Part shown: one piece after another, positions 1 through 56,304 of the stretch
How the letters are laid out: each line of letters starts with the position of its first letter
Numbering within the stretch: position 1 is the first letter of the stretch
IMG/VR virus record: IMGVR_UViG_3300044815_000143
Coordinates: 1 to 56,304 of that record
Strand: one strand, 5' to 3'
From: a virus
Lineage: Duplodnaviria; Caudoviricetes
DNA length: 56,304 nucleotides
Notes under the pieces: model-generated
The model's input: the letters and a program-made list of their open reading frames with translations, nothing else
What the model was told of the DNA's origin: nothing
The model's database searches: none
Translations under genes and position numbers: made by a program

Positions 1-1336
1 TGACGCGAGACAGGTTGACCTTTTCCTGATCCCAGACGCTATCGTCGTGAGGATAGATGTCGTAATGATCGACGATGTCGGCCTGCTCTTTTTCGCTCAG
101 CATGGCTTGAACATCTTCGAGACGGCGTGAACCGTAGTTGTACAGTTCGATGTTGGGCAAGAACTCGATGATCGGACGCTGAGCCTTGCGGGCGCTCAGG
201 TCCATGCCGGTCCATTCCAGCGAGGATTTGTGGACCCACAGGTTGCGGAGAGCCCACGGGCTCTGCTCTTGCGACCGGCGGTCGATGACGATGTAATGCG
301 CGACCGCACCGCCGGGATCACGGCTGAAATCCGGGGACAGGACCGCACTCGTGCCGATGCCGTCGAAGACGTAGAATTCGTCACCTGTGGCATCGACGAT
401 CTCGACGCGCATGCTGCTGGTAACGCTCACCGCGTCTGCCGCCTTCGTCCAGTACGCCTCGTTGAACGGTGCGCCGTTGACCACGGTGTGGGCCGAGATA
501 CAGCGATAGGCATCGCCGTTTCCAAGATCATCGCCGTAATAGACCAGATCACCGATATTATAGGTGTGGGGGCCGTTGGCCACGTCAGCCGTCGTCAGGG
601 ACGAAGTCCACTTGATGAACGGCCACAGAGCGATGCTCTCCTTACTGGTGAACAGCGTCTTCAGGTCGCCATACCGGAAAGTCTGGATGATGTCTCCGAA
701 GGCCGGAGAGGTGATAGTCGCCGCGCCTTGGTCGTCGAACGTCGCAGACACCTTTACGCCATTGACCGTGACCATCGGGGTCTCGTCTGTCTGGCTGAAC
801 TGAATCAGGGCAGGCGGCAAAGGATAGGTCGCAACCGCATTGCCATCGTAGACGTAGGTCGTGGAGAGCGCGCGCATGACGACAGTCAGGCGAGCCAATT
901 CCTCATCGGTCAGGGCTCCCATCCAGAAATATTGCAGATAGTTGTTCAGTTTGTCGAGATCGACTGGAGGCGCCCACGAGTAATAATCGCCTTCGAACAT
1001 GCGGCTATGGTTCGAAGTGATCGAACCCTGTGACTGCATGTAGTTGATCAGATCGTCATAGCAGAGCGTGTTGGAGAAGGTTCCGTTGTTGGACACGGAA
1101 ACCATTGCAGGTTCAAGCTGGTATGCTTGACGCACGGCAGTAGGCTCAGCAAGATAGAAGTCTTTCGCCGGATCGTAATAGGTCGGTTTCTGACCGATGT
1201 AACCGCTGATAGACACAGATGTGCCCGGTTGAAACAGGTTATCAACCGTAGCAGCGAAGAAATTCTTGATAACATCGGTTTGAAGAACAGCAGGAAGCTG
1301 GTTGATCAAGCGACGCTTGAAATCGTTTTGAGCCAT
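1..1336 (-). CDS. Large virion structural protein, N-terminal part (runs off left edge; absent from ORF track)
   Basis: Manual translation from ATG 1336: MAQNDFKRRLINQLPAVLQTDVIKNFFAATVDNLFQPG...RQAYQLEP...YSWAPPVDLDKLNNYLQYFW; frame still open at the window edge; TAAATA 5 nt upstream; resembles the giant structural proteins next to baseplate genes in jumbo myophages. Confidence 0.8.
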   Translation of the reverse strand, partial: MAQNDFKRRLINQLPAVLQTDVIKNFFAATVDNLFQPGTSVSISGYIGQKPTYYDPAKDFYLAEPTAVRQAYQLEPAMVSVSNNGTFSNTLCYDDLINYMQSQGSITSNHSRMFEGDYYSWAPPVDLDKLNNYLQYFWMGALTDEELARLTVVMRALSTTYVYDGNAVATYPLPPALIQFSQTDETPMVTVNGVKVSATFDDQGAATITSPAFGDIIQTFRYGDLKTLFTSKESIALWPFIKWTSSLTTADVANGPHTYNIGDLVYYGDDLGNGDAYRCISAHTVVNGAPFNEAYWTKAADAVSVTSSMRVEIVDATGDEFYVFDGIGTSAVLSPDFSRDPGGAVAHYIVIDRRSQEQSPWALRNLWVHKSSLEWTGMDLSARKAQRPIIEFLPNIELYNYGSRRLEDVQAMLSEKEQADIVDHYDIYPHDDSVWDQEKVNLSRV

Positions 1337-1341
1337 GTCCG

Positions 1342-1347
1342 TATTTA
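1342..1347 (-). promoter_or_regulatory. TAAATA late-promoter element (also 6012, 10973, 11726 on minus; 14104, 42249, 48956, 51478 on plus)
   Basis: Same hexamer 4-6 nt before the ATG of several structural/late genes; resembles the T4 late promoter TATAAATA. Confidence 0.75.
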
Positions 1348-1424
1348 CCACCCCATTAACGTGGTATATTTAGGCTTGCGGAAATGGGAAACCATGCTAG
1401 GGTGTGGCTCTACGGAGAGCCACA

Positions 1425-1730
1425 ATGACCATCGGTACGGTTTGCGACACCAAGATTGACCTGAGTCTGGTCTACAAGATCGGCGCGATCACGACGGCTC
1501 CCCTCATCGGGTACCAAACCATCGACACGTTCCAAGTCGGCTTCGTGGGCGCGAGCGGTCTGCACTTTCAGGGCGATCTTCCCTACCTGACCGAGCAGCG
1601 CGATTCGCTGATCGCGCAATGGGAAGCCTACAAGAACAACCAAATGTTCGAGCGGCTGTATCCGACCCAAGCTCGGGCGCAAGCCACCATGGCCAAACTC
1701 AAAGGGGAGCCCGTAGACTATGGCGCGTGA
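1425..1730 (+). CDS. Hypothetical protein
   Basis: GGAG RBS before ATG 1425; upstream TTGCGG...GCTAGGGT promoter-like motif; first of three overlapping ORFs. Confidence 0.7.
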   Translation: MTIGTVCDTKIDLSLVYKIGAITTAPLIGYQTIDTFQVGFVGASGLHFQGDLPYLTEQRDSLIAQWEAYKNNQMFERLYPTQARAQATMAKLKGEPVDYGA

Positions 1731-2031
1731 ACCGAGAGAGATGTCCATCGACGACTTCCGGGCGGCTTGTAAACGCTACGGCGTTCACTGCCCCAAGGCG
1801 TTCAAGTCCAAGCTGGTGATGACCGCGACGGTCGCCTGCCTGCACTTTACGCTCCTGAAGCGCGATCTCCCCTCGGTGGTCGAGATGCGCAAGGCGTTGA
1901 AGTCGGAGTACGAGGACAAGATCGCACACGCTGGCGCGACCATGGTTCGGAACCTCTGGCACATGGCCAACCCGTGCCTCGCCGAACTGAAGGCGGCACT
2001 GGAAGAACTCGGCTGCGAGGTCGGTGCCTGA
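1720..2031 (+). CDS. Hypothetical protein
   Basis: ORF track; overlaps both neighbours; phage-like codon usage. Confidence 0.7.
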   Translation: MAREPREMSIDDFRAACKRYGVHCPKAFKSKLVMTATVACLHFTLLKRDLPSVVEMRKALKSEYEDKIAHAGATMVRNLWHMANPCLAELKAALEELGCEVGA

Positions 2032-2300
2032 TGGCTCAAGCAGTCCTCGACGAGATCACCGGTGACTACGTCATCGTCCTGCACGATGGTGAACATGTAA
2101 CCCAGACCATTCGCTCGATGATCAACCTACTGTCAATCCAGCACACCCAATGGTTAGGCACAGGCGAGATCATGCTGGTTCCAAATCTTGTTGGCTATGG
2201 CGCGTTAGGTGACGCGACCTGCTACAAGGACAAGGAATTGGCCGACAATCTCGCACAGCAGATCACGAGGATCGGCGAGAAAGTCGGCCTGACCTTTTAG
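2031..2300 (+). CDS. Hypothetical protein
   Basis: TGATG overlap with previous stop; MAQAVLDEITG... Confidence 0.65.
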   Translation: MAQAVLDEITGDYVIVLHDGEHVTQTIRSMINLLSIQHTQWLGTGEIMLVPNLVGYGALGDATCYKDKELADNLAQQITRIGEKVGLTF

Positions 2301-5300
2301 CGAATACGAAGGTTCGCCGGAGTGTTAGACGAGATGATGACCACGTCGCTGACTTGAGCCGTGGACAGGAAAATTTCATCTGGGCGGCAACGCACTTCGA
2401 AACCATCACCGAAATAGCTCTGGTCGCTGACCGGAACCAGAACGATGCTAGAAATGACATTGGCGAGGTTCTGGTGGATGTACGCGGCCAGTTCGGTGTA
2501 GTAGAATGTCTCGCCGAAATCCCACATGTTGACCGAGAAATAGTTGTTGATCGCCCGGATGATCTGCGACGAGATTTCACCATCGCTCAGCGTCGCATTC
2601 GGCAATTTCACGACCTTGAATTGCGTGCGCAATTCGTCAGCCGAACCCTTGCCAAACAAGAACTTGTACTTGGCCGGGCGCCAGACCAGACCATCCGAGA
2701 ACATGCGATAGGCTTCGAATTGCTGGAACGCCAAGCGCAGATCAAGTTCCGTGGGCGGTGCAGGCATATCGGCCGGGTCCGACCCATTGCTGATCCACAG
2801 ACGAGTCAAATAATCGTACTCCGAGGTCAGCACGAACATGTCGTGATTGTTGGTCGGAGAAGGATCGATGCGGTGGTCGCTGTCGGCGTAATGCTTCCAC
2901 TGAAAAATGACCGATTCGGGAATTTCCCAGCCGCTAGAGCCCGGAACCTGCATGGACCCCGAGGCATACCATTTGGCGGCGATGTTCGTTCCACGACCGA
3001 TAGCGCTGGTGAACTCTCCCGGAACCTTGGCCGTCCAGCCGGTGTCGGTGCGAACGAAGAATAAGCCCGTGGCGCGGTCAAACGCTAGGGTGGCGGTCGG
3101 AACCGAGGCTTGGTAGGCGATGCGATCCGTCGCTGCCGGGAACACCCAGACACCGTAGATCGGCGCGGCGCCATACTGCGTGTCATATTGCCAGAACAGA
3201 TACTGGTTGCGGATATCGTTGTCGATCACGCGGGAGAACAAATCAGGATCATCCGGGTAACCGTTCAGGTTCTCGTCGGCCAGTCGAACGCTCGTGCGAC
3301 GTGGGTTCGCCGATCCATCACGGTTGACGTAGATGCGGTTGATGTTCAGGTCATAGTCGCGGCCCAGACCCATACCGGTATCTGCGCTCACGTCCTCGTT
3401 GACGCGCATGATGCGAACGATATCCGACTGGGCAAGACCCGTTTCGGAATCGACCGTGCGGCGACCGTCATTGTACCATTGGACGTTCTTGATGCTCTCG
3501 AAGACGTAGCGAATGCCATTGGCCATGATCGCCCAAACGCCGTTCGAGCCCATGGCAGAATAATTCACGTCCGACACCTTGAACGTCGTAGCCGGGCTCG
3601 GAAGAACGTTTGTGTCAGAAGTAAGGTCGGTGACGACCCACGGCTCGGAAGCCTCGTTGAAATCATACCACAGCGTGAACGAGCGCTTGGCCACGACCTT
3701 GGCCGTGATGGCGATCACCGCGCCACTATCGAGCGAGGCATTGAAGGGCGGTACGATGCTTTCGAGCACGGCGGCGTTGGCAACGCCCAGCGAGAGCGTT
3801 ACGGGGCCTGCTGAGCCTGCTGGGGCCGCTGTGTAGGCATCCTCGACTGTTCCGACCATGTTGGCGATGGTCGCCCACGATTCCTTGCCGCCGGTGTTGA
3901 ATTTCAGCGTGGCTCCGGGGACGATATGAGCATTGACGGGGCCGCCGAACCAACCGGTGCTGGAGAACGTCGTGTCATCGGCACGGACCCATGTCGTGGA
4001 GGTGACGACATTGGCATTGGCCAACAGGAACTGACGTGAGTAATCGGCGACTTCCTGCCGCTCCAGCATCGGCTGGATGTAAGTGGCGATCAGGTCGGAG
4101 GCCTCTACGACGAAATTCTGCACTTCGTCGTAGATATTGTAGGTTTCCTTGAAGAACATGCCGTCGTCTGAGAAAACGTTCACATCTTGATAGTTTCCGG
4201 TCGGATCGTTCAGGTCGATGAAACGGCTGTGACCGGAATAGATGCGGTTGACGGCCTTGAGCTTCAGAGCAAGATTGCTCTGGAGAGGGAACGTGTTGTA
4301 ATCCTCTCCCGAAACCATGCGGTTCTGGGTTGCGTAAACGGACGGAGCACGGCTCTTGATCTGATCGTCGGTCTCGCGCGGGGTCGAGTTCGAGATTGCG
4401 TCTTGCAGCGAAAACGTTACGGTCAGGTTCTTGGCTACGCCGCGACGGTTGACGTAGGGGATCGTCATCTTGATCCGGGTCATGTCGGACGGCTTAATCT
4501 GATATTGCAGACCGTTGGAGACCCGGTAGGTGGAACGGATGTTCCCCACCGGGACCGTGCCGAAACGTCCGTCGCTGAAGCGCAAGCTGATCGAGTCGTT
4601 GTCGCGAGTGATCACCGAGAAAATGTCGCGCACAGCGGGGGTATAATTGTTGTAGGTGATGTTCTCGCTGAAAATCGCCGGGACCTTGACCCATTGCGTC
4701 TGCACGGCGCCAGCATCCGACACGGTCTGAACCCAAACGTCGGTGTCGTTGATGCCGGTGGCGACCAAGTCGATGACGCGGTTCTCAGTCGGAACCGAAA
4801 TGTTCACGGTTTGGCGGGCAGTTGTGCCCTGCTTGAACATGAAGAAGAAACCGGTCTGCCCGCTGGAATTACCGTTGCCGTCGTTTCGATAGATCAGATT
4901 GAAAGCGTTGGCATCGTTGGGCTCACGCTCGAAGAACCCGCCACCATCCTCGAAATCGACGTTGACGACTTCAAAGTCCATGGTCCGGCCGCTGGCCTTG
5001 GCCGAGAAACCCGGTTTCATCGTGGCCATCGCGTTGTTCAGGCGATAACTCTGGGTACGAACATCGGCGACCGTGCCGGTCTTCATCGGCACGCCGAATT
5101 GGTTGGTCGAGATAAAAGCGCTGTTCAGCACGAGGATAAAGCGTTCGAACCAATCGGAATCGTCCGGATTGTCCCACTTGACCGTCACGCCGTTCAGATT
5201 CACTCCAAAACCGTCGTACACATCGTCATCGGTCGAGACTTCGACCAGCTTGACGATGCCCTGTGCGGTTTGGTTGCGGCGCGGATTGTAGGAGATAAAG

Positions 5301-5605
5301 CGGGCCAGACGCAGGATCGACTCTCGGGTCTCGGCCGTTTCGAGGAACGATTCGCGAGCGTTGATGTCCGTCTTGAACGCCAGTGTACCAGCCAGCCACG
5401 ACAACAGGTCGATCAGAGCTACGAACTCAGACGATTCAGTCCAGTCGTTCATGTTCTCCGGGTAGTTCTTGGAGATGTAATCGCGCAGGGCCGCATTGAT
5501 CGTCGGCGGATCAGACGCGTTGAAATTGATCGTCGTGAAGGCGCGATAAAGTACTTGCCAGTCTTCACCAGCAAACAACTCAGATTGGCGGACGCTAGCA
5601 GACAT
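2297..5605 (-). CDS. Baseplate wedge subunit (T4 gp6-like)
   Basis: 1102 aa; DWTESSEFVALIDLLSW...ARESFLETAETRESILRLA; FSDGRFG; QNRMVSGEDY motifs; adjacent to gp25-like gene. Confidence 0.85.
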   Translation of the reverse strand: MSASVRQSELFAGEDWQVLYRAFTTINFNASDPPTINAALRDYISKNYPENMNDWTESSEFVALIDLLSWLAGTLAFKTDINARESFLETAETRESILRLARFISYNPRRNQTAQGIVKLVEVSTDDDVYDGFGVNLNGVTVKWDNPDDSDWFERFILVLNSAFISTNQFGVPMKTGTVADVRTQSYRLNNAMATMKPGFSAKASGRTMDFEVVNVDFEDGGGFFEREPNDANAFNLIYRNDGNGNSSGQTGFFFMFKQGTTARQTVNISVPTENRVIDLVATGINDTDVWVQTVSDAGAVQTQWVKVPAIFSENITYNNYTPAVRDIFSVITRDNDSISLRFSDGRFGTVPVGNIRSTYRVSNGLQYQIKPSDMTRIKMTIPYVNRRGVAKNLTVTFSLQDAISNSTPRETDDQIKSRAPSVYATQNRMVSGEDYNTFPLQSNLALKLKAVNRIYSGHSRFIDLNDPTGNYQDVNVFSDDGMFFKETYNIYDEVQNFVVEASDLIATYIQPMLERQEVADYSRQFLLANANVVTSTTWVRADDTTFSSTGWFGGPVNAHIVPGATLKFNTGGKESWATIANMVGTVEDAYTAAPAGSAGPVTLSLGVANAAVLESIVPPFNASLDSGAVIAITAKVVAKRSFTLWYDFNEASEPWVVTDLTSDTNVLPSPATTFKVSDVNYSAMGSNGVWAIMANGIRYVFESIKNVQWYNDGRRTVDSETGLAQSDIVRIMRVNEDVSADTGMGLGRDYDLNINRIYVNRDGSANPRRTSVRLADENLNGYPDDPDLFSRVIDNDIRNQYLFWQYDTQYGAAPIYGVWVFPAATDRIAYQASVPTATLAFDRATGLFFVRTDTGWTAKVPGEFTSAIGRGTNIAAKWYASGSMQVPGSSGWEIPESVIFQWKHYADSDHRIDPSPTNNHDMFVLTSEYDYLTRLWISNGSDPADMPAPPTELDLRLAFQQFEAYRMFSDGLVWRPAKYKFLFGKGSADELRTQFKVVKLPNATLSDGEISSQIIRAINNYFSVNMWDFGETFYYTELAAYIHQNLANVISSIVLVPVSDQSYFGDGFEVRCRPDEIFLSTAQVSDVVIISSNTPANLRIR

Positions 5606-5613
5606 ATATTACC

Positions 5614-6006
5614 TCAGTAACCGTTCACTTGACGGTTTTCAAAATCGACGTAGAAAGTATCGGCGACGTTCAACGGCTCATAGAATAGAGTCATGTCAAC
5701 GCGAACACCGGCATCCAACCGATAAACATTGACGCTCTTGACCACGACGCGCGGATCGCTCTGGCAAATACGAATAGCTTCTGTTGAAATTAGGTCCACC
5801 ATACCTGAGGTAAGTGGTTCCATCATGTAGTCCCAAATGAGACAGCCGTAATCCGGACGCATTCTGCGCTCACAAACGCGGGTGTTGAAATGATTCAACA
5901 GATCGCGTTTGATAAGCTCCACGTCATAGTACGTCCAGTTCTTGGACAAAGCTGTCCCAATAGTACTGAACCCTGTGAAGAGATTTCGAACGTCGTTAAT
6001 GGCCAT
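5614..6006 (-). CDS. Baseplate wedge subunit, gp25-like
   Basis: LLNHFNTRVCERRMRPDYGC...DPRV motif of the gp25/GPW family. Confidence 0.85.
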   Translation of the reverse strand: MAINDVRNLFTGFSTIGTALSKNWTYYDVELIKRDLLNHFNTRVCERRMRPDYGCLIWDYMMEPLTSGMVDLISTEAIRICQSDPRVVVKSVNVYRLDAGVRVDMTLFYEPLNVADTFYVDFENRQVNGY

Positions 6007-6045
6007 ACGACTATTTATTAGCCGGTAATAGACGTACTTAAATGA

Positions 6046-6637
6046 TCAGTGGTCGAAATCCAGATTGTATTCTTTGGGATCAACGTCCTTGGATTTGATG
6101 ATTTGGACATTTTTGATCTGTTTCGGGTTGATGATCACGACCACTGTTTCGCCACTGCCGCCATAATTCTTGACGAGGGCGTAATCAGCCCCATGGTCGA
6201 TGAGGAACTGACGAAGATCACCGGTCAGGCCCGGACGGATGGCTTTGTAATTGATCCCGAGGTTCATCAGCATCTCAATGCGGATCGTGCCGTCCTTGGA
6301 ACGAGCGAACCCACGTTCCAGAACATCTTGCGCGACATCCTTGCGCTTGGATGTGCTGATGAAAGTCTTGATGAACGTCTTGGCCGTATTCTCGTCAACA
6401 CGAACCTCGGAGAGGTTGTTGCCGAGTTCTACGGTCACCTTGTAGACGTTTTTTTCCACCCTTGGCGTACTGTGCGGCCCGCGAATAGCTCGTAGTCAGG
6501 TACACGCCGGGGCCATGTTCCCACGCTCCGGATTCATGCGACTTGACCTCATTGTAGCCACTTTCAAGGCCCTTGCCGCCATGCCACAGAGTGATCTGTT
6601 TGTTGACAGATTCGACGAGAGTAATGATGTCACGCAT
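6046..6637 (-). pseudogene. ADP-ribosyltransferase-like (ART-PolyVal type) gene split by one extra A at the A7 run 6449-6455; possibly intact in vivo
   Basis: ORF 6395-6637 (LWHGG...GPGVYLTTSYSRAAQYAKGG) joins ORF 6046-6459 (KNVYKVTV...ETVVVIINPKQIK) if one A is removed, giving a continuous H-Y-E ART-like pattern. Confidence 0.6.
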
Positions 6638-8868
6638 TAGATTCCGAGGTGAGTTTTGATGACGTTGACATCTCGACGAAGTTCCTTGATTGCTTCTACA
6701 AGCAAGGCGCTCATGTTACCATAGGCCAGTGCAAGTTTTCCGTTCGGGAGAGCCGTGACCACTTGTGGAACCACCGGGCGAACTTCTTGTGCGAGGAAAC
6801 CGATTTGTTCCGGATTGCCGGGAAGGTCGTTACGGGTGAACATAACACCACGCAGAGCATCGACCTTATCCAGAGCGTTGCTGATCGTGGTGACGTTTTC
6901 CTTAAGCGATGCGTCCGACAGTCCAGAGATATCACCGACCGCGACGATGTTACCCTTGGTGTTGATGTCGCCGGTGTCGCGGCGAATGGTAACCGAATTC
7001 GACGTGGCGTTACCGACGATGACCATGGCGTTTGCTGGGCTGGAGACGCGTGTTCCGCTACCATAACCGGCGCCGGACCAGCCGGGGTTCAGGAACAGGT
7101 GGGCGGACGGCTCCAGCGCCATGCTGTCGTCGTTGACTCCATTGGCATTGTCGTTGGTCGTGCCGATGCGCAGTACGGAGAATTCGTACATGGCGTTGGT
7201 GTTGGCGATACCATTCGCGATGATCGAGTTGGCGATGGCGTTGGCCACGGCCGGTGTCGGAAGAGCATAGTCAAAGTTGTTCTGATCAAACGTGACGAAA
7301 CCGCCATCACCAGCGCCCGTGGAGTTGGGGATTTTCTGAATCAGTAGAGCGTGACCCGCGTCGATGATGACGTTCGACCCCGGCAGTTCGAACGTGCTGT
7401 TCAAAAGGGTCAGGGTCGAGTTGGAGATGGCGACGTTGTCGGTGAACTCGGTCGGGCCAGCGACCGTGCCCCCGTTGGCCGTGCTCAGGTAACCGTCGAG
7501 GATCACGATTTCCCACGTGGCGCCGGTGATGTTTGGCGGCAAGTTGCCGTCATAGGCGACCGTATAGACCTTCAGAGCGTTTCCGAAATCCGGGTTGATC
7601 CAGAAATCACCATCTGTGGCGCGGGTGTCATCGTACCAGAAATCACTGTTGGCCGGATCGTTCGGGTCGAGGTTGGTCGAAACGTCTACCGCTCGGAAGG
7701 CGCGCCCGTTCTTGTAGACGTAATCGTCGATGGCGTAGGTCGTCGCCGAGTTCCATGCCCCGAGACCCGTAGGTTCGTCAGAGACTTGCTCAATGATCGG
7801 GTCAACGTTGGTGTGGAAATTGTGCGCCAGACCGTTGCCCAGACCATCAATCTGGCTCTGGAGCAGGGCATCATTGGCGATGCGTTCAGCGCGCTCAGTG
7901 ACGATCAGAGAGGCGTTGTTGGCGATGGCGTTGGCGTTCGTCAGATCGCCCGCAATACGGGCCAACGTTTCTGCTTGCAAAGCGCTGTTGACCAGCGCGA
8001 CGTTGCTGACGACGTTGGCGATGGACTGGGCGAGCAAAGCATCATTGGCGATGCGCTCGACCTTCTCTTGGTTGGCTTCGACAGCCAGATCGTTGATCTG
8101 GTCCGCCAGTGCATCGACCGCCAAGTTGGTGTTGGCGAGGTTGTTGGTCAGGATGAAAACGGCCGCGTTCGTCGAGTTGCCGAGCGCGAGGATTGCATTG
8201 GCGTTCTGCTGAACCGACAGTTTCAGGTTCGTAATGTCAGTCGTGTTGTTCGAGATGTTCGACGTGTTCTGATTGACCGTCAACGTGACGTTGGAGATGG
8301 CGTTGGAAAGCGCGTTGTCGTTGGCCAGACGCAGAGCAGCTTCCGCCGCGATGGCGTTGGACGTGGCGGACGAGTTGGCGTTGATACCGGCGAGGGCCGC
8401 TGCAAGGTTGGTCTGGAAATACGAGACGGTGATCGCGTCTGTGGCGTTGCTGGGCGTGTAGTTCAGCGTCAGGCGTGTGTTGACGGTCGCGTTGGCCAAC
8501 GTGACGTTGGTGCTGTTCTCATCGGTCTGGACAGCCGAGCGCCAGCCCGTGCCCGTGTACACGTCAATGGTCTTGTTCGTGGTGCTGTAACGAACCGACC
8601 CGGCGATGGTCGATCCAGAATCCAGTGGCAGAACGAGGGTGTTGTTACGATAAGCGGCCTCCAGCGACATCTGGCCGGTGGTCAGGTTCTGGACCATGCG
8701 GACGGCGATGACGTTGGTGGTGCTGATGCTGTTGGCGATTTGAAGGTTTTCAATCGCGAGCTTGACCACATAATTGTTGTCGCGGAACTGCTGCGACGAC
8801 TGGTTGATACCGGAAATCGGGTAATCTTGTTCGAAATGCAGCCCAGTACCAGTATCGATTCCGCTCAT
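6637..8868 (-). CDS. Tail fibre protein: coiled-coil shaft, CBM5/12-like motif, C-terminal S74 intramolecular chaperone
   Basis: Repeated ERIANDALL heptads; AWNSATTYAIDDYVYKNGRAF; SDASLKENV...IGFLAQEV...LVEAIKEL. Confidence 0.85.
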   Translation of the reverse strand: MSGIDTGTGLHFEQDYPISGINQSSQQFRDNNYVVKLAIENLQIANSISTTNVIAVRMVQNLTTGQMSLEAAYRNNTLVLPLDSGSTIAGSVRYSTTNKTIDVYTGTGWRSAVQTDENSTNVTLANATVNTRLTLNYTPSNATDAITVSYFQTNLAAALAGINANSSATSNAIAAEAALRLANDNALSNAISNVTLTVNQNTSNISNNTTDITNLKLSVQQNANAILALGNSTNAAVFILTNNLANTNLAVDALADQINDLAVEANQEKVERIANDALLAQSIANVVSNVALVNSALQAETLARIAGDLTNANAIANNASLIVTERAERIANDALLQSQIDGLGNGLAHNFHTNVDPIIEQVSDEPTGLGAWNSATTYAIDDYVYKNGRAFRAVDVSTNLDPNDPANSDFWYDDTRATDGDFWINPDFGNALKVYTVAYDGNLPPNITGATWEIVILDGYLSTANGGTVAGPTEFTDNVAISNSTLTLLNSTFELPGSNVIIDAGHALLIQKIPNSTGAGDGGFVTFDQNNFDYALPTPAVANAIANSIIANGIANTNAMYEFSVLRIGTTNDNANGVNDDSMALEPSAHLFLNPGWSGAGYGSGTRVSSPANAMVIVGNATSNSVTIRRDTGDINTKGNIVAVGDISGLSDASLKENVTTISNALDKVDALRGVMFTRNDLPGNPEQIGFLAQEVRPVVPQVVTALPNGKLALAYGNMSALLVEAIKELRRDVNVIKTHLGI

Positions 8869-10967
8869 GTGAGATTTCCCGCCGTTTTAGTATTGATTCT
8901 GTAGTATTTACCATCAATAAAGGTGAAAATATCGAAGGTCGTTGCGCCATCATCGAACGTAGTAGTATTGTCATCGAAGATAGTTTGGGCAGAAATTGCC
9001 ATGAAAGTGACGTAATACTGATCGAAGTCTACTTGGAAACCTCGGTTCATCGGATCAGGGGTTGCCATAGGATATGCGGCCGGGGTCTGACGAACCGAAA
9101 TGCGGTTCATGACCGTCTCTCCGGCCCCCGGTTTCAGGTAGGCTACAACCGTCGCGGTTTGGAAAGTGGGCATCCAATCCGGTGTGTTCTCGGTCGTTCC
9201 CGTGGCCGTGTGATCGCGCGTGCCGTCCACCGAGGCAAAACCAACTTTATCGATGAATTCATATCGAATGTTAAGGACGCTGGTCGGATGGAGGTACTTG
9301 ATGGGCGCGGTAGATTCAGGCCAAACGAGAGGGTCAGGAACCGGAACACCCGCATTGCTCAGCTTGTAACCGCCAGCGCGCGTCATGGGATCGATCACAT
9401 CGCGATAAAGCACCTCGTACACCACCTTGCCGCCGATTTTGACGGTGGCGAGTTTGTGTTCTCCGAGACGCAACGAAATTGGTCCACCAACGTTTGAAGC
9501 CCTGACCACGTCGCGGATCGCGGTGTAATCGCCCTTCAGACCGCCGACGACGTAGATATTAAGCGTGTTATCAGACCCAACGACCCCAAAGTTGCCATCA
9601 TTTGGACGGAAATATTCGTCCTCATGAACCACATCGGAATAATAAGCCATCATCGGCTTGGTATCCTTGAAGCGCAGCTTGAAAGACACGTTGGTCGTTT
9701 CGCCCGTGCGATACCTCACCAGAACTTTGATCGAAAAAGTTCGGTCCAGTGTCGTGTCGCCTACTTTCGCCCGCACAACAAAAGTGTAGGTGTGATCAGA
9801 ACTGACGTGGCCGAGGACTCCTTCGATGTCGCCAGTAACAGAATTCAACGTGAGGCCCGGCGGAAGAATACCATTCCCATACAGAGAGTACGTGACTGCT
9901 TCACCCGTGGAACAGGTGGCGCGAACACCGAGCGGGAAGACGTTGGCCTCGTACACAGTTCCAATCAAACCGGCATCCGTAGTCCACTTGATAAAGCGCA
10001 GAGGCGCCAAGGCATCTTTCGGGGGCGCGGCTTCAATCATGAAGATGCGCGGGATGGCGCCACTACCAACCGTGATCGGCGCGCCATGATGGTCGCGCAT
10101 GATCACGCGGAAGAAATACAGACCCATCGGCGTTGCCGTGGAGATTTCACCCGTGATCAGGCCGAAGTCGTCCAACGTCAGGCCCGGCGGCAGGCTGTTG
10201 AACGGCTCGACGATCTCTGTTTCGCCTACCAGAGGCTCCAAGGTCAGTTGCGGCGGGAAACCACCCGGCATGTTGATATTGATCTGGTAGGTGTACGGAG
10301 AGCCGCGTGTGTGGCTTCCCGTGGCGATGAAACCACTTCCATCGTCAAGTGCGAACGTCTCGCCCCTGAAATCGGCGCTGTAGCTGAACGGCGGGGACGG
10401 ACCCCACGAGGGTGGCGAGACCGTGCTGTTGGACGCGGTGGCGTGGATCGTGAACTGGCGGTCGCGAGCATATGTGCCGTCGAAGGCGCGAACAGCGAAC
10501 GGGAAGTCCATGGACGTATTGGCGGTCGGCAGAATGCCAACCTTGCCACTGATCTCGCCACTGTTGCTCAGGGACATCCCCGGCGGCAGGAAATCGTGGA
10601 GCAGCGTGTAGGTGATCGTCGCGTTCGAAATCAGCGTGACGATGTCCGTGGCGTTGGCCACGATGGGCACGGCGATGAAATTGTCGATCTCGTAAAACGA
10701 AATCGAGTTCCCGTTAGCCGAGAATTCCACCGAATGGGTGTTGATATAGGCGTTCGAGACGGTCGGAGCGCTGTTGTCCGTCAGGAAGACGTGGTCGGTT
10801 CCTTCGCCCATGAACGTCGCGGTTCGAACCGCTGCGAGCGTGATCGAATTGGCGAACAGGGTGGAGCCATTAGCCGTGGCGTTGGCGGTCGTCGAGTACG
10901 TTACGCTCTCGGCGACATTAGCCAAATCGCCGACTGGCGTAGACCAAACGGGGAAGAAGGTGACCAT
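8865..10967 (-). CDS. Virion structural protein with putative Ig-like (He_PIG) domains
   Basis: Three LPPG(L/M)(T/S)L...G.I.G repeats; TAAATA 5 nt upstream. Confidence 0.75.
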   Translation of the reverse strand: MVTFFPVWSTPVGDLANVAESVTYSTTANATANGSTLFANSITLAAVRTATFMGEGTDHVFLTDNSAPTVSNAYINTHSVEFSANGNSISFYEIDNFIAVPIVANATDIVTLISNATITYTLLHDFLPPGMSLSNSGEISGKVGILPTANTSMDFPFAVRAFDGTYARDRQFTIHATASNSTVSPPSWGPSPPFSYSADFRGETFALDDGSGFIATGSHTRGSPYTYQININMPGGFPPQLTLEPLVGETEIVEPFNSLPPGLTLDDFGLITGEISTATPMGLYFFRVIMRDHHGAPITVGSGAIPRIFMIEAAPPKDALAPLRFIKWTTDAGLIGTVYEANVFPLGVRATCSTGEAVTYSLYGNGILPPGLTLNSVTGDIEGVLGHVSSDHTYTFVVRAKVGDTTLDRTFSIKVLVRYRTGETTNVSFKLRFKDTKPMMAYYSDVVHEDEYFRPNDGNFGVVGSDNTLNIYVVGGLKGDYTAIRDVVRASNVGGPISLRLGEHKLATVKIGGKVVYEVLYRDVIDPMTRAGGYKLSNAGVPVPDPLVWPESTAPIKYLHPTSVLNIRYEFIDKVGFASVDGTRDHTATGTTENTPDWMPTFQTATVVAYLKPGAGETVMNRISVRQTPAAYPMATPDPMNRGFQVDFDQYYVTFMAISAQTIFDDNTTTFDDGATTFDIFTFIDGKYYRINTKTAGNLT

Positions 10968-10985
10968 CCCCTTATTTATCGGTCG

Positions 10986-11720
10986 TTACCGGATGGACAT
11001 TCCGTCGTCGTCGAGTTGGTTGCGGGCTTTGAACAGACGTTCCATGTAGCCCAAATTCCGGAGCGATTTGAACGCAAGATTTTCGGTGGCGAACTCGCCT
11101 CCAGCAGCCAATCCGCTCCGGCGCATTACTCTGATACGGGCGAGCATATCATCGATTTGTTCGATGGTCGGATTTCCATCCAAAACGGCATCAATTTCGT
11201 TCGCCAAAGCGTTGGTTTTGGTCACGACGGCGATGTCATCCCACGACGGTTTCTCGGCCTTGGGTTTCACCACCCAGTGGTTTTGCAGGATAGAAAAAAC
11301 ACCGTTCGAATCAACAAGAACCTCCGTGTCCTGCACATACATCTCCACGTCCTGCCCACGCACGGTGACGTTGTGGAGTGTGTTCCAGAGCGTCTTCTTG
11401 GTAGTAAAGAAATTTTCGATCAAGCTTGGGCATGGGGCGCGTTTGTAATCGACGATCAAGTGTACGTCAAGATCGCTCAAATCAGTATAGTTGTAGCTCG
11501 CGTTCGAGCCACAAACAATGATATCTTCCACGTGAAGGTTCGGGAGGTCCATAAACTTGTAGAACGCGACCGAAGCTTTCAACAACTGTTTACGAACCAA
11601 TGGATGGATCGTGTTCTCGTCCTGCCAGAACTTCGGGTTTAGTTCGTCGCGGAAAACGACATACTTGCGGACATCCTCCGGATTTACGTCCTCGGCTTGG
11701 AAAATTTCGGTCGGTTTCAT
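10986..11720 (-). CDS. Pol-beta superfamily nucleotidyltransferase
   Basis: GSNASYNYTDLSDLDVHL (GS...DxD) plus DVEMY; TAAATA 5 nt upstream. Confidence 0.75.
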   Translation of the reverse strand: MKPTEIFQAEDVNPEDVRKYVVFRDELNPKFWQDENTIHPLVRKQLLKASVAFYKFMDLPNLHVEDIIVCGSNASYNYTDLSDLDVHLIVDYKRAPCPSLIENFFTTKKTLWNTLHNVTVRGQDVEMYVQDTEVLVDSNGVFSILQNHWVVKPKAEKPSWDDIAVVTKTNALANEIDAVLDGNPTIEQIDDMLARIRVMRRSGLAAGGEFATENLAFKSLRNLGYMERLFKARNQLDDDGMSIR

Positions 11721-11954
11721 GCGCTTATTTATGAGAAACGGGCCTGTGGATAAAATATGGAAAACTCACTTGATTAATTTCGCAAATCAGCTTATTTTTG
11801 GTTTCGTACACCATATGCAATCGAAAAATGTGGTGAACGAAATTACCCGTTATAATTGGGTGACTCGTTGCCATATTTTATAGATCGCACATTTCGAAGT
11901 CATTTTTGATGAGAACCGCTCCCATGGTGGGGGTGGAAACAAAAGGAAATCGGG

Positions 11955-12758
11955 ATGTCCTCGACCTTTAAATTGACGTTCAACAAGCCTGCCGTCAGGC
12001 AGTTCATCAGCAAGAAAGAGCACGAGACCCGTGGGACGATGGCCAAAGGGCTAGACATCCATCAGGTCGGCGGCATCGCAATGTTCAGGCAAGGCGATCC
12101 GGACGATTGCTCGGTCGTGATGCTCCCGAGGACTCGCGGCGGCTACGAAGCGATCATCGAAGGCACGCAGAGCGCCACGCTGCTCGCCGCGCTCGAAAAC
12201 GGCGATGGGCCGTTCTTCACGCTGGAGCGTGATCCCGACAATAAGGACTGGGTCGCCGCCAAGCCGTGGCCATCCACTGAAGCACCTCCGAAATTCGAGC
12301 CGCACGTTCGGCTCTGGGTCCATGACGGAAGCCACACCTACGTGTCGCCGCTGCGATCCAAGAAGACCAAGCCGAAGGCTCCGAAGGCCAAGGTGAAGGC
12401 CGCTCCGACCATCCCCTACATCGATCAGGTCCGTATGGCCTATCGCAAGCTCAACGAGCCGCGCGGCCCCGGTCGGCCGGGCAATGATCACAAGCAAGCC
12501 AAGGCCGTCGTCGCCAAGTTCGAAACCGAGGCGCGCAAAGCCGCCATCGACAACAAGCTGAACGTCGCTGAGATGTTCGAACTCTACACGATCCTCGGGT
12601 CGCTGTTCGAGACTATCGACCCGACCGGCAAGAAGCGCGTGGCCGTCGAAGGCGTGGCCGAGGCTGTCGCCAAGATCGAAACCCACGTCAATGTCATCGG
12701 CAAGGGCGTTCGTCGCAAAGAGCGACGCGTTCCAACCGAAGAGATGCACGCGGCCTGA
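11955..12758 (+). CDS. Hypothetical protein with Lys/Pro-rich linker
   Basis: AAGGA RBS; 267 aa; followed by a terminator-like hairpin. Confidence 0.75.
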   Translation: MSSTFKLTFNKPAVRQFISKKEHETRGTMAKGLDIHQVGGIAMFRQGDPDDCSVVMLPRTRGGYEAIIEGTQSATLLAALENGDGPFFTLERDPDNKDWVAAKPWPSTEAPPKFEPHVRLWVHDGSHTYVSPLRSKKTKPKAPKAKVKAAPTIPYIDQVRMAYRKLNEPRGPGRPGNDHKQAKAVVAKFETEARKAAIDNKLNVAEMFELYTILGSLFETIDPTGKKRVAVEGVAEAVAKIETHVNVIGKGVRRKERRVPTEEMHAA

Positions 12759-12766
12759 ATACCCAA

Positions 12767-12790
12767 CCCCCGGCTCCGGCCGGGGGCTTT
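12767..12790 (+). terminator. Probable intrinsic terminator
   Basis: CCCCCGGC-TCCG-GCCGGGGG followed by CTTT. Confidence 0.6.
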
Positions 12791-12846
12791 ACCCTTGCGG
12801 ACAATTGCGATTTGGATTACGATAATCTCAGACAATCATGTCGGGG

Positions 12847-13419
12847 ATGAAAATGACCAAATTGCTGGGCGCAGTCGCCCTCGTCGCGCTCGGCCTCGCC
12901 GCCTGCTCGCCGCAAGAAGTCGCGATGCAGCAAGCCGCTGCCAACGCTGCCAATCGCAGCGCGTACATCGCCAAGAACAGCCTCGACTTCAACAATTACG
13001 ACCGGCGCCAGCGCCTGAGCGACAACCCGTCCACCATCGTCTGGTGTACGGCGGTCTTCTCGCAACCGGGCGCGCCGATGATCACCGTTCCCATCGTCGG
13101 AAAGCTGACCTCCGGCGGTAAGCGACCCTTCGCGGCCTCGGATGGAACGGCTGGACCCGATGGAATGTATGGCCCGTCTGGAGACTATCGCTACGGTTTC
13201 ACGCCGGGCGGCAACATGGTCGAGTTCACCGGCATCGCCACTTTCTGCACCACCGAGCCGACCGTGTGGCAGAAAGAAAAGACGACCTTGGTCATCGAGA
13301 CCGATCAAACCCTCAAAGCGGCTGCTGACCAAGCGAGCGAGCATCTGAGCCGCGCCACGGCCGCCGGGCGCGCCAACGCGGACAAGGCCCTGAGCGCCGC
13401 CGTTGGAGTTCCCCAATGA
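12847..13419 (+). CDS. Putative lipoprotein
   Basis: Signal peptide with LAAC lipobox. Confidence 0.75.
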   Translation: MKMTKLLGAVALVALGLAACSPQEVAMQQAAANAANRSAYIAKNSLDFNNYDRRQRLSDNPSTIVWCTAVFSQPGAPMITVPIVGKLTSGGKRPFAASDGTAGPDGMYGPSGDYRYGFTPGGNMVEFTGIATFCTTEPTVWQKEKTTLVIETDQTLKAAADQASEHLSRATAAGRANADKALSAAVGVPQ

Positions 13420-13799
13420 AGACCGTCTCTATCATCGTTCTGTTCTTCGTCGGCATCATCCTGCTGGGCTTCGCCTTCGGCTGGATCGGAACGGGGGCGG
13501 ACATCGTCTCCCCGGCGAACGTCAAGAAACAATGGGCGGAAGCCTATCGCAACGACACCGCCCTGAAGGCTTCGGCCCTGAACGTCTGCGGAGCCGAAAA
13601 GCTCGTGGCAGGCGCGACCTCGGATGCCGAGCGTATCGCCCGCCAGTCGCAACTGAGCGCCTACGAGCAGAACTATGCTCGCATCGCCTCGGACTATGAC
13701 GCGGCCGTCAGCAATGCGTTCGAGGCGAAGTTCGTCAAGCCGGGTGATCTGCCGATCCAAGCGCCGACGTTGGCCCATGCCAAAGCGGCCTGCGAATGA
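13416..13799 (+). CDS. Membrane-anchored protein
   Basis: N-terminal hydrophobic helix; ATGA overlap. Confidence 0.75.
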   Translation: MKTVSIIVLFFVGIILLGFAFGWIGTGADIVSPANVKKQWAEAYRNDTALKASALNVCGAEKLVAGATSDAERIARQSQLSAYEQNYARIASDYDAAVSNAFEAKFVKPGDLPIQAPTLAHAKAACE

Positions 13800-14074
13800 A
13801 ACCCATCGCCATCGGGGCGGTTCTGTGTGTTCTGGGCACAGGGGGTTTAATCGCCTCCTGCGCGCCACAAGTCACACAGGCCCAGCGTGAGCAATGGGCT
13901 CTGCAAGATGCGGTGGCGCGCTCGAACGTCATCCGATCCTGTAAGAACGGCGTTCTGCTGGGTCAGGACCCTCAGTCCGACCGCTATACGATGATCCAGT
14001 TGACGCGCAATGGGATCATCCGTAGCTGGGTTCCGGACGAGGTTGGAAAGAACCCCACGTCGTTCTGTGAATAA
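13796..14074 (+). CDS. Putative small lipoprotein
   Basis: Hydrophobic N-terminus ending IASC; ATGA overlap. Confidence 0.65.
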   Translation: MKPIAIGAVLCVLGTGGLIASCAPQVTQAQREQWALQDAVARSNVIRSCKNGVLLGQDPQSDRYTMIQLTRNGIIRSWVPDEVGKNPTSFCE

Positions 14075-14079
14075 GCTAG

Positions 14080-14109
14080 TTGACGAAACATAACTGGTGT
14101 GAGTAAATA
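14080..14109 (+). promoter_or_regulatory. Promoter of the tRNA-Arg locus (TTGACG -35; GTAAAT/TAAATA -10)
   Basis: TTGACG 14080-14085, 17-18 nt spacer, TAAATA 14104-14109, ATG 5 nt later. Confidence 0.7.
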
Positions 14110-14114
14110 GGACT

Positions 14115-14147
14115 ATGACCTACACCATTTCGAGACGCAGGCGTTAA
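14115..14147 (+). CDS. Putative Arg-sensing leader peptide MTYTISRRRR
   Basis: ATG ACC TAC ACC ATT TCG AGA CGC AGG CGT TAA, directly upstream of two Arg tRNA/tRNA-like genes. Confidence 0.6.
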   Translation: MTYTISRRRR

Positions 14148-14213
14148 TCGCCCCTTCAGCCCAAGCCACAGGTTTGGGCTCGTCTTCGTTCAGGTCTATT
14201 CCCGCATACTTAC

Positions 14214-14301
14214 GACCCGTGTCCCGGCAACTGCCTTCTAAGCAGTTGACATTAAAGCGCTGGAAGGAAGTCGAGAGGTTCGATCCCTCCACGGGTCTCC
14301 A
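14214..14301 (+). tRNA. Non-canonical (D-armless) tRNA-Arg(UCU)-like RNA
   Basis: Acceptor GACCCGT/ACGGGTC + T + CCA; anticodon arm CAACTGC-CTTCTAA-GCAGTTG; T-arm GAGG-TTCGATC-CCTC; only 7 nt between acceptor and anticodon stems. Confidence 0.65.
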
Positions 14302-14317
14302 GTATTAGGAATCCGAC

Positions 14318-14470
14318 ATGAACGTCACCGAACAAGAGTTCAGAGAAGCCGTGGATGAAGCCTACGGTCTCGTTGAACCATATATCGTCGGGGCCAAGAA
14401 AGTTCCGATCCGTGTCGTCACCCTCCGGCGAATTGTCGAGGGCCTGAAACTTGGCTACAAGCTCCCATAG
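14318..14470 (+). CDS. Small hypothetical protein (50 aa) between the tRNAs
   Basis: AGGA RBS; MNVTEQEFREAVDEAYGLVEPY...GYKLP; stop codon lies inside the 5' end of tRNA-Arg(CCU). Confidence 0.55.
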   Translation: MNVTEQEFREAVDEAYGLVEPYIVGAKKVPIRVVTLRRIVEGLKLGYKLP

Positions 14471-14537
14471 CTCAGACGGATAGAGCGTTCGTTTCCTAAA
14501 CGAGAGGTCGCAGGTTCGAGTCCTGCTGGGGGCGCCA
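14461..14537 (+). tRNA. tRNA-Arg(CCU)
   Basis: Canonical cloverleaf GCTCCCA...TGGGGGC-G-CCA; anticodon loop TT-CCT-AA; GGTTCGAGTCC T-arm. Confidence 0.95.
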
Positions 14538-14697
14538 AAATATTTATTTTGCATCTACAGTGACTTAACATCAATGACACAATTTGAACACTATTGTGAC
14601 ACAAAAGTTTAACGATATTAAGTACTTAAAACAATAAAAAGCATAGCTCACGACTAAATACAGACATCGTTCAGTATCTGTATTTGGGGTGGCGACC

Positions 14698-15798
14698 ATG
14701 CTTTCTAAGAAATCGAAAATTCTATTTGTATTGAAGTTCCGTGAAACACCGGGCGGCGATTATTCCTATTCTGCTGGATGGGGTGATGGCAAAGGAAAGT
14801 TCCTGCATAGCGGGCTCTACAACAGCGCCAACATGGTCCACACCATGCTCAAGGAGCAGGGTTACGACACCAAACTGGTCCACGTCATCGACAACAACGC
14901 GATCCACAAAGAGATCGTCAAGTTCGGCGCCACGCACGTCGTGATCGAAGCGTTCTGGGTTGTCCCGTCCAAGTTCGACGAACTGTTCCGGGTCTGCCCA
15001 AATGTCAAGTTCATCATCCGTAACCATTCTGAGTCACCATTCCTCGCCAACGAGGGCATGGCGTTTGAATGGACCATGAAGTACGTCGATAAGCCCAACG
15101 TCATCATGTCCTGCAACGCGCCGCGCATGGTCGAAGAAACCCGCTTCCTCGTCCAGACCAAGTACCCCCATTGGTCCCGCAAAGAGGTGGAGCATAAGGT
15201 TCCGCACCTACCGAACTATTATCCGGTCTCCAAGGATCACAAAAATCCCGGATTTTGGATTCGCGGGGACAACACTGTCCACATCGGCTGTTTCGGAGCG
15301 ATCCGCCCGCTGAAGGCGCACATCACCCAAGCCATCGGCGCTCTAAAATTCGCCGAAGACAAGGGCATGAAACTGAAATTCCACATCAACGGCGGCCGGA
15401 TTGAAATGAACGGAGCCCCAATCCTGAAGAACCTGAGGGCGATTTTCGACGAGTATGCGGGTAAGCACGAGCTTGTCGAGCACGCTTGGATGGCCCACGA
15501 TCAATTCAAGGCGTTGGTGGGCCGTATGGACTTGGTGACGCAGGTATCCTTCTCCGAGACCTTCAACATCGTAGCGGCCGACGCAATCACCCAAGGCGTG
15601 CCCACGATCACCTCCAAGGAAATTTCATGGTCATCGTGCCTGTTCAGGGCTGATCCGACCGAAAGCAATGACATCGCCAATAAGATGGGGCGGGCCTATT
15701 GGGCGCACCGCAATTTCACGTGGTTCAATCCGAGCCGCAAGGGCCTGATCCGTTATAACGCCAATAGCGTCAAGAAATGGACTTCTTATTTCGACTAG
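14698..15798 (+). CDS. Glycosyltransferase (GT-B/GT4-like)
   Basis: GCFGAIRPLK and SFSETFNIVAADAITQGVPTI motifs; TAAATA at 14655-14660. Confidence 0.75.
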   Translation: MLSKKSKILFVLKFRETPGGDYSYSAGWGDGKGKFLHSGLYNSANMVHTMLKEQGYDTKLVHVIDNNAIHKEIVKFGATHVVIEAFWVVPSKFDELFRVCPNVKFIIRNHSESPFLANEGMAFEWTMKYVDKPNVIMSCNAPRMVEETRFLVQTKYPHWSRKEVEHKVPHLPNYYPVSKDHKNPGFWIRGDNTVHIGCFGAIRPLKAHITQAIGALKFAEDKGMKLKFHINGGRIEMNGAPILKNLRAIFDEYAGKHELVEHAWMAHDQFKALVGRMDLVTQVSFSETFNIVAADAITQGVPTITSKEISWSSCLFRADPTESNDIANKMGRAYWAHRNFTWFNPSRKGLIRYNANSVKKWTSYFD

Positions 15799-15803
15799 AC
15801 CGA

Positions 15804-16109
15804 TCAGAATTCGAGCTTCGTCCCGTGCGGGAAGAATAGCTTGATCAGATCGCCCGTGTCGCACGGGTGGCGATACTTCACCACCATCAGATCACCATCG
15901 TCGATGGCTTCCTGAATGACTTCCAAGATCGCATAGGACAGGTCCATCCCGATGCTGTCCAGCGAACCAGTCCCGGCGCTATGGGCGTGATCCAAGACCA
16001 GCCCGAACATCTGGTGTTCGGTGATGAAAGCCTTGCCGTGGACGGCGGAAACGAATTCCCGCGTGATGACTGCCCGGAGCTTGGCCCGATCCTCAAGTGA
16101 TCCGATCAC
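15804..16109 (-). CDS. Hypothetical protein
   Basis: GTGA overlap with the HD gene. Confidence 0.6.
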   Translation of the reverse strand: MIGSLEDRAKLRAVITREFVSAVHGKAFITEHQMFGLVLDHAHSAGTGSLDSIGMDLSYAILEVIQEAIDDGDLMVVKYRHPCDTGDLIKLFFPHGTKLEF

Positions 16110-16762
16110 TCGGTCTTCTCCCAGTGCTCGTGCATGGCCTTGATGATGTCGATCTGGCCGGTGAGGACATGCTTGATGTTCTCGTAGGCCATGGCCTGTT
16201 GCGGAAAGTTCCGCTTGGCTTTCTTCAGCATCGGCAGGAACAGCCGCTCGCCTTCACCGATATAGTCTTTCTGTTTGACCAGCTTGAACACACGGATCAT
16301 CGATTGGAAATTGTGGTTCCGGTCGCAGAGCTTGGCGATGGAGGCCACTGGGTCTTCGCTCATCGCGTCGAACAGGATGTCTTCGTCCTTCTTCACGCCG
16401 CGCCATTCCTTGGTCATGTTCTCGACGGCCCGCGAGACTCGGTCGGTGAACAGGCCCGGATTGAACAGCGAACGGATTTCCGCATCCGTGATTCCGTAGT
16501 CCTCGCGAACATCATGACACATGATGGTGGCGATGATTTCTTCGCGGTGCAACAAGCCCGGCAGGGTCAGCGCATAGAGCGCGATGCTGATCGGATGATC
16601 GAACTCCGGCGTGTAGCCGTCTTTCCGCGTCCCGATGTGATGCTTGGCGGCGAACTCCAGCGCAATCTGCGCATTGAAGTAGCCCGCACCCGCGAGATAT
16701 TGGCGAAGGGTCAGAACCTTCTTCTTGAATTCCTTGACGGCTTTGATTTTGACATCTTCCAT
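16106..16762 (-). CDS. RelA/SpoT-type HD hydrolase (small alarmone hydrolase/Mesh1-like)
   Basis: FAAKHH..TRKDG.TP..DHP, CHDVRED, MTK, KLCDRNHN motifs. Confidence 0.8.
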   Translation of the reverse strand: MEDVKIKAVKEFKKKVLTLRQYLAGAGYFNAQIALEFAAKHHIGTRKDGYTPEFDHPISIALYALTLPGLLHREEIIATIMCHDVREDYGITDAEIRSLFNPGLFTDRVSRAVENMTKEWRGVKKDEDILFDAMSEDPVASIAKLCDRNHNFQSMIRVFKLVKQKDYIGEGERLFLPMLKKAKRNFPQQAMAYENIKHVLTGQIDIIKAMHEHWEKTE

Positions 16763-16921
16763 ACTCTTAGCTTAGGTGACTACAGCACAGTTTGCAAGTC
16801 TGTTATTTCTCTGGAACCTGTTCGCCACAGATTTCTGCATAATATCTGAAAAAGAGGTATAGATGGGTTGACATTCATCTATACTGTGATACTGTGTCCT
16901 TCTCGAACAACGGAGATGGCC

Positions 16922-17335
16922 ATGCACTTCGAAGGTTACCACAGCGAAACGGCTCTGCCCTTCAAGCGTGGCCAAAAGGTCGTGATCCCGGCCGGTGTGC
17001 TCGTTCGCACGATGCACCCGTCGCGTGACGAATACACCACCAAGCGCGCCCAAACCGTGACCATCGACCACATCCTGTGCGGCCAATCGGTCAGCAACTA
17101 CATCGCCTACGGCGACAAGGACTACTACCGGCCGCTGGTCGAAAAGGGCTTCGATTTCAGCGAGATCGAGCGCTTGCGCGCCGAGAACGCGCCGGAATAC
17201 TACAACGGCAAGGTCGCCATCGAAAATCCTAAGGTCTCGTGGGCTGGGGCGGGCGGTTACTGGTGTCGCGTGGACATCAACGCCATCCTGCAAGCCAACG
17301 GCATCATCGTCTGCACGTGCGAACCCGCCGAATGA
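16922..17335 (+). CDS. Hypothetical protein
   Basis: TTGACA-N-GATACT promoter near 16868; GGAG RBS. Confidence 0.7.
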   Translation: MHFEGYHSETALPFKRGQKVVIPAGVLVRTMHPSRDEYTTKRAQTVTIDHILCGQSVSNYIAYGDKDYYRPLVEKGFDFSEIERLRAENAPEYYNGKVAIENPKVSWAGAGGYWCRVDINAILQANGIIVCTCEPAE

Positions 17336-17637
17336 TCATTTACCATTACGCGAAGCTCTACCTCATGCGGTTTTTCTTCCGCGCCAAGTATCACTCGGCT
17401 CGGAAGAAATTGACCGTCATCGTCACAAAGCTCGATGATGGTTTGGCGACGACGGCTAGCTGCATCAAGGACATGCGCGATCTTCTGGAAGAGGCCGAAA
17501 CCGAGCTTACTGCCGGAGAACGTGTGGAAATCTGCAATAGCATCGCGCGCATGATTATCCAGCGCAACGAAATCGTGATCTCGCGCGACGAAATCGCCAA
17601 GCATCGCGAAAAACTCGAATTCAACGTTCGGAGATAG
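17332..17637 (+). CDS. Hypothetical protein
   Basis: ATGA overlap with upstream stop. Confidence 0.6.
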   Translation: MIIYHYAKLYLMRFFFRAKYHSARKKLTVIVTKLDDGLATTASCIKDMRDLLEEAETELTAGERVEICNSIARMIIQRNEIVISRDEIAKHREKLEFNVRR

Positions 17638-17641
17638 AGAA

Positions 17642-18209
17642 ATGAATTTTCACGGCATCGGATCGCGCCTGTCGCGGCCCGCCAACTGGGAGGGCGCTCG
17701 TAACGTCAAGCAAACTGCCGACCGCGCGGAAACCCTGCTGTACCTCCTGAACACGTCCGGTCAGGTCGAGACCCTGACCCGCGCTCTGGACGAGTCCGAG
17801 GCAAACGACATTCCGCTCTGGCTAGTTCTGGCCCGTAATCCGAAGGAACGGATGATCGGCTCGATCTCCAGCAACACCATCGACCTGATCAATCGCGGCC
17901 TGCGCGCCGCGCCCGCCGACATTCTCGATGGCGTGATCGCGAACGAAGCCGTAGATGCGCTCGACGGCGTGATCGCGAACCTGTTCGCCAGCGTCGTCGC
18001 CCATCGTCACGATGAACTGACGAACGGCATCGCGTTCATGAGCCGCGTGGTCGAGCACGCCAAGAAAACCCACAACACCGGAACGTTCGTCTACGAACGC
18101 GCTCTGGCCAAAATGGGGCGCGATCTTCGCCTGTCCCGCCCATGACCAGCGCGAACTGGCCGTGCTGCAAGGCAACGCCATGGTCGCCCAACTATCGGAG
18201 GCGCAATGA
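17642..18209 (+). CDS. Hypothetical protein (apparent +1 frameshift near 18135-18141)
   Basis: ORF 17642-18145; removing one C extends it by HDQRELAVLQGNAMVAQLSEAQ to a TGA overlapping the next ATG. Confidence 0.6.
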
Positions 18210-18563
18210 CCGAAGAACCCAAATGGCGCAAAGGCCTCACGCCTGAGCAGGCGTTGGCCAAGGCCACCGAAATCCTCTCGATGATGCCGACCGATCAGGT
18301 TGACCGCATCATCTTCCTGCTCGACCAGAACCGTGATGAGCCTCGCTTTAATGGCCACCCCGGCTACGAAGGAGACCCCGGCCTTGAAGGATAACAGCGA
18401 AGCTCGCACGGTCATCCGGGACGATGTCCCGGTGCGGACCTTCATGCGGGAAGAAACCTTTCACGCCGCCAATGCCGCATGGCTGGCGGTCAACATGAAG
18501 GATGACGAGAGCGCGACCCACTGGTATGCTCGGGCGTGCAGGAGTGGGATCACGTTCGCCTAG
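18206..18563 (+). CDS. Hypothetical protein (apparent +1 frameshift at C4 near 18376-18379)
   Basis: ORFs 18206-18394 and 18300-18563 fuse on removal of one C. Confidence 0.55.
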
Positions 18564-18622
18564 TTGCAAAACGAGGCGAATCATCCCATACCAAAAGTAG
18601 TTCTTCTGTTCGGGGTCAAGAC

Positions 18623-19519
18623 ATGCTTCTGGAAATGGCTATCGGTGACGCTTTCGGCGCCGCATTTGAATTCGTCACGCCTCAGGCCCAAAAAGAGGCG
18701 GGTCTGATAAACGATGGGCGGACGTTCCAGAACAATCCGCAAATCCCCATCGGTGGCGGGCGCTACACCGATGACACTCAGATGGCTCTGGCGATGGCCG
18801 AACAAATGGTCCATGGCGTTCCGCTGACGCGGGAGCTTTTCTTCGAGAAAGTTTTCAACACCTTCCACCGCGACCCCCGTGAGGGTTATGGGACGAAAAC
18901 GGGCAACATCCTGCGGATCAGCAAAGACCCGGATGACTTCCAGTTCCGGATGTCGGGTGAAGAGGTTTCGAGTCGGTCTGGAGCCGCCATGCGGTCTGGT
19001 CCGTTCGGACTTTATTCGAGCACCACCGAAGTCATCGAACTGTCCACCCGCCAAGCCTCGTTCACGCACGACACCGAGGAAGGCCGTGAGGGCGCCAAGG
19101 CTGTCGCGCTGATGACGCACTACTTCGCCTACGACCTCGGCCCCAAGGCCCGTCTGGGAGCGTTCCTAGAGGACTTGACCGATGTCTATGCGTGGAACTC
19201 GCCGTGGGAATCGTGGGTGTCGTACTACGCTCACCCGGTGGTTTCGGCGGCGATCACGGCGGTGACCAACTCGCGGAGCATGACGGAGGTGTTCAAGAAC
19301 AGCGTGGCCTTCGGCGGTGACGTGGACACTGTTGCGGCCATTGCCAGTTTCGCGGCCAGCCTGTCACCAGAGATCGAGAACGACATCGACCTCAATCTTT
19401 ACGACATGCTGGAAGATGGACCGTTCGGATCGAGATATCTGACTACTATCGACGAACAACTCGCCGAGTTCGCGCGGACGCAGGGCGCCAAGGTCTTCAC
19501 TCGGATTCGGGCTTCCTAA
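18623..19519 (+). CDS. ADP-ribosylglycohydrolase (DraG/ARH family)
   Basis: AIGDAFGAAFE, YTDDTQM, GAAMR, TH, GGDVDT motifs. Confidence 0.9.
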   Translation: MLLEMAIGDAFGAAFEFVTPQAQKEAGLINDGRTFQNNPQIPIGGGRYTDDTQMALAMAEQMVHGVPLTRELFFEKVFNTFHRDPREGYGTKTGNILRISKDPDDFQFRMSGEEVSSRSGAAMRSGPFGLYSSTTEVIELSTRQASFTHDTEEGREGAKAVALMTHYFAYDLGPKARLGAFLEDLTDVYAWNSPWESWVSYYAHPVVSAAITAVTNSRSMTEVFKNSVAFGGDVDTVAAIASFAASLSPEIENDIDLNLYDMLEDGPFGSRYLTTIDEQLAEFARTQGAKVFTRIRAS

Positions 19520-19688
19520 GGGCCGCCATCTGCGGAGCCGATAGACGGCCTCCTTTGGCTAGTTTGGCCGTCGCGGTGCAGGGAATGCACCGGACGCGCC
19601 AAGTCTTCTGGAAACGTTCGAAATAGCCAGCATCGGCTTCGACATAGGTGTTGCACTCCCGGCAATGGCCGGGGAACTTGTTTCTCAT
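19497..19688 (-). CDS. Small zinc-ribbon protein
   Basis: MRNKFPGHCREC...RCIPC. Confidence 0.6.
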   Translation of the reverse strand: MRNKFPGHCRECNTYVEADAGYFERFQKTWRVRCIPCTATAKLAKGGRLSAPQMAALRKPESE

Positions 19689-20068
19689 GACGATCTGAAA
19701 TACTTCGGGGTCAGCACCAGAGGAACACGCAGGGGCAAAGGCTCCCATTGCGAGTTGCGAATGGCTTCATTGGACATAGCCGGGCGGGCGCCCGCTTCAC
19801 GGTCGATGGACCACGTCAGATGGTAAGTCTGACCATCGGGGCGGATCAGGCTATTGCCGATCTCGACCACGAAACACTCCACACCCATCGCCGGGTCTTT
19901 GACGTACCCGTACAGGTAACCCTTGGTCTCAACCGGAAGAGGGTAGGTTTCCCGGACACCGAACACTTGCGTGATGTGGTGGGCGATCACGTCAGGAAAT
20001 TGCGGGCGGAAGATTTTCAAAATCTCCGCAATTTCCTCCTGATCAACTTCCCAACCTACGTAACCCAC
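19685..20068 (-). CDS. 2H phosphoesterase family protein
   Basis: Two HxT motifs (HHITQ, YHLTW); GGAGG RBS before GTG 20068. Confidence 0.7.
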   Translation of the reverse strand: MGYVGWEVDQEEIAEILKIFRPQFPDVIAHHITQVFGVRETYPLPVETKGYLYGYVKDPAMGVECFVVEIGNSLIRPDGQTYHLTWSIDREAGARPAMSNEAIRNSQWEPLPLRVPLVLTPKYFRSS

Positions 20069-20156
20069 AAAGTGCCCTCCAGTGAAAGTGAAGGTCTCAA
20101 TATATACTGAGATACCACTGTTGTCCACAAGAAAATAATTAACAAAGAGTAAACAA

Positions 20157-20687
20157 TTACTTGGCGAGATGTCGCAGGAGAGGCGTTGGGTCTTGCAACC
20201 ATTGCGGTTGAGGCTGGCCCGGCTCCCAAGTGGCGCACTCTTGCACACCATCTTCATAGAATTCTAGGTGAAGCATTGACATCGGCCGCCCCTTGTTTTT
20301 CTTCAGGACGGTCTCGACATGGCCGATCATCTGGCCAGCCTTGATTCGCTCATGCAGAGCGAAATGCAACGGGATGATCTCGCCGTAAACGACCACGCCG
20401 GACGCTCCCCGGACCATCAAAGCCTTTGTGTCGTTCCACCATGGGCTGTCAGCCGCCGGGCCTGTGAACGGGAAAGAACTGAGCTTGTAGCAGTCCTCGA
20501 CCGCATAAACGGGCGTTCCCTGCGGCGCATAGAGGTCTACGCCCTCATGGGTGTGGTTTCGGCGCTCGTAGCCGAAGCTCCCGACGTGAGGATGCAACGG
20601 TAGGCCGGTGAAGCCCTCCGGCATGGCCTCGAACGATTGGGAGTCGGCGGTGGCGATCAGGTCAAACGGTACAGGATTGACCCACAT
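20157..20687 (-). CDS. M23-family peptidase-like protein
   Basis: HEGVDLYAPQGTPVYAVED; IKAGQMIG; MLHLEF (HxH altered to HxE). Confidence 0.7.
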   Translation of the reverse strand: MWVNPVPFDLIATADSQSFEAMPEGFTGLPLHPHVGSFGYERRNHTHEGVDLYAPQGTPVYAVEDCYKLSSFPFTGPAADSPWWNDTKALMVRGASGVVVYGEIIPLHFALHERIKAGQMIGHVETVLKKNKGRPMSMLHLEFYEDGVQECATWEPGQPQPQWLQDPTPLLRHLAK

Positions 20688-21218
20688 TTACGCTAGCGCC
20701 GCATCCAGATCAGCTTGCGTCTGGACGTAGACCACCGGCTTGAAAGCTGTGGCGTGCGTCTCGATGATCGAGGCGATGATCGGCCAGCGGCCTTGGGCCA
20801 GTCCGGCGCCGATCAGGGGGAGCGACACGCGCGGCTTGCCGATGGGGCGTTGCATCCCCGCAAGAATTCCAGCGTAGGAGAAGATTTGGTAATTGATATC
20901 GGCCATGGCCACGGCCATGCCGTCGTAGGTCACGTAGCGAGTGTCCGGCGCGCGGCCGTAGAATTCCTGCGTGATCGCGTTGAACAGGATCAGTTCCTGT
21001 TCTGGGGCCGCCGGGTGTGGAGTAATGACCGTCACCACTTGACCGGTCAACAGACCTTCGGTCTCGTACACCTTGCGGTAGCTTTTGAAGATGTTCTCGT
21101 CGTGGTCGCGCCAGAGCTTGGCAACGCCTGAGCCCATGGCCCCTTGGGCGTTGCAGCCTTGGATGGAGAACTCTTCCGGCGCCTTCATCAGGTCGCCGAT
21201 GATATACTCAATGTTCAC
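20688..21218 (-). CDS. Macrodomain protein (TARG1/DarG-like class)
   Basis: GDL...QGCNAQGAMGSGVAK; PLIGAGLAQGRW. Confidence 0.85.
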   Translation of the reverse strand: MNIEYIIGDLMKAPEEFSIQGCNAQGAMGSGVAKLWRDHDENIFKSYRKVYETEGLLTGQVVTVITPHPAAPEQELILFNAITQEFYGRAPDTRYVTYDGMAVAMADINYQIFSYAGILAGMQRPIGKPRVSLPLIGAGLAQGRWPIIASIIETHATAFKPVVYVQTQADLDAALA

Positions 21219-21220
21219 GC

Positions 21221-23446
21221 TTATTTCTCCAGCAACTTCAGGACGGAGTCCAGCGGGGTGCTGGCGCGCGAGAAATCGACGGTCGGACCATCGGGGTTGT
21301 AATTGGCTTTCGCGAACAGGGTGATCACGTCATGCGCGGTCACCTTACGGTCGGGCAGGCGGACCATGGCCTTGGTCAGGGTCATGAATTTGTTCGTCTG
21401 ATCGGCGACCGCGCCATAGCGGCTGTTGGCTCCGGCGATGTCGATGTAGATCATCTCGCAGGTTTCCAGATCGAACAGCAGCGGGATGTTCGAGGTCGTC
21501 GGCGTGGTCACGGTCATCTTTACCGCGACGGATTCCGGTTCGAACAGTTCGCCAGATCGCAGCGCGTCGCGTTCCATATAACCCGCGAAGCACTTGAAAT
21601 TGTTGAACGGGATACCCGTGTACGAGATCACCGACATGGCGACGTAGCGGATGCCACGCTTCTTGAACCGAGCGATGTCGAAATCGATGTACTCGGACGC
21701 ACCATCGGGGGCGCTTTGGATGTCGCCCGAGTGGACGGCGCCGGTGGCGGCCAGATTGTGGTACGAGATTTGTTCAATCTGGTTGAAATTCTCGTCATAG
21801 GCGAGCAGAGACAGGTCCACGTCGGAAGAGTTCTTCCAGTAGATGAACATGCGGATCGTCGAGGCATCGACGACCGGATAGCGCGAACCTCGGGTCAACG
21901 CCACGTTCGTCGAAGAAGCCGAGCGGGCGCCGAACGGAATCATCACACCCTTCAGGTCGTCGTTGACCACTCCGTTGAACAGGGTGGTGGACGAAAACCG
22001 ATTGATGATCTCGCTTTCGAACGCGGTGACGAGTTCGGACGTGACTTCCGGCGCGATTTTCTTGCGCTTGTCCGGGACGATCTGGACCTTGGACACCGAC
22101 CCCTTCGGGAAGAACATGCGATCTTCATGGGTGTTCGCCGACCGGTGAATGAAATACTTGCGCATTTCGAACAGCGTCGTGGTCTTCAGGTTGGGAAGGA
22201 TGACATTGACGGCGTTCAGCACTTCGCGCGTCGTCGGGACAGATTCGTCGGCGAGATCGGCGTTGTGCAGCGCGGCGAAGATCGCGTCTCGCGCCACGGC
22301 CGATTTCTTCTTGGTCGTGGCGGCGATGCGCAGAAGATTGTCCAGACGACGCATGAACTCGCCCGGACGCGTGGACAGCGTGGCCAGCAGCACGGGGTCG
22401 ATGGTCTTGGATCGAATGCCCTTCTCGACGATCTTGCCGAACGTCTGGATCGATTTCGGATCGGCGCGCAGGGTGTCGAACGCAGCCGACATCTTCGGGT
22501 ACTTGCGCTTATTTTCCTGCGACATTGTGGCCAGAAGTTCGGCCACGCGCAGCCAGCGCTCGCGGTGACGCATCAGGTCTTCGAGGAAGTTGTCGTTGGA
22601 GGCCGACGCTTCGAGCAAACGCAGAACCTGCTTCTTCTGCGAGGTGGTCAGCTTGAATTTGACCTTGTCCTTCAGGGACAGGTCGCCATCTTCCTGCGAC
22701 AGGAAGGTCGCGATGCGCAGAACGTCGGTAGCGCCCGACAGCATCGAAGCCGTATAGGACGTGTCGTTGAAGTAGACGTGAACGAAGGGCAGGTTCTCGC
22801 GATACACAGCCTTGGGCCGTTCAACCGGGAGACGCAAGTACTTGAAAGCGTTCAGGAATACTTTCTCGTCGGGTTTCAGCGACGACTGGCGAGCCAGCAT
22901 ACCGCTGATCTGGCCGGTAACGGTCTCGGCCGTCGCCAGATTCAGAATCTTCAGAGGCGTGATGCTGGCGAAATCGTGCAGGGGCGGCGAGGTCACGCCT
23001 TGCAGTTCGGGAACCTGACGCTGGCAGATTGGGCAGGCGCCGAACTCGGTCAGGTCGAACTGGTTGTGGTCGATGACATGGCCGCACGACAGAACGGCAT
23101 AGTTGTTCGGCTTCAGGCCGAACGCATTGTTCATGTGGCCGGTGACGCGGTTCATCAGATAGGTGTGCTGATCCGGCGTGCTGTACGGGAATTTCTTGAA
23201 CAGAACGTTGTTCGTGTTCGCGTCGGCGCCGCTGACATCGGCCAGCGTTTCGCTCAGGCGGGTGGCGATCACCGAGAACGTGGCTTGAGGCGTGATCGCG
23301 AGCGCGCGAATCAGATCGCCGGACAGCGTGTAGCCGAGCGTCGAGATGTAAAGGTTGAGGGCGACGACGCGTGCGTCGTTACGGTCGCCGACATGGTCAG
23401 GAGCGGGAACGTACACTTCCGAGAAGAGTTGGATTTGCTCGCGCAT
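21221..23446 (-). CDS. Prokaryotic RING finger + TROVE-like repeats + C-terminal TerD-domain protein
   Basis: LSCGH...CPIC RING motif; TDVLR, RPGEFMRRLD helical repeats; DVDLS...HSGDIQSAPDGASEYIDFD TerD motif. Confidence 0.8.
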   Translation of the reverse strand: MREQIQLFSEVYVPAPDHVGDRNDARVVALNLYISTLGYTLSGDLIRALAITPQATFSVIATRLSETLADVSGADANTNNVLFKKFPYSTPDQHTYLMNRVTGHMNNAFGLKPNNYAVLSCGHVIDHNQFDLTEFGACPICQRQVPELQGVTSPPLHDFASITPLKILNLATAETVTGQISGMLARQSSLKPDEKVFLNAFKYLRLPVERPKAVYRENLPFVHVYFNDTSYTASMLSGATDVLRIATFLSQEDGDLSLKDKVKFKLTTSQKKQVLRLLEASASNDNFLEDLMRHRERWLRVAELLATMSQENKRKYPKMSAAFDTLRADPKSIQTFGKIVEKGIRSKTIDPVLLATLSTRPGEFMRRLDNLLRIAATTKKKSAVARDAIFAALHNADLADESVPTTREVLNAVNVILPNLKTTTLFEMRKYFIHRSANTHEDRMFFPKGSVSKVQIVPDKRKKIAPEVTSELVTAFESEIINRFSSTTLFNGVVNDDLKGVMIPFGARSASSTNVALTRGSRYPVVDASTIRMFIYWKNSSDVDLSLLAYDENFNQIEQISYHNLAATGAVHSGDIQSAPDGASEYIDFDIARFKKRGIRYVAMSVISYTGIPFNNFKCFAGYMERDALRSGELFEPESVAVKMTVTTPTTSNIPLLFDLETCEMIYIDIAGANSRYGAVADQTNKFMTLTKAMVRLPDRKVTAHDVITLFAKANYNPDGPTVDFSRASTPLDSVLKLLEK

Positions 23447-23469
23447 GGTGTCCCCGAAGAATATGAGAA

Positions 23470-23552
23470 TGTGAGGCGGGGGACTAATCCGGCAGCTATT
23501 TTTGCCAAATCAAATTTTTAGAAGGAAGCACACCGATGCGTCCCCCGCTTAA
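23470..23552 (-). ncRNA. Structured RNA copy 1 (Y-RNA-like hairpin)
   Basis: Closing stem GCGGGGGAC/GUCCCCCGC, inner stem, conserved loop CUUCCUUCUAA...AAAAUAGC; own TTGCAC-N16-GCTAAT promoter. Confidence 0.7.
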
Positions 23553-23654
23553 TTTCACATTAGCACCTTACTGATAAACGGTGCAACTCTTCTTTTTCGT
23601 AATCCAAATTTCGTTTGGATCGGACCTCATCGTCGGGACGGAGGGCCTTAAATT

Positions 23655-23738
23655 TGTGAGGCAGGGAACAAATCACGCAGCTATTTTCAAGGTTGCAGAT
23701 TGATTAGAAGGAAGCGCACGTATGCGTCCCCTGCTTAA
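23655..23738 (-). ncRNA. Structured RNA copy 2 (Y-RNA-like hairpin)
   Basis: Same architecture with compensatory substitutions relative to copy 1; own TTGACA promoter. Confidence 0.7.
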
Positions 23739-23740
23739 AT

Positions 23741-23772
23741 TCATATAACCACACGAGGTGACCTCGTGTCAA
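23741..23772 (-). promoter_or_regulatory. Promoter with a perfect 9-bp palindrome (candidate operator) across the -35 and spacer
   Basis: Minus strand TTGACA...GTTATATG; ACACGAGGT-G-ACCTCGTGT at 23751-23769. Confidence 0.6.
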
Positions 23773-23782
23773 CATATTTAGT

Positions 23783-24085
23783 TTACCAATATGTCATTTC
23801 CCGCATGCGCCGGACAATGGTCCACTCGACCCCCGTCCGGCGGGCTGCGAAGAACCCGAAACGATCATCGCCGAGCATTTCAAGAACTTCGGGCGCGGCG
23901 GTCTGATACTTCAAGCCTTGGCGGCGTTCCAGACACACCATGATCTCGTCGCCTTCGCCGGTCCGTTGAACCCGCACGACCATCAAGGACTTTTCGTAAG
24001 CGGAACGCTCAGCTTCGCGGGCCTTGAATTCGGGCGACTGTTTCCACTCGACCTTCCCGGCTCTCTTCACACTAGCTGTAGCCAT
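23783..24085 (-). CDS. Hypothetical protein
   Basis: ORF track, 100 aa. Confidence 0.65.
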   Translation of the reverse strand: MATASVKRAGKVEWKQSPEFKAREAERSAYEKSLMVVRVQRTGEGDEIMVCLERRQGLKYQTAAPEVLEMLGDDRFGFFAARRTGVEWTIVRRMREMTYW

Positions 24086-24145
24086 TGTCGCCCACCCGGA
24101 TTACAGAACCTTAATCGTCGAAGGTAACCGCTACCGTAGCAAAGG

Positions 24146-24418
24146 TCAATCTTCCTTGTCGCCCAAGCTCTGGAAAACATTGAACAGATTGGTATGCGCT
24201 TGATGTACGAGCCTGAAGGCTTCGGGATCAAGAACAAGCGTGGGGTCATCAAGCAGGGCGCGCTCGACCGTCTCCATGGTCAGATAAGCGACATGTGAGG
24301 TCGTGCCGTACTGACTTGGAGTTTGATGCCGGGCCGGACTGAAATCTGGAGCCTCTGCAAAACGCGCCAAACGTTCGAGACGGTCGGTTTCGATGTCTTC
24401 ATTCGTGTACTCGATCAC
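24146..24418 (-). CDS. Hypothetical protein
   Basis: GTGA overlap with the NADAR stop. Confidence 0.6.
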   Translation of the reverse strand: MIEYTNEDIETDRLERLARFAEAPDFSPARHQTPSQYGTTSHVAYLTMETVERALLDDPTLVLDPEAFRLVHQAHTNLFNVFQSLGDKED

Positions 24419-24897
24419 AGTAGGCCAAGCTCCAGTAATTGCGCGAGGGCGCGTAGACGATACATCTGATGGATATACTCCCACTCCGTCAAGGTCGTAT
24501 CGGTCGGATCATGCTTGCCCATGACATGGGTCAGGACCATAACGCCAGAATCGATGAGTGCGGTTCGGAAGGCTTCATTCTCGGCGAAGCACTGGTCGTA
24601 GGCTCTCTCAAGCAAATGGTGGTACTGTTTGGAGAATCGAGGGTAGGCGACACCACACCACCATAGGGTTTGTGTTTCCTTCCATCCATTTCCTAGTTGT
24701 CCGATCTTGAAGGCTTCGTAGCCATGAAGACCGGCGACCAGTTCCTGTTCTTCGGAACCCTCGTGTTTGATTGATTGAAGGAACCCTTCGATTGACCCAC
24801 ACTGGACGTTGTCGAGCGTGAAAGCGTAGGGCATGAGGTTGGAAAGTGCCTTTCCAAGCCCACCATTGCGAAATCCGAGATCGAGAAATGCTGACAT
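24415..24897 (-). CDS. NADAR family protein (T4 gp30.3-like)
   Basis: ALSNLMPYAFTLD...SIEGFLQSIK...QTLWWCG...FRTALIDS...LTH.MGK...TTLTE. Confidence 0.8.
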   Translation of the reverse strand: MSAFLDLGFRNGGLGKALSNLMPYAFTLDNVQCGSIEGFLQSIKHEGSEEQELVAGLHGYEAFKIGQLGNGWKETQTLWWCGVAYPRFSKQYHHLLERAYDQCFAENEAFRTALIDSGVMVLTHVMGKHDPTDTTLTEWEYIHQMYRLRALAQLLELGLL

Positions 24898-25095
24898 TTT
24901 CTTAGTATGCCACAAAAGCCGAATTACCTGCAATATAAGCGATTTGAGAGGCGTTTGGATGGTTGGAAAGTGGATGTTTCCCTAGGTCGTCATCAGTGTT
25001 TCGAAGATTTTTATTGAATAGTCGTTGACACAAAGAAAAGAGACAGGTATTTCTAGCGGCATCCTGAAGCTGCCACCCCAACGGAGACCCACACC

Positions 25096-25740
25096 ATGCA
25101 GCAAGAACAAGCGAATGTCGGCGCACACAACGAAGCGGTGACCGAAGTCCTCAACATCCTCGTGAAGCACAACCTCGTCACCGGTGGCGCCGTCGCCGCT
25201 GTCGGCCGCATCAGCGACGCTCTGGCCAGCGAATTCGGCCTGACCCCGTCCGTTCCCGCCACGGCCGCCGAAACCGGCCCGTCGCGCGAGCCGGTCATCT
25301 CGCCGCGCAAGTCGATCCATCCCGAGTACCTGATCTGCCTGTTCGACGGCCAGCAACTGAAGATGCTGAAGCGCTACCTGCGCACCCACTACAACATGAC
25401 CCCGGACCAGTACCGCGCGCACTTCAACCTGCCGAAGGACTACCCGATGGTCGCCCCGGCCTACTCGGAACGTCGTTCGCAACTGGCCATCGCCACCGGC
25501 CTCGGCGTGAAGCCCGGCTCGCGCGGCGTTCGCGGCAAGGCCACCGGCGCCCCGGCCATCCAAGCTCCGGCCCCGGCTCCCACGGCCGCCGCCAAGCCGA
25601 AGGTGACCCACGCCCACAAGGCTCCGGCCAAGCCGAAGTCGGCGCCGAAGGCCCCGCCCGTCGCCGCCAAGGACGCGGTGCAGTCGGAAGCGGCCCAAGC
25701 CGCCACCGATCTGGCCAAGTCGCCGGAACCCGTCGCCTAA
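25096..25740 (+). CDS. mucR: MucR/Ros family regulator with Ala/Lys/Pro-rich tail
   Basis: SIHPEYLICLFDGQQLKMLKRYLRTHYNMTPDQYR...LPKDYPMVAPAYSERRSQLA...GLG. Confidence 0.9.
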   Translation: MQQEQANVGAHNEAVTEVLNILVKHNLVTGGAVAAVGRISDALASEFGLTPSVPATAAETGPSREPVISPRKSIHPEYLICLFDGQQLKMLKRYLRTHYNMTPDQYRAHFNLPKDYPMVAPAYSERRSQLAIATGLGVKPGSRGVRGKATGAPAIQAPAPAPTAAAKPKVTHAHKAPAKPKSAPKAPPVAAKDAVQSEAAQAATDLAKSPEPVA

Positions 25741-25772
25741 ACCCAGAGCCCAACAATCTGGGTTTGAACGAG

Positions 25773-25803
25773 AGCCACTGGGGAAACCCAGTGGCTTTTT
25801 TTC
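25773..25803 (+). terminator. Intrinsic terminator
   Basis: AGCCACTGGG-GAAA-CCCAGTGGCT followed by a T-run. Confidence 0.85.
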
Positions 25804-25970
25804 GTGTACGAAATTGGTATTTCTTGACTTCGGGCTCGACTTAAGGCTAAATAGAATTATACGCAGAGGGCTGATCCTCTCGTAACATTACATGGCGGAA
25901 ACTCACCATGGTCGAACGACCCCCGAAGGGGCGGCTCACTGCGCCGCTCATCAATCCCGAACCGGAGGTC

Positions 25971-27125
25971 ATGTTTGACCTAGCCGTATTCATCGGCCGC
26001 TTCCAGCCCTTCCACTTCGGACACCTCCACGTCATCCTGATCGCCCTGTTGCGCGCGAAATTCGTGCTGATCAACGTCGGCTCTCTCGATCTGGCCCGTC
26101 GCCCGGACCACAATCCCCTAACCGCCAGCGAACGCGAATCCATGATCCGGGCCTGTCTGACCCCGGAACAGAACGCCCGCGTCGTCTTCCGTTACTGCCG
26201 CGACTACGGCAACATGCCGTTGTGGACGGCCGCTATCCGCCGCAACGTCAAGGAAGTCGTCGAGGCCAAGGGCTTCGATGATCCCAACGTCACCCTGATC
26301 GGTCACTCCAAGGATCGCAGCAGCTTCTACCTTCGGGCGTTCCCCGAGTGGGACAGCATCGACGTTGAGCCGATGCCCATCGACGGCTGCGGCAACCACA
26401 CCCTGTCGGCCACGCCGATGCGCCGGGCCTATTTCGCCGAAGATGGCGTTTTGGTCGATCACTGGCTGAACCACGAATTCCCGAAATTCATGCCGCAAGG
26501 CGCCATCGACTGGCTGAAGGAATTCAAGACCACCGACGACTATAAGGACATGGTCGAAGAATGGGCCTTCCATCGCAAGTACGACACGCTGTACGACAGC
26601 GAAGCGCGGCGGCGTGGATGGTGGCAGTTCTTCGTGACCGTGGACAACATCGTCGTCTGTAACGGTCACGTCCTGCTGATTCAGCGCAAGAACCGGCCCG
26701 GCCGTAATCTCTGGGCGTTCCCCGGCGGTTTCCTCGAACTCGACGAGTATATCGAACAAGGGAGCCTGCGGGAGCTTCACGAGGAAACCCGCATCCGCGT
26801 TCCGGAAAGCGTTCTCAAGGGCTCCATCGTCACCACCAAGGTGTTCGACAACCCGCACCGTTCGATGCGCGGCCGGACGATCACCCACGCAACTCTGTAC
26901 CACATCGTCCCGAAGGCTCCGAAGCGCCATCCCAAGGAAAGCGCGGCCGACTACAAAGTGCGCCTGAACGAGGCCCTGAAGCGCCCGGAAGTCCGGGCCG
27001 CCGACGATGCCAAGCAAGCCATCTGGATTCCCATCGACGAATTCCTGCAAATGCAGGCCGTCATGTTCGAAGACCATTTCTCCATGGGCGAAGCAATGCT
27101 GGCCCTCCTACCGAAGGAAGACTGA
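25971..27125 (+). CDS. nadM: Bifunctional NMN/NaMN adenylyltransferase - ADP-ribose pyrophosphatase (NadM-Nudix)
   Basis: FIGRFQPFHFGH, LSATPMR, Nudix box PGGF...RELHEET, ADDA; GGAGG RBS. Confidence 0.9.
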   Translation: MFDLAVFIGRFQPFHFGHLHVILIALLRAKFVLINVGSLDLARRPDHNPLTASERESMIRACLTPEQNARVVFRYCRDYGNMPLWTAAIRRNVKEVVEAKGFDDPNVTLIGHSKDRSSFYLRAFPEWDSIDVEPMPIDGCGNHTLSATPMRRAYFAEDGVLVDHWLNHEFPKFMPQGAIDWLKEFKTTDDYKDMVEEWAFHRKYDTLYDSEARRRGWWQFFVTVDNIVVCNGHVLLIQRKNRPGRNLWAFPGGFLELDEYIEQGSLRELHEETRIRVPESVLKGSIVTTKVFDNPHRSMRGRTITHATLYHIVPKAPKRHPKESAADYKVRLNEALKRPEVRAADDAKQAIWIPIDEFLQMQAVMFEDHFSMGEAMLALLPKED

Positions 27126-27128
27126 TCC

Positions 27129-28487
27129 ATGGATTTCGCCAAGCGCGCTCATGACCACAACTTCCGCATGGACCCCATCGTGCGGAACCTGACCGACACC
27201 GACTTCTATAAGCCTCTGATGCAGCAGTTCCTGTGGCGGCGGTTTCCGGGCGTGAACTCCGTCTGGAAACAGAAGAACCGCACCACCGACGTTCCGCTGG
27301 CCGAGCAGGTCACCATCGAAGAACTGCGCGAGCAATTCGACCATGCCCGGACGCTCAAGCACACCAAGTCGGAACTGATCAACTACGCCGGTCAGACGTT
27401 CTCCGGCGTGACGGGCATCTTTCGGTCGGGTTACATCGACTTCCTTCGCACCTATCAACTACCAGAGTACAGCATCGAGCACGAACGGGCCTACAACGGC
27501 TCGGTCGGCTACAACACCGGGCAGTACGACATCCAGTATGCGGGCAAGCTGTGTGAAAGCACGGGCTGGGAAATTCCGAGCCTGACAATCACCAATGAAT
27601 TGCGCAACCGCCATCTCCTGCGCCAGCACACCAAGTCCGAACTCGACATCATGTACGCTCGGGCCAAGGTGAAGCTGTACGACAAGCTTCTGGCCCTGAC
27701 GGCGCCGGAACTCGAAGGCATCAGCGTCACCGAGTTCGGCACGCGTCGGCGGCACTCGTTCCTCTGGCAGGAATGGGTCGTCCAGACCATGGCCGAAGTG
27801 CTCGGAGTACGGTTCGGCGGCACGTCCAACGTCTATCTCGCCATGCAACATGGTCTGGAAGCGCGGGGCACGAACGCCCACGAACTGCCGATGGCCTACG
27901 CCGCGATGGCCGATGGTGACGAGGCCCTGAAGAACTCGCCGTACATGCTCGCCCGAGACTGGCAGGCCGATCATCCGGAAGCCCTGCGCATCATGCTGCC
28001 GGACACCTACGGGTCCACGAGCTACTTCGAAAACTCGCCTAGCTGGCTGTCGGACTGGGCGGGTTTCCGTCCTGACTCCAAGAAACCGATTCCGGCTATC
28101 GAGGAAGGCATTGCCTACTGGAAGCTTCACTCGCAGCCCGTGGCGGAAAAGCTGGTCATTCCCAATGACGGCCTCGACGTTCACTTGCCGCACCAAAAGG
28201 CGCACGGCGAGGACATCCCCACGATCTACCTGAAATTCAAGGGGCAAGTCCGACAATCGTTCGGCTGGGGAACGCTGGCCACCAACGACTTCCACGGCTG
28301 CTCGCCGAAGGGATACGACTTCATGAAGCCGATCAGCATCGTCTGCAAGCTGCAATCGGTCGATGGCAAGCCGTGCGTCAAGCTGTCGGACAACTACGAC
28401 AAGGCCATCGGCCCGCCGGAAGAGATCGCGCGCTACCACCGCGTGTTCGGAACCAAGGGCATGGTCGGCGCACCGGTGTTCGTCTGA
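27129..28487 (+). CDS. pncB: Nicotinate phosphoribosyltransferase
   Basis: DTDFYK, EFGTRRRHS, GTNAHE, PDTYG, RPDS, DGLDV, GWGT, VKLSDN. Confidence 0.92.
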   Translation: MDFAKRAHDHNFRMDPIVRNLTDTDFYKPLMQQFLWRRFPGVNSVWKQKNRTTDVPLAEQVTIEELREQFDHARTLKHTKSELINYAGQTFSGVTGIFRSGYIDFLRTYQLPEYSIEHERAYNGSVGYNTGQYDIQYAGKLCESTGWEIPSLTITNELRNRHLLRQHTKSELDIMYARAKVKLYDKLLALTAPELEGISVTEFGTRRRHSFLWQEWVVQTMAEVLGVRFGGTSNVYLAMQHGLEARGTNAHELPMAYAAMADGDEALKNSPYMLARDWQADHPEALRIMLPDTYGSTSYFENSPSWLSDWAGFRPDSKKPIPAIEEGIAYWKLHSQPVAEKLVIPNDGLDVHLPHQKAHGEDIPTIYLKFKGQVRQSFGWGTLATNDFHGCSPKGYDFMKPISIVCKLQSVDGKPCVKLSDNYDKAIGPPEEIARYHRVFGTKGMVGAPVFV

Positions 28488-28690
28488 TGCCCGCCAAACC
28501 CTCCATGCGGTTCGATTATGACCAGTCCGCATTGGTCGAACTGGTGATCGCCGATCTGAGGGCCAAGGGTTACGACCCCGAGCCCAATGAAATCAAGGTC
28601 AAGATTACCGACAGCAAGCAATACTACAGCCCGCTCGACGCGGGTGAGTCCGCTCGGATCGAGATCAGTTTCTCGACTCGTACCAGCTAA
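28487..28690 (+). CDS. Small hypothetical protein
   Basis: TGATG coupling to pncB. Confidence 0.6.
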   Translation: MPAKPSMRFDYDQSALVELVIADLRAKGYDPEPNEIKVKITDSKQYYSPLDAGESARIEISFSTRTS

Positions 28691-28740
28691 TTTCGTTGAC
28701 CAGAATTTAAACACAACTATCCTGCGAATAGGAGCCGACT

Positions 28741-29388
28741 ATGATCCAAATCCATAAAAAATCCGCGTTGATCGTTGTTGATCCGCAAATCGATTTCTGC
28801 CCCGATGGCGCGCTCGCCGTCGCCGGTGGTGACGAAATCATGCAGACCGTGAACGAACTGTCGTTTCATTTTCGCGGTGAGGGTGGCGTGATCGTCACCA
28901 CGCAGGACTGGCACCCGGCCGGACACAAATCGTTCGCCAGCGCACACGGCGTGGCGCCGTTCAGCATCGTTCAACTGTCATACGGTGATCAGGTTGCATG
29001 GCCGGACCACTGCCTGCAAGGCACGGAAGGCGCAGAATTCCACCCGGACGTGGAAGTCACCGTCCTGCGATCCCACGCGATTATCCGCAAGGGCATGAAC
29101 CGCGAACTCGACAGTTACTCGGCCCACTACGAGAACGATCAGATCACCCCGACCGGCCTGACCGGATACCTGCGCTCGCGTGGGGTCGAGGACGTGTACT
29201 ATTGTGGTCTGGCCCGCGATTTCTGCGTCGGGTTCTCGGCCCTCGACGGCGTGAAGGATGGCTTCAACACCCTTCTGATCGACGACGCGACGCGCTTCAT
29301 CGCTGACAAGTCCAATAACGATATGACCGAGAAACTGATCGCCGCTGGCGTGAAGTTCGTCGCCGCCACCGACATCACCAGCCTCTAA
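28741..29388 (+). CDS. pncA: Nicotinamidase
   Basis: VVDPQIDFCPDGALAV, QDWHP, WPDHC, RKG, DSYSA, GLARDFCV. Confidence 0.93.
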   Translation: MIQIHKKSALIVVDPQIDFCPDGALAVAGGDEIMQTVNELSFHFRGEGGVIVTTQDWHPAGHKSFASAHGVAPFSIVQLSYGDQVAWPDHCLQGTEGAEFHPDVEVTVLRSHAIIRKGMNRELDSYSAHYENDQITPTGLTGYLRSRGVEDVYYCGLARDFCVGFSALDGVKDGFNTLLIDDATRFIADKSNNDMTEKLIAAGVKFVAATDITSL

Positions 29389-29403
29389 ACCGGAACGCGC
29401 TCA

Positions 29404-30498
29404 GTGTTTTATCCCAACGCTCTCTTCATCGACGGCAAGGTCGCCCCCATCGAAAAGGCCTTTGGCCGAACTGATGAGCAACCGAACGTGGTTTTTCTCA
29501 AGACCAACACCGTCGATGAAGAACGCCGTAACAGCATCGCCGCGTGGTTGACCAACAACCAAGACAGTGGGGATTGCGTCTGGATCGCCGGATCGCGTTG
29601 GGGAGAGAGGGGAACCCCGCCATTCCTCGTCATGAACGACGGCGCGGCCTGCTGGAGCCAATATGCCTTCGATAATGTCGAACTGGCGGAAGCGTTCTCA
29701 GTGGACTTCAGCGACATTCTCGTCACGACGCGTGACTATGACTACACGCGTTTCGATGAACCGAGCACCGACGTTTTTCTGGGAGGCTCGCTCTGGGAAC
29801 GCACGGACAAGAAAGGCGTAAAATCCCAGTACTATCGTGCTGAAGGCGATATGTGGTTCTCGGACAGCCCCTATTCGATCATCAAGGACCGCCTCGGTCT
29901 TGACATCGAGCCGGGTAAAGTTCGGAACCTGCTGTCGTGGGCGGGCGGACGGTCGCTTGGTATCTTTTACTACCTGAGCACGGTCGCGGATGGTCAAGGG
30001 GCGGAAATCACTAACGAGATCGCCAACTTCATCCTCGGCCCGCTGGCAGGAAGCATGAAAGAACGCGATATCGGATACGTCAAGCGCAGCACAGTGCTCC
30101 ATGAAACGGCTCTGATCGAATTGGGGCGGGCCATGGCTCTGAACCTCGTCCCGTCCTCGGCGCGCAAGGAACTCTATCCGCTCCTGATCAAGCGTTACAA
30201 CACCGAGTTCTTCGAGCTTTTGGCCGTGACCATGGGCACGGTCGAAGAGGCGGCGCGCCTCGCGTTCTACAACATCCTCGCCGAAGTTCTGGAGCCTATT
30301 TTCTCACAGGCCGGGGGAGACGAGATCAACGCCATGATCAAGGCGGTTCTCGACGCGAATCCGACACAGGCCGCGCTCGTCGCTGCCAAGGACCAGAAGG
30401 TCATCGGTTGGGCCATGGGCCAAGTCATGAACGCGGCCAAGCCCACCAAACTCGATCCTGCGACCGTCCGCGCGGCGATCCTCAAGTACCAAGGTTAA
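29404..30498 (+). CDS. Hypothetical protein with C-terminal GatB/YqeY-like domain
   Basis: C-terminus IKAVLDANP...KVIGWAMGQVMNAAK..LDPATVRAAI. Confidence 0.65.
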   Translation: MFYPNALFIDGKVAPIEKAFGRTDEQPNVVFLKTNTVDEERRNSIAAWLTNNQDSGDCVWIAGSRWGERGTPPFLVMNDGAACWSQYAFDNVELAEAFSVDFSDILVTTRDYDYTRFDEPSTDVFLGGSLWERTDKKGVKSQYYRAEGDMWFSDSPYSIIKDRLGLDIEPGKVRNLLSWAGGRSLGIFYYLSTVADGQGAEITNEIANFILGPLAGSMKERDIGYVKRSTVLHETALIELGRAMALNLVPSSARKELYPLLIKRYNTEFFELLAVTMGTVEEAARLAFYNILAEVLEPIFSQAGGDEINAMIKAVLDANPTQAALVAAKDQKVIGWAMGQVMNAAKPTKLDPATVRAAILKYQG

Positions 30499-30502
30499 GA
30501 GT

Positions 30503-32212
30503 ATGAAGATCAAGATCGCCGTTGTGCAAATGAACCCGGTTGTCGGCGATTTGGCCGGGAACCTCAAAAAGATCATGGCCGAGTACGTCAAGGCGGCGGG
30601 AGCGGGCGCGAACATCGTCATCACGCCTGAAATGTCCCTGACCGGCTACCCGCTGGAAGACTTGGTCTTGCGTCACAGCTTCATGGACGCTGTCAGCCAA
30701 TTCACCAGTGAACTGATCACCCGCGTGATGCAGTCGGGGGAAGAAGCCACTCTGATCTTCGGGGCGCCCGCCAAGAGCCTCGACGGCGTGGGAGTGACCA
30801 ACACCGCCTACCTGTTCGATCCTCTGGATTCCAAGTCCGTGCGCTGGGTCATGAAGACCGAACTGCCCAACTACGGCGTGTTCGATGAGAAACGCATCTT
30901 CAAGCCGTCCGCCTACGAGAACAGCGCCTTCATGTGGCGGGGCTACCGTCTGGGCCTGATGGTCTGCGAGGATGCGTGGTTCCCGAAGGTCACCCAGCAA
31001 CTGGTGGAGACCGGGGCGACCTTTCTGATCGCCATCAACGGCTCGCCGTTCGAGGTCGGCAAGAACGTCGTCCGTCGTCAAATCATCGCCAACCGGATCA
31101 AGGAATCCGGCCTGCCGTTCCTCTACGCCAACCTCGTTGGTGGGCAGGACGAACTGGTGTTCGACGGAGGATCGTTCTTCTACGACGGTAAGACGATGCA
31201 GGAGGCGCCACACTTCGTTGAGGGAACTTTCTTCTTCGATGCCGAACTCGGCCCGAACACCAAGAAAATCACCCTCGACAACTATCCGACCGTTCAGCCG
31301 ACTGGTATCGGAGAAATCTATCAGGCCTGCACGCTGGGCCTGAAGGATTACCTGCGTAAGCAACGGTTCGGGAGCGTGGCGCTGGGCTACAGCGGCGGCG
31401 TGGACTCCGGTATCGTGGCGGCCATGGCCTGTGACGCGCTGGGCGCTGATCTGGTTCACCTCGTGCGCCTTCCGTCCAAGTTCTCGTCGGACGGTTCGCT
31501 GACCGACGCGGCCGAAGGCGCCAAGCGGCTGGGCGCGCCGATGCGGACCATCGCCATCGAGCCCATCGTGGATGCCCTGCGTCTGGCCTACCGTGATGCC
31601 GAATACAGCTATCGGGAAAACGAATGCGAACACCTGACCGGTGTCGCCGACGAAAACATCCAAGCCCGCGCTCGCGGCAACATCCTGATGGCCATCTCGA
31701 ACCAAGAGGGCCACATGATCCTGACCACCGGCAATAAATCGGAAGTCAGTGTCGGCTACAGCACCCTCTATGGCGACATGAGCGGTGGTTTCAACCCGAT
31801 CAAGGACTGCTACAAGACCACGGTCTGGGAACTCTGCCGCTGGCGCAATGGTCTTACACCGGATCAGGTGAAAGACCACGGCTTCCTTGGCCATGGGGGC
31901 TACGACGTGGTCCCGGAAGAGATCATCGTCAAGCCGCCGAGCGCCGAGCTTCGGGCGGATCAGAAAGACAGCGACAGCCTGCCGGAATATCCGGTGCTGG
32001 ACGCGATCCTGAAGGCGATGATCGAAGACGAGATGAGCGTTCATACCATCGTCGAGGAACTGAAACTCCGGTTGGACATCGTGCAGAAAATCCGTCGCTT
32101 GGTGGACAATGCGGAGTATAAGCGTCGGCAAGCGGCGCCGGGCGTGAAGATCACCAGCAAGATTCACGGCAAGGATCGTCGCTACCCCATCGTCAACCAC
32201 TGGAGGGGATGA
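30503..32212 (+). CDS. nadE: Glutamine-dependent NAD+ synthetase
   Basis: Nitrilase domain (PEMSLTGYPLED, LPNYGVFDEKR, CED) + SGGVDS, ENIQAR, GNKSE, YGD, PPSAEL, EYKRRQA. Confidence 0.95.
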   Translation: MKIKIAVVQMNPVVGDLAGNLKKIMAEYVKAAGAGANIVITPEMSLTGYPLEDLVLRHSFMDAVSQFTSELITRVMQSGEEATLIFGAPAKSLDGVGVTNTAYLFDPLDSKSVRWVMKTELPNYGVFDEKRIFKPSAYENSAFMWRGYRLGLMVCEDAWFPKVTQQLVETGATFLIAINGSPFEVGKNVVRRQIIANRIKESGLPFLYANLVGGQDELVFDGGSFFYDGKTMQEAPHFVEGTFFFDAELGPNTKKITLDNYPTVQPTGIGEIYQACTLGLKDYLRKQRFGSVALGYSGGVDSGIVAAMACDALGADLVHLVRLPSKFSSDGSLTDAAEGAKRLGAPMRTIAIEPIVDALRLAYRDAEYSYRENECEHLTGVADENIQARARGNILMAISNQEGHMILTTGNKSEVSVGYSTLYGDMSGGFNPIKDCYKTTVWELCRWRNGLTPDQVKDHGFLGHGGYDVVPEEIIVKPPSAELRADQKDSDSLPEYPVLDAILKAMIEDEMSVHTIVEELKLRLDIVQKIRRLVDNAEYKRRQAAPGVKITSKIHGKDRRYPIVNHWRG

Positions 32213-32739
32213 CAGCGATGCTATTCACCAACGACCCTTCCAAAATCCCCGACACGCTCGGGGCCTTCAACAAGGAAACCGACATGATCCGGGATCGTCT
32301 GAACAGAGCCGCCGAAGCCGTCAGTGGCGTGGCCAACCGTGCAGCCGCCAAGGTCGGCGAGATCGCCACCTCGGCCGCTGAAGTCGCCGGTGACTTCTCC
32401 GAGGCGGCTCACAAGGAGGTCAAAGCCCTGAAAGACTTGGCCAAGTCGGATGACACCATCTGGCTGGTTCTCGACGGTTTCGGCAAGCCGATGGCCGCAT
32501 CGTCTTCGGCGAGCAAGGCCGAAGTTCTGGTCGGTAGGGCCAACACCGTTCTCCAGAAATTCTTCGACCTTCCGAAAGAAGAAAAGTCGGCGGCTCTCGA
32601 CACCGTCGCCACCGATTTGCTGGCGATTTTCCCACATGTGAAAGATGGTACGGCGCTGGTGAACAACACGCTGAAATCCTTCATCATCAGCGATGGCGAG
32701 CCGCCGTTCACGACCGAAAAACTCGAAATAGACGTGTAA
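32209..32739 (+). CDS. Hypothetical protein
   Basis: ATGA coupling to nadE. Confidence 0.7.
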   Translation: MTAMLFTNDPSKIPDTLGAFNKETDMIRDRLNRAAEAVSGVANRAAAKVGEIATSAAEVAGDFSEAAHKEVKALKDLAKSDDTIWLVLDGFGKPMAASSSASKAEVLVGRANTVLQKFFDLPKEEKSAALDTVATDLLAIFPHVKDGTALVNNTLKSFIISDGEPPFTTEKLEIDV

Positions 32740-32741
32740 TT

Positions 32742-32756
32742 CTGGTTGACCAAATT
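32742..32756 (+). promoter_or_regulatory. Extended -35 motif CTGGTTGACCAA(A/T)TT (also 33485 +, 40672-40687 -, partial 28695 +)
   Basis: Near-identical 15-mer at intergenic positions upstream of early-type genes. Confidence 0.6.
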
Positions 32757-32804
32757 CCGGATAAGGGTGATGGTGAACTTATTAACCATGCTTCCGGGGA
32801 CATT

Positions 32805-33476
32805 ATGTTCGGCATCACCCTTCTGGAATTTGGCACGCTCTGGTTCTGGAGCGCCGCATTCCTCCCATTTTTCATCCTGATCGCGCTCGTCGAGAACGAG
32901 AAATCGGGCTGGGCGGCGTTCACCACGGCCGCGACCATCGCGGCTCTCATTTCCTTCGGCAACATGGGCTGGTTGTCGTGGATCGCCAAGCACCCTCTGC
33001 TGCTGGTTGCCTACATCATCGGCTACCTCGTTGTGGGTATCGGCTGGGGTGTCGCCAAGTGGGGCTTCTACGCCGCCCACATGCTGGCCGACTATGAAGC
33101 ATTCCGTCGCAAGTGGATCGAGAAAAACGGTCTGATCCGTGACGAGGCCCTGCCGAAAGAGCAACTGCAATACGGCAAGGGTACCCAAGACACGCACGGT
33201 TCCAAGACGTGGCGAGACCGTTTCATCTCCGAAGCCAGTCAAGCCCGAGTCGGCGCGCCGAACCTCGCCGCCAACAGCACCCGGATCATCTTCTGGATGT
33301 CGTACTGGCCCGCCTCGGCCGTCTGGACCCTGTTGCACGATCCGATCACGCACCTCTATCGCTTGATCTACGCTCGCATGATCAACGTCTTCAACGGCAT
33401 CACCACGATGATGTTCGGCAAGTACAACAGCGATTTCGTCGCTGCCGAAGTCAAGGCTCCCGAAACCGGCGCGTAA
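32805..33476 (+). CDS. Membrane protein
   Basis: Several hydrophobic helices; own TTGACC promoter. Confidence 0.75.
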   Translation: MFGITLLEFGTLWFWSAAFLPFFILIALVENEKSGWAAFTTAATIAALISFGNMGWLSWIAKHPLLLVAYIIGYLVVGIGWGVAKWGFYAAHMLADYEAFRRKWIEKNGLIRDEALPKEQLQYGKGTQDTHGSKTWRDRFISEASQARVGAPNLAANSTRIIFWMSYWPASAVWTLLHDPITHLYRLIYARMINVFNGITTMMFGKYNSDFVAAEVKAPETGA

Positions 33477-33544
33477 GTTTCGATCTGGTTGACCAATTTA
33501 AGAGGCCGGGCTAATGTCCGGCCTCTTTCGTATGTGGAGTCACC

Positions 33545-35176
<1,632 letters not shown>

Positions 35177-35181
35177 AAATC

Positions 35182-35211
35182 GAGCCCTCGGTGCAAACCG
35201 GGGGCTCTTTT
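35182..35211 (+). terminator. Intrinsic terminator
   Basis: GAGCCCTCGGT-GCAA-ACCGGGGGCTC-TTTT. Confidence 0.8.
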
Positions 35212-35323
35212 GTATCTAAGATATTGTTTTTGTGAAGTAAAAACTATACCTCTTTCTATGCTTGACATCTACCTGAATTCTGTCAGTATGTCGTTCTAGT
35301 TCAACATTCTCTGGGAGATTTTC

Positions 35324-35449
35324 ATGTTCACCGTGACCCGTGGCAACCGCACCCTCGGCAAGATTCTCGGCTACGCCAGCGACATGGCCCGCACCAAGGC
35401 CGCCGCCGTCGCCAAGTTCGGCGCCGGTGTCGCCGTTCGCCGGGGCTAA
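35324..35449 (+). CDS. Small hypothetical protein (41 aa)
   Basis: TTGACA promoter, GGGAG RBS, MFTVTRGNRTLGKILGY... Confidence 0.55.
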   Translation: MFTVTRGNRTLGKILGYASDMARTKAAAVAKFGAGVAVRRG

Positions 35450-35459
35450 AGAGCCCCAG

Positions 35460-35783
35460 ATGCGGACCAACCGCTCTCGTTTCCGTCACGACTCCAATCC
35501 GGCCATCTTCATGTCGGAAGGGAACATCGGGGCGCACGCCGTGCTCATGGAGATCATGGGCAACGATCCGGGCATGGGCTTCATGACCGTCCTGAACCTC
35601 GACGACATGAACATGCGTGGCGAGCAAATCTGGGAGGCGCGAAAGCTCTTCGAGACCCCGGAGGCCTTCGTGGAGGCCGTCAAAAAGCGAGACCCGGCCA
35701 TGGTGGAGCATGTCAACAAGACCTGCACCGACATCGGCGGGGAACTCGCGGTCACCAGCGGCGCTTCCTACAAGCACCGCTAA
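35460..35783 (+). CDS. Hypothetical protein
   Basis: MRTNRSRF...MSEGNIGA...LDDMNMRGEQIW. Confidence 0.65.
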   Translation: MRTNRSRFRHDSNPAIFMSEGNIGAHAVLMEIMGNDPGMGFMTVLNLDDMNMRGEQIWEARKLFETPEAFVEAVKKRDPAMVEHVNKTCTDIGGELAVTSGASYKHR

Positions 35784-35812
35784 ACATCAACCCAGTTAGG
35801 GAGAAGGCCCGG

Positions 35813-36826
35813 TTAGTAGCCGGGCCTTTTTGCGTCCCATTCCCGCTTCACGCGGATGATCTGCTCGCCGATCCACCGAACGTCGAGCACGTTCAGGGAA
35901 TTTCCGATGACCTTGTAGCGCGCGGTGTCGGAAGCCGGACGGCCTTCGAACTCCACCAAAGTGTGATTATCAGTAATTCCCATAAGCCGTTCCGCTTCGA
36001 TAGGGGTCAGGCGACGAATGATCGGGAACACTCCGTCATCGACCAGCGCATGAGGCTTGTCGGAGCCACCAGTGGCCGCCAGAAGGCAGTTGGCTACTTG
36101 GTTGCCGACTTCGACCCTTTCGCCTTTTTCCCGGCCCCTGAACGCGACACTGAACGCGCGTTCTCCAGCGCTTGTTTCAAGAGCGGCTGCAAGGTCGCTC
36201 CTTGTTCCTCCGCTTGCCGGAGGAACTTGGCTGCGCGTGTAGGACTCAAATAGTACGTCTCTAGGGTCTGGTCCGTCTGAAGGACAGGCCACAAGGAAGA
36301 GCCTTTCCCGCTGTTGCGGAACGCCTGAGTATTCGGCGTTGAAGAGTCGCCATGCGATGTTGCGCTTTGGTCCAAGCACATAACCAGCGTGCGTCCACTT
36401 TTTCCCTGAAGGGACAAGCGGCTCATCTTCTCCGGCCAGCGCTGCGAGTAGGTGTCCGAAGGCGTTGTATTTGTCACTGAGGGCTCCCTTGACGTTTTCC
36501 CAGCATACGAATTGAGGATCGATTTCATCGGCGAGATCGACGAACGATAGCATCAGGGCGCCGCGCGGGTCCTTGAGGCCACGGCGCAGACCAGCCAGCG
36601 ATACCGACTGACATGGCGTTGAACCCCACAGGATATCGAGTTCACCTCTCCACGGCCGACCATCGATTTGCGTCAGGTCGCCGAGATTGGGAACATGCGC
36701 CCATCGTGTCGCGAGAATAGTGTTCGCGAACAAATCGACCTCAGAGAAGAACTTTGGAGTCATGCCAATAGGTTCCCACGCGAGTGAGACCGCATCAACA
36801 CCTGAGCAAGTGGTTCCGTATTTCAT
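35813..36826 (-). CDS. DNA (cytosine-5) methyltransferase
   Basis: CSG, GDL, GSTPCQ, ENVKG, QQRERLF, RRLTPIEAERLMG, IGNS. Confidence 0.9.
   Translation of the reverse strand: MKYGTTCSGVDAVSLAWEPIGMTPKFFSEVDLFANTILATRWAHVPNLGDLTQIDGRPWRGELDILWGSTPCQSVSLAGLRRGLKDPRGALMLSFVDLADEIDPQFVCWENVKGALSDKYNAFGHLLAALAGEDEPLVPSGKKWTHAGYVLGPKRNIAWRLFNAEYSGVPQQRERLFLVACPSDGPDPRDVLFESYTRSQVPPASGGTRSDLAAALETSAGERAFSVAFRGREKGERVEVGNQVANCLLAATGGSDKPHALVDDGVFPIIRRLTPIEAERLMGITDNHTLVEFEGRPASDTARYKVIGNSLNVLDVRWIGEQIIRVKREWDAKRPGY
36094..36528 (-). CDS. Nested alternative-frame ORF inside the methyltransferase (M.EcoHK31I beta-peptide-like)
   Basis: 144-codon same-strand open frame; SSLWPVLQT...YYLSP....FLRQAEEQG..L.PLLKQAL. 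Confidence 0.55.
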   Translation of the reverse strand: MKSILNSYAGKTSREPSVTNTTPSDTYSQRWPEKMSRLSLQGKSGRTLVMCLDQSATSHGDSSTPNTQAFRNSGKGSSLWPVLQTDQTLETYYLSPTRAAKFLRQAEEQGATLQPLLKQALENARSVSRSGAGKKAKGSKSATK

Positions 36827-36910
36827 TCCCCATAATACCAAATACGGAAATTCGAACGCAATAAACGCCTACCTTAAAAGCTAAATACAGGGCATTATGG
36901 AGGTTTGTTC

Positions 36911-37249
36911 ATGACTGATTTGACTGCTGAGATTATGGAAGCTGCGTTGGATTACGAGTTCTACGCGAACGACATCGACGATACGACCACGCTCCGGGAT
37001 TATCTTACCGATCTCTTGATTCAAGTGATTGTTGAGGAAGAGAGTTTCAATGGAAAGCGGCCGTTTGGCAACAGTGGATGGCTGTACAACTTCCCGCTTC
37101 CGCTGGTAGCCACTGGGGCTATCAAGGGGACGATCAACGAGATCGGTGATGGAGATGACATCGAGTACGACGTGACTGATTATAACGATGATGATATGCT
37201 GATGGCCCTTGGACAGATCATCGCTTACGCTTTTTCGAAGCCTGAATGA
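36911..37249 (+). CDS. Acidic hypothetical protein
   Basis: GGAGG RBS; TAAATA at 36882; EESFNGKRPFGNSGW. Confidence 0.75.
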   Translation: MTDLTAEIMEAALDYEFYANDIDDTTTLRDYLTDLLIQVIVEEESFNGKRPFGNSGWLYNFPLPLVATGAIKGTINEIGDGDDIEYDVTDYNDDDMLMALGQIIAYAFSKPE

Positions 37250-37253
37250 GTCT

Positions 37254-37284
37254 AAGAAATACTGCGCTGCGCGCAGTATTTCTT
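37254..37284. terminator. 14-bp inverted repeat, probable terminator
   Basis: AAGAAATACTGCGC-TGC-GCGCAGTATTTCTT. Confidence 0.6.
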
Positions 37285-37373
37285 CTAAATGACCTCATTT
37301 TGTGGTTGACTTGGGCAGCGAACTCGCTATTATGTTCGTCATCGCACAGCAATCACGGAAGGCCAGTTCAGCT

Positions 37374-38747
37374 ATGACCGACGCGACTTGGGAACTCGAC
37401 ACCGCCACTACCGTCTTCAACATCCCGGCTCCGAACATGAAGAAGTTCAATGCCCAGATCGAGAAACTGTCGCGCAAGGTCGAGAAGCTGACCGGCGAGA
37501 AGATCGCCCCGGTCCCGTTCAGCTACGAGACCCGCAAGCTCGCTGACGGCGAGATGTACAAGGTCTATCAAGTCCTGCTGACCGCCCCTGTCGCCAAGCT
37601 GGAAGGCTGGAGCTTCTTGGCTCGCCTCGACCACTCGCAGGAAACCGGCACGATCATCCGTATGGTCCCGAACACCGGCGCCGAACTCTCGCAGTTCCGC
37701 GACGCTTCGGCCCGTACCTGCGACCATTGCGGCATCAACCGCTATCGCCGCGACACCTTCATCGTTCGCCACGAAATCTCGGGCGAGATCAAGCAAGTCG
37801 GCTCGACCTGCCTGAAGGATTTCTTCGGCCACGACCCGGCCAAGATCGCCAAGCTGGCCGAACTGCTGGGCTACGCCGCCGAACTGAGCCGTGCGTCGGA
37901 AGACTTCGAGCCGGGTCAAGCTCACTTCAACGACTACCGCTACTACGACGTGGTCGATTTCTGCGCCCGCTCGGCCGCCGCCGTTCGTCGTTTCGGATGG
38001 GTCTCGGCCAAGGTCGCCAAGGAAGACGACACCAAGACCGCCACCAAGTCGATGGCGTGGTCCATGATCGGCGACGATGTCACCGAAGACGACCACGCCA
38101 TGGCCGAAGAAGCTCTGGAGTGGGCGCGCGGCCTGCGCGCCAAGGGCGACAACATGAGCGACTACGAGCACAGCATCAGCGTGATCGCCGAAGCCGTCGT
38201 CATGGAAGGCCGCCACGCCGGTCTGGCCGCCAGCATCGTCGGTGTTCACCACATGAACAAGCTGCGCGCCGCGCCGCAAGTCCAGTCGGCCGACATCGGC
38301 GATTTCTCGGGCGTGATCAACCTGTTCGCCGTGGCCGCTCAGAATCTGAAGTACCCGAAGATTCGTCTGGTGACCCCGGAAGGCCAACATCTGGTTCTCT
38401 CGGTCGCTGGCCCGCAAGCCTCGCAACCCGGCACGGTCAACGTGACGGATGGCGGCAAGCATTTCGACACCCGCAAGTGGTTCGGCCGCGTGAGCCCGGC
38501 CGGGCGCTGGGAGCCGTCCAAGAAGTTCGGCGCCGAAACCGCCGCTTCGGTTGGCGCCATGATGGCCGCGCTGGCTCTGGACCCCGACAAGGTGGCCTCG
38601 GACTACGGGCGCCTGACCGGCCAGTGCTGCTACTGCTCGAAGGGTCTGGACGACTCGCGTTCGGTGGAAGTCGGCTACGGCCCGGTCTGCGCCAAGAACT
38701 TTGGTCGGCCTTGGGGCAAGGCGAAGAAGGTGGCCACGGTCGCCTAA
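37374..38747 (+). CDS. Zinc-finger protein with C-terminal DUF6011-like motif
   Basis: CDHC...VGSTC and CCYC.KGLDDSRSVEVGYGPVCA; strongly biased codons; own promoter and terminator. Confidence 0.75.
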   Translation: MTDATWELDTATTVFNIPAPNMKKFNAQIEKLSRKVEKLTGEKIAPVPFSYETRKLADGEMYKVYQVLLTAPVAKLEGWSFLARLDHSQETGTIIRMVPNTGAELSQFRDASARTCDHCGINRYRRDTFIVRHEISGEIKQVGSTCLKDFFGHDPAKIAKLAELLGYAAELSRASEDFEPGQAHFNDYRYYDVVDFCARSAAAVRRFGWVSAKVAKEDDTKTATKSMAWSMIGDDVTEDDHAMAEEALEWARGLRAKGDNMSDYEHSISVIAEAVVMEGRHAGLAASIVGVHHMNKLRAAPQVQSADIGDFSGVINLFAVAAQNLKYPKIRLVTPEGQHLVLSVAGPQASQPGTVNVTDGGKHFDTRKWFGRVSPAGRWEPSKKFGAETAASVGAMMAALALDPDKVASDYGRLTGQCCYCSKGLDDSRSVEVGYGPVCAKNFGRPWGKAKKVATVA

Positions 38748-38760
38748 AGCATGTAATGTG

Positions 38761-38787
38761 GAGCCCGGCCCCCGGCCGGGCTCTTTT
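38761..38787 (+). terminator. Intrinsic terminator
   Basis: GAGCCCGGCC-CCC-GGCCGGGCTC-TTTT. Confidence 0.85.
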
Positions 38788-38803
38788 CGCTCAGGGAAGC
38801 TCT

Positions 38804-39172
38804 GTGAAGCCTTTTTCCTTCCAAACGCTCTACGACCTATGCCAGTGGGTTTGGGTGCAGTCAGGCCTGCCCCAGACCGGCGCTATGGAGGCTTCCATGG
38901 CAGGCGTGCCCCTGAGGGTCAACGTGACCGACACCGAGGTCATCATGTCCGGTACGGACTGGGCCATGCACCTGAACGTCTCGGATGACATGGCGAACAT
39001 CAGCCGCCACTACCAAGCCGCCAACGACGACAGCATCACCGCTACCGTGTGTGGCCGGATGGTGAACATCGATCATCGGATGCAATTCCACGGATCGCTC
39101 GATGCTTACGAATGCGACCTCGTGATGTTCATGCTGCACGAACATGAATGGCGCGGACGCTGGTCAGCCTGA
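38804..39172 (+). CDS. Hypothetical protein
   Basis: GTG start after AGGGA; real 3' part of shadow ORF 37727-39172. Confidence 0.6.
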   Translation: MKPFSFQTLYDLCQWVWVQSGLPQTGAMEASMAGVPLRVNVTDTEVIMSGTDWAMHLNVSDDMANISRHYQAANDDSITATVCGRMVNIDHRMQFHGSLDAYECDLVMFMLHEHEWRGRWSA

Positions 39173-39544
39173 GGCCATCACCTGAAAGGACTCGCGAAAG
39201 GGTTCTTCCCACTCGCTGTGCATGACCTTAAGCAGGACCATGTCCCGCACGAAATCCGTCTGATTCTCGACCCCACGTTCCGAGATGACGTGCGGAGCCC
39301 CCATGAACATATGGGTCTTGACGTTGTCATCGTCCGGGATCGAGGCGTTGAACCCCGCCTGCCAGCTTGGGCCGATGAGCATGTAACGGTCGTGCCCGGA
39401 GTTGTGAAGCAAGACCAATTTCAGCGATACCATGTCACCAAGGACGATTGGCTCGCCCTTGGTAGATCGCGCCCAAATGGCCTCGCACACCCGGAATACG
39501 AACGACCCCGGTATTCCGCTGAATGAAGCTGTACCGTCCGCCAT
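39164..39544 (-). CDS. Hypothetical protein
   Basis: ORF track. Confidence 0.65.
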   Translation of the reverse strand: MADGTASFSGIPGSFVFRVCEAIWARSTKGEPIVLGDMVSLKLVLLHNSGHDRYMLIGPSWQAGFNASIPDDDNVKTHMFMGAPHVISERGVENQTDFVRDMVLLKVMHSEWEEPFRESFQVMASG

Positions 39545-39578
39545 GACGTAAACCCTGCACCTTAATGGCGATTGAACG

Positions 39579-39821
39579 TCAGTTTCCGGTGATCGTTCCC
39601 AACTCAGGGTACTTTTCTACAAGTTCAGAAAGTTCCGCAATGAATTTATCACGATTCGCAGCGATTGCATCCAAATAATCTATGCGAGCAGGATCGTCTT
39701 CGCCGAAAGGTTCGAAGGTTTCGGGGTTGAACATAGTTCTCGAAGGGTCGCTCAACGCGAGTTCAAGAGCATCGATTCTAGCTCGCAAACGATTGGCCGT
39801 AATGAACGCTTGTTCGATCAC
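39579..39821 (-). CDS. Hypothetical protein
   Basis: ORF track, in a run of minus-strand genes. Confidence 0.6.
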   Translation of the reverse strand: MIEQAFITANRLRARIDALELALSDPSRTMFNPETFEPFGEDDPARIDYLDAIAANRDKFIAELSELVEKYPELGTITGN

Positions 39822-39827
39822 GGATGG

Positions 39828-40094
39828 TTATGCGCCGAAAACTGCCAGACCCACAATGCGAAGCTGGGTACCATTATCCTCTGCCGTGTTCATCATCATG
39901 TATGCGGCTCTATCCGTTGCCATGAACCCATCGATACCGGCAACCGTATAGGTCTCGCCGTTGCTTTCAATCTTCGAACCGATCTCGGGAACGTTCACGA
40001 ACGGGAACGCCAGCTTGAATTCATCCGGCGTATAATTGCCGTTGATGTTCATCAGATTCGGTTGAAGCAAGGCGGGATCATAATATTTCTTCAC
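39828..40094 (-). CDS. Hypothetical protein
   Basis: GGAG RBS, GTG start. Confidence 0.6.
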   Translation of the reverse strand: MKKYYDPALLQPNLMNINGNYTPDEFKLAFPFVNVPEIGSKIESNGETYTVAGIDGFMATDRAAYMMMNTAEDNGTQLRIVGLAVFGA

Positions 40095-40126
40095 GGAAAC
40101 TCTCCATTAACTACCACCTTAGTTAT

Positions 40127-40627
40127 CTATGGACAGATGCCAACGTCCCATTCGTATTCCTTTTCGCCGTCTTCATCGACGGTCTCGTAGCTCTCGACCC
40201 AGCTTTCATACTTGTCGGACATCAGGATGCGAACGGCCTGATCGATACACCACGCCTTGTGGTGGGCGCCGTCGATCTGGGAATAACGGAAGAGCAGGTT
40301 GGTCGCGTCGAGGATGCGCTGTTTGGGCGTGAACGGCTTGCCGCCCGCTTCCAGATTGATCAACTCCCGGCGAAGGTCGCGGAGGTCGTCAGGGGACATG
40401 CAGTGCCGGATTCCCATGTCCGCATCTTTGGTGATCTGCTTGGTATAATACTGGTGAAAGCTGTTGCCTTCGTAGGTCTGGAGACGGCGGTCCTGTTGGA
40501 CGTAGTGGTCCAGACCGCGATAGATCACCAACGCGGTGTAGATCGGCACGTCATGGCCGCCACCGCGTAGAACGCCATTGTCGAGGATATCGTCGATGGC
40601 AGTGATGACATTGGCGGCGACAGACAT
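40127..40627 (-). CDS. Hypothetical protein
   Basis: GGAG RBS; QIDGAHHKAWCIDQ...WDVGICP. Confidence 0.7.
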   Translation of the reverse strand: MSVAANVITAIDDILDNGVLRGGGHDVPIYTALVIYRGLDHYVQQDRRLQTYEGNSFHQYYTKQITKDADMGIRHCMSPDDLRDLRRELINLEAGGKPFTPKQRILDATNLLFRYSQIDGAHHKAWCIDQAVRILMSDKYESWVESYETVDEDGEKEYEWDVGICP

Positions 40628-40679
40628 GAAAAATGCTCCGTATGGTTAACGGAGCATTATCAGGAATAGTTAATTTTGG

Positions 40680-40949
40680 TCAACCAGATTTAGCGGCCCG
40701 GATCGCATCGAGCGCACTTTCCATCGAGTAGAAAGTTCCGCTGCATCGGGGCGTGTGAAGCTGTACGACGACGGCCCGCTCTCCAAACATGCGGATGATG
40801 CCGTGTCCTTCGAAACGACCGTTGCCAGCCGTCCGGTTGTTCCAACGCGTCGCGCGCGTGTAAGGGAACGGTTTGTACGTGTACTTCGCGCCAAGCAACT
40901 CGGCACACGTTTGGTAGAACCCTTGCTCCACCTCTTGATCTCTTTTCAT
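40680..40949 (-). CDS. Hypothetical protein
   Basis: TRWNNRTAGNGRFEG.G; upstream TTGACA promoter. Confidence 0.7.
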   Translation of the reverse strand: MKRDQEVEQGFYQTCAELLGAKYTYKPFPYTRATRWNNRTAGNGRFEGHGIIRMFGERAVVVQLHTPRCSGTFYSMESALDAIRAAKSG

Positions 40950-40984
40950 TCTGACCGGTATTTAATCAGAATGAAAAGAGGATG

Positions 40985-41338
40985 TCAATCAAGTTGCATA
41001 TGCTCGACGATCAGGTCGATCTCGCGTTGTGAAAATCCACCCGCCGAGTTCACGTCTTCCTGATCCTTGCCGTACAGCATGTGTTCGATGGTTTGGTCGA
41101 ACAGATCACCGATGATCTCCGGTTTGCTGTTCCAGAGCAACGTGACGAAATTGTTGATGCCGTGGCGACCCCTGATAGCCTTCAGGAGGGCAAGCATGAC
41201 TCCAAGCCATAGCGGAGGCTTCATCAGGCTCTTATGGAGCACCAGACGCACGAATTCGAGCGTCTTGAACTCGTCCAAGTTCTCCAGCATGGTGGCCAGA
41301 TCGTTCACGTCGGTTGCGGAAGAAGCCTTGTAGGTCAT
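40985..41338 (-). CDS. Hypothetical protein
   Basis: ATGA overlap. Confidence 0.65.
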   Translation of the reverse strand: MTYKASSATDVNDLATMLENLDEFKTLEFVRLVLHKSLMKPPLWLGVMLALLKAIRGRHGINNFVTLLWNSKPEIIGDLFDQTIEHMLYGKDQEDVNSAGGFSQREIDLIVEHMQLD

Positions 41339-41544
41339 TTTGATTTTCTTAAAAAATCGGCCATGTGGAAATAGAACGACATCCATAGATCGGCGAGGAT
41401 GACACCGAGAAAGATTGGCCCAAGGACTATCTGCTCAGCGATGTGTTCGCGGTCGTCATTGCTGTTCTCGCGCCGAGTTATCGCGACCACCAGCGCGGCC
41501 AGCCAGACGATAACACCGAAGAACAGGATAGCGGCGAAAGTCAT
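41335..41544 (-). CDS. Small membrane protein
   Basis: Two hydrophobic segments. Confidence 0.6.
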   Translation of the reverse strand: MTFAAILFFGVIVWLAALVVAITRRENSNDDREHIAEQIVLGPIFLGVILADLWMSFYFHMADFLRKSK

Positions 41545-41679
41545 TCGTATCCCTCTTCATAGTGGGACTTATACTCGACCAACATTTCGTCATCCAACTC
41601 GAAGCCAAGTTCTTTCAGGTCGGTCATCATCAAGTCGGCGCCTTCGATACCTTCCCGTCATGTTGAGCCAGCCGCCCAT
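41541..41679 (-). CDS. Small acidic protein (apparent +1 frameshift at G3 41654-41656)
   Basis: Removing one G gives MGGWLNMTEGIEGADLMMTDLKELGF...EEGYE with ATGA overlap to the next gene. Confidence 0.45.
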
Positions 41680-41688
41680 GGTGTTTTC

Positions 41689-41892
41689 CTACAGCTTTTC
41701 CCGAACCACTTCCCATAGGTACGCAGCGGAGAACGCGGCGACGAATGGAACTTGGATAAAAGTGAACAAGGCCGGAGGATTGAACATGATGACGGTCGCG
41801 ATCATCACACCGAGTGACAACAGCGTTGACAAGGCCGAGATCAGGGTGAAAACCAAGAGCCCTGTCAGGAAATATTTGACCTGATGGCTCAT
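41689..41892 (-). CDS. Small membrane protein
   Basis: Two hydrophobic helices; ATGA overlap with groES. Confidence 0.6.
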   Translation of the reverse strand: MSHQVKYFLTGLLVFTLISALSTLLSLGVMIATVIMFNPPALFTFIQVPFVAAFSAAYLWEVVREKL

Positions 41893-42188
41893 TCGACCAC
41901 GCAATAGATGTCAGATTCCTTGATCACCACGAGGGCCTTGCCGTCGATGGTGATGTCGGTTGCGGAGGTGGCCGGGAAAATGACTTTCTCGCCGACCTTC
42001 AGGGTCATCGGGATGAGAGCGCCATCCTTCGTGCGAGCGCCGGGACCTACCGCGACGACTGTGGCTTCGTTGGGCTTTTCGGCGAAAGTGGCGGCGATCA
42101 GGATCGAGCCGACTTTCTTAGCCTCTTCCGCGCGTTCCAGAAGGACACGGTCGGCCATGGGTTGGTATGACATTTGAAAATGACTCAC
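41889..42188 (-). CDS. groES: Co-chaperonin GroES
   Basis: PMADRVLLER...ATVVAVGPG...LKVGEKVIF...IKESDI. Confidence 0.9.
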   Translation of the reverse strand: MSHFQMSYQPMADRVLLERAEEAKKVGSILIAATFAEKPNEATVVAVGPGARTKDGALIPMTLKVGEKVIFPATSATDITIDGKALVVIKESDIYCVVE

Positions 42189-42258
42189 GGTAAAAATGCG
42201 ATATCTTCACTCTACCGTAAGCGAAATATTAACGCAAGTGGTTAACGATAAATATGAG

Positions 42259-42810
42259 ATGCACCCGGTTCTCCAACAATATCTGCACGACGATGTCCCT
42301 CACGTCCTTGACGAAGAGTATTACAAGGACATCATGCAGGCCGTTGATCCGAACTGGCTCCCCCACAATGATTATTCGAAACTAATCCCATACGTTCGAT
42401 ATGTGGGTACCAAGAAAAACACCATGAAGTACTTCGTCCCGAACAAGTACAATGGGTGGAATACCTACATCCAGTTCCCGGAGTGGGACGATCAGATGCT
42501 CGATCCGAGCCTGACAGTCAATGATGCTGCCAAACTTCTTCTGTGGGCTGGTAATGTCCGTGTCCATTGTCCTTGCCCAGCGTTCAAGTACTGGGGTATG
42601 CAGTACATCATGACACAGAAAGATGCGGCCATCGTTCCCGAAGACCGTTATCCACACATCCGCAACCCCAACCTCAAGGGCGTGGTCTGTAAGCACCTGA
42701 ACAGAACCCTGAAGGTTCTGCCCTTCCACCTTGGTGACATGGCCTCGGCGATGAAAGAACAACGGGCTGAGTATGCTGCTGAGCATGGCGAACATGATCA
42801 CCACGACTAA
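42259..42810 (+). CDS. SWIM-like zinc-finger protein
   Basis: VHCPCPAFKYWG...GVVCKHL; TAAATA 4 nt before ATG 42259. Confidence 0.7.
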   Translation: MHPVLQQYLHDDVPHVLDEEYYKDIMQAVDPNWLPHNDYSKLIPYVRYVGTKKNTMKYFVPNKYNGWNTYIQFPEWDDQMLDPSLTVNDAAKLLLWAGNVRVHCPCPAFKYWGMQYIMTQKDAAIVPEDRYPHIRNPNLKGVVCKHLNRTLKVLPFHLGDMASAMKEQRAEYAAEHGEHDHHD

Positions 42811-42813
42811 TCG

Positions 42814-43449
42814 TTATGAGGAAGTCCTTGATCGTAAGAGATTTTCATGAACTATTTCGATCCTAGACCGAAACACATCCGGAACCTCATTCATTACTCG
42901 ATTACACGGACCACAGGCTCCACAGGGATCGAATTTATGATCCACGCCCTCGCACCATGTAATCAACGAAGTGAGAGGCCCCAATGATTCATAAATCTGT
43001 GCCTTACCGGTCTTAGATAGTGGGAAAACAAGCTCAGGAAGATTACCAGAGGTCGTCAACGACTTATAAGACGACCATATGGCCTTAAAGTCCTCTAGGT
43101 AACTGACAGCATCGTCCTTTAGGACATATGCCATTGCTACATAATCGAACGTATCTACATCAGCAGCCCACAATGCACTCGTAAGAAATAATGCAGGCTG
43201 AGTTAATGACAGGTGGCGGTTCCCGTGCTCTAAGCTAATACTAGCTATCTCGCCCCAGTCAATGTAGGTAGAATACAAAGAGAAATATCGCTCCTTGATT
43301 AGTTCGCGAGCGGCCTTCTCACGTTGAGATTTCTCTTCATTATTCCCAATGGAGACGTAACCAGTAGTAACTGTGTGTCCATTGGTTAGGAGTGATCTTA
43401 CCAACTCCGTGCTATCGGCGCCGCCAGACCATAAAACTAGATATCTCAT
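42814..43449 (-). CDS. QueC-like PP-loop ATPase
   Basis: LWSGGADST; C-terminal C...CGACGPC; visibly AT-richer than neighbours. Confidence 0.75.
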   Translation of the reverse strand: MRYLVLWSGGADSTELVRSLLTNGHTVTTGYVSIGNNEEKSQREKAARELIKERYFSLYSTYIDWGEIASISLEHGNRHLSLTQPALFLTSALWAADVDTFDYVAMAYVLKDDAVSYLEDFKAIWSSYKSLTTSGNLPELVFPLSKTGKAQIYESLGPLTSLITWCEGVDHKFDPCGACGPCNRVMNEVPDVFRSRIEIVHENLLRSRTSS

Positions 43450-43457
43450 TTACTGAC

Positions 43458-46400
43458 CTAACGCTTAAGCGGTCCTTCGAGGATCGTAAAGGCCAAGCTG
43501 CCAAACTTCCCATCGAACGTCTTGAAGCGTCCACCCGTGACATCGTCCGTGAACAGGACGATCTCCGGCTCAGAGACGCGTGGCGAGGTCGCCCAGTAAT
43601 ACCCACCGTCCGTGTACCGTGCCGACAAGGGCGGCTCACGCTTCCCGGTGGCGACCTCCCATGCCTTTACGGCCCTCGCGTCGCGCAGCGACAAGGTAGG
43701 GAAATCCGGATCGGCGCCAACATCCGTGAAATACCGGCGGGACCGTTCACACCGCTGACCATCGGCCGGGTGGATCGTGATCACCGGGTAACCGTTCTGC
43801 AAATCCATCAACATGGTCACTTGGCTGACGCGCAGGATTTCGGCAGCGTCCAGTTCCACGCCGGAGAAAGCGTTGTACAGCGGGATTGGCAGGATCAGAG
43901 CGACCTTGGTGTCGTAACCGGTCTTGATAGTCTTGGCCGCGCGTGCCTCTTCCAGTTGCTGGTTGACCAACGACGCGACCTTGCGGATGGCTCTCCAACG
44001 GCGAAACACACCTTCCCGATCAGGAAGGTACTGATTGTCCTTTGGCAATTGATCGCACAGTTCGTCGAGTTCCCGCATCGTCGGATCGGACTGCGGTTCA
44101 TAATGCCGATGAATATTATGATCCTTCGGCATGATCAAGATGCCGACATCGGCTCGCATCTGGACCATCACCTCATGCACCATGAACGGCATGATCGGCT
44201 GCAACCATGCCGTCAAAGCGGTGAAGATGGAATTCAGCACCGTGCGATAGGCCCGGCGGCCCACGGACTTCGGATCGTCGCAGTACAGAACGTCTTTGCG
44301 GATGTCGAAGAAGAATGCCGACAGATCGTTGATGCAAAACTCGTTCAGGATACGCACGATATCGCCGAACTCATAGCTCTGGTAAAGTTCGGTGATTTGG
44401 CCGGACAATTGGCCAAGCCGTTCGTGGATGAAACCCTCCAACTCCGGATACAGGGATGGCGAGACGCTTTCAACCGGCGTGAACCCGTCGAGGGCGCCCA
44501 TTAGATAGCGGAGCGTCAGGCGGAATTTCTTGTACACGTCCATGGTCGTGTCGAGCATCTTCGGGCCGCACCTGACATCGACCGTGTAATCACTCATGGC
44601 GACCCAGAGGCGCAGGACATCGGTCCCATGCTTCTCGACGATTTCCTGTGGGCTGATGACGTTGCCCACCGACTTGGACATCTTGCGGCCCTTGTCGTCG
44701 AGTGTGAAACCGTGCGTCAGAACGTTCTTGAACGGCATCCGGCCGGTGGCGGCGACCGTGCGCAGGATCGACGTGCCGAACCACCCGCGATGCTGGTCGG
44801 AGCCTTCGAGGTAGAGATCGACGTGAGCCTTGTCGATCAATTCCAGCGAGCATGACGAATCGAACCAAACATCCAGAACGTCGGTCACCTTCTGATATTG
44901 GCTCGGATCGACAGGTTCGTCTTCCAGCCAGTATTCCGTGGAATACTGCCACCACGCGTCGCCACCTTCCACCGACAGCACATCGAAGATGCGCTTCTGC
45001 AATGCGGGAGACATGTAGGTGCGGCCGGTGGGCTCATGGACGAACAACGCCAGCGGCGTTCCCCATACACGTTGACGGCTGATCAGCCAGTCGGGACGTG
45101 TTGCAAGGGCCGTTTCCAGACGGTTGCGGCTGCGCTCCGGCGCCATGGCGACATAGGTAAGGCCATTCGCCATATTTTCCTTCATGTCGCTGTCCACTCG
45201 CACGAACCACTGGGTGGTGTTGCGGAAGATCAGCGGCGCCTTGGACCGCCACGAGTGCGGGTAGGAATGGACCATGGTGTTGAACCCGGCCAGAGCGCCA
45301 GCCGCGTTCAGAGCGTCCATGACCTTCTTATTGGTCGGTTCGAATGTGTAAAGGTCAACGCCCTTGTTGTTGAACTTCGTCAGGACGTTCAGACTGCCGA
45401 ACAGGCCGACTTCGGGGAGGTAGGAACCCGCCGCGTCCACGACTTCGGGAACGTCGCCCATGTTGTGGGTCTGCCAGAGCGCATAGTCCTCGGGACCATG
45501 GCCGGGCGCGGTGTGAACGAAGCCCGTCCCGGTCTCGTCACGAACGTGCGAACCCTCCAACAACGGGATCGGCATGCTGTAGTAATCGTTCTGGGGCCAG
45601 AGCGGATGGATGAGGACCGCACCCGTGATGTGATTATTGTACGGCCCAAGGTCGATCATCGCGACGGGTGAACCCTTGGCGGCTTCGGCATTGATACGGT
45701 CGGCATAGGTCTTCGAGACCACGACGTAGTCGCCGGTGAAACCCTCTTGGTAAAGGTGATAATTGATGTCCGGGCTGAAAGCCACGGCGCGCGAGGCGGG
45801 GATCGTCCACGGGGTCGTGGTCCAGATCATCAAATGAACCGGTTCATCCTTAAGGAACAGGTTCTTGAACTTGTACTTGACCCAGATTTCCGTGGTCTTC
45901 ATGTCGAGATGATCGACCTCGGCATCGGCCAGAGCCGTCTGTTCGACCGTGCTCCACAGAAACGGCTTCGTGCCCCGATAGACGAGGCCCTTGTCATGCA
46001 GTTTGTGGAGTTCGCGCGCGATCTTCGCCTCGGACAGGAAATCCATGGTCGCATAGCGGCGGTCATAATCGGCCAGAACGCCGAGCGCCTTGAAGCCTTC
46101 CATCTGGCCAGCGAGTTGTTGCGTGGCGTACTCGCGGCACATGGCGCGGAACGACAGCAATGGCATGTCGGATTTGTTCACCCCGGCTTGCAGCAGATGC
46201 TTCTCGACTTGCTGTTCGATGGGAAGGCCATGGCAGTCCCAGCCCGGCCGGTAGTTGACTTCCTTGCCCATGCCGAGTTGCGAACGGACGACGAAATCCT
46301 TCAGGACTTTGTTCATCGCGTGGCCGATGTGGATATCGCCGTTTGCGTAGGGCGGGCCATCGTGCAGAACGAAGGCGTTTCCATTGTCCGAAGCCGTCAG

Positions 46401-46508
46401 GGAATACAGGCCCTTCCACGATTCCACGATACCGGCCTCGTCGAGCGGGCGCTGCATCGAAAAATCGGTTCGCGGGAGGAACACCGTATCCTTGAAATCG
46501 GTCGTCAT
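43458..46508 (-). CDS. ileS: Isoleucyl-tRNA synthetase
   Basis: LHDGPPYANGDIHIGH, GWDCHGLP, WTTTPWT, GTGFVH, DWLISRQR, EGSDQHRGWF, KMSKS. Confidence 0.95.
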   Translation of the reverse strand: MTTDFKDTVFLPRTDFSMQRPLDEAGIVESWKGLYSLTASDNGNAFVLHDGPPYANGDIHIGHAMNKVLKDFVVRSQLGMGKEVNYRPGWDCHGLPIEQQVEKHLLQAGVNKSDMPLLSFRAMCREYATQQLAGQMEGFKALGVLADYDRRYATMDFLSEAKIARELHKLHDKGLVYRGTKPFLWSTVEQTALADAEVDHLDMKTTEIWVKYKFKNLFLKDEPVHLMIWTTTPWTIPASRAVAFSPDINYHLYQEGFTGDYVVVSKTYADRINAEAAKGSPVAMIDLGPYNNHITGAVLIHPLWPQNDYYSMPIPLLEGSHVRDETGTGFVHTAPGHGPEDYALWQTHNMGDVPEVVDAAGSYLPEVGLFGSLNVLTKFNNKGVDLYTFEPTNKKVMDALNAAGALAGFNTMVHSYPHSWRSKAPLIFRNTTQWFVRVDSDMKENMANGLTYVAMAPERSRNRLETALATRPDWLISRQRVWGTPLALFVHEPTGRTYMSPALQKRIFDVLSVEGGDAWWQYSTEYWLEDEPVDPSQYQKVTDVLDVWFDSSCSLELIDKAHVDLYLEGSDQHRGWFGTSILRTVAATGRMPFKNVLTHGFTLDDKGRKMSKSVGNVISPQEIVEKHGTDVLRLWVAMSDYTVDVRCGPKMLDTTMDVYKKFRLTLRYLMGALDGFTPVESVSPSLYPELEGFIHERLGQLSGQITELYQSYEFGDIVRILNEFCINDLSAFFFDIRKDVLYCDDPKSVGRRAYRTVLNSIFTALTAWLQPIMPFMVHEVMVQMRADVGILIMPKDHNIHRHYEPQSDPTMRELDELCDQLPKDNQYLPDREGVFRRWRAIRKVASLVNQQLEEARAAKTIKTGYDTKVALILPIPLYNAFSGVELDAAEILRVSQVTMLMDLQNGYPVITIHPADGQRCERSRRYFTDVGADPDFPTLSLRDARAVKAWEVATGKREPPLSARYTDGGYYWATSPRVSEPEIVLFTDDVTGGRFKTFDGKFGSLAFTILEGPLKR

Positions 46509-46560
46509 CGGAAGCCTTTTGGATTACCAGATGCGTATAGAACGAAAACGAGTCGAAATG

Positions 46561-47109
46561 TCAAGCCGTTTTGTCTTCGTCGTACTGCTCATGGAGGACC
46601 ATTTTGGTCAGAACCATGGCGGTGACGTATTCCTCGTAACTACCTAGAATCACTGGGTTTTTATTTTCCGGAATACCGAACCTGAGCAACCAAAACGCCA
46701 GCACGGTTGGGCATGCTTGGTTCTTGAAAATGTTCCCATCGCCACGATTGGCCCGGAACGTGACCATCTCGGTGTGGTATAGAGGAAGACTTAGTGAAGA
46801 AAAACTGCTCGGGTCTTCATGAGGGCGGCCGTAATGATCCGTCACTATCCTCTTTTTGGCGAGTTCATCTGGGGCTTTCAGAACAATTGTGGTGTTCCAC
46901 AGCTTTCCCTCGGAAAGCCGAAACGTGACGGATTTCTCCGTGGTCTTGAACATGGAGATCGTTATGCGCTTTCCAGCGATAGTATTGTGGAATGTTTTCC
47001 CATTTTTCTCACCAAAACACATCAACAAACGAACGTTCTCTCGGAAAACGTGGAATTCGTTGTCAGAAAGAAGGGCCATATGCAATTCGTTGTCGGAGAG
47101 AAGGGTCAT
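46561..47109 (-). CDS. Hypothetical protein (N-terminal LLSDNE tandem duplication)
   Basis: ATGA overlap; MTLLSDNELHMALLSDNEFHV. Confidence 0.65.
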   Translation of the reverse strand: MTLLSDNELHMALLSDNEFHVFRENVRLLMCFGEKNGKTFHNTIAGKRITISMFKTTEKSVTFRLSEGKLWNTTIVLKAPDELAKKRIVTDHYGRPHEDPSSFSSLSLPLYHTEMVTFRANRGDGNIFKNQACPTVLAFWLLRFGIPENKNPVILGSYEEYVTAMVLTKMVLHEQYDEDKTA

Positions 47110-47390
47110 ACGAGCAACCTCGCGAAAACCATCTGCACAGGGTCTTCGAACATGAACATGATGTCGTTGCCACCCTTGCCATAAAGGATATACGTCCACT
47201 CGCTGGTGATCGAATCACTCATGGCGATAGTAGCGATGGCGTGCCATTTTTCCATGATGTCGGCACGACGCACGACGAAATGCTCGCTGAAACGCTTTCG
47301 CGCCTCGGCGTTGGTCATCTTGAACCCGACGAAACTCGGGTTGGACAACAAGGCATCTCTGGCTGCTTGGCGGGCTTTGTCTTCGGTCAT
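47106..47390 (-). CDS. Hypothetical protein
   Basis: ATGA overlap; MTEDKARQAARD... Confidence 0.65.
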   Translation of the reverse strand: MTEDKARQAARDALLSNPSFVGFKMTNAEARKRFSEHFVVRRADIMEKWHAIATIAMSDSITSEWTYILYGKGGNDIMFMFEDPVQMVFARLLV

Positions 47391-47719
47391 ACCAGCATGG
47401 ACGGGGTCAGGCCCACCGTCGCGAAATCCCGTTCGAATTGGATTACGTCGGAGAAACGCTCGAACAGGACGAACGAATCGTTCGGGTTCCCCGTATCGAG
47501 CGAGACGGGAGGATGGTCGGCGTAGGGGAAAGAATTTCCCATGTAGAACTTGCCGTTCGTATTGTCGTTCAGCCAGTTGAACAATTCCATCTCGTAGACG
47601 ATGGATTCCAGACCCTTTCCGTTGGCCACGCCAATACGGAAACAATAGACACCCGCCTCAAAGCCCATGTAACGGGCCTTGATGTGATCGGTGTCCAAGT
47701 CGTAAGGGTTCTGAGCCAT
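47387..47719 (-). CDS. Hypothetical protein
   Basis: TTGACT...GCTATCGT promoter a few nt before ATG (leaderless-like). Confidence 0.7.
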   Translation of the reverse strand: MAQNPYDLDTDHIKARYMGFEAGVYCFRIGVANGKGLESIVYEMELFNWLNDNTNGKFYMGNSFPYADHPPVSLDTGNPNDSFVLFERFSDVIQFERDFATVGLTPSMLV

Positions 47720-47760
47720 AATCAAACGATAGCATATGCACAGGAGAAGTCAAGGTATTT

Positions 47761-48515
47761 AGAGGTGACACTGACGTGTCACCTCTGCTGATCACGGAAA
47801 CGAACTGCGCATTCGCTTGTCCGTTCCGCAATCAGCAGTCAAATCAATGAGAAACGAAAGCAATAAAAACGAATATGTCATACCCTAGATTATAGTCTCT
47901 TTCTCCCCCTCTCAAAATATACAAGTATGCGTAGCATTTTGGACGTAATGAAACGTAACCTTCATGCCACGACACCTGTGTATTTTGAGAGGGGGATTGT
48001 CTTACCCTGAGTCAGTAAGCCTTTTCGTAAGTCACTTGCTGCGTTTATAGCAGCGGCAGGCGGTCTCCCGAAGACCTGCTCGTCGCAACCCAATCCCGAC
48101 AGGTTCCACCCAATGGTCAGAGTTTGGGGTTTAGGGCTCAATTCCGCTTGCGCGGATTAAATTGGCCTTCCTTGCCTCTGAGGTGAACGTTTGTAAGTCA
48201 GACGGTTATGATCCCTCCGGAGAAGGATCAAGCTTGCATACTCGGCCCGAAAATGACCGGCATGCACAGAGAACTGTCAAATGATTCAAGACATAGTTCT
48301 CTTCTTGTTCAGTGCCTTTGTCGTAATCCATAAGGATTACAGTGGGAAGCCGTTGACATCCACCGCGCGCTTTTATGCACAGTCCGCGTGGAGCGTCCGT
48401 CCCGTGGTCGTTCTACCGCGTATCCGCCTAAACCCCGTTCGATGGGTAGTAAAGAAAGATTTCAACGCTTTGCGACGAGCATGGCCGCGAGTGATAATGC
48501 TCTGAACGAATATGA
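47761..48515. ncRNA. Large structured non-coding region (candidate long ncRNA or origin)
   Basis: Nested helices 48077-88/48470-81 (12 bp), 48126-35/48427-36 (10 bp), 48032-39/48487-94; 20-bp stem 47904-23/47977-96; many local hairpins. Confidence 0.55.
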
Positions 48516-48682
48516 GTCCCTGTATAGAATCCTTTTGTAATTTCTGTCAAATAGAGTCATGGGGTAGAAATGATTTATTAATTACCTTAAACGAAAAAGG
48601 CCGACAGAATAGATCAGACCCTTGTAAAATACCCCAAGTGATGGTATATTGTCATTATATGCAATTTTTGCGGGAGATCATC

Positions 48683-48925
48683 ATGCTCACGGCTAAGATT
48701 ACTTTTATGGTCCACGCCGACTTCATCGGTTTCGCGGCTGGTCATGAGATCGCCGTTGAGGCTGAGTTCACTAACATGGATCAGGTGATTATCTGGGTTG
48801 ACGGCATCAACGCCCAGTTCAAAGAATTGCCGTTCCACGTCGAAGAGGCAAAGATCGACGACCGAAATTTCTACAGCCCTGATCTTGGACCGATCATATC
48901 GGTATTCGGCCTCGTCGGATACTGA
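48683..48925 (+). CDS. Hypothetical protein
   Basis: GGGAG RBS before ATG 48683. Confidence 0.6.
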   Translation: MLTAKITFMVHADFIGFAAGHEIAVEAEFTNMDQVIIWVDGINAQFKELPFHVEEAKIDDRNFYSPDLGPIISVFGLVGY

Positions 48926-48967
48926 TCACGTTGAGTGACACGCGGTGATTTTACCTAAATAATCACC

Positions 48968-49624
48968 ATGTTGCACATCCGTAAATCCATCAACATCGTC
49001 GATTCGTACCAAAACGATATTGGTACACCAGATGCTGTTGAGCTTGAGACGAACATCAATCTCGACTTTGCCGGGTTCGAGAAAGAGAACGCGCAATTGA
49101 CGGCTCAGTACCATCTCTCCAAATGGTCGGCGACCGTGGCTCTGATCAAGCATTACTCGGCCGGTTCGAACATCAACAACGATTTGATCCGTGTTGGTGG
49201 TGATCCCGCCGAGTTGGGATACGTCGAGCAGAGGGAATACAACGCCTTGATCGGCCTTGGTGGTCGGGTTGAGTTGGCCGAGCCGCACCATGTCTACAGC
49301 GGCACGGGGACGTTTGATCCCCGCGACGTGACGGTTGAGGGAATTTTCAAGACCCCGGCCTTCATGAGTACGTCCCTAAGCATCAAGGTGGCTGTCAAGA
49401 CCACCAATTACCGCCGCAAGGAGGATGAGGACCATGTTCTCCATTTCACCCTCCCTGCTGGTTTCTCGGATGGTTTCTACATCGCTCCGTATTCTCATGA
49501 TCCTGAAGAACTCGAATTTCTAATTCTGGCGAACATTTCATTCAAGTATTTGGGAACGAAAATCGTTGATCTGGATGGCGTGACCAGACACTTCCATTCT
49601 TATCGACCATTGACTTCCGGGTAG
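48968..49624 (+). CDS. ADP-ribosyltransferase-like protein (VIP2/Alt-type)
   Basis: HYSAGSNINNDL, VYSG, FMSTSL, ELEFLIL; TAAATA 6 nt upstream. Confidence 0.7.
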   Translation: MLHIRKSINIVDSYQNDIGTPDAVELETNINLDFAGFEKENAQLTAQYHLSKWSATVALIKHYSAGSNINNDLIRVGGDPAELGYVEQREYNALIGLGGRVELAEPHHVYSGTGTFDPRDVTVEGIFKTPAFMSTSLSIKVAVKTTNYRRKEDEDHVLHFTLPAGFSDGFYIAPYSHDPEELEFLILANISFKYLGTKIVDLDGVTRHFHSYRPLTSG

Positions 49625-49643
49625 TAATGTGTAGGGTCACTGC

Positions 49644-50600
49644 ATGGACATTGACCCCATTGTTTTCTCTTCAAAGCATGCCTGTGATCGGGTCGCCGAG
49701 CGAACCGTGCGTGAGTTTGGCATGGAGCGGACCAACGTCCTGCACACAATTCTTCTTCAATTCATGCCCGCTTTCAAACAGATCATCACCAAGCACAAGA
49801 TGGTGCGCGGCGATCTGAAGATGCTGACCCGGAAGTATCGGGAGGTGATGGCCGCGAATCCGGCCGTGATCAACATGGAGATCGATACGATCAACGGGCC
49901 ATTGAGCACGAAGGAATCCTACGATGCTCGGGCCATTTTCATGCAAGCCGACGATAATGATCAGTTCCTCGACCTGATGGGATCACAGGCGTTCCTGACG
50001 CGCAAGGACATTGTCATCGACGTTGCGTCAGCCGATTTCAAAGTGCATCGTCACGTCCTGTCCCGGTACATGCAGCGTGAGCGCAAGGGTCCGGATCAAT
50101 TCATGACCGATCTGATGAAAGCGGTCCATGTGTCCTACGTTCTGGTTGCGGCTCTGGCGCGCAGCCGCTCGGATTTCAACATCGCCCTCCCGATCAACGA
50201 TGCCTTGCTGCTCGGCGAGTACAAGCTTCATCGAGGGTATGGAGAGAAGGTTCAGTTGAGTGTCAGCCCGTTTGGCGGCGAGGCTCCGCATGCCGTTCCG
50301 CGTGAGCAACCGAGCCTGATCAAAAATTGCCACGCCCCGGTCCGGATGATGACCTATGTGGACGGTGATTCCATGCTGAGTAGCAGGGAAGAACTACACG
50401 GCATGCTGACCGAGTTCTACCAGAAATACGAGTTCATGCTGCGCAATAGCTTCGATGCCTGTGTCCACAGCATGAAGATCGCAACGCCGGAAATGGTCGA
50501 GGCCTACGTTTCCATCCGGAGTGAGGCAAACGACGCAGCCATGAAATTGGTGAACAGCCGCGTCTGGGATTATTACGCTAGGTCTGTGCAGACCGGCTAA
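49644..50600 (+). CDS. Hypothetical protein
   Basis: 318 aa; HVLSRYMQR motif. Confidence 0.75.
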   Translation: MDIDPIVFSSKHACDRVAERTVREFGMERTNVLHTILLQFMPAFKQIITKHKMVRGDLKMLTRKYREVMAANPAVINMEIDTINGPLSTKESYDARAIFMQADDNDQFLDLMGSQAFLTRKDIVIDVASADFKVHRHVLSRYMQRERKGPDQFMTDLMKAVHVSYVLVAALARSRSDFNIALPINDALLLGEYKLHRGYGEKVQLSVSPFGGEAPHAVPREQPSLIKNCHAPVRMMTYVDGDSMLSSREELHGMLTEFYQKYEFMLRNSFDACVHSMKIATPEMVEAYVSIRSEANDAAMKLVNSRVWDYYARSVQTG

Positions 50601-51324
50601 GAACGATTTTGCCGTTCTTGGCGATGTCGTCGATGCCTTCCTTGTCCATGTAATAGAGTTTCAGCTTAACCGTGCGCTGAGCCGCCATGGTCAGGGATTT
50701 CTTCGTCCAGTACTCTGATTTCACCACGACGATCTCTTGTTTCTCGGCGCCTCCCGCGCGCTCAAGGATCGCCGCGACGTTCTTGGATAGGAACGTGGGG
50801 TTGACGATCCCATAGACGACCTTGCCGCTCTTGAGCGTGAGCATGATGAGGCTGACCGCCCGGTCGGCGATGTTCAGGTCATGATTCTTGAACGCTTCGG
50901 TACGCGGAACTTCGATACCCGAGCATGCAGAGATTTCCTTGCGCTTGGCGTTGAACGCCATGCCGTGGTTTTCGGAGAGGTTTCCGTTGTGGATGAACCA
51001 TACGTGGATCATTTCATGCAGCAAGATCGCATCGATCTCTTCCTCGGAGCGGGAGTAAGTCGAAGAAATCACGATGGACATGGAATTGGGGACGAGGGTC
51101 TTAGTGCCGGGGACCTTCTTGCCATTTCTCACTTGAGAGTGGGCGGCGAATTTGACGAACCCGCCGTACTTTTTCAGGACACCAAATTTGAGCGGGATGG
51201 TCGGAAGCTCGCCACCGAAGCACTTGCGGTTGAAATACGCATATTTTTCCTTCAGATCATATTGAATACCACCTTGGGTTTCCATGATCTGAAGAAGACG
51301 GCGAATGGGGTGACTATCGTCCAT
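50578..51324 (-). CDS. SprT-like zinc metalloprotease
   Basis: FNRKCFGGELP; ILLHEMIHVW...HGMAF. Confidence 0.8.
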   Translation of the reverse strand: MDDSHPIRRLLQIMETQGGIQYDLKEKYAYFNRKCFGGELPTIPLKFGVLKKYGGFVKFAAHSQVRNGKKVPGTKTLVPNSMSIVISSTYSRSEEEIDAILLHEMIHVWFIHNGNLSENHGMAFNAKRKEISACSGIEVPRTEAFKNHDLNIADRAVSLIMLTLKSGKVVYGIVNPTFLSKNVAAILERAGGAEKQEIVVVKSEYWTKKSLTMAAQRTVKLKLYYMDKEGIDDIAKNGKIVLSRSAQT

Positions 51325-51545
51325 GGTTACTTCTCGTTGAGCTAGAATATCGTACAATCTCAGGCTAAGTTACGCAAGTAATTATGGCGCTTAAATGCCT
51401 ATATTTGCTATATTTAGTACATAGTTCTGATCAAAATCAAGTTGTTTTTCATAGACTTTTCTATTTTTCGGCCGCGCTAAATACGATGCGCGCTGTGGAC
51501 CGGAGAATTCACGGCGATATTTTTCGAGACATTTGGGGATACAAT

Positions 51546-54500
51546 ATGGGCATTAGATACGATGGCATGAAGCTTGTTTGGCTAAACCAAGCTGCCACCA
51601 GCCAATCACTGATCGACTGGGTCAGTCCTCCTTCGGGAGATGTTGGCTCGTTTATCGGTAGCAGTGAAGTTTTGGTTCCTGTCAAGGTTCGCGTCATCAA
51701 TGGCCCCGCTCCGACGTTCGTGCTTGATTCCGGCACGCTTCCGCCCGGTCTGGTCATCGACCCGTCCACGGGAACGATGTACGGCACGCTGGGTAATGCC
51801 AACGGAAACTATTCCTATACACTGAAGGCGACGAGCGGCGACGTTTCGGCGACCCGTCAATTCAGCGCCAACGTGTCGGTCAACTCGGCTCCGGTTTGGA
51901 GCACCCCGGCGGGACCGTTGGGCGAAGCGTTCGACAACACTTTGGTCGATATCCAACTGACCGCCGACGACCCTGAAGGTATGCCGGTGACCTATGCGGT
52001 CCTGACCGGTTCTTTGCCGCGTGGTCTGAAGCTCGACGGAATCACGGGCAAGCTGTCCGGCCGTCTGGGTTCGGTGTCGGACAACACTACCTATTTCTTC
52101 ACGATCCGCGCATCGGACGGTGGCCTCAACACCGACCGCGCTTTCTCCTACACCACGGTCTATAACGCGCCTCCGGTCTGGGTGACCCCGGACTACGTCA
52201 ATGGCGGCCCTCTGGGCGGCCCTGTGATCGAAAACAAGCCCTACATGACCACACTGGTCGCCACGGACGCTACGGGCGGTCTGGCGGTCACCTACACGCT
52301 TGTTGGCGGTTCCTTGCCGACTGGTCTCGTGCTGAACAGCGTCTCCGGTGTGATCGACGGAACGGCGCCGGGCGTTTCGCGCGATCTGGATTTCCCGTTC
52401 GAGGTTTCGGCCAGCGACGGTTTCAAGGCTACTGGCCGCACCTTCCGCATCGCCGTCAAGAAGAACGTTCCGCCGGTTTGGCAGTCGAGCGGCAAGATCG
52501 GTCAAGATTTCGGTGGCGTGGATGTCTCGTACACCGTGCTGGCCGTGGACCCGAACGGTGAGGTCGTCACGTACTCGGTCGCCAACGGTAGCCAACTGCC
52601 GGACGAAACTTTCACCCTCAACTCGACCACGGGCGTTCTCGCCGGTACGCTGCCGGACGTTTCCACCCTGACCGACTACAACTTCACGCTGGTAGCCACG
52701 GACGGAATCAACGACGCGTCGCGCGCCCTGAAGATCACGGCCCTGAAGAACGCCCCGCCGGTTTGGATCACGGGCACGGACCTCGGGAACGCTCTGGAGA
52801 GCACCGCGTATTCGCGCACCCTGACCGCCACGGACCAAACCGGTGCGGCTCGCACCGTGACTTACTCGTCTCTGTCTCCCCTGCCGTCTGGTCTGAACCT
52901 GTCGGGTACGGGCGTGCTCTCGGGTACTCTCCCGTCCGTCACGACGGACACCGGCTACACGATGACCATCCAAGCGGCCATCGGCGATCAGACCACCAAC
53001 CGAGACTTCATGCTGACGGTCGAGAACAACATCGATCCAACGTGGGTCACGCCGAGTGGCCTTCTGTTCAGCACGCTGGGCAAGACCAACATTTCCTTCC
53101 AACTGGTCGGCTCCGATCCGAACATGACTCCGGTCTCGTTCTCCCTGATTTCGGGAACTTTGCCGTCCGGCATTTCGCTGTCGGCTGGTGGACTGCTGTC
53201 GGGCGTGCTTCCGGACGTTGGCAACGCCACGACGTACAATTTCACGGTCGCTCTGAGCGACGGCGTGAACATGGTCAACGAAGCGTTCTCCATCGAAGTT
53301 CTCCGCAACCTCCTGCCGGTCTGGGACACGACCGCTGGATCGCTGGGGTCGGCGTTCGAGAGCATGCCGTTCACCGCGACGATTGCGGCGCATGACCCGG
53401 AAGGCCAGCAAGTCACCTACGTCCTCGCGGTCGGCAATGTCCTGCCGTATGGTCTGGCGCTTAACCCGTATTCCGGCACGATCACCGGCACGCTTCCGAG
53501 CGTTCCGAACGACACCACCACGAATTTCACGGTCTTGGCTGACGACGGTTCGTATAACATGACCGGCCGCGCCGGGCGTGCGTTCTCGATCACCACCAAG
53601 TTCAACTCGGCTCCGGTTTGGGCCACCCCGTCCAACCTCGGTACGCCGGTCGAAGGCCGCAATTTCTCCTACCAACTGGCCGCGACGGGCGTTGGTAACG
53701 GCCCGATGGTCTACACCTTGATCAGCGGCGCTCTGCCGACCGGTCTGACGCTGACGAAGGCTGGTATGATTTCTGGAACGCTCCCGGCATCTTCGGGCCT
53801 CGACGAGTATGATTTCACGATCAACGCCTTCAACGGCATCAAGGGCGCTGACCAAGCCTTCACGCTGAGCATTGCTCAGAACGTCGCTCCGGTTTGGAAC
53901 ACGGCCGCTGGTTCGCTGGGGAGTTTCTACTTCAACAACCCTGTCTCGGTTAACCTGAGCGCCACGGACCCGAACGGCACGGCGGTGACTTTCGCCGTTG
54001 TCAGCGGCGCCCTGCCCACGGGTCTGGTTCTGGTCAACGGTACGATCTACGGGACGTTGGCGACCCGCGTTCAGACGGACACCACCGCGTCCTTCACCAT
54101 CCGTGCCAGCGACGGCGTTCTGTCGTCAGATCGTGCATTCTCCATCACCACGTTCGCCGACTCCACACCATCGTGGGTCACGACTGCTGGCGAGATCGGC
54201 GCACCGATCAAGAACAAGCCGTTCTCGTTCACCCTGCACGCCACGGACCCTGAAAACGTTGCTCTGACCTACGTCATCATTTCGGGCAGTCTGCCGTCTG
54301 GTCTAGCTCTGAACTCGAACACGGGTGTGATCTCGGGAACGACTCCGAATGTCACGTCTGCTCAAACGAGCAACTTCACGGTTCGCACGTCTGATGGCGT
54401 TCACACCGCCGACCGCGCATTCTCTATCACAGTCAACACCGACTCCCCGCCGGGCTGGGTAACGCCCGCTGGTTCGCTGGGCTCGATCCTGTCGGGCTAT

Positions 54501-56304
54501 GCCGGTAGCTTCAGCTTCTCGGCGACCGACCCTGAAGGACTGCCGCTCACCTATGCGATGACCGCTGGTACCCTGCCGACGAACATGGCGTTCAACCCAA
54601 GCGGTGGCATTACCACGAATGTTGGTGAAACCACCGTGCTGTCTTACAGCAACAGCACCTATTCGTTCACGGTCGAAGTCTCGGACGGTAACACGTCGGT
54701 TCCGCGCATTTTCTCGATCACCGTTCTGGCCAACCAAGACCCGATCTGGAGCACGCCTGCTGGATCGTTCGGAACGTTCGATGAAGGCACGGTCATCTCC
54801 AACACCGTGGTCGCTACCGACCCCGAAGGCCTGTCGGTCCTGTACAGCATCACTAGCGGCGCCCTGCCGACTGGCCTGTCGTTCAACGGCACGTCGGGCG
54901 CGATCACGGGAACGATTGGCGCGGTCTCGACCGATACCAATTACAATTTCGAAGTTTCCGCCTTCGACGGCAAGCGCACGGTCGCCCGTTCGTTCGCCTA
55001 CACCGTTCGCTTCGCCTCCCCGCCTGCGTTCTCGACGGGAGCGAACCTCGGTTCGCAACTGGAACAGACCGTGTTCACGGCCAACATCGTGGCGACCGCC
55101 AACGGTCACCCGATCACTTACACGGCCAACACCGGTTCGACCCTGCCTCCGGGCCTGTCTCTGAACGCCAACACGGGCGTTCTCTCGGGTACGCTGGGCA
55201 CGGTCACGGGCGACACCGCCTACACCTTCACGCTGCGCGCGACCGACAACGTCACGACGAAGTTCTCGACCCGTCTGTTCTCGCTGACGGTTCTCCAGAA
55301 CCTCGCTCCGGTCTGGGTCACTCCGGCTGGAAGCCTGTTCAACAACCTCGCTGGCACGCCTTACTCGGTCACGGTTTCGGCCACGGACCCGAACGGCACG
55401 CCGGTCACCCTGTCGCTTGTCAGTGGAACCCTGCCGACTGGCGGTTCGTTCGATGCGAATACGGGCGTGATCTCCGGCAATCTTCCGACCGTTTCGAACA
55501 ACACCACCTACAGCTTCACGTTGGGTGCTTCGGATGGCGCGATCCGTACTGATCGCAATTTCTCGATCACCTCGCAGTACGATTCGGTTCCGGTCTGGAC
55601 CACCAATTCGGCTCTGGGTACGTACTCGGAAAGCCTGCCGTGGTCGTACCATTTCGTCGCCGTGGACCCGAACGGTCGTTCGGTGACTTACTCGCTGGCG
55701 AACTCGACGACATTGCCGGGAACGAGCCAACTGCTGTCGAACGGCTATGTCTACGGCACGTTGCCGTCTTCAGTTGGAACGACCACTCCGAGCTTCGATC
55801 TGGCTGCGACGGACGGTACGCAAATCGCTTATCGCACGTTCACGATGACGGTCAACGAGAACCAAGCTCCGGTTTGGGTCACCAACTCGGCTCTGGCCAA
55901 CGCAGTCGAAAATTCACAGTACCTCGTCACGCTGGTTGCTACCGACGCGGACGGCGATGTTCTCACCTATACGATGGTCAACAGCGCGGCGCTGCCGGGC
56001 AACATCACGCTGGCGACCAATGGTCAGGTAAGCGGCACGGCTCCGAACCTGAACGGCGATCTTCCGGTCACCTTTACTTCGCGCGTCACCGATGCTCGTG
56101 GCAAATGGGCTGAGCGTACCTTCACCTTCGTGGTGAAGAACGACACCAGTTACATGGACCCGTCGTCGGACAAGGTCACGTTCCTTGCCCACTTCGACAC
56201 CAACCCGGACCCATACTGGGCGAACGTCGCCGTTCTGTCGAACTTCGACGCGGGCCGTATCAACAACGTGACCGGCGCGACCATGAGCGCGGTTCAGGGA
56301 TCGG
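51546..56304 (+). CDS. Giant Ig-like repeat virion protein (about 16 He_PIG/cadherin-like repeats, then start of a LamG-like region; runs off right edge; absent from ORF track)
   Basis: MGIRYDGMKLVW...; roughly 90-aa units N.aPVW.T..G.LG...ATDP.G..vTY....G.LP.GL.L...TG.i.G.lP......y.FTv.AsDG.....R.F; ends DPYWANVAVLSNFD. Confidence 0.88.
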   Translation, partial: MGIRYDGMKLVWLNQAATSQSLIDWVSPPSGDVGSFIGSSEVLVPVKVRVINGPAPTFVLDSGTLPPGLVIDPSTGTMYGTLGNANGNYSYTLKATSGDVSATRQFSANVSVNSAPVWSTPAGPLGEAFDNTLVDIQLTADDPEGMPVTYAVLTGSLPRGLKLDGITGKLSGRLGSVSDNTTYFFTIRASDGGLNTDRAFSYTTVYNAPPVWVTPDYVNGGPLGGPVIENKPYMTTLVATDATGGLAVTYTLVGGSLPTGLVLNSVSGVIDGTAPGVSRDLDFPFEVSASDGFKATGRTFRIAVKKNVPPVWQSSGKIGQDFGGVDVSYTVLAVDPNGEVVTYSVANGSQLPDETFTLNSTTGVLAGTLPDVSTLTDYNFTLVATDGINDASRALKITALKNAPPVWITGTDLGNALESTAYSRTLTATDQTGAARTVTYSSLSPLPSGLNLSGTGVLSGTLPSVTTDTGYTMTIQAAIGDQTTNRDFMLTVENNIDPTWVTPSGLLFSTLGKTNISFQLVGSDPNMTPVSFSLISGTLPSGISLSAGGLLSGVLPDVGNATTYNFTVALSDGVNMVNEAFSIEVLRNLLPVWDTTAGSLGSAFESMPFTATIAAHDPEGQQVTYVLAVGNVLPYGLALNPYSGTITGTLPSVPNDTTTNFTVLADDGSYNMTGRAGRAFSITTKFNSAPVWATPSNLGTPVEGRNFSYQLAATGVGNGPMVYTLISGALPTGLTLTKAGMISGTLPASSGLDEYDFTINAFNGIKGADQAFTLSIAQNVAPVWNTAAGSLGSFYFNNPVSVNLSATDPNGTAVTFAVVSGALPTGLVLVNGTIYGTLATRVQTDTTASFTIRASDGVLSSDRAFSITTFADSTPSWVTTAGEIGAPIKNKPFSFTLHATDPENVALTYVIISGSLPSGLALNSNTGVISGTTPNVTSAQTSNFTVRTSDGVHTADRAFSITVNTDSPPGWVTPAGSLGSILSGYAGSFSFSATDPEGLPLTYAMTAGTLPTNMAFNPSGGITTNVGETTVLSYSNSTYSFTVEVSDGNTSVPRIFSITVLANQDPIWSTPAGSFGTFDEGTVISNTVVATDPEGLSVLYSITSGALPTGLSFNGTSGAITGTIGAVSTDTNYNFEVSAFDGKRTVARSFAYTVRFASPPAFSTGANLGSQLEQTVFTANIVATANGHPITYTANTGSTLPPGLSLNANTGVLSGTLGTVTGDTAYTFTLRATDNVTTKFSTRLFSLTVLQNLAPVWVTPAGSLFNNLAGTPYSVTVSATDPNGTPVTLSLVSGTLPTGGSFDANTGVISGNLPTVSNNTTYSFTLGASDGAIRTDRNFSITSQYDSVPVWTTNSALGTYSESLPWSYHFVAVDPNGRSVTYSLANSTTLPGTSQLLSNGYVYGTLPSSVGTTTPSFDLAATDGTQIAYRTFTMTVNENQAPVWVTNSALANAVENSQYLVTLVATDADGDVLTYTMVNSAALPGNITLATNGQVSGTAPNLNGDLPVTFTSRVTDARGKWAERTFTFVVKNDTSYMDPSSDKVTFLAHFDTNPDPYWANVAVLSNFDAGRINNVTGATMSAVQGS

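What the first reader, a model, noticed from the sequence alone, without database searches (positions are those of the whole stretch)
14080..14213. Arg-codon leader peptide apparently controlling phage tRNA-Arg genes
Seen: promoter, then a probably leaderless mini-ORF MTYTISRRRR whose four Arg codons are all different (AGA CGC AGG CGT). Two of them, AGA and AGG, are exactly those read by the downstream UCU and CCU RNAs. The Arg codons can pair with downstream sequence (CGAGACG with CGTCTTCG 14181-14188; GGCG with CGCC; GACCT with AGGTC) around a 10-bp hairpin at 14158-14180. There is no U-tract, so it is not a classic terminator. Established: tandem cognate codons in leader peptides sense charged tRNA in amino-acid biosynthesis operons. 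Inference: a ribosome-stalling sensor that raises phage tRNA output when host tRNA-Arg is depleted or cleaved.
Basis: partly seen in the sequence, partly recalled or inferred. Interest (0 to 1): 0.85.

Follow-up and report, generated by a model that had tools for sequence, protein, structure and literature searches.

The report
Arginine-codon leader before phage tRNA-Arg genes
A ten-codon mini-gene ending in four arginine codons heads this giant phage's arginine tRNA genes and recurs in distant relatives, so it probably lets ribosomes report arginine decoding, a control I found in no paper.

Summary
ATG 14115 to TAA 14147 reads MTYTISRRRR* (AGA CGC AGG CGT). It lies behind GTTGACGA-N17-TAAATA-N5 and ahead of a UCU tRNA-like RNA, a 50-codon ORF and tRNA-Arg(CCU).

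It is not chance. An ATG-started ORF ending in RRRR-stop occurs once in the whole window.
- A 578-kb relative (G001) has the same module with MNIRANNVLRRRR* before tRNA-Arg(UCU) and (CCU).
- Caulobacter Bertelyviruses have 15-codon leaders ending RRRR* before tRNA-Arg(UCU) and (CCG).

The frame holds at 10, 13 and 15 codons. All 4 base differences in the Arg run between the window and the Bertelyviruses are synonymous.

The same module heads tRNA-Thr genes with Thr-run leaders in G001 and G002. Mixed leaders mirror mixed tRNA clusters.

The output step is unresolved:
- The 14158-14180 hairpin lacks this phage's usual U-tract and has no antiterminator partner.
- It is absent from G001 and the Bertelyviruses.
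- Translation was not shown, and ATG at +1 is a trait of this promoter class.

Five literature searches found no description. This scan flagged the same kind of element earlier on other DNA.

Verdict: a real, conserved cognate-codon leader; a new variant of leader-peptide control, with its mechanism open.

The parts
14079..14109 (+). Conserved upstream module GTTGACGA-N17-TAAATA, a likely promoter with a -35-like TTGACG and a -10-like TAAATA
   Evidence: One search gives the sequence. The same module with the same spacing heads the G001 Arg and Thr units (alignment A3) and the G002 Thr unit. The sigma-70 scan does not list it. No transcript data.
14115..14147 (+). Mini-ORF MTYTISRRRR* (10 codons plus TAA), probably leaderless
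   Evidence: The ATG lies 5 nt after TAAATA. The same holds for 4 other TAAATA sites in the window, which open ORFs of 130, 244, 700 and at least 445 codons (5 of 18 TAAATA sites, P about 1e-5 for one fixed offset). It is the only ATG-started ORF ending in RRRR-stop in the window.
14133..14144 (+). Run of four Arg codons, AGA CGC AGG CGT
   Evidence: G001 has AGA CGC AGG CGG TAA. Bertelyviruses have AGG CGG CGG CGC TAA. All differences are synonymous. A relative about 95% alike in run X3 shows no listed change here.
14140..14152 (+). Small hairpin GGCG-UUAAU-CGCC with the UAA stop codon in its loop
   Evidence: Comparable small hairpins around the stop occur in CcrBL9, BL47 and G001. The stems are only 4-5 bp in GC-rich sequence, so this is weak evidence.
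14158..14180 (+). 10-bp hairpin AGCCCAAGCC-ACA-GGUUUGGGCU with tail CGUCUUCGUU. It could be a weak terminator, a pause site or a processing element.
   Evidence: It is absent from G001 and from the Bertelyviruses. It is present in the X3 relative (records 17-18).
14181..14196 (+). Pyrimidine-rich 3' partner of the leader: CGUC-U-UCG pairs with CGAGACG 14131-37, and AGGUC 14192-96 pairs with GACCU 14117-21
   Evidence: G001 has the analogous GAGACG/UGUCUC helix ending 3 nt before its tRNA. The duplex energy is no better than composition-matched shuffles (207 of 1000).
14214..14301 (+). D-armless tRNA-like RNA with anticodon loop CUUCUAA (UCU) and an encoded CCA
   Evidence: Homologues occur in Acinetobacter T4-like phages and in two metagenome contigs. 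ARAGORN does not call it.
14318..14470 (+). Conserved 50-codon ORF between the two RNAs. Its TAG stop lies 10 nt inside the tRNA-Arg(CCU) gene.
   Evidence: A G001 homologue has the same length and position (67% identity over 30 residues, E 3e-14). No Pfam or PHROG family.
14461..14537 (+). tRNA-Arg(CCU)
   Evidence: ARAGORN; Rfam tRNA, 64.5 bits. Together with the 50-codon ORF it is 78% identical to G001.

Best explanation
14079-14213 is the head of a phage tRNA-Arg transcription unit. A conserved promoter-like module probably starts the RNA at or next to the ATG. The first 33 nt are a short, probably leaderless reading frame whose only conserved content is a run of Arg codons followed at once by a stop. 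The run includes the rare AGA and AGG, which match the anticodons of the UCU and CCU RNAs downstream.

Inferred working: the time a ribosome spends on these codons reports how well Arg codons, AGA and AGG above all, are being decoded. While the ribosome sits there, the Arg-codon segment (14131-37) and the 5' end (14117-21) cannot pair with the pyrimidine-rich 5' flank of the pre-tRNA (14181-96). When it has left, the leader closes into the compact fold around hairpin 14158-14180. This open or closed state would set the yield of the downstream RNAs. It could act through pausing or weak termination at the hairpin, or through access of processing enzymes to the precursor, giving feedback on tRNA-Arg supply.

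Shown: the anatomy, its conservation, and the codon-level constraint. Inferred: translation, the direction of control and the output step.
For: 1. Rarity. There is 1 ATG-started ORF ending in RRRR-stop in 56,304 bases over six frames. In about 31.5 kb of CcrBL9 loci there are the leader and one other.

2. Recurrence before tRNA-Arg.
- G001: GTTGACGA-N17-TAAATA-N5-ATG, MNIRANNVLRRRR*, 19 nt, tRNA-Arg(UCU), then the homologue of the 50-codon ORF, then tRNA-Arg(CCU).
- Bertelyviruses: CcrBL9 MTFTATIRTVSRRRR*, CcrSC MISTVTIRTVSRRRR*, BL47 MTFSGTIRKTIRRRR*, RB23 and CcrC3 MTFSGTTRKTIRRRR*. Each lies 17-18 nt before tRNA-Arg(UCU) plus (CCG).

3. Codon-level constraint. The frame is kept at 10, 13 and 15 codons. 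All 4 base differences between the window's Arg run and the Bertelyvirus run are synonymous. Within Bertelyvirus, AGA and AGG CGG CGG CGC TAA never vary, while the other codons differ at about 40% of bases with no indel. Similarity between the BL9 and BL47 types starts exactly at the ATG.

4. Codon and tRNA match. AGA and AGG, at 3.4% and 4.7% of Arg codons in the phage, are 2 of the 4 leader Arg codons before the UCU and CCU RNAs. CGG occurs twice where the second tRNA is CCG.

5. Generality.
- A module scan blind to codon content gave 7 IMG/VR hits. Three lie in GC-rich jumbo records. All three are a cognate-run mini-ORF plus the matching tRNA: Arg, Thr, Thr.
- The G001 leader MTTIISSHSYCYSSSYHSGSGLLSCEDFTG* precedes a Ser3-Cys-Tyr2-His cluster.
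- A 39-codon ORF in CcrBL9 has 33 of 38 residues from the set of the 13 tRNAs that follow. None of 93 background small ORFs reaches this.

6. Start context. TAAATA-N5-ATG opens long ORFs in the window and in G001. Caulobacter has 375 leaderless mRNAs, translated as well as led ones (PMC4117421, passages read).

7. The fold is far more stable than shuffles.
Against: - No transcript or ribosome data. No RNA run holds the stretch.
- ATG at the predicted +1 is a trait of this promoter class. Three of 6 such modules in G001 and G002 head non-tRNA transcripts with mini-ORFs of 12, 4 and 4 codons. The ATG alone therefore says little.
- The sigma-70 scan does not list the promoter.
- The hairpin 14158-14180 is specific to the window's lineage. 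It lacks the U3-5 run seen after this phage's clear terminators. I saw no alternative partner for its 5' arm by eye; no systematic search was run. A ribosome at the stop codon would reach only to about 14157.
- Leader-spacer complementarity is no better than composition-matched shuffles in 4 of 5 units. Leader-tRNA pairing is not significant for the window.
- The UCU RNA is not a canonical tRNA, so it may not decode AGA at all.
- Some tRNA units in G001 have no leader: Cys-Cys-Ala, Val, and the CUA pair.
- Two other alphaproteobacterial phages have none before tRNA-Arg: DSS3_MAL1 and Atu_ph07.
Confidence: 0.6

Rival explanations
1. An untranslated RNA element. The purine-rich segment GAGACGCAGGCG is kept because it pairs with the pyrimidine-rich 5' flank of the pre-tRNA, for precursor stability, folding or RNase P/E processing. 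The ATG is only the preferred start sequence of this promoter class, and the open frame is incidental.
For: ATG at +1 also heads non-tRNA transcripts with the same module, one of them starting ATGACCTAC like the window. The Arg codons sit in helices with the pre-tRNA flank in the window and in G001. Within Bertelyvirus the run is invariant at the base level, which RNA-level selection would also give.
Against: Between lineages the run changes in sequence but stays Arg: 4 of 4 differences are synonymous. The frame is kept at three ORF lengths and a stop follows the run each time. Thr-run leaders precede tRNA-Thr behind the same module. Mixed leaders mirror mixed clusters. Helix complementarity does not exceed shuffles.
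Confidence: 0.13
2. The mini-ORF is translated but is not a sensor of Arg decoding. It might load a ribosome at the 5' end to shield the nascent pre-tRNA from Rho or nucleases. Or it might act like a lambda bar minigene, trapping host tRNA-Arg as peptidyl-tRNA while the phage supplies its own.
For: The start context is leaderless-like. The spacer after the stop is C-rich and G-poor in all Arg units (sequences), which could serve as a Rho loading site once the ribosome leaves. The last sense codon is CGU, CGG or CGC, and the ORF is very short.
Against: Plain shielding would not need a cognate run, nor a run that changes with the tRNA identity (Arg or Thr). The bar minigenes, as I recall them, have 2-3 codons and a strong Shine-Dalgarno site, which is absent here. 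Nothing was tested directly.
Confidence: 0.17
3. Chance ORF. The region is only the spacer between the upstream operon (ending at 14074) and the tRNA genes, and the hairpin is that operon's terminator.
For: The hairpin is the first one after the stop at 14074, and the consensus scan lists it as terminator-like. That scan found 7 sites against 4.8 +/- 2.0 in shuffles, so the class is not enriched.
Against: The mini-ORF travels with the tRNA-Arg unit and not with the upstream genes. In CcrBL9 the unit lies on the opposite strand from the gp406 homologue. In G001 the upstream gene is unrelated. Rarity is shown, and recurrence in three lineages.
Confidence: 0.03

Closest known systems
Leader-peptide (ribosome-mediated) transcription attenuators of amino-acid operons and pheST: trpL, hisL, pheL, thrL, leuL, pheM (own knowledge; pheL and hisL papers PMC3082878 and PMC4046918 seen as listing and abstract only)
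   Same: A very short ORF at the 5' end of the transcript. Its only conserved content is a run of codons for the amino acid that the downstream genes serve. It is embedded in RNA structure, and the stop follows soon after the run.
   Different: The controlled genes are tRNA genes of a phage, not biosynthetic or synthetase genes. There is no Shine-Dalgarno site, so the ORF is probably leaderless. I saw no terminator/antiterminator pair. The hairpin lacks a U-tract and is missing in relatives, where the stop lies 17-19 nt from the tRNA. The signal would be decoding capacity for particular codons, including rare AGA and AGG, rather than amino-acid supply alone.
Rho-dependent leader-peptide control, e.g. 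tnaC of the tna operon (own knowledge)
   Same: A ribosome held at the end of a short leader ORF could mask a C-rich, G-poor stretch right after the stop codon. Such a stretch follows the stop in all Arg units (sequences).
   Different: No Rho site was shown. In relatives only 17-19 nt lie between the stop and a structured tRNA, which is very little for Rho loading. No sensing nascent peptide is conserved, since only the Arg run is.
T-box leaders (own knowledge)
   Same: A cis element that links the state of a particular tRNA to expression of genes of the same amino-acid family.
   Different: T-boxes bind the tRNA directly and need no translation. No Rfam family of any kind matches 14080-14212.
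Phage lambda bar minigenes (own knowledge)
   Same: A tiny phage ORF whose translation interacts with the pool of one tRNA.
   Different: Bar minigenes have 2-3 codons with a strong Shine-Dalgarno site, are toxic through peptidyl-tRNA drop-off, and are not linked to tRNA genes.
Earlier notes of this scan on other DNA: codon-matched leader mini-ORFs before phage tRNA genes (e1-3415469, e1-5752609, e1-5323467, e1-4038560). These are AI notes, not publications.
   Same: The same design: a mini-ORF spelled in the codons of the tRNAs that follow. It includes an Arg case with a 13-15-codon mini-gene before two tRNA-Arg genes, and cases in giant Caulobacter phages.
   Different: Here the first RNA is a D-armless tRNA-like molecule, and an extra hairpin sits in the spacer. 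I could not see those notes' sequences.

Membership tests
Classical leader-peptide transcription attenuator (trpL/hisL type) | Short ORF with a usable start at the 5' end of the same transcript as the regulated genes | tested here: inconclusive
   The ORF 14115-14147 is present, in the same TAAATA-N5-ATG context as long ORFs. There are no transcript or ribosome data. ATG at +1 also occurs in non-tRNA units.
Classical leader-peptide transcription attenuator (trpL/hisL type) | Run or enrichment of codons for the amino acid served by the regulated genes | tested here: met
   4 of 9 sense codons after Met are Arg, in tandem. The run is conserved in G001 and Bertelyviruses. Thr runs precede tRNA-Thr.
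Classical leader-peptide transcription attenuator (trpL/hisL type) | Intrinsic terminator (GC-rich hairpin plus U-tract) between leader and regulated genes | tested here: not met
   Hairpin 14158-14180 is followed by CGUCUUCGUU, whereas this phage's clear terminators carry 3-5 U right after the stem. There is no such hairpin in G001 or the Bertelyviruses.
Classical leader-peptide transcription attenuator (trpL/hisL type) | Mutually exclusive antiterminator that overlaps the regulatory codons | tested here: inconclusive
   In the fold the Arg codons pair with the 3' flank of the hairpin, not with either of its arms. Reading the sequence by eye, I saw no upstream segment complementary to 14158-67. 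No systematic search for alternative pairings was run.
Classical leader-peptide transcription attenuator (trpL/hisL type) | Output changes with charged-tRNA supply | not testable with these tools
   This needs reporter, Term-seq or Northern experiments.
Rho-dependent leader-peptide control (tnaC type) | Rho loading site next to the leader stop codon that a stalled ribosome masks | tested here: inconclusive
   C-rich, G-poor stretches follow the stop in the window, G001, BL9 and BL47 (sequences).
Known RNA families (Rfam 15) | Match of 14080-14212 to any covariance model | tested here: not met
   (E up to 10) matched nothing within the leader. The only matches were tRNA at 14461-14534 and a sub-threshold tRNA-Sec match to 14213-14298.
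   Window, G001 Arg and Thr, G002 Thr, Bertelyvirus Arg, and mixed leaders in CcrBL9 and G001.

The most novel reading that the evidence does not exclude
Giant phages of alphaproteobacteria, and probably others, run their tRNA genes as self-gauging units. Each unit starts with a leaderless mini-ORF written in the codons that its own tRNAs read. A ribosome on that test track decides, through the folding of the pre-tRNA leader, how much of those tRNAs is made or matured. This would be a codon-by-codon feedback on decoding capacity that no paper describes. In this window the same Arg gauge has been kept although the canonical tRNA-Arg(UCU) was replaced by a D-armless tRNA-like RNA, so the gauge may also govern a non-canonical, possibly decoy, RNA.
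Probability: 0.45. Interest if true: 0.9.

Novelty: new variant of a known kind. Interest (0 to 1): 0.8.

Why it matters
Phage tRNA genes are usually treated as passively expressed helpers for codon usage, or as spare parts against host tRNA nucleases. A conserved leader that reads out the decoding of exactly the codons served by the tRNAs behind it would mean that phages measure translation capacity codon by codon and adjust their tRNA supply.

It would extend the leader-peptide principle, known for amino-acid operons, to tRNA genes themselves, and to leaderless translation.

It is directly testable in a cultured system, Caulobacter CB15 with CcrBL9 or BL47. It would also give a compact, portable sensor of the availability of a given tRNA. 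The mismatch between a well conserved sensor and a non-conserved output structure points to a mechanism that is not the textbook terminator switch.

Tried and rejected
1. Relatives by neighbouring proteins. The search for related loci with the 369-, 127- and 92-residue neighbours found none in IMG/VR. tblastn of the 127-residue protein found only CcrBL9, BL47 and weak Gordonia hits.

2. The pattern CAGAA-N8-AGGCGGCGGCGCTAA found CcrBL9, CcrSC and one chance match inside a coding gene (L041).

It was uninformative. 75 of 80 hits were not at a tRNA, and MGN also covers Ser AGY. The 5 tRNA-linked hits were Met, Ala, Gly, Arg and Val, none with a convincing ATG-started Arg leader. L076 is an integrase end next to tRNA-Arg.

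4. Leader pairing with the tRNA body or the 5' acceptor strand as a common mechanism.
- It is strong in CcrBL9 for the duplex test (1 of 500).
- It is present in BL47 and RB23 (7 nt; 57 and 98 of 5000) and borderline in G001 (6 nt; 268 of 5000).
- It is absent in the window, in BL9 and SC for the acceptor test, and in G001 Thr.
- I therefore do not adopt it for this window.

5. Leader-spacer duplex against shuffles: not significant in 4 of 5 units.

6. Other alphaproteobacterial phages.
- DSS3_MAL1 has a 48-codon ORF before tRNA-Arg(UCU). It looks to me like a small DUF1127-type protein (recalled resemblance, not tested). It has no Arg run.
- In Atu_ph07, tRNA-Arg(ACG) sits inside an array.

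7. Other CcrBL9 cluster heads (Gly/Thr, Glu/Asp, Val/Ile, Met, Cys) showed no clear cognate leader in the 300 nt I read.

8. No RNA holder was listed for 13800-14700. Contigs of three DNA runs were laid. Parts without cover say nothing.

9. The minus-strand 59-codon ORF 14113-14292 and the neighbouring ORFs have no Pfam or PHROG family. The exception is weak glycosyltransferase hits for 14689-15798.

10. G002 was searched for the Arg unit by DNA and by module pattern. Only tRNA-level matches and the Thr unit were found. The record is 72% complete, so absence is not shown.

11. Literature. Searches found no paper on leader ORFs controlling tRNA genes. Supplements are closed, subscription journals are largely missing, and I read only PMC4117421 (passages).

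12. The binomial figures use nominal background frequencies that I chose (0.06, 0.13, 0.08). They are only rough.
Full report
**What is there**

The window is a 56,304-base virus record, estimated at about 10% of a genome.

An operon of small ORFs of unknown function ends at 14074. None of them has a Pfam or PHROG family. After it the sequence reads:
- GTTGACGA at 14079-86
- 17 nt
- TAAATA at 14104-09
- 5 nt
- ATG ACC TAC ACC ATT TCG AGA CGC AGG CGT TAA at 14115-47, which is MTYTISRRRR*

A 66-nt spacer with a 10-bp hairpin (14158-80) follows. After that come:
- an 88-nt RNA with a UCU anticodon loop and an encoded CCA (14214-14301)
- a 50-codon ORF (14318-14470)
- tRNA-Arg(CCU) (14461-14537)

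It is much more stable than shuffled sequence: -31.6 kcal/mol, z -4.15, 0 of 200 shuffles as good.

Two corrections apply. The 'UCU RNA' is not a canonical tRNA: ARAGORN misses it, and its Rfam tRNA-Sec score of 27.1 bits is below the cut-off. It is nevertheless a genuine, covarying family of D-armless tRNA-like RNAs, shared with Acinetobacter T4-like phages and two metagenome contigs. On 5 sequences, 98.3% of cells are paired and 9 pairs have changes on both sides.

**Is it more than chance?**

Four Arg codons followed by a stop occur twice in all six frames of the window. Only this case has an in-frame ATG.

AGA and AGG are 3.4% and 4.7% of Arg codons in 38 long ORFs, yet they are two of the four leader Arg codons. 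They match the UCU and CCU anticodons downstream.

The ATG lies exactly 5 nt after TAAATA. So do the start codons of four long ORFs in the window (130, 244, 700 and at least 445 codons). That is 5 of 18 TAAATA sites, P about 1e-5 for one fixed offset. The same geometry opens long ORFs in a relative.

The gene at 13416-13799 is 66.7% identical in DNA to gp406 of Caulobacter phage CcrBL9. Next to that gene, on the other strand, CcrBL9 carries tRNA-Arg(UCU) and tRNA-Arg(CCG).

Eighteen nucleotides upstream of them lies ATG ACT TTT ACG GCC ACG ATC AGA ACG GTC TCC AGG CGG CGG CGC TAA, which is MTFTATIRTVSRRRR*.

Five Bertelyvirus sequences were aligned:
- All keep a 15-codon frame without indels.
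- AGA and AGG CGG CGG CGC TAA are invariant.
- The other codons differ at about 40% of bases, with replacement as well as silent changes.
- DNA similarity between the two Bertelyvirus subgroups begins exactly at the ATG.

A pattern scan of IMG/VR asked for four MGN codons, TAA, 17-47 nt, then a tRNA with a YCU anticodon loop. It gave 4 loci: CcrBL9, CcrSC, one chance hit at an integrase end (L076), and a complete 578-kb phage, G001.

G001 has GTTGACGA-N17-TAAATA-N5-ATG AAC ATC CGG GCG AAC AAT GTG TTG AGA CGC AGG CGG TAA, which is MNIRANNVLRRRR*. Then come 19 nt, a canonical tRNA-Arg(UCU), an extra ORF, a homologue of the window's 50-codon ORF, and tRNA-Arg(CCU). The segment with the 50-codon ORF and the tRNA is 78% identical to the window.

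So the frame from ATG to the run is kept at three ORF lengths (10, 13, 15 codons), and a stop follows the run each time. The four base differences between the window's run and the Bertelyvirus run are all synonymous, including a first-position AGG/CGG change.

A relative about 95% alike, from another soil study, shows only Ile to Val at 14127 and one extra C after the stop in the leader.

**The design is general**

A scan for the promoter-like module alone, blind to codon content, gave 7 IMG/VR hits.
- Four lie in AT-rich contigs with no tRNA nearby.
- Three lie in GC-rich jumbo records, and all three are cognate-run mini-ORFs followed by the matching tRNA:
  - G001 Arg
  - G001 Thr: MNRMTTRTTTTIA*, then three tRNA-Thr genes
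  - G002 Thr: MRMTVTTRTTTTG*, then tRNA-Thr

Mixed clusters have mixed leaders:
- G001: MTTIISSHSYCYSSSYHSGSGLLSCEDFTG* precedes Ser3-Cys-Tyr2-His.
- CcrBL9: a 39-codon ORF has 33 of 38 residues from the set of the 13 tRNAs that follow. None of 93 background small ORFs reaches this.

The run follows the tRNA identity. This excludes a common peptide function and makes a purely RNA-level reading unlikely.

Not every unit has a leader. In G001 the Cys-Cys-Ala, Val and CUA units have none. Several CcrBL9 cluster heads showed none in the 300 nt I read. DSS3_MAL1 and Atu_ph07 have none before tRNA-Arg.

**How it may work**

The sensor half is well supported by comparison. The output half is not.

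Hairpin 14158-80:
- It has the tail CGUCUUCGUU, whereas the clear terminators of this phage carry 3-5 U directly after the stem.
- I saw no upstream segment that can compete for its 5' arm. This was a reading by eye, not a systematic search.
- A ribosome at the stop codon would cover only to about 14157.
- It is absent from G001 and from the Bertelyviruses, where the stop lies 17-19 nt from the tRNA.

What recurs is that the Arg codons pair with the pyrimidine-rich 5' flank of the pre-tRNA, with the stop codon near the tip:
- window: CGAGACG with CGUC-U-UCG
- G001: GAGACG with UGUCUC, ending 3 nt before the tRNA
- the R-run with the spacer in BL9 and BL47

The spacer composition complements the run. 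It is C/U-rich after Arg runs and G/U-rich after the G001 Thr run. Yet the duplex energies are no better than composition-matched shuffles in 4 of 5 units.

A leader segment that mimics the tRNA's 3' acceptor strand is present in BL47 and RB23 (7 nt; 57 and 98 of 5000 shuffles) and borderline in G001 (6 nt; 268 of 5000). It is absent from the window, BL9, SC and G001 Thr.

My best reading is a ribosome-gated leader fold. A ribosome dwelling on the Arg codons keeps the pre-tRNA flank unpaired. A free leader closes. This alters either pausing or weak termination at the hairpin, which would be specific to the window, or the access of processing enzymes to the precursor. The direction (more tRNA when decoding is slow) is inferred from logic only.

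**Weak points**

- There are no RNA data.
- The simple sigma-70 scan does not list the promoter.
- ATG at the predicted start is a trait of this promoter class. Of 6 modules in G001 and G002, three head non-tRNA transcripts with mini-ORFs of 12, 4 and 4 codons. One of these begins ATGACCTAC like the window.
- Leaderless translation is plausible if the host is an alphaproteobacterium such as Caulobacter. There, 375 leaderless mRNAs are translated as well as led ones (PMC4117421, passages read). The host here is only inferred, from the kinship with Caulobacter phages.

**Comparison with what is known**

The element works like a leader-peptide attenuator (trpL or hisL type) in its sensor. It fails the tested structural criterion of that family, a hairpin-plus-U-tract terminator. 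I also saw no overlapping antiterminator, though I did not search for one systematically. I therefore do not file it as a member.

It resembles tnaC-type control in having a C-rich stretch after the stop, but this is untested.

No Rfam family matches the leader.

Five full-text searches found no paper that describes leader ORFs controlling tRNA genes. Subscription journals and supplements were not covered.

This scan has noted the same kind of element before on other DNA: e1-3415469, e1-5752609, e1-5323467 and e1-4038560. Those are unchecked AI notes, and I used them only as leads.

**Verdict**

This is a real, conserved Arg-codon leader at the head of a phage tRNA-Arg unit, and a new variant of leader-peptide control. 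Its sensor logic is well supported by comparative evidence. Its output mechanism, and translation itself, remain unproven. Interest 0.8.

Noticed in passing
window 14214-14301; L001 1495-1579; L042 1018-1102; L043 1215-1299 (-); L004 about 3222-3312 (-): A family of D-armless tRNA-like RNAs. Each has an 8-bp acceptor stem and a 5+6-bp extended anticodon arm with loop CUUCUAA or CUUCUAC (UCU). Each also has a 4-bp T stem, the invariant segment GGAAGGAAGU, and an encoded UCCA end. It is shared by this alphaproteobacterial-type jumbo phage, Acinetobacter T4-like phages (unannotated in KARL-1) and AT-rich metagenome contigs. 98.3% of cells are paired, with 9 pairs changed on both sides. In the relative G001 a canonical tRNA-Arg(UCU) takes its place.
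   Followed up: partly
window 14318-14470; L199 1231-1383 (-): A conserved 50-codon ORF between the two Arg RNAs. Its TAG stop is formed by tRNA positions 8-10 of tRNA-Arg(CCU), so the ORF ends 10 nt inside the tRNA gene in both phages. Cleavage by RNase P would remove its stop codon. No family match.
   Followed up: partly
window: TAAATA sites at 1347(-), 6017(-), 10978(-), 11731(-), 14104(+), 48956(+): TAAATA followed by exactly 5 nt (6 nt at 48956) and ATG opens long ORFs with no room for a Shine-Dalgarno site. This suggests a class of leaderless genes, or a start signal special to this phage group. The same is seen in G001.
   Followed up: partly
G001 (L195, about 103690-103932) and CcrBL9 (L033 1262-1500): Multi-amino-acid leaders mirror mixed tRNA clusters. 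The G001 leader, rich in Ser, His, Tyr and Cys, is followed by two hairpin-plus-U-tract terminators whose CCCCG and CCGGGG arms could pair alternately, like a classical attenuator. The CcrBL9 39-codon leader has 33 of 38 cognate residues.
   Followed up: partly
L224 (G001 about 112942-112979, -) and L223 (G002 about 371115-371152, +): The same TTGAC...TAAATA-N5-ATG module heads two short transcripts that carry only 4-codon ORFs (MPYR*, MTYY*). Each runs about 90 nt to a hairpin with a U-tract. They may be small RNA genes conserved between the two jumbo phages.
   Followed up: no
window 14570-14605, 47761-47786, 48940-48950; L002 and L005 upstream of the Arg promoters: GTGACAC/GTGTCAC motifs, often as inverted repeats, recur near promoters in the window. 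They also lie upstream of the Bertelyvirus tRNA-Arg and tRNA-Glu/Asp promoters. This may be a binding site for a phage regulator.
   Followed up: no
L038 549-695 (DSS3_MAL1): A 48-codon ORF ends one base before tRNA-Arg(UCU). It looks to me like a small DUF1127-type protein. That is a recalled resemblance and was not tested.
   Followed up: no
G001 109999-110155 (-): Two adjacent tRNA genes with a CUA anticodon (ARAGORN labels them 'Pyl'), i.e. amber-suppressor-type tRNAs, in the 578-kb phage. L004, from an Acinetobacter-phage-like record, has one too.
   Followed up: no

What the first reader, a model, noticed from the sequence alone, without database searches (positions are those of the whole stretch)
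14214..14301. D-armless, rearranged tRNA-Arg(UCU)-like RNA with encoded CCA
Seen: a perfect 7-bp acceptor stem, T-arm, 7-bp anticodon stem and CUUCUAA loop, but only 7 nt where the D-arm should be and a roughly 26-nt insert on the variable side. CCGG (14224-27) can pair with CUGG (14260-63), substituting for a D-stem. The anticodon region CCUUCUA is also complementary to UGGAAGG (14261-67), allowing an alternative fold or pseudoknot. The discriminator is U; ArgRS normally prefers A/G73 and D-loop A20. Inference: a nuclease-resistant tRNA, an anticodon-nuclease decoy or a non-translational mimic rather than a decayed gene, since the stems are intact.
Basis: partly seen in the sequence, partly recalled or inferred. 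Interest (0 to 1): 0.72.

Follow-up and report, generated by a model that had tools for sequence, protein, structure and literature searches.

The report
Rewired phage arginine tRNA gene
This is a real, conserved phage gene for an arginine tRNA whose core is wired differently from the textbook cloverleaf, and it belongs to a large class that standard tRNA finders and genome annotations miss.

Summary
The element at 14214-14301 (+) is real and far beyond chance. ARAGORN and Rfam do not call it. Homologues occur in hundreds of phage records (Acinetobacter T4-like, Vibrio T5-sized and other phages) and in IMG/VR contigs, almost always unannotated and usually inside tRNA arrays.

I collected 40 distinct sequences. 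The last two cross, forming a pseudoknot. I read the D/anticodon domain as circularly permuted, with AAGGA standing in for the D-loop (inference).

Evidence for a working AGR decoder:
- The loop CUUCUAA is canonical, and related copies carry CCU.
- No canonical tRNA-Arg(UCU) was called in any locus examined.
- Some copies lie 1-8 nt from neighbouring tRNAs.
- Here it sits 159 nt upstream of a canonical tRNA-Arg(CCU).

A decoy or non-translational role has no support. No RNA or charging data exist.

Earlier AI notes of this scan describe the same class on other DNA. Four literature searches found no paper on it.

The parts
14214..14221 (+). Acceptor stem, 5' strand (8 nt), pairs with 14290-14297
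   Evidence: All 8 pairs show compensatory changes in 42 aligned sequences, 99.1% of cells paired. RNAalifold predicts them on the MAFFT alignment.
14222..14223 (+). Two-nucleotide linker (U, C) in the place of positions 8-9
   Evidence: Variable in the family: position 9 is T 22, C 14, A 4; position 10 is C 29, A 9, G 2.
14224..14228 (+). D-prime helix, 5' strand (CCGGC), pairs with 14259-14263
   Evidence: Two invariant C-G pairs plus three covarying pairs; 99.5% of cells paired. This helix was not part of the covariance model, so the count is independent of it. RNAalifold also predicts it.
14229..14229 (+). A16, proposed equivalent of position 26, facing U at 14247
   Evidence: A in 35 of 40 sequences. 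The 16/34 combination is A/U in 29 of 40 and the exceptions do not covary. The equivalence to position 26 is inference.
14230..14246 (+). Anticodon arm: 5-bp stem, loop CUUCUAA, anticodon UCU at 14237-14239
   Evidence: All 5 stem pairs covary. Cyanophage tRNA-Arg genes match 20-22 nt of this arm exactly. Loop invariance among the IMG/VR hits was imposed by my search pattern.
14248..14250 (+). V helix, 5' strand (GAC), pairs with 14270-14272
   Evidence: In 39 of 41 sequences at least 3 consecutive pairs form in register, against 11% of 1454 cross-sequence pairings. There are 12 distinct 5' triplets.
14251..14258 (+). A-rich linker (AUUAAAGC) between the V 5' strand and the D-prime 3' strand
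   Evidence: A42 and A43 are at least 90% conserved in A1. Their role (groove contacts, or a stand-in for the ArgRS A20 determinant) is inference.
14259..14263 (+). D-prime helix, 3' strand (GCUGG)
   Evidence: as for 14224-14228.
14264..14269 (+). AAGGA(A) segment, proposed mini D-loop (A14, R15, G18, G19, A20/21 equivalents)
   Evidence: AAGGA in 38 of 40 sequences and AAGGU in 2. GGAAGG was part of the search pattern for 35 of the 40. It is also present in the blastn-found phages and in L032:1449-1536, found by the model alone. The role is inference.
14270..14272 (+). V helix, 3' strand (GUC)
14275..14289 (+). T arm: 4-bp stem GAGG/CCUC, loop UUCGAUC
   Evidence: 3 of 4 pairs covary and 98.8% of cells are paired. 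The loop is the canonical T-loop sequence.
14290..14297 (+). Acceptor stem, 3' strand
14298..14301 (+). Discriminator U and encoded CCA
   Evidence: CCA is encoded in 33 of 40 distinct family sequences. The discriminator is G 15, T 13, A 12.
14461..14537 (+). Canonical tRNA-Arg(CCU), the partner gene for the other AGR codon
   Evidence: ARAGORN and Rfam RF00005 at 64.5 bits. The same pairing, with a 1-nt gap, occurs in L039.

Best explanation
The element is a functional phage tRNA-Arg(UCU) of a phage-associated class with a rewired core.

Shown by covariation:
- An 8-bp acceptor stem stacked on a 4-bp T stem. This gives 12 bp, the same total as the canonical 7/5.
- A canonical T loop and a canonical anticodon arm.
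- No D hairpin. The strand just after the acceptor stem (14224-28) pairs with a strand that lies after the anticodon arm (14259-63), forming a D-stem substitute.
- That partner strand sits inside the loop of a short variable-arm-like V helix (14248-50 with 14270-72). The two helices therefore cross, which makes a pseudoknot.

Inferred:
- The D/anticodon domain is in effect circularly permuted. On this reading 14224-28 plays the part of positions 22-25, A14229 of 26, U14247 of 44, and 14259-63 of 10-13. The invariant AAGGA is a minimal D-loop: the GG docks on the T loop, and an adjacent A may replace the A20 determinant of ArgRS. The V helix carries the chain to the T arm.
- The transcript is cut out like its neighbours (RNase P at the 5' end, encoded CCA at the 3' end), charged by host ArgRS through C35, U36 and an A20-like adenine, and carried by EF-Tu.
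- It reads AGA, alongside the adjacent canonical tRNA-Arg(CCU) that reads AGG. These are the two rarest Arg codons of this phage, and presumably of its host.
For: Conservation:
- blastn finds the element in Acinetobacter, Vibrio and other phages. The L022 copy matches 339 phage records, 330 of them over at least 80% of its length. None of the 40 listed rows has a tRNA feature.
- A motif scan of IMG/VR gave 62 loci. Of these, 59 have the full architecture and 3 are identical coding-like false hits.
- There are 40 distinct sequences among 65 rows.

Structure:
- 98.7% of 1030 cells are paired against 68.8% in shuffles. 21 of 25 pairs have changes on both sides. 0 of 500 shuffles reach any observed measure, and sliding the partners drops pairing to 38-46%.
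- RNAalifold on the unfitted MAFFT alignment gives the acceptor (8 bp), D-prime (5), anticodon (5) and T (4) helices, with compensatory changes in 19 of 22 pairs.
- The V helix is supported by a cross-sequence control.
- With model R1 the family scores 72-102 bits and canonical tRNAs at most 26 bits; the only intermediate scores are four diverged relatives at 33-54 bits. The window scores 94.8 bits, but it was in the seed.

tRNA role:
- Neighbouring tRNAs lie 1 nt away in L069 (Thr) and L039 (Arg CCU), and 6-8 nt away in L032, L071, L012, L021 and L009.
- ARAGORN reports anticodon tct only once in all loci scanned (L015), and that call is the rewired gene itself.
- Large arrays carry Arg ACG, UCG, GCG or CCU, while UCU is present only in the rewired form (L009, L062, L071, L073, L074, L077).
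- In four complete phage genomes every RF00005 hit lies in the stretches I scanned with ARAGORN or read by eye. None is an Arg(UCU).
- An anticodon-blind pattern recovered 10 members: 7 UCU, 3 CCU, 0 other. The remaining 15 of 25 loci were non-members. One further CCU copy lies 6 nt from a UCU copy.
- An 8/4 acceptor domain works in E. coli translation in allo-tRNAs (PMC7609411, section 7 read).
- AGA makes up 4.0% and AGG 4.8% of Arg codons in 46 window ORFs.
Against: - There is no expression, processing or aminoacylation evidence for any member. No RNA run holds the window stretch.
- The main bacterial ArgRS determinant, A20, lies in a D-loop that this RNA lacks (PMC9976931). My A20 stand-in is only an inference.
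- On its own, the window sequence folds best into a structure that sequesters the anticodon: -33.3 kcal/mol, against -27.3 for the nested part of the covariation structure.
- The invariance of CUUCUAA, GGAAGG and UUCGAUY among the IMG/VR hits was imposed by my pattern.
- The loci are partial, so the absence of a canonical UCU tRNA is established only for four complete genomes.
- The window record is an estimated 10% of its phage. A canonical tRNA-Arg(UCU) elsewhere in that genome cannot be excluded.
- 7 of 40 members lack an encoded CCA.
- The three-dimensional reading is untested.
Confidence: 0.7

Rival explanations
1. It is a translation-independent tRNA mimic. Candidates are a decoy that soaks up a host tRNA-targeting nuclease, or a mimic that serves another tRNA-binding protein. 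It would not deliver arginine at the ribosome.
For: Host defences that cleave tRNAs, and phage tRNAs that counter them, are documented. From search listings and abstracts only: PMC10264068, PMC11464382, PMC11555353, PMC12445682, PMC13056530. The body is non-canonical and lacks a D-loop carrying A20.
Against: - A decoy needs only the part the nuclease recognises. Here every element needed for charging and decoding is kept: a 12-bp acceptor/T domain, CCA, a T loop and a canonical 7-nt loop with U33 and A37.
- Anticodon variants stay within the Arg AGR box.
- It fills exactly the gap left by a missing canonical tRNA-Arg(UCU) in otherwise broad arrays.
Confidence: 0.12
2. It is a switchable RNA. 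The anticodon loop pairs with the GGAAGG segment, masking the anticodon until some signal arrives.
For: The pairing exists in the window and dominates the single-sequence MFE fold (-33.3 kcal/mol).
Against: - CCU members keep GGAAGG while changing the loop, which breaks the centre of the pairing.
- Part of GGAAGG (the first GG) is already used in the covarying D-prime helix.
- The Tyr-like relatives lack any such complement.
Confidence: 0.04
3. It is a decaying tRNA pseudogene, or a leftover tRNA fragment from integration next to tRNA-Arg(CCU).
For: tRNA finders reject it. It lies beside a tRNA gene that is followed by AT-rich DNA.
Against: - There is compensatory change in 21 of 25 pairs across distant phages.
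- It shares no similarity with the neighbouring tRNA-Arg(CCU), which scores 20.4 bits on R1.
- It occurs in T4-like and T5-sized phage genomes.
Confidence: 0.02

Closest known systems
Canonical bacterial and phage tRNA-Arg(UCU), for example the T4 tRNA-Arg gene (NC_000866 71173-71247) and cyanophage tRNA-Arg genes
   Same: Anticodon loop CUUCUAA, and a stem that matches cyanophage tRNA-Arg exactly over 20-22 nt. Canonical T loop, acceptor stem plus CCA, position inside phage tRNA arrays, and a presumed AGA-decoding role.
   Different: There is no D hairpin. The D-stem substitute is made with a strand lying after the anticodon arm. The acceptor/T split is 8/4 rather than 7/5. There is an extra V helix and a pseudoknot. 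RF00005 and ARAGORN do not detect it. T4 and T5 themselves have no member, with best R1 scores of 22.3 and 25.1 bits.
Allo-tRNAs (8/4 and 9/3 tRNAs of soil bacteria; Mukai et al. 2017, as summarised in PMC7609411 section 7)
   Same: A 12-bp acceptor domain split 8/4, and a long extra region between the anticodon and T arms. The review reports allo-tRNAs with an 8/4 or 9/3 acceptor domain as usable by the E. coli translation system.
   Different: Allo-tRNAs keep a D-arm, carry Ser or Ala identity with anticodons that do not match, and come from bacterial genomes. This class has no D hairpin, its anticodon stays within the Arg AGR box, and it is phage-borne.
[quoted passage not shown]
   Same: There is no D hairpin between the acceptor and anticodon stems, and by coincidence the anticodon is also UCU.
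   Different: The mitochondrial forms are reduced and flexible, with a short T arm and an unpaired connector, and they use adapted mitochondrial factors. This RNA is longer than a normal tRNA (84-91 nt). It keeps a full T loop and rebuilds a D-stem by a long-range pairing.
Bacterial tRNA-Sec (Rfam RF01852)
   Same: The only Rfam family with any score (27.1 bits). It also has an 8-bp acceptor stem and a long extra arm.
   Different: The score is below the gathering cut-off of 47 bits. The anticodon is UCU, not UCA. The T stem is 4 bp, not 5 bp, and there is no D-arm.
T4 small stable RNAs rnaC and rnaD (species 1 and 2), next to the T4 tRNA-Arg gene
   Same: Unexplained small RNAs encoded in a phage tRNA cluster beside tRNA-Arg.
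   Different: R1 does not match them. The best T4 hits fall on tRNA-Gly and tRNA-Thr. They are 139 and 119 nt long.
Circularly permuted tRNA genes of the red alga Cyanidioschyzon merolae (recalled; not checked in any call)
   Same: The idea of permuted order of tRNA segments.
   Different: In the alga the gene is permuted but the mature tRNA is a normal cloverleaf. Here the acceptor halves are in normal order and the mature RNA itself would have the rearranged core.

Membership tests
Canonical tRNA (Rfam RF00005 / ARAGORN cloverleaf) | Detected by the family model at its gathering score | tested here: not met
   No RF00005 hit at 14214-14301 at gathering score or in E-value mode. ARAGORN is silent. 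It calls the rewired gene in 1 of 59 IMG/VR loci. Even at a relaxed threshold it does not call it in L068.
Canonical tRNA (Rfam RF00005 / ARAGORN cloverleaf) | D-arm hairpin between the acceptor and anticodon stems | tested here: not met
   Only 8 nt lie there. Five of them pair with a strand downstream of the anticodon arm.
Canonical tRNA (Rfam RF00005 / ARAGORN cloverleaf) | Acceptor stem plus single-stranded NCCA; T arm with a GTTCRAnyC-type loop; 7-nt anticodon loop with U33 and a purine at 37 | tested here: met
Canonical tRNA (Rfam RF00005 / ARAGORN cloverleaf) | Aminoacylation and use on the ribosome | not testable with these tools
   No RNA run holds the stretch, and there are no biochemical data.
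   All 25 pairs are standard in the window. R1 gives 94.8 bits, but the window was in the seed. Independent support comes from blastn to the KARL-1 copy at E = 2e-9.
tRNA-Sec (RF01852) | Score at or above the gathering cut-off; anticodon UCA | tested here: not met
   27.1 bits against a cut-off of 47. The anticodon is UCU.
Allo-tRNA (8/4 or 9/3) | 12-bp acceptor domain split 8/4 | tested here: met
   The 8th acceptor pair covaries and the T stem is 4 bp.
Allo-tRNA (8/4 or 9/3) | D-arm present; Ser or Ala identity with an unrelated anticodon | tested here: not met
   There is no D hairpin. Anticodons are restricted to UCU and CCU among 10 members found by an anticodon-blind pattern. The allo-tRNA description is from PMC7609411.
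D-armless mitochondrial tRNA | D-arm replaced by a short unpaired connector; reduced overall size | tested here: not met
   The connector is paired through the D-prime helix, and the length is 84-91 nt.

The most novel reading that the evidence does not exclude
A natural tRNA whose D/anticodon domain is circularly permuted, yet which still folds into an L shape and works with ordinary host ArgRS, EF-Tu and ribosomes. The D-stem would be re-formed through a pseudoknot with the loop of a variable arm, and AAGGA would act as a five-nucleotide D-loop. Phages may have fixed this body because it escapes a host factor, such as a tRNA-targeting nuclease or a regulator, that recognises the canonical tRNA-Arg(UCU) core. 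The same design also appears with a Tyr (GUA) anticodon (L009:3908-3997, L071:1603-1691, L074:2978-3067), so it may be a general alternative tRNA architecture.
Probability: 0.4. Interest if true: 0.9.

Novelty: new variant of a known kind. Interest (0 to 1): 0.76.

Why it matters
If these RNAs are charged and used, the cloverleaf is not the only architecture that bacterial translation accepts. That bears on several questions:
- How ArgRS finds its A20 determinant.
- What the ribosome and RNase P need from the tRNA elbow.
- How orthogonal tRNAs can be designed.

There is also a practical point. An arginine tRNA for AGA is being left out of phage annotations. None of the 40 GenBank rows I inspected marks it as a tRNA, and some place a hypothetical protein over it. 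This distorts analyses of phage codon usage against tRNA content. The Felix O1 genome paper, for example, remarks that a tRNA for the over-used AGA codon was expected but not found (PMC3185647, passages read).

It also gives a concrete candidate for testing whether changes to the tRNA body, and not only anticodon-loop mutations, help phage tRNAs evade host tRNA-targeting defences.

Tried and rejected
- tmRNA, or a tRNA fragment at an integration site: ARAGORN finds no tmRNA here. The element is unrelated to the neighbouring tRNA-Arg(CCU).
- T4 rnaC/rnaD: R1 does not match them.
- T5 and T4 as carriers: none. Their best scores are 25.1 and 22.3 bits, within the canonical-tRNA range.
- Felix O1: only a diverged relative at record 25951-26032 (33.1 bits). 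It has loop CUUCUAA, looks 7/5 by eye, lacks GGAAGG and is unannotated. I do not count it as a member of the R1 family.
- Promoter and terminator scan of 13700-14900: 0 promoter-like sites. There were 2 terminator-like sites against 1.4 expected, so it is not informative.
- Pfam on ten neighbouring ORFs: only the tail-fibre domains He_PIG and Peptidase_S74, plus sub-threshold glycosyltransferase hits. Nothing relates to tRNA.
- RNA evidence: no RNA holder is listed for window 13900-14700.
- Literature: four full-text searches returned no paper describing a phage tRNA of this design. Subscription journals and supplementary files were not searchable, so a description there cannot be excluded. 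The Sf14 paper lists a tRNAscan-called tRNA-Arg(TCT) (PMC12482277, passages read). I did not check whether that gene is canonical or rewired.
- The CM-fitted alignment A3 misaligns the V helix of the subgroup with a 3-nt spacer, which gives 94.4% pairing. I therefore also tested V with a position-anchored script and a cross-sequence control.
- The first wide R1 alignment (A2) mixed in canonical tRNAs and was discarded.
- Bacterial genomes: the pattern hit 14 stretches in the species-representative genomes. By R1, 8 are members. Six are MAG contigs, five of them with a tRNA array in the stretch held. Two are isolate contigs with phage genes alongside (anti-repressor, exonuclease, methyltransferase PHROGs). 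I found no sign of a cellular, non-phage copy, but the pattern is strict.

Full report
**Observation**

ARAGORN reports a single gene in the window, a canonical tRNA-Arg(CCU) at 14461-14537. Rfam at gathering score reports only that tRNA. In E-value mode the candidate gets only a sub-threshold tRNA-Sec match, 27.1 bits against a cut-off of 47.

The lone sequence folds to -33.3 kcal/mol, with z = -2.91.

**Context**

The window is a virus record of 56,304 bases, estimated to be 10% complete. It carries tail-fibre domains, He_PIG and Peptidase_S74. There is weak DNA similarity to Caulobacter jumbo phages in a neighbouring ORF.

The element lies 159 nt upstream of tRNA-Arg(CCU). In 46 greedily chosen ORFs, AGA and AGG are the two rarest Arg codons, at 4.0% and 4.8%.

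**Homologues**

- blastn against 50,697 phage records found the whole element at about 80% identity in Acinetobacter T4-like phages. It found weaker matches in Vibrio phages of about 114 kb, in Acinetobacter phage ME3 and in YMC13/03/R2096.
- In the five records I opened, the element carries no tRNA feature. Four of the five copies lie within about 20 nt of a tRNA gene (D417's lies about 450 nt past its last tRNA). In phage Maestro a 'hypothetical protein' is annotated across it on the opposite strand.
- A motif pattern built from these sequences hit 62 IMG/VR loci. Of these, 59 show the complete architecture and 3 are identical coding-like false hits.
- Together with the five phage loci and the window this gives 65 rows and 40 distinct sequences.
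- A second blastn with the L022 copy matched 339 phage records. None of the 40 rows shown has a tRNA feature.

**Structure**

Parsing the 40 sequences by fixed anchors shows this order:
1. 8-bp acceptor stem
2. 2 nt
3. a 5-nt strand CCNNN
4. A
5. 5-bp anticodon stem with loop CUUCUAA
6. 1 nt
7. a 3-5-nt strand (V 5')
8. an A-rich stretch
9. a 5-nt strand NNNGG complementary to CCNNN
10. AAGGA
11. a strand complementary to V 5'
12. 2-3 nt
13. 4-bp T stem with loop UUCGAUY
14. acceptor 3' strand, discriminator and, in 33 of 40 sequences, CCA

I built covariance model R1 with the acceptor, anticodon, V and T helices and realigned 42 hits. I then counted pairs with the CCNNN:NNNGG helix ('D-prime') added as a pseudoknot.

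| Measure | Result |
|---|---|
| Cells paired | 98.7%, against 68.8% in shuffles |
| Pairs changed on both sides | 21 of 25 |
| Shuffles reaching any observed measure | 0 of 500 |
| Pairing with 3' partners slid by 1-3 columns | 38-46% |
| D-prime helix, cells paired | 99.5% |
| D-prime helix, covarying pairs | 3 of 5 |

D-prime was not in the model, so its count is independent of the fitting.

RNAalifold on the plain MAFFT alignment independently predicts the acceptor (8 bp), D-prime (5), anticodon (5) and T (4) helices. Compensatory changes occur in 19 of 22 pairs.

The V helix was partly misaligned by the model, so I tested it with a position-anchored script. In 39 of 41 sequences at least 3 consecutive pairs form, against 11% of 1454 cross-sequence pairings. 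There are 12 different 5' triplets.

D-prime and V cross, so the core is a pseudoknot. In the window all 25 pairs are standard.

**Interpretation of the core (inference)**

- The strand after the acceptor stem runs straight into the anticodon stem through one A. D-prime should therefore stack on the anticodon stem, with its 5' strand in the place of canonical positions 22-25 and its 3' strand in the place of 10-13.
- A16 and U34 (A/U in 29 of 40) would then correspond to the 26-44 layer.
- The AAGGA that follows the 10-13-like strand would correspond to a minimal D-loop (A14, R15, G18, G19, A20/21).
- The V helix and the A-rich linker would bridge the two chain breaks that such a circular permutation of the D/anticodon domain creates.
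- Anecdotal support: of the three Tyr-like relatives, the two with non-canonical T loops lack a GG after the D-prime strand, and the one with a canonical T loop keeps it.

**Function**

The evidence favours a working AGR-decoding tRNA-Arg.

1. Everything needed for processing, EF-Tu binding and decoding is conserved. The 12-bp acceptor/T domain is split 8/4. That split works in E. coli translation in allo-tRNAs (PMC7609411, section 7).
2. The gene is packed into tRNA arrays.
   - It lies 1 nt from tRNA-Thr in YMC13/03/R2096 and 1 nt from tRNA-Arg(CCU) in L039.
   - It lies 6-8 nt from neighbours in L032, L071, L012, L021 and L009.
3. Across all loci scanned, ARAGORN reports anticodon tct once, and that call is the rewired gene itself (L015).
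   - Arrays of 13-30 tRNAs carry Arg ACG, UCG, GCG or CCU but have UCU only in the rewired form.
   - In four complete phage genomes all RF00005 hits were inspected and none is an Arg(UCU).
4. Anticodons stay within the Arg AGR box.
   - A model-only hit, L032:1449-1536, is a CCU copy 6 nt upstream of a UCU copy.
   - An anticodon-blind pattern recovered 7 UCU and 3 CCU members and no other anticodon. The other 15 of its 25 loci were non-members.
5. The window and L039 both pair the rewired UCU gene with a canonical CCU gene.

The discriminator varies (G 15, U 13, A 12). The review table for bacterial Arg lists A/G73 and U73, together with A20, C35 and U/G36 (PMC9976931).

**Against**

- No RNA or charging data exist.
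- A20 has no obvious home in this RNA.
- The single-sequence MFE prefers an anticodon-masking fold.
- My pattern imposed part of the observed conservation.
- The window is a genome fragment.

**Distribution**

- In one genome per species of 185,579 prokaryotes the pattern hit 14 stretches. Eight are members by R1.
- Six of these are MAG contigs, five with a tRNA array in the stretch held. Two are isolate contigs with phage genes around them.
- T4 and T5 have no member. The T4 rnaC and rnaD RNAs are unrelated.
- Felix O1 has only a diverged relative at 33.1 bits. Its genome paper noted the lack of an expected AGA tRNA (PMC3185647, passages read).

**Known or new**

Four full-text searches found no description of this design. 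Supplements and subscription journals were not searchable.

Earlier AI notes of this same scan describe the same class on other genomes. I reached the architecture before reading them. From them I took only the Felix O1 lead.

**Verdict**

The alternative pseudoknot and the decoy reading are not supported.
- The best explanation is a translation-competent tRNA-Arg(UCU) with a permuted, pseudoknotted core (confidence 0.7).
- It is a new structural variant of a known kind of molecule.

Noticed in passing
L032:1449-1536, L093:2627-2713 (-), L095:859-947, L097:8489-8577 (-): Rewired tRNAs of the same design carrying anticodon CCU (loop CUCCUAA). The L032 copy lies 6 nt upstream of a rewired UCU copy.
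   Followed up: partly
L009:3908-3997, L071:1603-1691 (-), L074:2978-3067 (-): Diverged relatives (42.5, 53.9 and 38.2 bits on R1) with the same 8-bp acceptor, D-prime and V layout but a GUA (Tyr) anticodon. Two have non-canonical T loops. ARAGORN calls no tRNA-Tyr in the stretches of these three arrays that I held (L009, L071, L074). The rewired design may therefore not be limited to arginine.
   Followed up: partly
L085:2952-3033 (Felix O1 record 25951-26032): An unannotated 82-nt element with loop CUUCUAA, an acceptor stem, CCA and no D hairpin. It looks 7/5 by eye and lacks GGAAGG (33.1 bits on R1). Its 3' end overlaps the start of an annotated HNH endonuclease CDS.
   Followed up: partly
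window 14318-14470 (+): A 50-codon ORF fills the gap between the two tRNA genes. Its stop codon overlaps the first bases of tRNA-Arg(CCU). It has no Pfam match, so it may not be a gene.
   Followed up: no
window 14158-14180 (+): A 10-bp GC-rich hairpin followed by a T-rich tail lies 34 nt upstream of the rewired tRNA. The scan count was not above chance.
   Followed up: no
L001:457-531, L037:5296-5370 (-), L070:6849-6922 (-): ARAGORN calls tRNAs with anticodon CUA (labelled 'Pyl'), which are amber-suppressor-like, in Acinetobacter phages KARL-1 and ME3 and in a related IMG/VR contig.
   Followed up: no
L068:1258-1335, L073:2511-2584, L081:1983-2074 (-): ARAGORN reports tRNAs with four-base anticodons (acta, acca, tatg) in phage tRNA arrays.
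   Followed up: no
L011:64-455, L081:1258-1611 (-): tmRNA genes sit next to or inside phage-like tRNA arrays. The one in L011 carries ARAGORN's asterisk mark (tmRNA*).
   Followed up: no
L068:383-457, 882-949, 6714-6781, 7466-7542, 10069-10141: Five tRNAs of Vibrio phage D417 (Lys UUU, Ala UGC, Trp CCA, a CAU tRNA and Cys GCA, read by eye). Rfam finds them, two of them below the gathering score. Default ARAGORN misses all five. The phage record annotates no tRNA in the 3-kb stretch I opened.
   Followed up: partly
window 6637-10967 (-): Two large adjacent ORFs with tail-fibre-type domains: Peptidase_S74 (the intramolecular chaperone of endosialidase) and He_PIG Ig-like repeats.
   Followed up: no

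What the first reader, a model, noticed from the sequence alone, without database searches (positions are those of the whole stretch)
25971..32212. Complete four-step deamidating NAD+ reconstitution operon (PncA, PncB, NadM-Nudix, NadE) in a phage
Seen: four co-oriented genes with intact catalytic motifs. Established: nicotinamide -> nicotinate (PncA) -> NaMN (PncB) -> NaAD (NadM) -> NAD+ (NadE) is the deamidating salvage route, and the Nudix domain splits ADP-ribose into AMP and ribose-5-P. The described phage NAD reconstitution pathways, NARP1 (Adps + Namat) and NARP2 (Nampt + Nmnat), are two-step and amidated. Inference: this is a third type that recycles both NADase products after Thoeris/SIR2/TIR-type depletion. 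No PRPP synthetase is in this window.
Basis: partly seen in the sequence, partly recalled or inferred. Interest (0 to 1): 0.85.

Follow-up and report, generated by a model that had tools for sequence, protein, structure and literature searches.

The report
Phage nicotinamide-to-NAD+ salvage gene cluster
A fragment of a giant soil phage carries intact genes for all four enzymes that turn nicotinamide back into NAD+ by way of nicotinic acid; similar gene sets were already reported in giant phages, and their proposed role against NAD-destroying bacterial defences is still untested.

Summary
On the + strand lie NadM-Nudix (25971-27125), PncB (27129-28487), PncA (28741-29388) and glutamine-dependent NadE (30503-32212). 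All are supported by Pfam, NCBIfam and PDB matches, and their motifs are intact.

The DNA is phage, not host. The record is an IMG/VR fragment about 10% complete, with a T4-like baseplate, and it is syntenic with a complete 578-kb phage.

The module recurs. 23 of 42 IMG/VR loci that carry a PncB relative hold all four functions within 8 kb, 6 of them in the window's gene order. None of 80 bacterial PncB loci has NadM or NadE nearby.

The novelty claim is weakened:
- "NARP3" already names PnuC+NadR (PMC13464706).
- Preiss-Handler clusters in "NAD-jumbo phages", with a counter-defence suggestion, were published in 2024 (PMC11662467).
- This scan found the same cluster in other genomes.

New here:
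- The closest complete relative also encodes PRPP synthetase, and has no NadD, Nampt or PnuC.
- NadM-Nudix followed by a PRTase is the NARP2 gene order, with PncB in the Nampt slot.

The anti-defence role is untested.

The parts
25770..25799 (+). Intrinsic-terminator-like hairpin (13 pairs, T-run) ending the upstream Ros/MucR gene. It marks the 5' border of the unit.
25824..25853 (+). Possible promoter: TTGACT, 18 nt, TAAATA. It is read from the sequence only, and the scan tool did not call it because the second hexamer matches only 3 of 6. Weak.
   Evidence: sequence; not reported
25971..27125 (+). NadM-Nudix: NMN/NaMN adenylyltransferase fused to a Nudix (ADP-ribose pyrophosphatase-type) domain, 384 aa
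   Evidence: phrog_395 and phrog_1198
27129..28487 (+). PncB, nicotinate phosphoribosyltransferase, 452 aa. It starts 3 nt after NadM.
28487..28690 (+). 67-aa ORF whose ATG overlaps the PncB stop. It matches no family and is absent at this position in the closest relative, L005.
28741..29388 (+). PncA, nicotinamidase (isochorismatase fold), 215 aa
29404..30498 (+). 364-aa protein. Residues about 150-364 resemble the helical plus YqeY tail of GatB, a tRNA-binding module. The N-terminal 140 aa are unexplained. Probably not an NAD enzyme.
   Evidence: 3h0l_B, 1.9e-19; pLDDT 80; Z 9.8-9.9
30503..32212 (+). NadE, two-domain glutamine-dependent NAD+ synthetase, 569 aa
   Evidence: phrog_36784, 599 bits
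32209..33476 (+). Two co-oriented ORFs of unknown function (176 aa and 223 aa). The second is conserved in L005 and L006.
33545..35176 (+). Methionyl-tRNA synthetase, the last gene before the next strong terminator
35182..35207 (+). Intrinsic-terminator-like hairpin (11 pairs, 8 G-C, T-run), the likely 3' end of the unit

Best explanation
This is a phage-borne deamidating NAD+ salvage and recycling module. It is conserved in a lineage of giant phages of Alphaproteobacteria related to Agrobacterium phage Atu_ph07 and Sinorhizobium phage Phosso.

Proposed steps:
1. PncA deamidates nicotinamide to nicotinate.
2. PncB joins nicotinate to PRPP to give NaMN.
3. The adenylyltransferase half of NadM-Nudix makes NaAD.
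4. The two-domain NadE amidates NaAD to NAD+ using glutamine.
5. The Nudix half splits ADP-ribose into AMP and ribose-5-phosphate. A PRPP synthetase, either the host's or a phage copy as in the closest complete relative, can return the ribose-5-phosphate to PRPP.

Net effect: NAD+ is kept up during infection while it is being cleaved to nicotinamide plus ADP-ribose. The cleavage could come from host NADase defences, from the phage's own ADP-ribosyltransferases, or from both.

Shown here: gene identities, intact motifs, operon-like packing, phage origin, and recurrence of the module.

Inferred: that NadM accepts NaMN, that the Nudix domain acts on ADP-ribose, and the physiological role.
For: Enzyme assignments rest on HMM and PDB matches and intact motifs.

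The genes are tightly packed, with gaps of 3, -1, 50, 15, 4 and -4 nt. The unit is bracketed by strong terminator-like hairpins at 25770-25799 and 35182-35207.

The DNA is phage:
- It is an IMG/VR record, about 10% complete.
- It carries a baseplate wedge (phrog_10646, 1067.8 bits) and tail fibre genes.
- Its order Ros/MucR, gp30.3-like, NAD genes, MetRS is shared with L005, which lies in G001, a 578-kb phage genome with terminal repeats rated 100% complete.

The module recurs. Of 42 IMG/VR loci holding a PncB relative, 23 have an adenylyltransferase, PncB, an isochorismatase-family gene and NadE within 8 kb. Six of these (L005, L006, L007, L013, L027, L029) have the window's order and the fused NadM-Nudix.

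It is not a copied host operon. Of 80 bacterial PncB loci, 0 have NadM or NadE within 6 kb, and 71 have PncB alone. In a quick ML tree the window's PncB sits in a set of 24 phage rows plus 3 MAG contigs (SH-aLRT 93), apart from a 64-row alphaproteobacterial clade.

NadM is the only candidate adenylyltransferase. G001 has two CTP_transf_like genes, NadM-Nudix and one that scores as CoaD, and no NadD. The window has one.

NadE passes the NAD+ synthase equivalog cut-off. It is far closer to conventional two-domain enzymes (4f4h, 1e-124) than to 3fiu (1.1e-10), which I recall to be the Francisella NMN synthetase.

There is a bacterial precedent. A passage of PMC3376133 states that a bifunctional NadM works with a conventional fused NAD synthetase in Acinetobacter.

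PRPP supply: G001 encodes a true ribose-phosphate diphosphokinase (NF002320, 452 bits against a cut-off of 297) about 70 kb from its NAD cluster.

Gene-order link to NARP2: in the 2 of 2 closest cultured-phage NadM-Nudix loci I opened (RcXuper, phiM12), NadM-Nudix is followed by a NAPRTase-family PRTase, one small ORF later in RcXuper, where it is annotated Nampt. Here PncB holds that slot.

The neighbourhood is rich in NAD and ADP-ribose genes: ADP-ribosylglycohydrolase at 18536-19519, a DarG-like protein at 20688-21218, a gp30.3-like gene at 24415-24933, and a borderline ADP-ribosyltransferase at 48968-49624.
Against: - No experiment bears on activity or role.
- NadM-Nudix and PncB score below the curated NCBIfam cut-offs of their best families (314.9 vs 397; 356 vs 379), so they are divergent members.
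- NadM-family enzymes are often NMN-preferring (passage in PMC3376133), so step 3 may be slow or may be done by host NadD.
- The host presumably has its own NadD and NadE, so part of the route is redundant.
- The route costs PRPP, two or more ATP and glutamine, and has four steps. That is slower in principle than the two-step NARP routes.
- Prs was found in only 1 of 5 related complete or near-complete records and not in this window.
- A tRNA-type protein and MetRS share the unit, so co-transcription does not by itself imply a shared function.
- No sigma-70-like promoter was called upstream. The only one in the cluster is a 9-of-12 match at 28696-28723, and 2 sites were found against 3.4 expected.
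- No RNA data were available.
Confidence: 0.65

Rival explanations
1. The enzymes and route are the same, but the purpose is general NAD+ supply for the phage's own NAD-consuming enzymes (ADP-ribosyltransferases, and their erasers that release ADP-ribose), not counter-defence. This does not exclude the main reading.
For: The window encodes an ADP-ribosylglycohydrolase, a gp30.3-like protein, a DarG-like protein and a borderline ADP-ribosyltransferase (23.3 bits against a cut-off of 23.4). PMC11662467 reports at least 15 kinds of NAD-consuming enzymes in NAD-jumbo phages. Atu_ph07 and Phosso carry an NAD-dependent DNA ligase.
Against: The three relatives with the window's architecture (G001-G003) have no NAD-dependent ligase (0 of 3). 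The amidated counterpart, NARP2, was shown to counter NAD-depleting defence (bioRxiv 10.1101/2024.02.11.579819; abstract seen).
Confidence: 0.3
2. Francisella-type order: NadE amidates NaMN to NMN, and NadM then adenylylates NMN to NAD+.
For: NadM-family enzymes use NMN well. In Francisella, replacement of NadD by NadM goes with a NadE that acts as an NMN synthetase (passage in PMC3376133). No NadD is present in the window or in G001.
Against: The window's NadE is a two-domain enzyme that passes the NAD+ synthase equivalog cut-off (629 vs 479). It matches 3fiu only at 1.1e-10; that 3fiu is the Francisella enzyme is recalled. The same paper says a bifunctional NadM works with a conventional fused NAD synthetase in Acinetobacter. 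That the known NMN synthetases are single-domain is recalled.
Confidence: 0.1
3. The segment is host chromosome misassembled into, or recently captured by, a phage contig, and has no phage function.
For: PncB's best solved relative is 1ybe (2.2e-127), which I recall to be from Agrobacterium. Bacterial PncBs reach 45-52% identity.
Against: GC content (0.58-0.61) falls within the window's range of 0.50-0.62, with no break. Phage genes lie on both sides. The order is shared with a complete 578-kb phage. The closest PncBs are phage ones at 64-65%. The phage sequences cluster in the tree. 0 of 80 bacterial loci have the cluster.
Confidence: 0.02

Closest known systems
Preiss-Handler gene clusters of 'NAD-jumbo phages' (Microbiome 2024, PMC11662467; passages read, supplements closed)
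   Same: Giant phages carrying clustered pncB and nadE that give a complete deamidated route to NAD+. Phage pncA genes are mentioned, and a counter-defence role is suggested but untested.
   Different: The cluster named there is pncB-nadD-nadE. Here the adenylyltransferase is NadM fused to Nudix, no NadD is present, and PncA lets the route start from nicotinamide. Those phages came from animal guts. This one is held by one soil metagenome run and belongs to an alphaproteobacterial-phage lineage.
NARP2 (Nampt plus Nmnat; bioRxiv 10.1101/2024.02.11.579819, abstract seen). That its prototype is Vibrio phage KVP40 NadV plus NatV is recalled.
   Same: A bifunctional NadM-Nudix adenylyltransferase immediately followed by a phosphoribosyltransferase. 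The substrate is nicotinamide.
   Different: The PRTase is PncB, not Nampt. PncA and NadE are added, so the route has four steps through deamidated intermediates. It is not tested against any defence.
Acinetobacter-type bacterial NAD network (NadM plus fused NAD synthetase; passage in PMC3376133. The original paper, PMC2998121, is not held.)
   Same: NadM serves in place of NadD and works with a conventional two-domain NadE. PncA's best solved relative is the nicotinamidase 2wt9; that it is from Acinetobacter is recalled. NadE's third-best solved relative is 5kha.
   Different: That is a cellular, dispersed gene set. This is a compact phage cluster.
Agrobacterium phage Atu_ph07 and Sinorhizobium phage Phosso (cultured relatives)
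   Same: PncB at 46-47% identity, NadE, an NMN adenylyltransferase, a Nudix/ADP-ribose pyrophosphatase and an isochorismatase-family hydrolase.
   Different: Their adenylyltransferase and Nudix are separate genes. Phosso's NadE is the ammonia-dependent single-domain form. Atu_ph07's NadE lies about 90 kb away. Both also carry PnuC. The Atu_ph07 paper uses the PncB gene only as a PCR marker and does not reconstruct the route (PMC6102473, passages).
NARP1 (Adps plus Namat) and NARP3 (PnuC plus NadR)
   Same: Phage-encoded rebuilding of NAD+.
   Different: The window has no PRPS-like gene and only one NAPRTase-family gene, PncB. The window itself was not searched for PnuC or NadR; relatives G001-G003 have no PnuC. 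The chemistry differs.

Membership tests
Deamidating (PncA-PncB-adenylyltransferase-NadE) NAD salvage route | Nicotinamidase PncA | tested here: met
   NF008623 scores 181.7, above its cut-off of 174. Best PDB hit 2wt9 at 2e-57, with the Asp, Lys, Cys and metal-site contexts conserved.
Deamidating (PncA-PncB-adenylyltransferase-NadE) NAD salvage route | Nicotinate phosphoribosyltransferase PncB, not Nampt | tested here: met
   All 7 NCBIfam hits and all 6 PDB hits are nicotinate PRTases. The best model is 23 bits under its cut-off. The match to the phage Nampt family phrog_448 is only weak, at 26 bits.
Deamidating (PncA-PncB-adenylyltransferase-NadE) NAD salvage route | An adenylyltransferase that accepts NaMN | not testable with these tools
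   The NadM-type domain is present with its HxGH motif. Substrate preference cannot be read from the sequence. No NadD is present in the window or in G001.
Deamidating (PncA-PncB-adenylyltransferase-NadE) NAD salvage route | NAD+ synthetase NadE | tested here: met
   NF010588 scores 629, above its cut-off of 479. The glutaminase Glu/Lys/Cys contexts and the SGGVDS loop are present.
NARP2 | Nampt (nicotinamide phosphoribosyltransferase) | tested here: not met
   The only NAPRTase-family gene in the window is PncB. There is one such gene in each of 5 related records.
NARP2 | Nmnat (bifunctional NadM-Nudix type) | tested here: met
   472 phage records hold a relative.
NARP2 | Restores NAD+ and phage growth under NADase defence | not testable with these tools
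   Needs an experiment.
NARP1 | PRPS-like Adps plus Namat | tested here: not met
   0 matches to PF13793 in the window, and there is no second NAPRTase-family gene. The window is only about 10% of the genome, so absence from the whole phage is not shown.
NARP3 | PnuC transporter plus NadR-like enzyme | not tested
   The window itself was not searched for PnuC or NadR. 0 of 3 relatives with the same architecture (G001-G003) have PnuC; Atu_ph07 and Phosso do.
'NAD-jumbo phage' Preiss-Handler cluster (PMC11662467) | A phage genome over 200 kb encoding every step of one NAD+ route | tested here: inconclusive
   All four enzyme genes are present. Genome size is only inferred, from CheckV's estimate of 10% completeness for 56 kb and from relatives of 279-578 kb.
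'NAD-jumbo phage' Preiss-Handler cluster (PMC11662467) | NadD as the adenylyltransferase, as in the named example pncB-nadD-nadE | tested here: not met
   NadM-Nudix is used instead.

The most novel reading that the evidence does not exclude
The cluster is a functionally distinct, fourth kind of phage NAD+ reconstitution pathway. Together with a phage or host PRPP synthetase it recycles both NADase products: nicotinamide through PncA and PncB, and ADP-ribose through Nudix and Prs. It stores flux in deamidated intermediates (NaMN, NaAD), which may be poor substrates for TIR and SIR2 NADases, so NAD+ is released only at the last, glutamine-driven step. That would make it effective against NAD-depleting defences, and possibly against defences or host enzymes that defeat the amidated NARP routes.
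Probability: 0.25. Interest if true: 0.6.

Novelty: new variant of a known kind. Interest (0 to 1): 0.3.

Why it matters
NAD+ depletion is a common bacterial anti-phage strategy. Three phage pathways that rebuild NAD+ have been shown experimentally, and all run through amidated intermediates.

A conserved four-enzyme deamidated route in giant soil phages would show that phages have also adopted the long bacterial salvage route. In one complete relative this is joined by the phage's own PRPP synthetase.

The route could be tested directly in the cultured relative Phosso, or by expression in laboratory strains. The value of this window is as one more well-preserved example, with a clear gene-order link to NARP2. 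It is not a first discovery.

Tried and rejected
- Near-identity DNA search of the cluster in the phage collection: no match.
- The search for related loci with the single PncB protein found nothing. An alignment with the Phosso and Atu_ph07 PncBs was needed.
- Rfam over the whole window: only a tRNA at 14461-14534. No riboswitch lies ahead of the operon.
- Sequencing runs: one DNA holder (soil metagenome, possibly the source) and no RNA holder listed.
- First AlphaFold model of the 364-aa ORF, from 6 sequences: pLDDT 51, not used. The second model, from 41 sequences, reached pLDDT 80.
- For the N-terminal 140 residues of that ORF, only weak matches of Z 4-5.6 were seen. I draw no conclusion from them.
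- PADLOC: no meaningful hit for the four enzymes. NadM's Nudix part matched PDC-S07 at 31 bits.
- I considered and rejected host misassembly, and the idea that the GatB-like ORF is part of the NAD route. It is present in only 1 of the 6 relatives with the window's architecture (L005), and its homology is to a tRNA-binding tail.
- I did not build a NadM-Nudix tree. The 120 best homologues are mostly unnamed metagenome proteins, so the 'swap' idea rests on gene order in 2 cultured phages only.
- Literature searches for an experimental test of a phage PncA/PncB/NadE route found none. The library lacks most subscription journals, and supplements were closed. Supplementary Tables S5, S8 and S10 of PMC11662467 may list phages with exactly this gene set.

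Full report
WHAT IS THERE

The window is a whole IMG/VR virus record of 56,304 bases. It is linear, and CheckV estimates it at about 10% complete. That estimate implies a genome of several hundred kilobases.

Between 25971 and 32212 on the + strand lie four NAD genes.
- NadM-Nudix, 25971-27125. Pfam gives CTP_transf_like and NUDIX. The best NCBIfam family is the bifunctional NMN adenylyltransferase/Nudix PRK05379, at 314.9 bits against a cut-off of 397. The best solved relatives are 2qjo and 2qjt.
- PncB, 27129-28487. NAPRTase_N plus NAPRTase. NF003704 scores 356 bits against a cut-off of 379. All six PDB hits are nicotinate PRTases, best 1ybe at 2.2e-127.
- PncA, 28741-29388. NF008623 scores 181.7, above its cut-off of 174. 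Best PDB hit is 2wt9 at 2e-57.
- NadE, 30503-32212, the two-domain glutamine-dependent form. NF010588 scores 629, above its cut-off of 479. Best PDB hit is 4f4h at 4.1e-124.

The motifs I recall as catalytic or substrate-binding are all present. They align with the solved enzymes.

GGAGG lies 5 nt upstream of the ATG at 25971, while the longer frame from 25908 has no such site.

Two more ORFs sit inside the cluster.

The first is a 67-aa ORF at 28487-28690, whose ATG overlaps the PncB stop. It matches no family and is not present at this position in the closest relative.

The second is a 364-aa ORF at 29404-30498.
- Five homologues turned up by word search, and 54 at E<=1e-10 by profile search.
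- Its conserved core, residues about 150-364, matches the C-terminal helical plus YqeY tail of GatB. The sequence profile gives 3h0l_B at 1.9e-19. The fold comparison gives a model of pLDDT 80 and Z 9.8-9.9 to GatB residues about 292-474, with a GlnRS tRNA-binding domain at Z 7.
- I read it as a tRNA-binding protein that belongs with the MetRS downstream, not with NAD chemistry. Only 1 of the 6 relatives with the same NAD architecture has it.

The genes are packed, with gaps of 3, -1, 50, 15, 4 and -4 nt. Strong terminator-like hairpins lie only before NadM (25770-25799) and after MetRS (35182-35207). The unit therefore probably also carries two unknown ORFs and MetRS.

No convincing sigma-70 promoter was called upstream. 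A TTGACT-N18-TAAATA can be read at 25824-25853, but it is weak.

PHAGE, NOT HOST
- The window encodes a T4-type baseplate wedge (phrog_10646, 1067.8 bits), a tail fibre, a gp30.3-like protein and two class I aminoacyl-tRNA synthetases.
- GC content shows no break at the cluster.
- The closest cultured phages by protein are Sinorhizobium phage Phosso (PncB 47%) and Agrobacterium phage Atu_ph07 (PncB 46%, NadE 46%).
- The closest uncultured relative is L005, with PncB 65% and NadE 73%. It lies in G001, a 578-kb genome with terminal repeats rated 100% complete. It shares the order Ros/MucR, gp30.3-like, NadM-Nudix, PncB, PncA, GatB-like ORF, NadE, then MetRS.

HOW COMMON IT IS

A PncB alignment recovered 42 IMG/VR loci. 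I compared them by tblastn with the window's proteins and with those of Phosso and Atu_ph07.

| Group | Loci | Content within 8 kb |
|---|---|---|
| Window's order, fused NadM-Nudix, two-domain NadE | 6 (L005, L006, L007, L013, L027, L029) | NadM-Nudix, PncB, PncA or isochorismatase, NadE |
| Phosso-type | 11 | NadE, PncB, separate Nudix and NMNAT, isochorismatase |
| Near-identical set | 5 | PncB, NadE, NMNAT, isochorismatase |
| Other order | 1 (L039) | All four |

In total, 23 loci hold an adenylyltransferase, PncB, an isochorismatase-family gene and NadE. The other 19 are partial, truncated or more distant.

In GenBank phage records NadM-Nudix is common, at 472 records. PncB (13 records), PncA (12) and full-length NadE (9 records covering at least 80% of the query) are rare.

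Among 80 bacterial loci with the nearest PncBs (45-52% identity; mostly Alphaproteobacteria and Acidobacteriaceae), 71 have PncB alone and 9 add PncA, a hydrolase or both. None has NadM or NadE within 6 kb.

A quick IQ-TREE (LG+G4, 120 rows) gives these placings:
- The window groups with L005 and L006 (support 100).
- That trio lies inside a group of 24 phage rows plus 3 MAG contigs (SH-aLRT 93).
- This group is separate from a 64-row alphaproteobacterial clade (SH-aLRT 94).

The tree is quick and has several long branches, so I take from it only that the gene is an old resident of this phage lineage. The rows left out are listed under Tried and rejected.

MECHANISM

The Nudix domain turns ADP-ribose into AMP and ribose-5-phosphate.

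Two steps are inferred.
- NadM must take NaMN. No NadD is present in the window or in G001; the second cytidylyltransferase-like gene of G001 scores as CoaD. A passage of PMC3376133 says that archaeal NadM is bifunctional and that a bifunctional NadM works with a conventional fused NAD synthetase in Acinetobacter. The primary papers were not held.
- The ADP-ribose specificity of the Nudix domain is recalled from work on the Synechocystis, Francisella and KVP40 enzymes. I could not read that work here.

The alternative Francisella order, NaMN to NMN by NadE and then NMN to NAD+ by NadM, is less likely. This NadE is a conventional two-domain enzyme above the equivalog cut-off.

That is true. G001, however, encodes a genuine one (NF002320, 452 bits against a cut-off of 297) about 70 kb from its NAD cluster, a distance that would fall outside this window. 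It was found in only 1 of 5 related records.

Each of those five records has a single NAPRTase-family gene. The three with the window's architecture lack PnuC and an NAD-dependent ligase. In them the deamidated route is therefore the only NAD-making route encoded.

In the two closest cultured-phage NadM-Nudix loci I opened, RcXuper and phiM12, NadM-Nudix is followed by a NAPRTase-family PRTase; in RcXuper one small ORF separates them. It is annotated Nampt in RcXuper. Here PncB starts 3 nt after NadM. The module therefore looks like a NARP2-type pair in which a nicotinate enzyme holds the Nampt slot, completed by PncA and NadE.

ROLE

Counter-defence is plausible by analogy with NARP2. The neighbourhood also points that way: an ADP-ribosylglycohydrolase, a DarG-like protein and a gp30.3-like gene.

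The same neighbours, plus a borderline ADP-ribosyltransferase, fit equally well with recycling the products of the phage's own ADP-ribosylation. I cannot separate these two roles by computation.

COMPARISON WITH WHAT IS KNOWN
- NARP1 and NARP2 are two-step and amidated (abstract).
- NARP3 is PnuC+NadR (PMC13464706; abstract and section 5). That paper does not mention PncA, PncB or NadE, and neither does the NARP preprint.
- PMC11662467 (passages) reports 174 of 668 gut jumbo phages with complete salvage or Preiss-Handler routes, a pncB-nadD-nadE cluster and phage pncA. [quoted passage not shown]
- Iyer et al. 2021 (PMC7824862, passages) describe only the amidated systems.
- The Atu_ph07 paper uses its PncB gene as a PCR marker.
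- Earlier notes of this scan report the same four-gene set in several other phage genomes, with the same verdict.

VERDICT

The cluster is real, intact, conserved and phage-borne. It is a variant of an already described kind, using NadM-Nudix instead of NadD, including PncA, and keeping the NARP2-like gene order. It is not a new category. Its function against bacterial immunity remains untested.

Noticed in passing
window 29404-30498 (+): A 364-aa ORF between PncA and NadE. Its C-terminal 215 residues are a stand-alone homologue of the GatB helical plus YqeY tail, a tRNA-binding module. A family of about 200-290-aa proteins shares this core. The N-terminal 140 residues are shared with only two other proteins and remain unexplained.
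   Followed up: yes
G001 (the record of L005), C1:322373-323287 (-), fetched as L047:873-1787: The closest complete relative (578 kb) encodes a full ribose-phosphate diphosphokinase (PRPP synthetase; NF002320, 452 bits) about 70 kb from its NAD cluster. Only 1 of 5 related records has one.
   Followed up: partly
window 24415-24933 (-) and 25096-25740 (+): A T4 gp30.3-like protein (PF08010, 1.1e-37) and a Ros/MucR regulator lie just upstream of the NAD genes. The gp30.3-like gene recurs upstream in 4 of 6 relatives with the window's architecture, and Ros/MucR in 5 of 6.
   Followed up: partly
window 18536-19519 (+) and 20688-21218 (-): An ADP-ribosylglycohydrolase (PF03747, 3.4e-33). The second protein has no Pfam hit at E<=0.01, but it matches the DarG model of PADLOC over its first 67 residues (30.7 bits) and phrog_335 'phosphatase' (83.7 bits). 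Another note's 'macrodomain' call for it is therefore only weakly supported here.
   Followed up: partly
window 48968-49624 (+): An ADP-ribosyltransferase-like protein just under the Pfam cut-off (PF03496, 23.3 bits against 23.4).
   Followed up: no
window 33545-35176 (+) and 43458-46508 (-): A methionyl-tRNA synthetase and a 1016-aa class I (Ile/Val/Leu-type) tRNA synthetase. There is also a tRNA gene at 14461-14534.
   Followed up: no
window 28487-28690 (+): A 67-aa ORF whose start overlaps the PncB stop codon. It matches no family and is absent from the same position in L005.
   Followed up: partly
L049, L050, L051 (MAG contigs of 22-31 kb labelled Allosphingosinicella and Phenylobacterium): Their PncBs fall inside the phage PncB group in the tree. 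L049 has the Atu_ph07-like set of ADP-ribose pyrophosphatase, hydrolase and PncB. They may be phage contigs binned into bacterial MAGs.
   Followed up: no
L130 (Sinorhizobium phage phiM12), 2201-2341 and 7554-8027: Near phiM12's NadM-Nudix/PRTase pair the record annotates a small YqeY-like ORF, an aminoacyl-tRNA hydrolase and a macro-domain protein. This echoes the mix of NAD, ADP-ribose and tRNA genes in the window.
   Followed up: no
window 21221-23446 (-), 35813-36841 (-), 50578-51357 (-): A prokaryotic RING-finger protein of 741 aa, a C5 cytosine DNA methyltransferase and an SprT-like protein.
   Followed up: no
phage records LR756501/LR756503 (735 kb), MT835470 and MT839920: tblastn places PncA-, PncB- and NadE-like stretches within a few kilobases of each other in these unannotated gut or metagenomic phage records. 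PncA-PncB-NadE clusters therefore exist in unrelated phage lineages too.
   Followed up: no

Follow-up and report, generated by a model that had tools for sequence, protein, structure and literature searches.

A structured non-coding element of huge phages, present in four diverged copies in a complete relative: a candidate large RNA family, possibly linked to replication origins

The window analyzed here is a 56,304-nucleotide stretch of viral DNA (IMG/VR record IMGVR_UViG_3300044815_000143), which CheckV rates as a 10% complete fragment of a huge phage genome. A gap bounded by the edge of a minus-strand gene (47719/47725) and the start of a plus-strand gene (48683) had been predicted to lack a convincing ORF, and 47726-48682 indeed holds no credible one. 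This also applies with reassigned stops: none of the longest ORFs, each checked under TAG=Q, TGA=W or TAA=Q, spans the gap. ORFs inside the gap have coding scores of -0.25 to -0.44 per codon, compared with +0.22 to +0.36 for the flanking genes. A hidden gene in an alternative genetic code is ruled out by the recoded-ORF lengths and the negative coding scores. Positions 47883-48551 are a self-contained non-coding element of ~670 nt, built of a conserved box at either end (both with TAGAWT), a long terminal hairpin (P0) and a core of ~460 nt. The core consists of at least 12 helices held by compensatory changes. The features are listed below, with strand given for the genes. G1a to G1d denote the copies in G001, a complete relative phage with a circular genome of 578,165 bp, in which G1a is the syntenic copy; X2 is a near relative from another metagenome.

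47387-47719, minus strand: flanking gene of 110 aa, apparently leaderless, no Pfam family, outside the element
47761-47786: G+C-rich 10-bp hairpin, ~97 nt left of the left box
47883-47910: left box, CCCTAGATT-ATA-GTCTCTTTCTCCCCCT, from the alignment of copies
47904-47996: P0, long terminal hairpin whose stem has 20 bp in the window (47904-23/47977-96)
48005-48012: C[CA]TGAGT, an invariant linker joining P0 to the core
48032-48088: left strands of the two closing long-range helices (48032-37, 48079-88), with hairpins H1 and H2 between
48038-42/48050-54: H1, 3-4 covarying pairs
48056-58/77-79 and 48062-66/72-76: H2, one pair changed in a compensatory way in G1c and G1d (A-U to U-A)
48098-48199: branched domain H5-H8, from covariation
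48098-100/197-199 and 48103-110/182-188: H5, from covariation
48118-22/176-80: H6, from covariation; X2 has a compensatory pair at 48119/48179
48135-43/160-67: H7, from covariation
48144-47/152-55: H8, from covariation; X2 has compensatory pairs at 48145/48154 and 48146/48153
48199-48210: single-stranded motif CAGACGGTTATG, of which ACGGTTATG is identical in five of five copies
48209-48340: hairpins H9-H12, with pairs changed on both sides
48209-14/225-30: H9, 2 pairs changed on both sides
48235-45/257-66: H10, 6-9 pairs changed on both sides
48268-78/290-302: H11, 5 pairs changed on both sides, conserved loop GTCAAAT...AGAC
48323-29/334-40: H12, 3-6 pairs changed on both sides
48341-48494: variable right-hand domain, well supported only between the window and G1a
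48344-47/400-03, 48359-67/385-92 and 48406-08/415-17: H14, H13 and H15 of the right-hand domain
48470-79 and 48489-94: right strands of the closing helices, within the right-hand domain
48510-48551: right box, ATATGAGTCCCTGTATAGAATC, N13, TGTCAAA, from the alignment of copies
48683-48925, plus strand: flanking gene of 80 aa, no Pfam family, outside the element

The left-box core C[CA]TAGATTTA is identical in all five copies (the window and the four of G001), and the pyrimidine run of this box is the left arm of P0. Across the copies P0 has 22-45 predicted pairs, with a polypyrimidine and a polypurine arm that covary between copies and a variable tip. At the other end, ATAGAATC-N13-[TA]GTC[AG]A is present in five of five copies; the right box reads TTGACA-N18-TATACA on the minus strand and offers a -10-like TAGAAT on the plus strand. 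The -10-like TAGAWT is identical in all 10 end boxes. Each box occurs once in the window, and in G001 a left-box 16-mer (up to 2 mismatches) and a right-box 19-mer were matched only at G1a and G1b. A strong hairpin also lies ~40-120 nt left of the left box in every copy. In the window and G1a this hairpin is followed directly by the promoter of the leaderless 110/112-aa gene, and the one at 47761-86 is a probable marker of the element's boundary or terminator side.

The element shares 73% DNA identity with G1a over 556 nt (E = 3.6e-77), which is higher than the identity of neighboring proteins between the two phages (50% for the 110-aa flanking protein and its syntenic counterpart, 47% for IleRS). 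A covariance model of the 5′ half detected three further diverged copies in G001, four in total. The four full-length G001 copies score 401.7, 341.1, 141.3 and 130.6 bits with model R1, which was built with the first two of these matches. G1a matches G1b at 75% identity across no more than 209 nt, and G1c and G1d are alignable only piecewise. Each copy lies beside different genes, and no gene family common to the flanks of different copies was found. Since the paralogs are old and have no common flanking family, these results argue for non-redundant, locus-tied roles. Searches of a viral contig collection with DNA patterns and protein queries gave no homologue besides G001, and blastn gave no match among GenBank phages. 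Nine stretches from a metagenome scan were all chance matches of 21-29 nt lacking the other motifs, and none of five stretches from a genome contig scan had blastn similarity.

The region folds better than dinucleotide shuffles: 48020-48500 surpasses 100 of 100 on each strand (z = -3.0 on plus, -4.0 on minus). The homologues also covary well beyond the shuffled and slid controls. In a three-copy alignment by plain MAFFT, fitted to no structure, 66 pairs are 97.4% paired and 26 of them change on both sides; none of 500 shuffles reaches 26, and slid controls give 2-9. The five-copy alignment, which had been fitted to the model, shows 94.6% pairing over 63 pairs, 40 of which change on both sides (none of 500 shuffles reaches 40; slid controls, 5-9). 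X2 contributes three double compensatory changes. All the pairings named in the original prediction are found in the sequence, including the 10-bp stem at 47761-86. The 20-bp stem 47904-23/47977-96 is kept in five of five copies with differing sequences, and the hairpins at 48209-30, 48268-302 and 48323-40 are backed by covariation. Covariation also backs one of the proposed long-range helices, 48077-88/48470-81, which has 12 Watson-Crick bp in the window but is imperfect elsewhere, where it is obtained by register search only and with G-U pairs. Helix 48032-39/48487-94 has 8 bp, one of them G-U, but 48038-39 fit the covarying hairpin 48038-42/48050-54 better. Helix 48126-35/48427-36 has 10 bp in the window but is not conserved in the paralogs, and X2 carries an uncompensated change within it, at 48132. 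In a MAFFT/RNAalifold analysis of the five copies, the right-hand domain was not alignable and gave almost no structure on either strand.

Rfam 15 gave one match in the whole window at the gathering threshold, a tRNA outside the element (14461-14534; tRNA-Arg(CCT) at 14461-14537 by ARAGORN). Within 47600-48800, with E up to 10, only miRNA-type hairpins were matched, confined to P0 and far below the cut-offs, and the four G001 loci (E up to 1) likewise gave no family; the Infernal comparison thus assigns none of the five copies to an Rfam family. The unmatched families include GOLLD, ROOL, OLE, HEARO, raiA, RNase P, tmRNA, group I and II introns, 6S, plasmid RNAI and riboswitches. ARAGORN, including permuted forms, found no tRNA or tmRNA in the element. 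The earlier failure to recognize RNase P, tmRNA or intron cores is therefore borne out. Short motifs that by eye resemble RNase P, group II domain V and the B12 box were rejected, being in the wrong order or having no Rfam match. The original prediction had placed a large structured RNA of the GOLLD/ROOL size class at this locus, and DNA conservation, covariation and the absence from Rfam support it. We consider it very likely, on these comparisons, that the element is transcribed into a folded RNA of ~650-750 nt, which would be the functional product. The best reading is a new large structured RNA family, possibly linked to replication origins. Like GOLLD, ROOL and OLE, the element has ~600 nt or more, many covarying helices and a phage or prophage setting. 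It departs from them in its copy number, with four diverged copies to a genome, in its conserved TAGAWT end boxes and in a terminal hairpin that is long and polypyrimidine/polypurine; it also matches no Rfam model in sequence or structure, theirs included.

The predicted transcript could lie on the plus or the minus strand with about equal likelihood, and the conflict of strand cues remarked on in the original prediction persists after further strand tests. Among the listed sequencing runs containing the stretch, none is recorded as RNA. Read on minus, the transcript would begin at TTGACA-N18-TAT, with P0 and then the G+C hairpin toward the 3′ side; read on plus, it would begin at the left TAGATT box, and P0 would lie at the 5′ end. 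The terminal hairpin, the candidate TTGACA-N18-TAT promoter and a downstream hairpin favor minus. The predicted TTGACA...CTATAC at 48550-48522 is present, and its geometry is kept in five of five copies. The -35-like hexamer is TTGACA in three copies, with TCGACA and TTGACT in the others, and the -10-like sequence after N18 is TATACA in three, with TATCGT and TATTGT. In the window the site is without the final T of TAnnnT, and a promoter scan does not list it. Among the predicted pairs of P0, the G-U share is 17/179 on minus versus 7/162 on plus, and in four of five copies P0 is ~10 kcal/mol more stable on minus. The TAGAWT box at both ends and the co-oriented downstream genes favor plus: in all five copies the gene past the right box runs in the plus sense, starting ~10 to 170 nt away (within ~40 nt of the box in G1c and G1d). 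In the remaining strand tests, G-U versus A-C counts are 12 versus 7, 24 versus 15 and 8 versus 6 (the last in the 5′ domain), and the consensus-structure energies of the two strands are -252 versus -247 kcal/mol. Whole-region MFE gives no decision between the strands. A MAFFT alignment of the reverse complements is not the mirror image and contains 15 non-Watson-Crick cells.

The four copies, at about 97, 218, 389.5 and 539 kb, leave gaps of 120.8, 171.5, 149.6 and 136.3 kb on the G001 circle, and the probability of a minimum gap this large is 0.0045, in a test that, like those of skew, was conceived after the copy positions had been seen. With gene calls from a purpose-written crude codon-score caller and the gene-strand effect removed, the AT skew at third codon positions is lower to the right than to the left of every one of the four copies (changes of -0.023, -0.108, -0.033 and -0.039). 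This sign is that expected of origins (overall Mann-Whitney P = 0.0009; rotation null P = 0.003; random-4 P = 0.0002). The AT-skew coefficient is highest at zero offset, and most of the effect comes from G1a (P = 0.001, versus 0.18-0.40 for each other copy). G+T excess goes up at four of four copies (rotation P = 0.012). Local origin-like maxima at 216, 388 and 540 kb adjoin the copies at 218, 389.5 and 539 kb; G1c has no local AT maximum. GC3 skew is usually the clearest sign of replication; at the four copies it lacks significance (rotation P = 0.18), and at one of them its sign is wrong. A structured replication origin, which the original prediction had raised as an alternative together with a GC-skew analysis, thus gets a measure of indirect support from the even spacing and the origin-like AT-skew polarity but has no backing from GC skew. 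Divergent gene-orientation switches fall exactly at two of the four copies and one gene away at another, and 55.5% of genes are co-oriented with the inferred forks, versus a null of 50.3 ± 7.4%. No iterons or initiator boxes were found, the direct repeats being only two 10-11-nt two-copy families. In the window, the right box is followed by an A+T-rich stretch (33% G+C) that is not consistent in the other copies, and no consistent unwinding stretch of this kind was found across them.

The mechanism that we tentatively favor over the others is an origin-linked RNA, with every copy working at the locus where it lies, in the way of ColE1 RNA II and the phage T4 origin transcripts. The structured transcript would prime or license DNA replication via an RNA-DNA hybrid, and the half-megabase genome would thereby get four evenly spaced start sites. 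The hybrid-forming and control parts could then be supplied by the G5/C5 runs of P0 and by a transcript that may exist on the opposite strand. The full proposal, in which four evenly spaced origins are each set by their own ~670-nt RNA paralog priming or licensing initiation, is rather doubtful; if true, a virus of bacteria would have a multi-origin system based on RNA. The RNA II of ColE1, structured and ~550 nt long, folds in a way that determines whether it hybridizes to DNA and primes replication, and a short opposite-strand RNA (RNA I) covers one end of it. The element resembles this pair in its G and C runs and in that P0, one of its ends, is under selection on the other strand from some core helices. 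It differs in having no homology to ColE1, in leaving the Rfam plasmid RNA families unmatched and in its replicon, a 0.5-Mb phage genome with four copies, and its link to replication is drawn from spacing and AT skew only. Phage T4 has several origins, among them oriF and oriG, where an annealed transcript is described as priming the leading strand (PMC3016281). The element shares with these the several candidate loci in a large phage genome, but lacks a demonstrable promoter-plus-unwinding-element layout. The T4 transcripts are not known to depend on an elaborate conserved fold. A primer RNA has no obvious need of more than 12 covarying helices, which counts against the origin link.

It is possible, if somewhat unlikely, that the product is instead a trans-acting ornate RNA that leaves its locus and serves as a scaffold, multimeric particle or ribozyme, as suspected for GOLLD and ROOL. 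RNAs of the GOLLD/ROOL/OLE type are described as forming homo-oligomeric complexes (PMC12286853). The paralogs would then be specialized variants, and their even spacing would reflect chance or avoidance of recombination. The size, the number of covarying helices and the phage setting are like those of known large ornate RNAs, the single-stranded motifs ACGGTTATG, GTCAAA and C[CA]TGAGT are conserved, and the absence of a GC-skew signal and of a tie to any neighboring gene family would fit as well. However, the spacing and the skew polarity are left unexplained, and complementarity elsewhere in G001 is at most 15-19 nt; at this chance level a guide-RNA role was rejected. Four long-diverged paralogs in one genome would also, to our knowledge, be unusual for large ornate RNAs. 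It is distinctly unlikely that the element is a cis-acting leader or promoter cassette for a downstream operon, with the plus RNA being the 5′ part of the mRNA or made just upstream. Such a cassette would alter transcription, stability or processing, like the processive antitermination RNAs of HK022 put, and its TAGAWT boxes would function as promoters specific to the phage or as sites of processing. HK022 put RNAs are cis-acting and folded, head operons and occur as diverged paralogs in one phage genome. The invariance of TAGAWT and the nearby co-oriented gene beyond every right box suit this explanation, and, as with the two put sites, the paralogs are diverged yet structurally conserved. 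In contrast, the downstream genes are mutually unrelated, P0 pairs better on minus, and the window has separate promoter-like plus-strand sites (48601-48650) between the element and the 80-aa gene. Both ATAGAATC and CTAGATT occur once in the 56-kb window, so the TAGAWT boxes are not general promoters. At 670 nt, the element is ~10 times as large as the put and other known antitermination RNAs, and no terminator read-through logic is apparent in it.

A selfish or mobile non-coding insertion lying between direct repeats, with a structure that helps it to spread or persist, is very unlikely. The end boxes are similar and in direct orientation, an exact 10-nt direct repeat occurs in the window (AACGAATATG, 47868-77 and 48505-14), and the copies sit in unrelated contexts. 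Yet the right repeat falls within the conserved right box, and no transposase, integrase or reverse transcriptase adjoins any copy. The age and divergence of the copies and their compensatory changes speak against a recent burst, and the synteny between the window and G1a spans a deep divergence. Least probable of all is that no RNA is involved, the pairings acting in single-stranded DNA or the conservation reflecting protein-binding DNA only. In its favor, the G-U-type and A-C-type mismatches are nearly balanced between the strands in the 5′ domain and the consensus-structure energies are close. Against it, compensatory changes across a multi-branched array of more than 12 helices are the hallmark of a single strand that folds, and the clear strand preference of P0 is typical of RNA.

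Very few bacterial or phage RNA classes of more than 500 nt with a conserved complex fold are known, and those discovered to date (RNase P, group I and II introns, tmRNA, OLE, GOLLD and ROOL) are each biochemically remarkable. On the basis of a literature search, no other large non-coding RNA is known to have four old paralogs placed evenly around a genome. If the position-linked, origin-associated reading is true, it bears on the replication or organization of such large phage genomes; if it is false, the element remains a good candidate for cryo-EM and ribozyme screening. A set of 8,495 candidate viral RNAs from IMG/VR has been published (PMC10690425), and huge or jumbo phages go unmentioned in the main text of that paper; the list might already include this motif. 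The family stems from little-explored huge phages of soil and groundwater, and it shows unusually clean covariation from just five sequences.

A non-coding unit of about 670 nt (about 47883-48551, from a left box to a right box; here called the element) is very probably a real, selected and folded single-stranded nucleic acid, almost certainly RNA, and it belongs to no described family. The large structured RNA of the original prediction is thus borne out by conservation above that of the coding neighbours and by covariation, and no Rfam family matches it. The 56,304-base record is 10% complete according to CheckV, so the whole phage genome should be near half a megabase in size. Its genes encode a tail-fibre chaperone domain, giant proteins with He_PIG and Ig repeats, isoleucyl- and methionyl-tRNA synthetases, NAD-salvage enzymes and one tRNA.

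Genes and promoter-like sites in the window
14461-14537, plus: tRNA-Arg(CCT)
33545-35176, plus: methionyl-tRNA synthetase
43458-46508, minus: full-length isoleucyl-tRNA synthetase, with a 47%-identical counterpart in the relative G001
47387-47719/25, minus: gene of 110/112 aa, left neighbour of the element, without Pfam family
47753-47726, minus: promoter-like site of the left neighbour gene, outside the conserved element
48601-48650, plus: promoter-like site of the right neighbour gene, outside the conserved element
48683-48925, plus: gene of 80 aa, right neighbour of the element, without Pfam family

Open reading frames inside the gap have negative codon scores, whereas the real neighbour genes score positive. 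A recoded gene across the gap was rejected, as no frame spans it under reassigned stop codons. Rfam 15 gave no match in the gap at gathering thresholds, and at E up to 10 it returned just sub-threshold miRNA-like matches on the long terminal hairpin, P0; ARAGORN called no tRNA or tmRNA there. All the pairings originally listed are present in the sequence, and the segment 48020-48500 folds better than 100 of 100 dinucleotide shuffles on both strands (z = -3.0 on plus, -4.0 on minus).

Queries with the proteins of both flanking genes and of a third neighbour found no close relatives in IMG/VR. One relative was reached through the isoleucyl-tRNA synthetase (protein identity 47%), namely G001, a 578,292-base record with terminal repeats. 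The gap DNA has a syntenic match in G001 over window 48005-48560 (73% identity, E = 3.6e-77) and a second, weaker copy about 320 kb from it, and the short box at window 47880-47913 is matched at both. The protein of the 110-aa flanking gene shares just 50% identity with its G001 counterpart, so conservation is higher in the element DNA than in the coding neighbours. From these three copies, with checked helices only, a covariance model was built for the 5' half; it retrieved no further copy in the window and two more in G001, both full-length and far more diverged (141 and 131 bits; E = 2e-43 and 6e-40). Three additional IMG/VR patterns, single scans of metagenomes and of GTDB, and a search of GenBank phages yielded no more homologues; near relatives, about 88-98% identical, occur in Logan contigs from groundwater, freshwater and wetland metagenomes.

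Copies of the element in G001
G1c, 97 kb, minus
G1a, 218 kb, minus (syntenic with the window copy)
G1d, 389.5 kb, plus
G1b, 539 kb, plus

Box to box, the window copy of the element measures 667 nt and those in G001 measure 659, 610, 616 and 617 nt.

Parts of the element (window positions)
47883-47910: left box, C[CA]TAGATTTA invariant, then a pyrimidine run
47904-47996: long hairpin P0, whose arms covary among copies and whose tip is hypervariable
after P0: invariant linker C[CA]TGAGT
48032-37/48489-94 and 48079-88/48470-79: two long-range closing helices
48038-48340: well-defined left domain, with hairpins H1, H2 and H9-H12 and a branched H5-H8 module
48341-48469: variable right domain
48524-48551: right box, ATAGAATC-N13-[TA]GTCAAA

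Invariant single-stranded motifs include ACGGTTATG and GTCAAA, and the sequence TAGAWT is common to 10 of 10 end boxes in the same orientation. All five copies have a G+C-rich hairpin some 40-120 nt to the left of the left box; in the window it is the previously noted stem at 47761-86. The element contains an 11-nt direct repeat, TT[CT]GTAAGTCA (48024-48034 and 48190-48200), whose second copy abuts the invariant CAGACGGTTATG motif; this repeat may be due to chance.

Covariation was examined with a plain MAFFT alignment of three copies (window, G1a and G1b) and the 66 pairs, in 12 helices, of the window's own fold. Paired states fill 97.4% of cells and 26 pairs are changed on both sides; 500 column shuffles never attain any of the five measures, and sliding the partners by 1-3 columns leaves 2-9 such pairs. 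In the five-copy alignment, which leans towards the model because it was fitted to it, 63 pairs are 94.6% paired and 40 pairs (61 cells) are changed on both sides (0 of 500 shuffles attain this; slid controls, 5-9). At least one pair changed on both sides, alongside three or more other pairs that are fixed or covarying, is seen in ten of 11 helices; the exception, H12, is partly misaligned in G1b. Independent contigs from another metagenome (run X2) show double changes that preserve pairs 48119/48179, 48145/48154 and 48146/48153, as well as loop changes in H11 and H12. They also carry uncompensated changes at 48132, 48181 and about 48404-48418, which render H15 and the 10-bp helix 48126-35/48427-36 doubtful, although the latter is present in the sequence as first described.

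The original prediction was even-handed on the strand, and the evidence does divide. Favouring minus, P0 is about 10 kcal/mol more stable on that strand in four of five copies, with 17/179 predicted G-U pairs versus 7/162 on plus, and its near-perfect helices in G1c and G1d are confined to minus; H10 holds 4-6 A-C cells that would be G-U on minus. The right box reads on minus as TTGACA/TCGACA/TTGACT-N18-TAT in all copies, at the site of the minus-strand promoter proposed earlier. The G+C-rich hairpin, which in the window and G1a lies directly ahead of the promoter of the apparently leaderless gene, is explicable as a stop for a minus transcript in all five copies. Favouring plus, G-U pairs fall on that strand in H9, H13 and the closing helix, and both ends have an invariant -10-like TAGAWT. 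The core fold is better on plus by 15-29 kcal/mol in G1a, G1c and G1d and worse by 11 in the window. All five copies have a co-oriented gene past the right box, which in G1c and G1d begins no more than about 40 nt away; therefore, plus-strand transcription must start in or pass the right end. The 5'-domain counts (8 G-U versus 6 A-C) and the consensus-helix energy (-252 versus -247 kcal/mol) are neutral. It is possible that both strands are transcribed.

At only 127 bases, the terminal repeat of G001 looks less like a true one than like an overlap left by the assembler in a circular or circularly permuted genome. Gaps between its copies are 120.8, 171.5, 149.6 and 136.3 kb; a minimum gap at least as large has P = 0.0045 under random placement of four points around a circle, analytically and by simulation. 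Divergent switches in gene orientation fall exactly at two copies and one gene off a third, and the fourth lies inside a co-directional run. With 622 genes from a crude codon-score caller and the gene-strand effect regressed out, third-codon AT skew is lower, and G+T excess higher, right than left at all four copies, as expected if replication forks leave the copy sites. Rotation-null P values are 0.003 (AT), 0.012 (G+T) and 0.18 (GC). The fitted skew coefficient is extreme at zero offset, and three copies have a local skew maximum no more than 2 kb away, out of nine such maxima genome-wide; gene co-orientation is 55.5% versus 50.3 +/- 7.4%. The spacing and skew tests were devised after the positions had been seen, and the skew signal, dominated by G1a, is not backed by GC skew or co-orientation; the tests are taken as suggestive only.

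No family common to the flanking genes of different copies was found; these genes encode IleRS, an ADP-ribosyltransferase-like protein, topoisomerase II subunits, Smr, a weak RNase H-fold match, DnaJ, ClpB, deformylase, a nuclease, an outer-membrane beta-barrel and DHFR. G1c adjoins GyrB-like and GyrA-like topoisomerase II subunit genes, an Smr-domain gene and the gene with the weak RNase H-superfamily match (E = 8e-4, below cut-off), at G001 90816-94739 and 97696-98220.

A role tied to the locus is favoured by the age of the paralogs, their even placement and their retention in different contexts. In its most concrete form, which we tentatively put first, the element would be an origin-linked structured RNA acting at its own locus, of the ColE1 RNA II or T4 R-loop kind; no iterons were found in it. 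A trans-acting ornate RNA like GOLLD or ROOL (PMC12286853) is only slightly less likely; no part of any copy has complementarity beyond chance to other places in G001. An operon leader or promoter cassette has the co-oriented gene past the right box beside it and seems distinctly improbable; the two longer box sequences, at up to two mismatches, occur once each in the window and in G001 at G1a and G1b only, and are therefore not general promoters. A selfish insertion, in favour of which stands a perfect 10-nt direct repeat immediately ahead of both boxes in the window, is very improbable, and a DNA-only structure is the least probable reading. Literature searches on huge-phage structured RNAs and on large noncoding phage RNAs (GOLLD, ROOL) turned up no account of such an RNA in huge phages. 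Huge or jumbo phages go unmentioned in the main text of the IMG/VR structured-RNA survey (PMC10690425), whose supplementary lists could contain the motif.

In both phages the left neighbour gene of 110 aa appears to be leaderless (window 47719-47753; L016 3418-3461), a TTGACT/TTGACG-N16-TATCGT/TACACA site ending about 7-9 nt ahead of the ATG. Codon scores are slightly negative for each of two overlapping minus-strand frames, 46561-47199 and 47106-47645, and the former nevertheless has a 29%-identical homologue in G001; these frames could reflect a frameshift or a short real gene. The NAD-salvage cluster (25908-32212) comprises a NUDIX plus cytidylyltransferase domain, nicotinate phosphoribosyltransferase and glutamine-dependent NAD synthase. 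On the right, a 218-aa protein (48968-49624, plus) has a borderline ADP-ribosyltransferase match (PF03496, 23.3 bits versus a cut-off of 23.4) and 54.5% identity to its counterpart at G001 214995-215759. Giant repeat proteins, probably adhesins or fibres, are found at window 51384-56303 (plus, open end; >1,640 aa, 15 He_PIG domains) and at G001 202836-213611 (minus; 3,591 aa, He_PIG and Laminin_G repeats).
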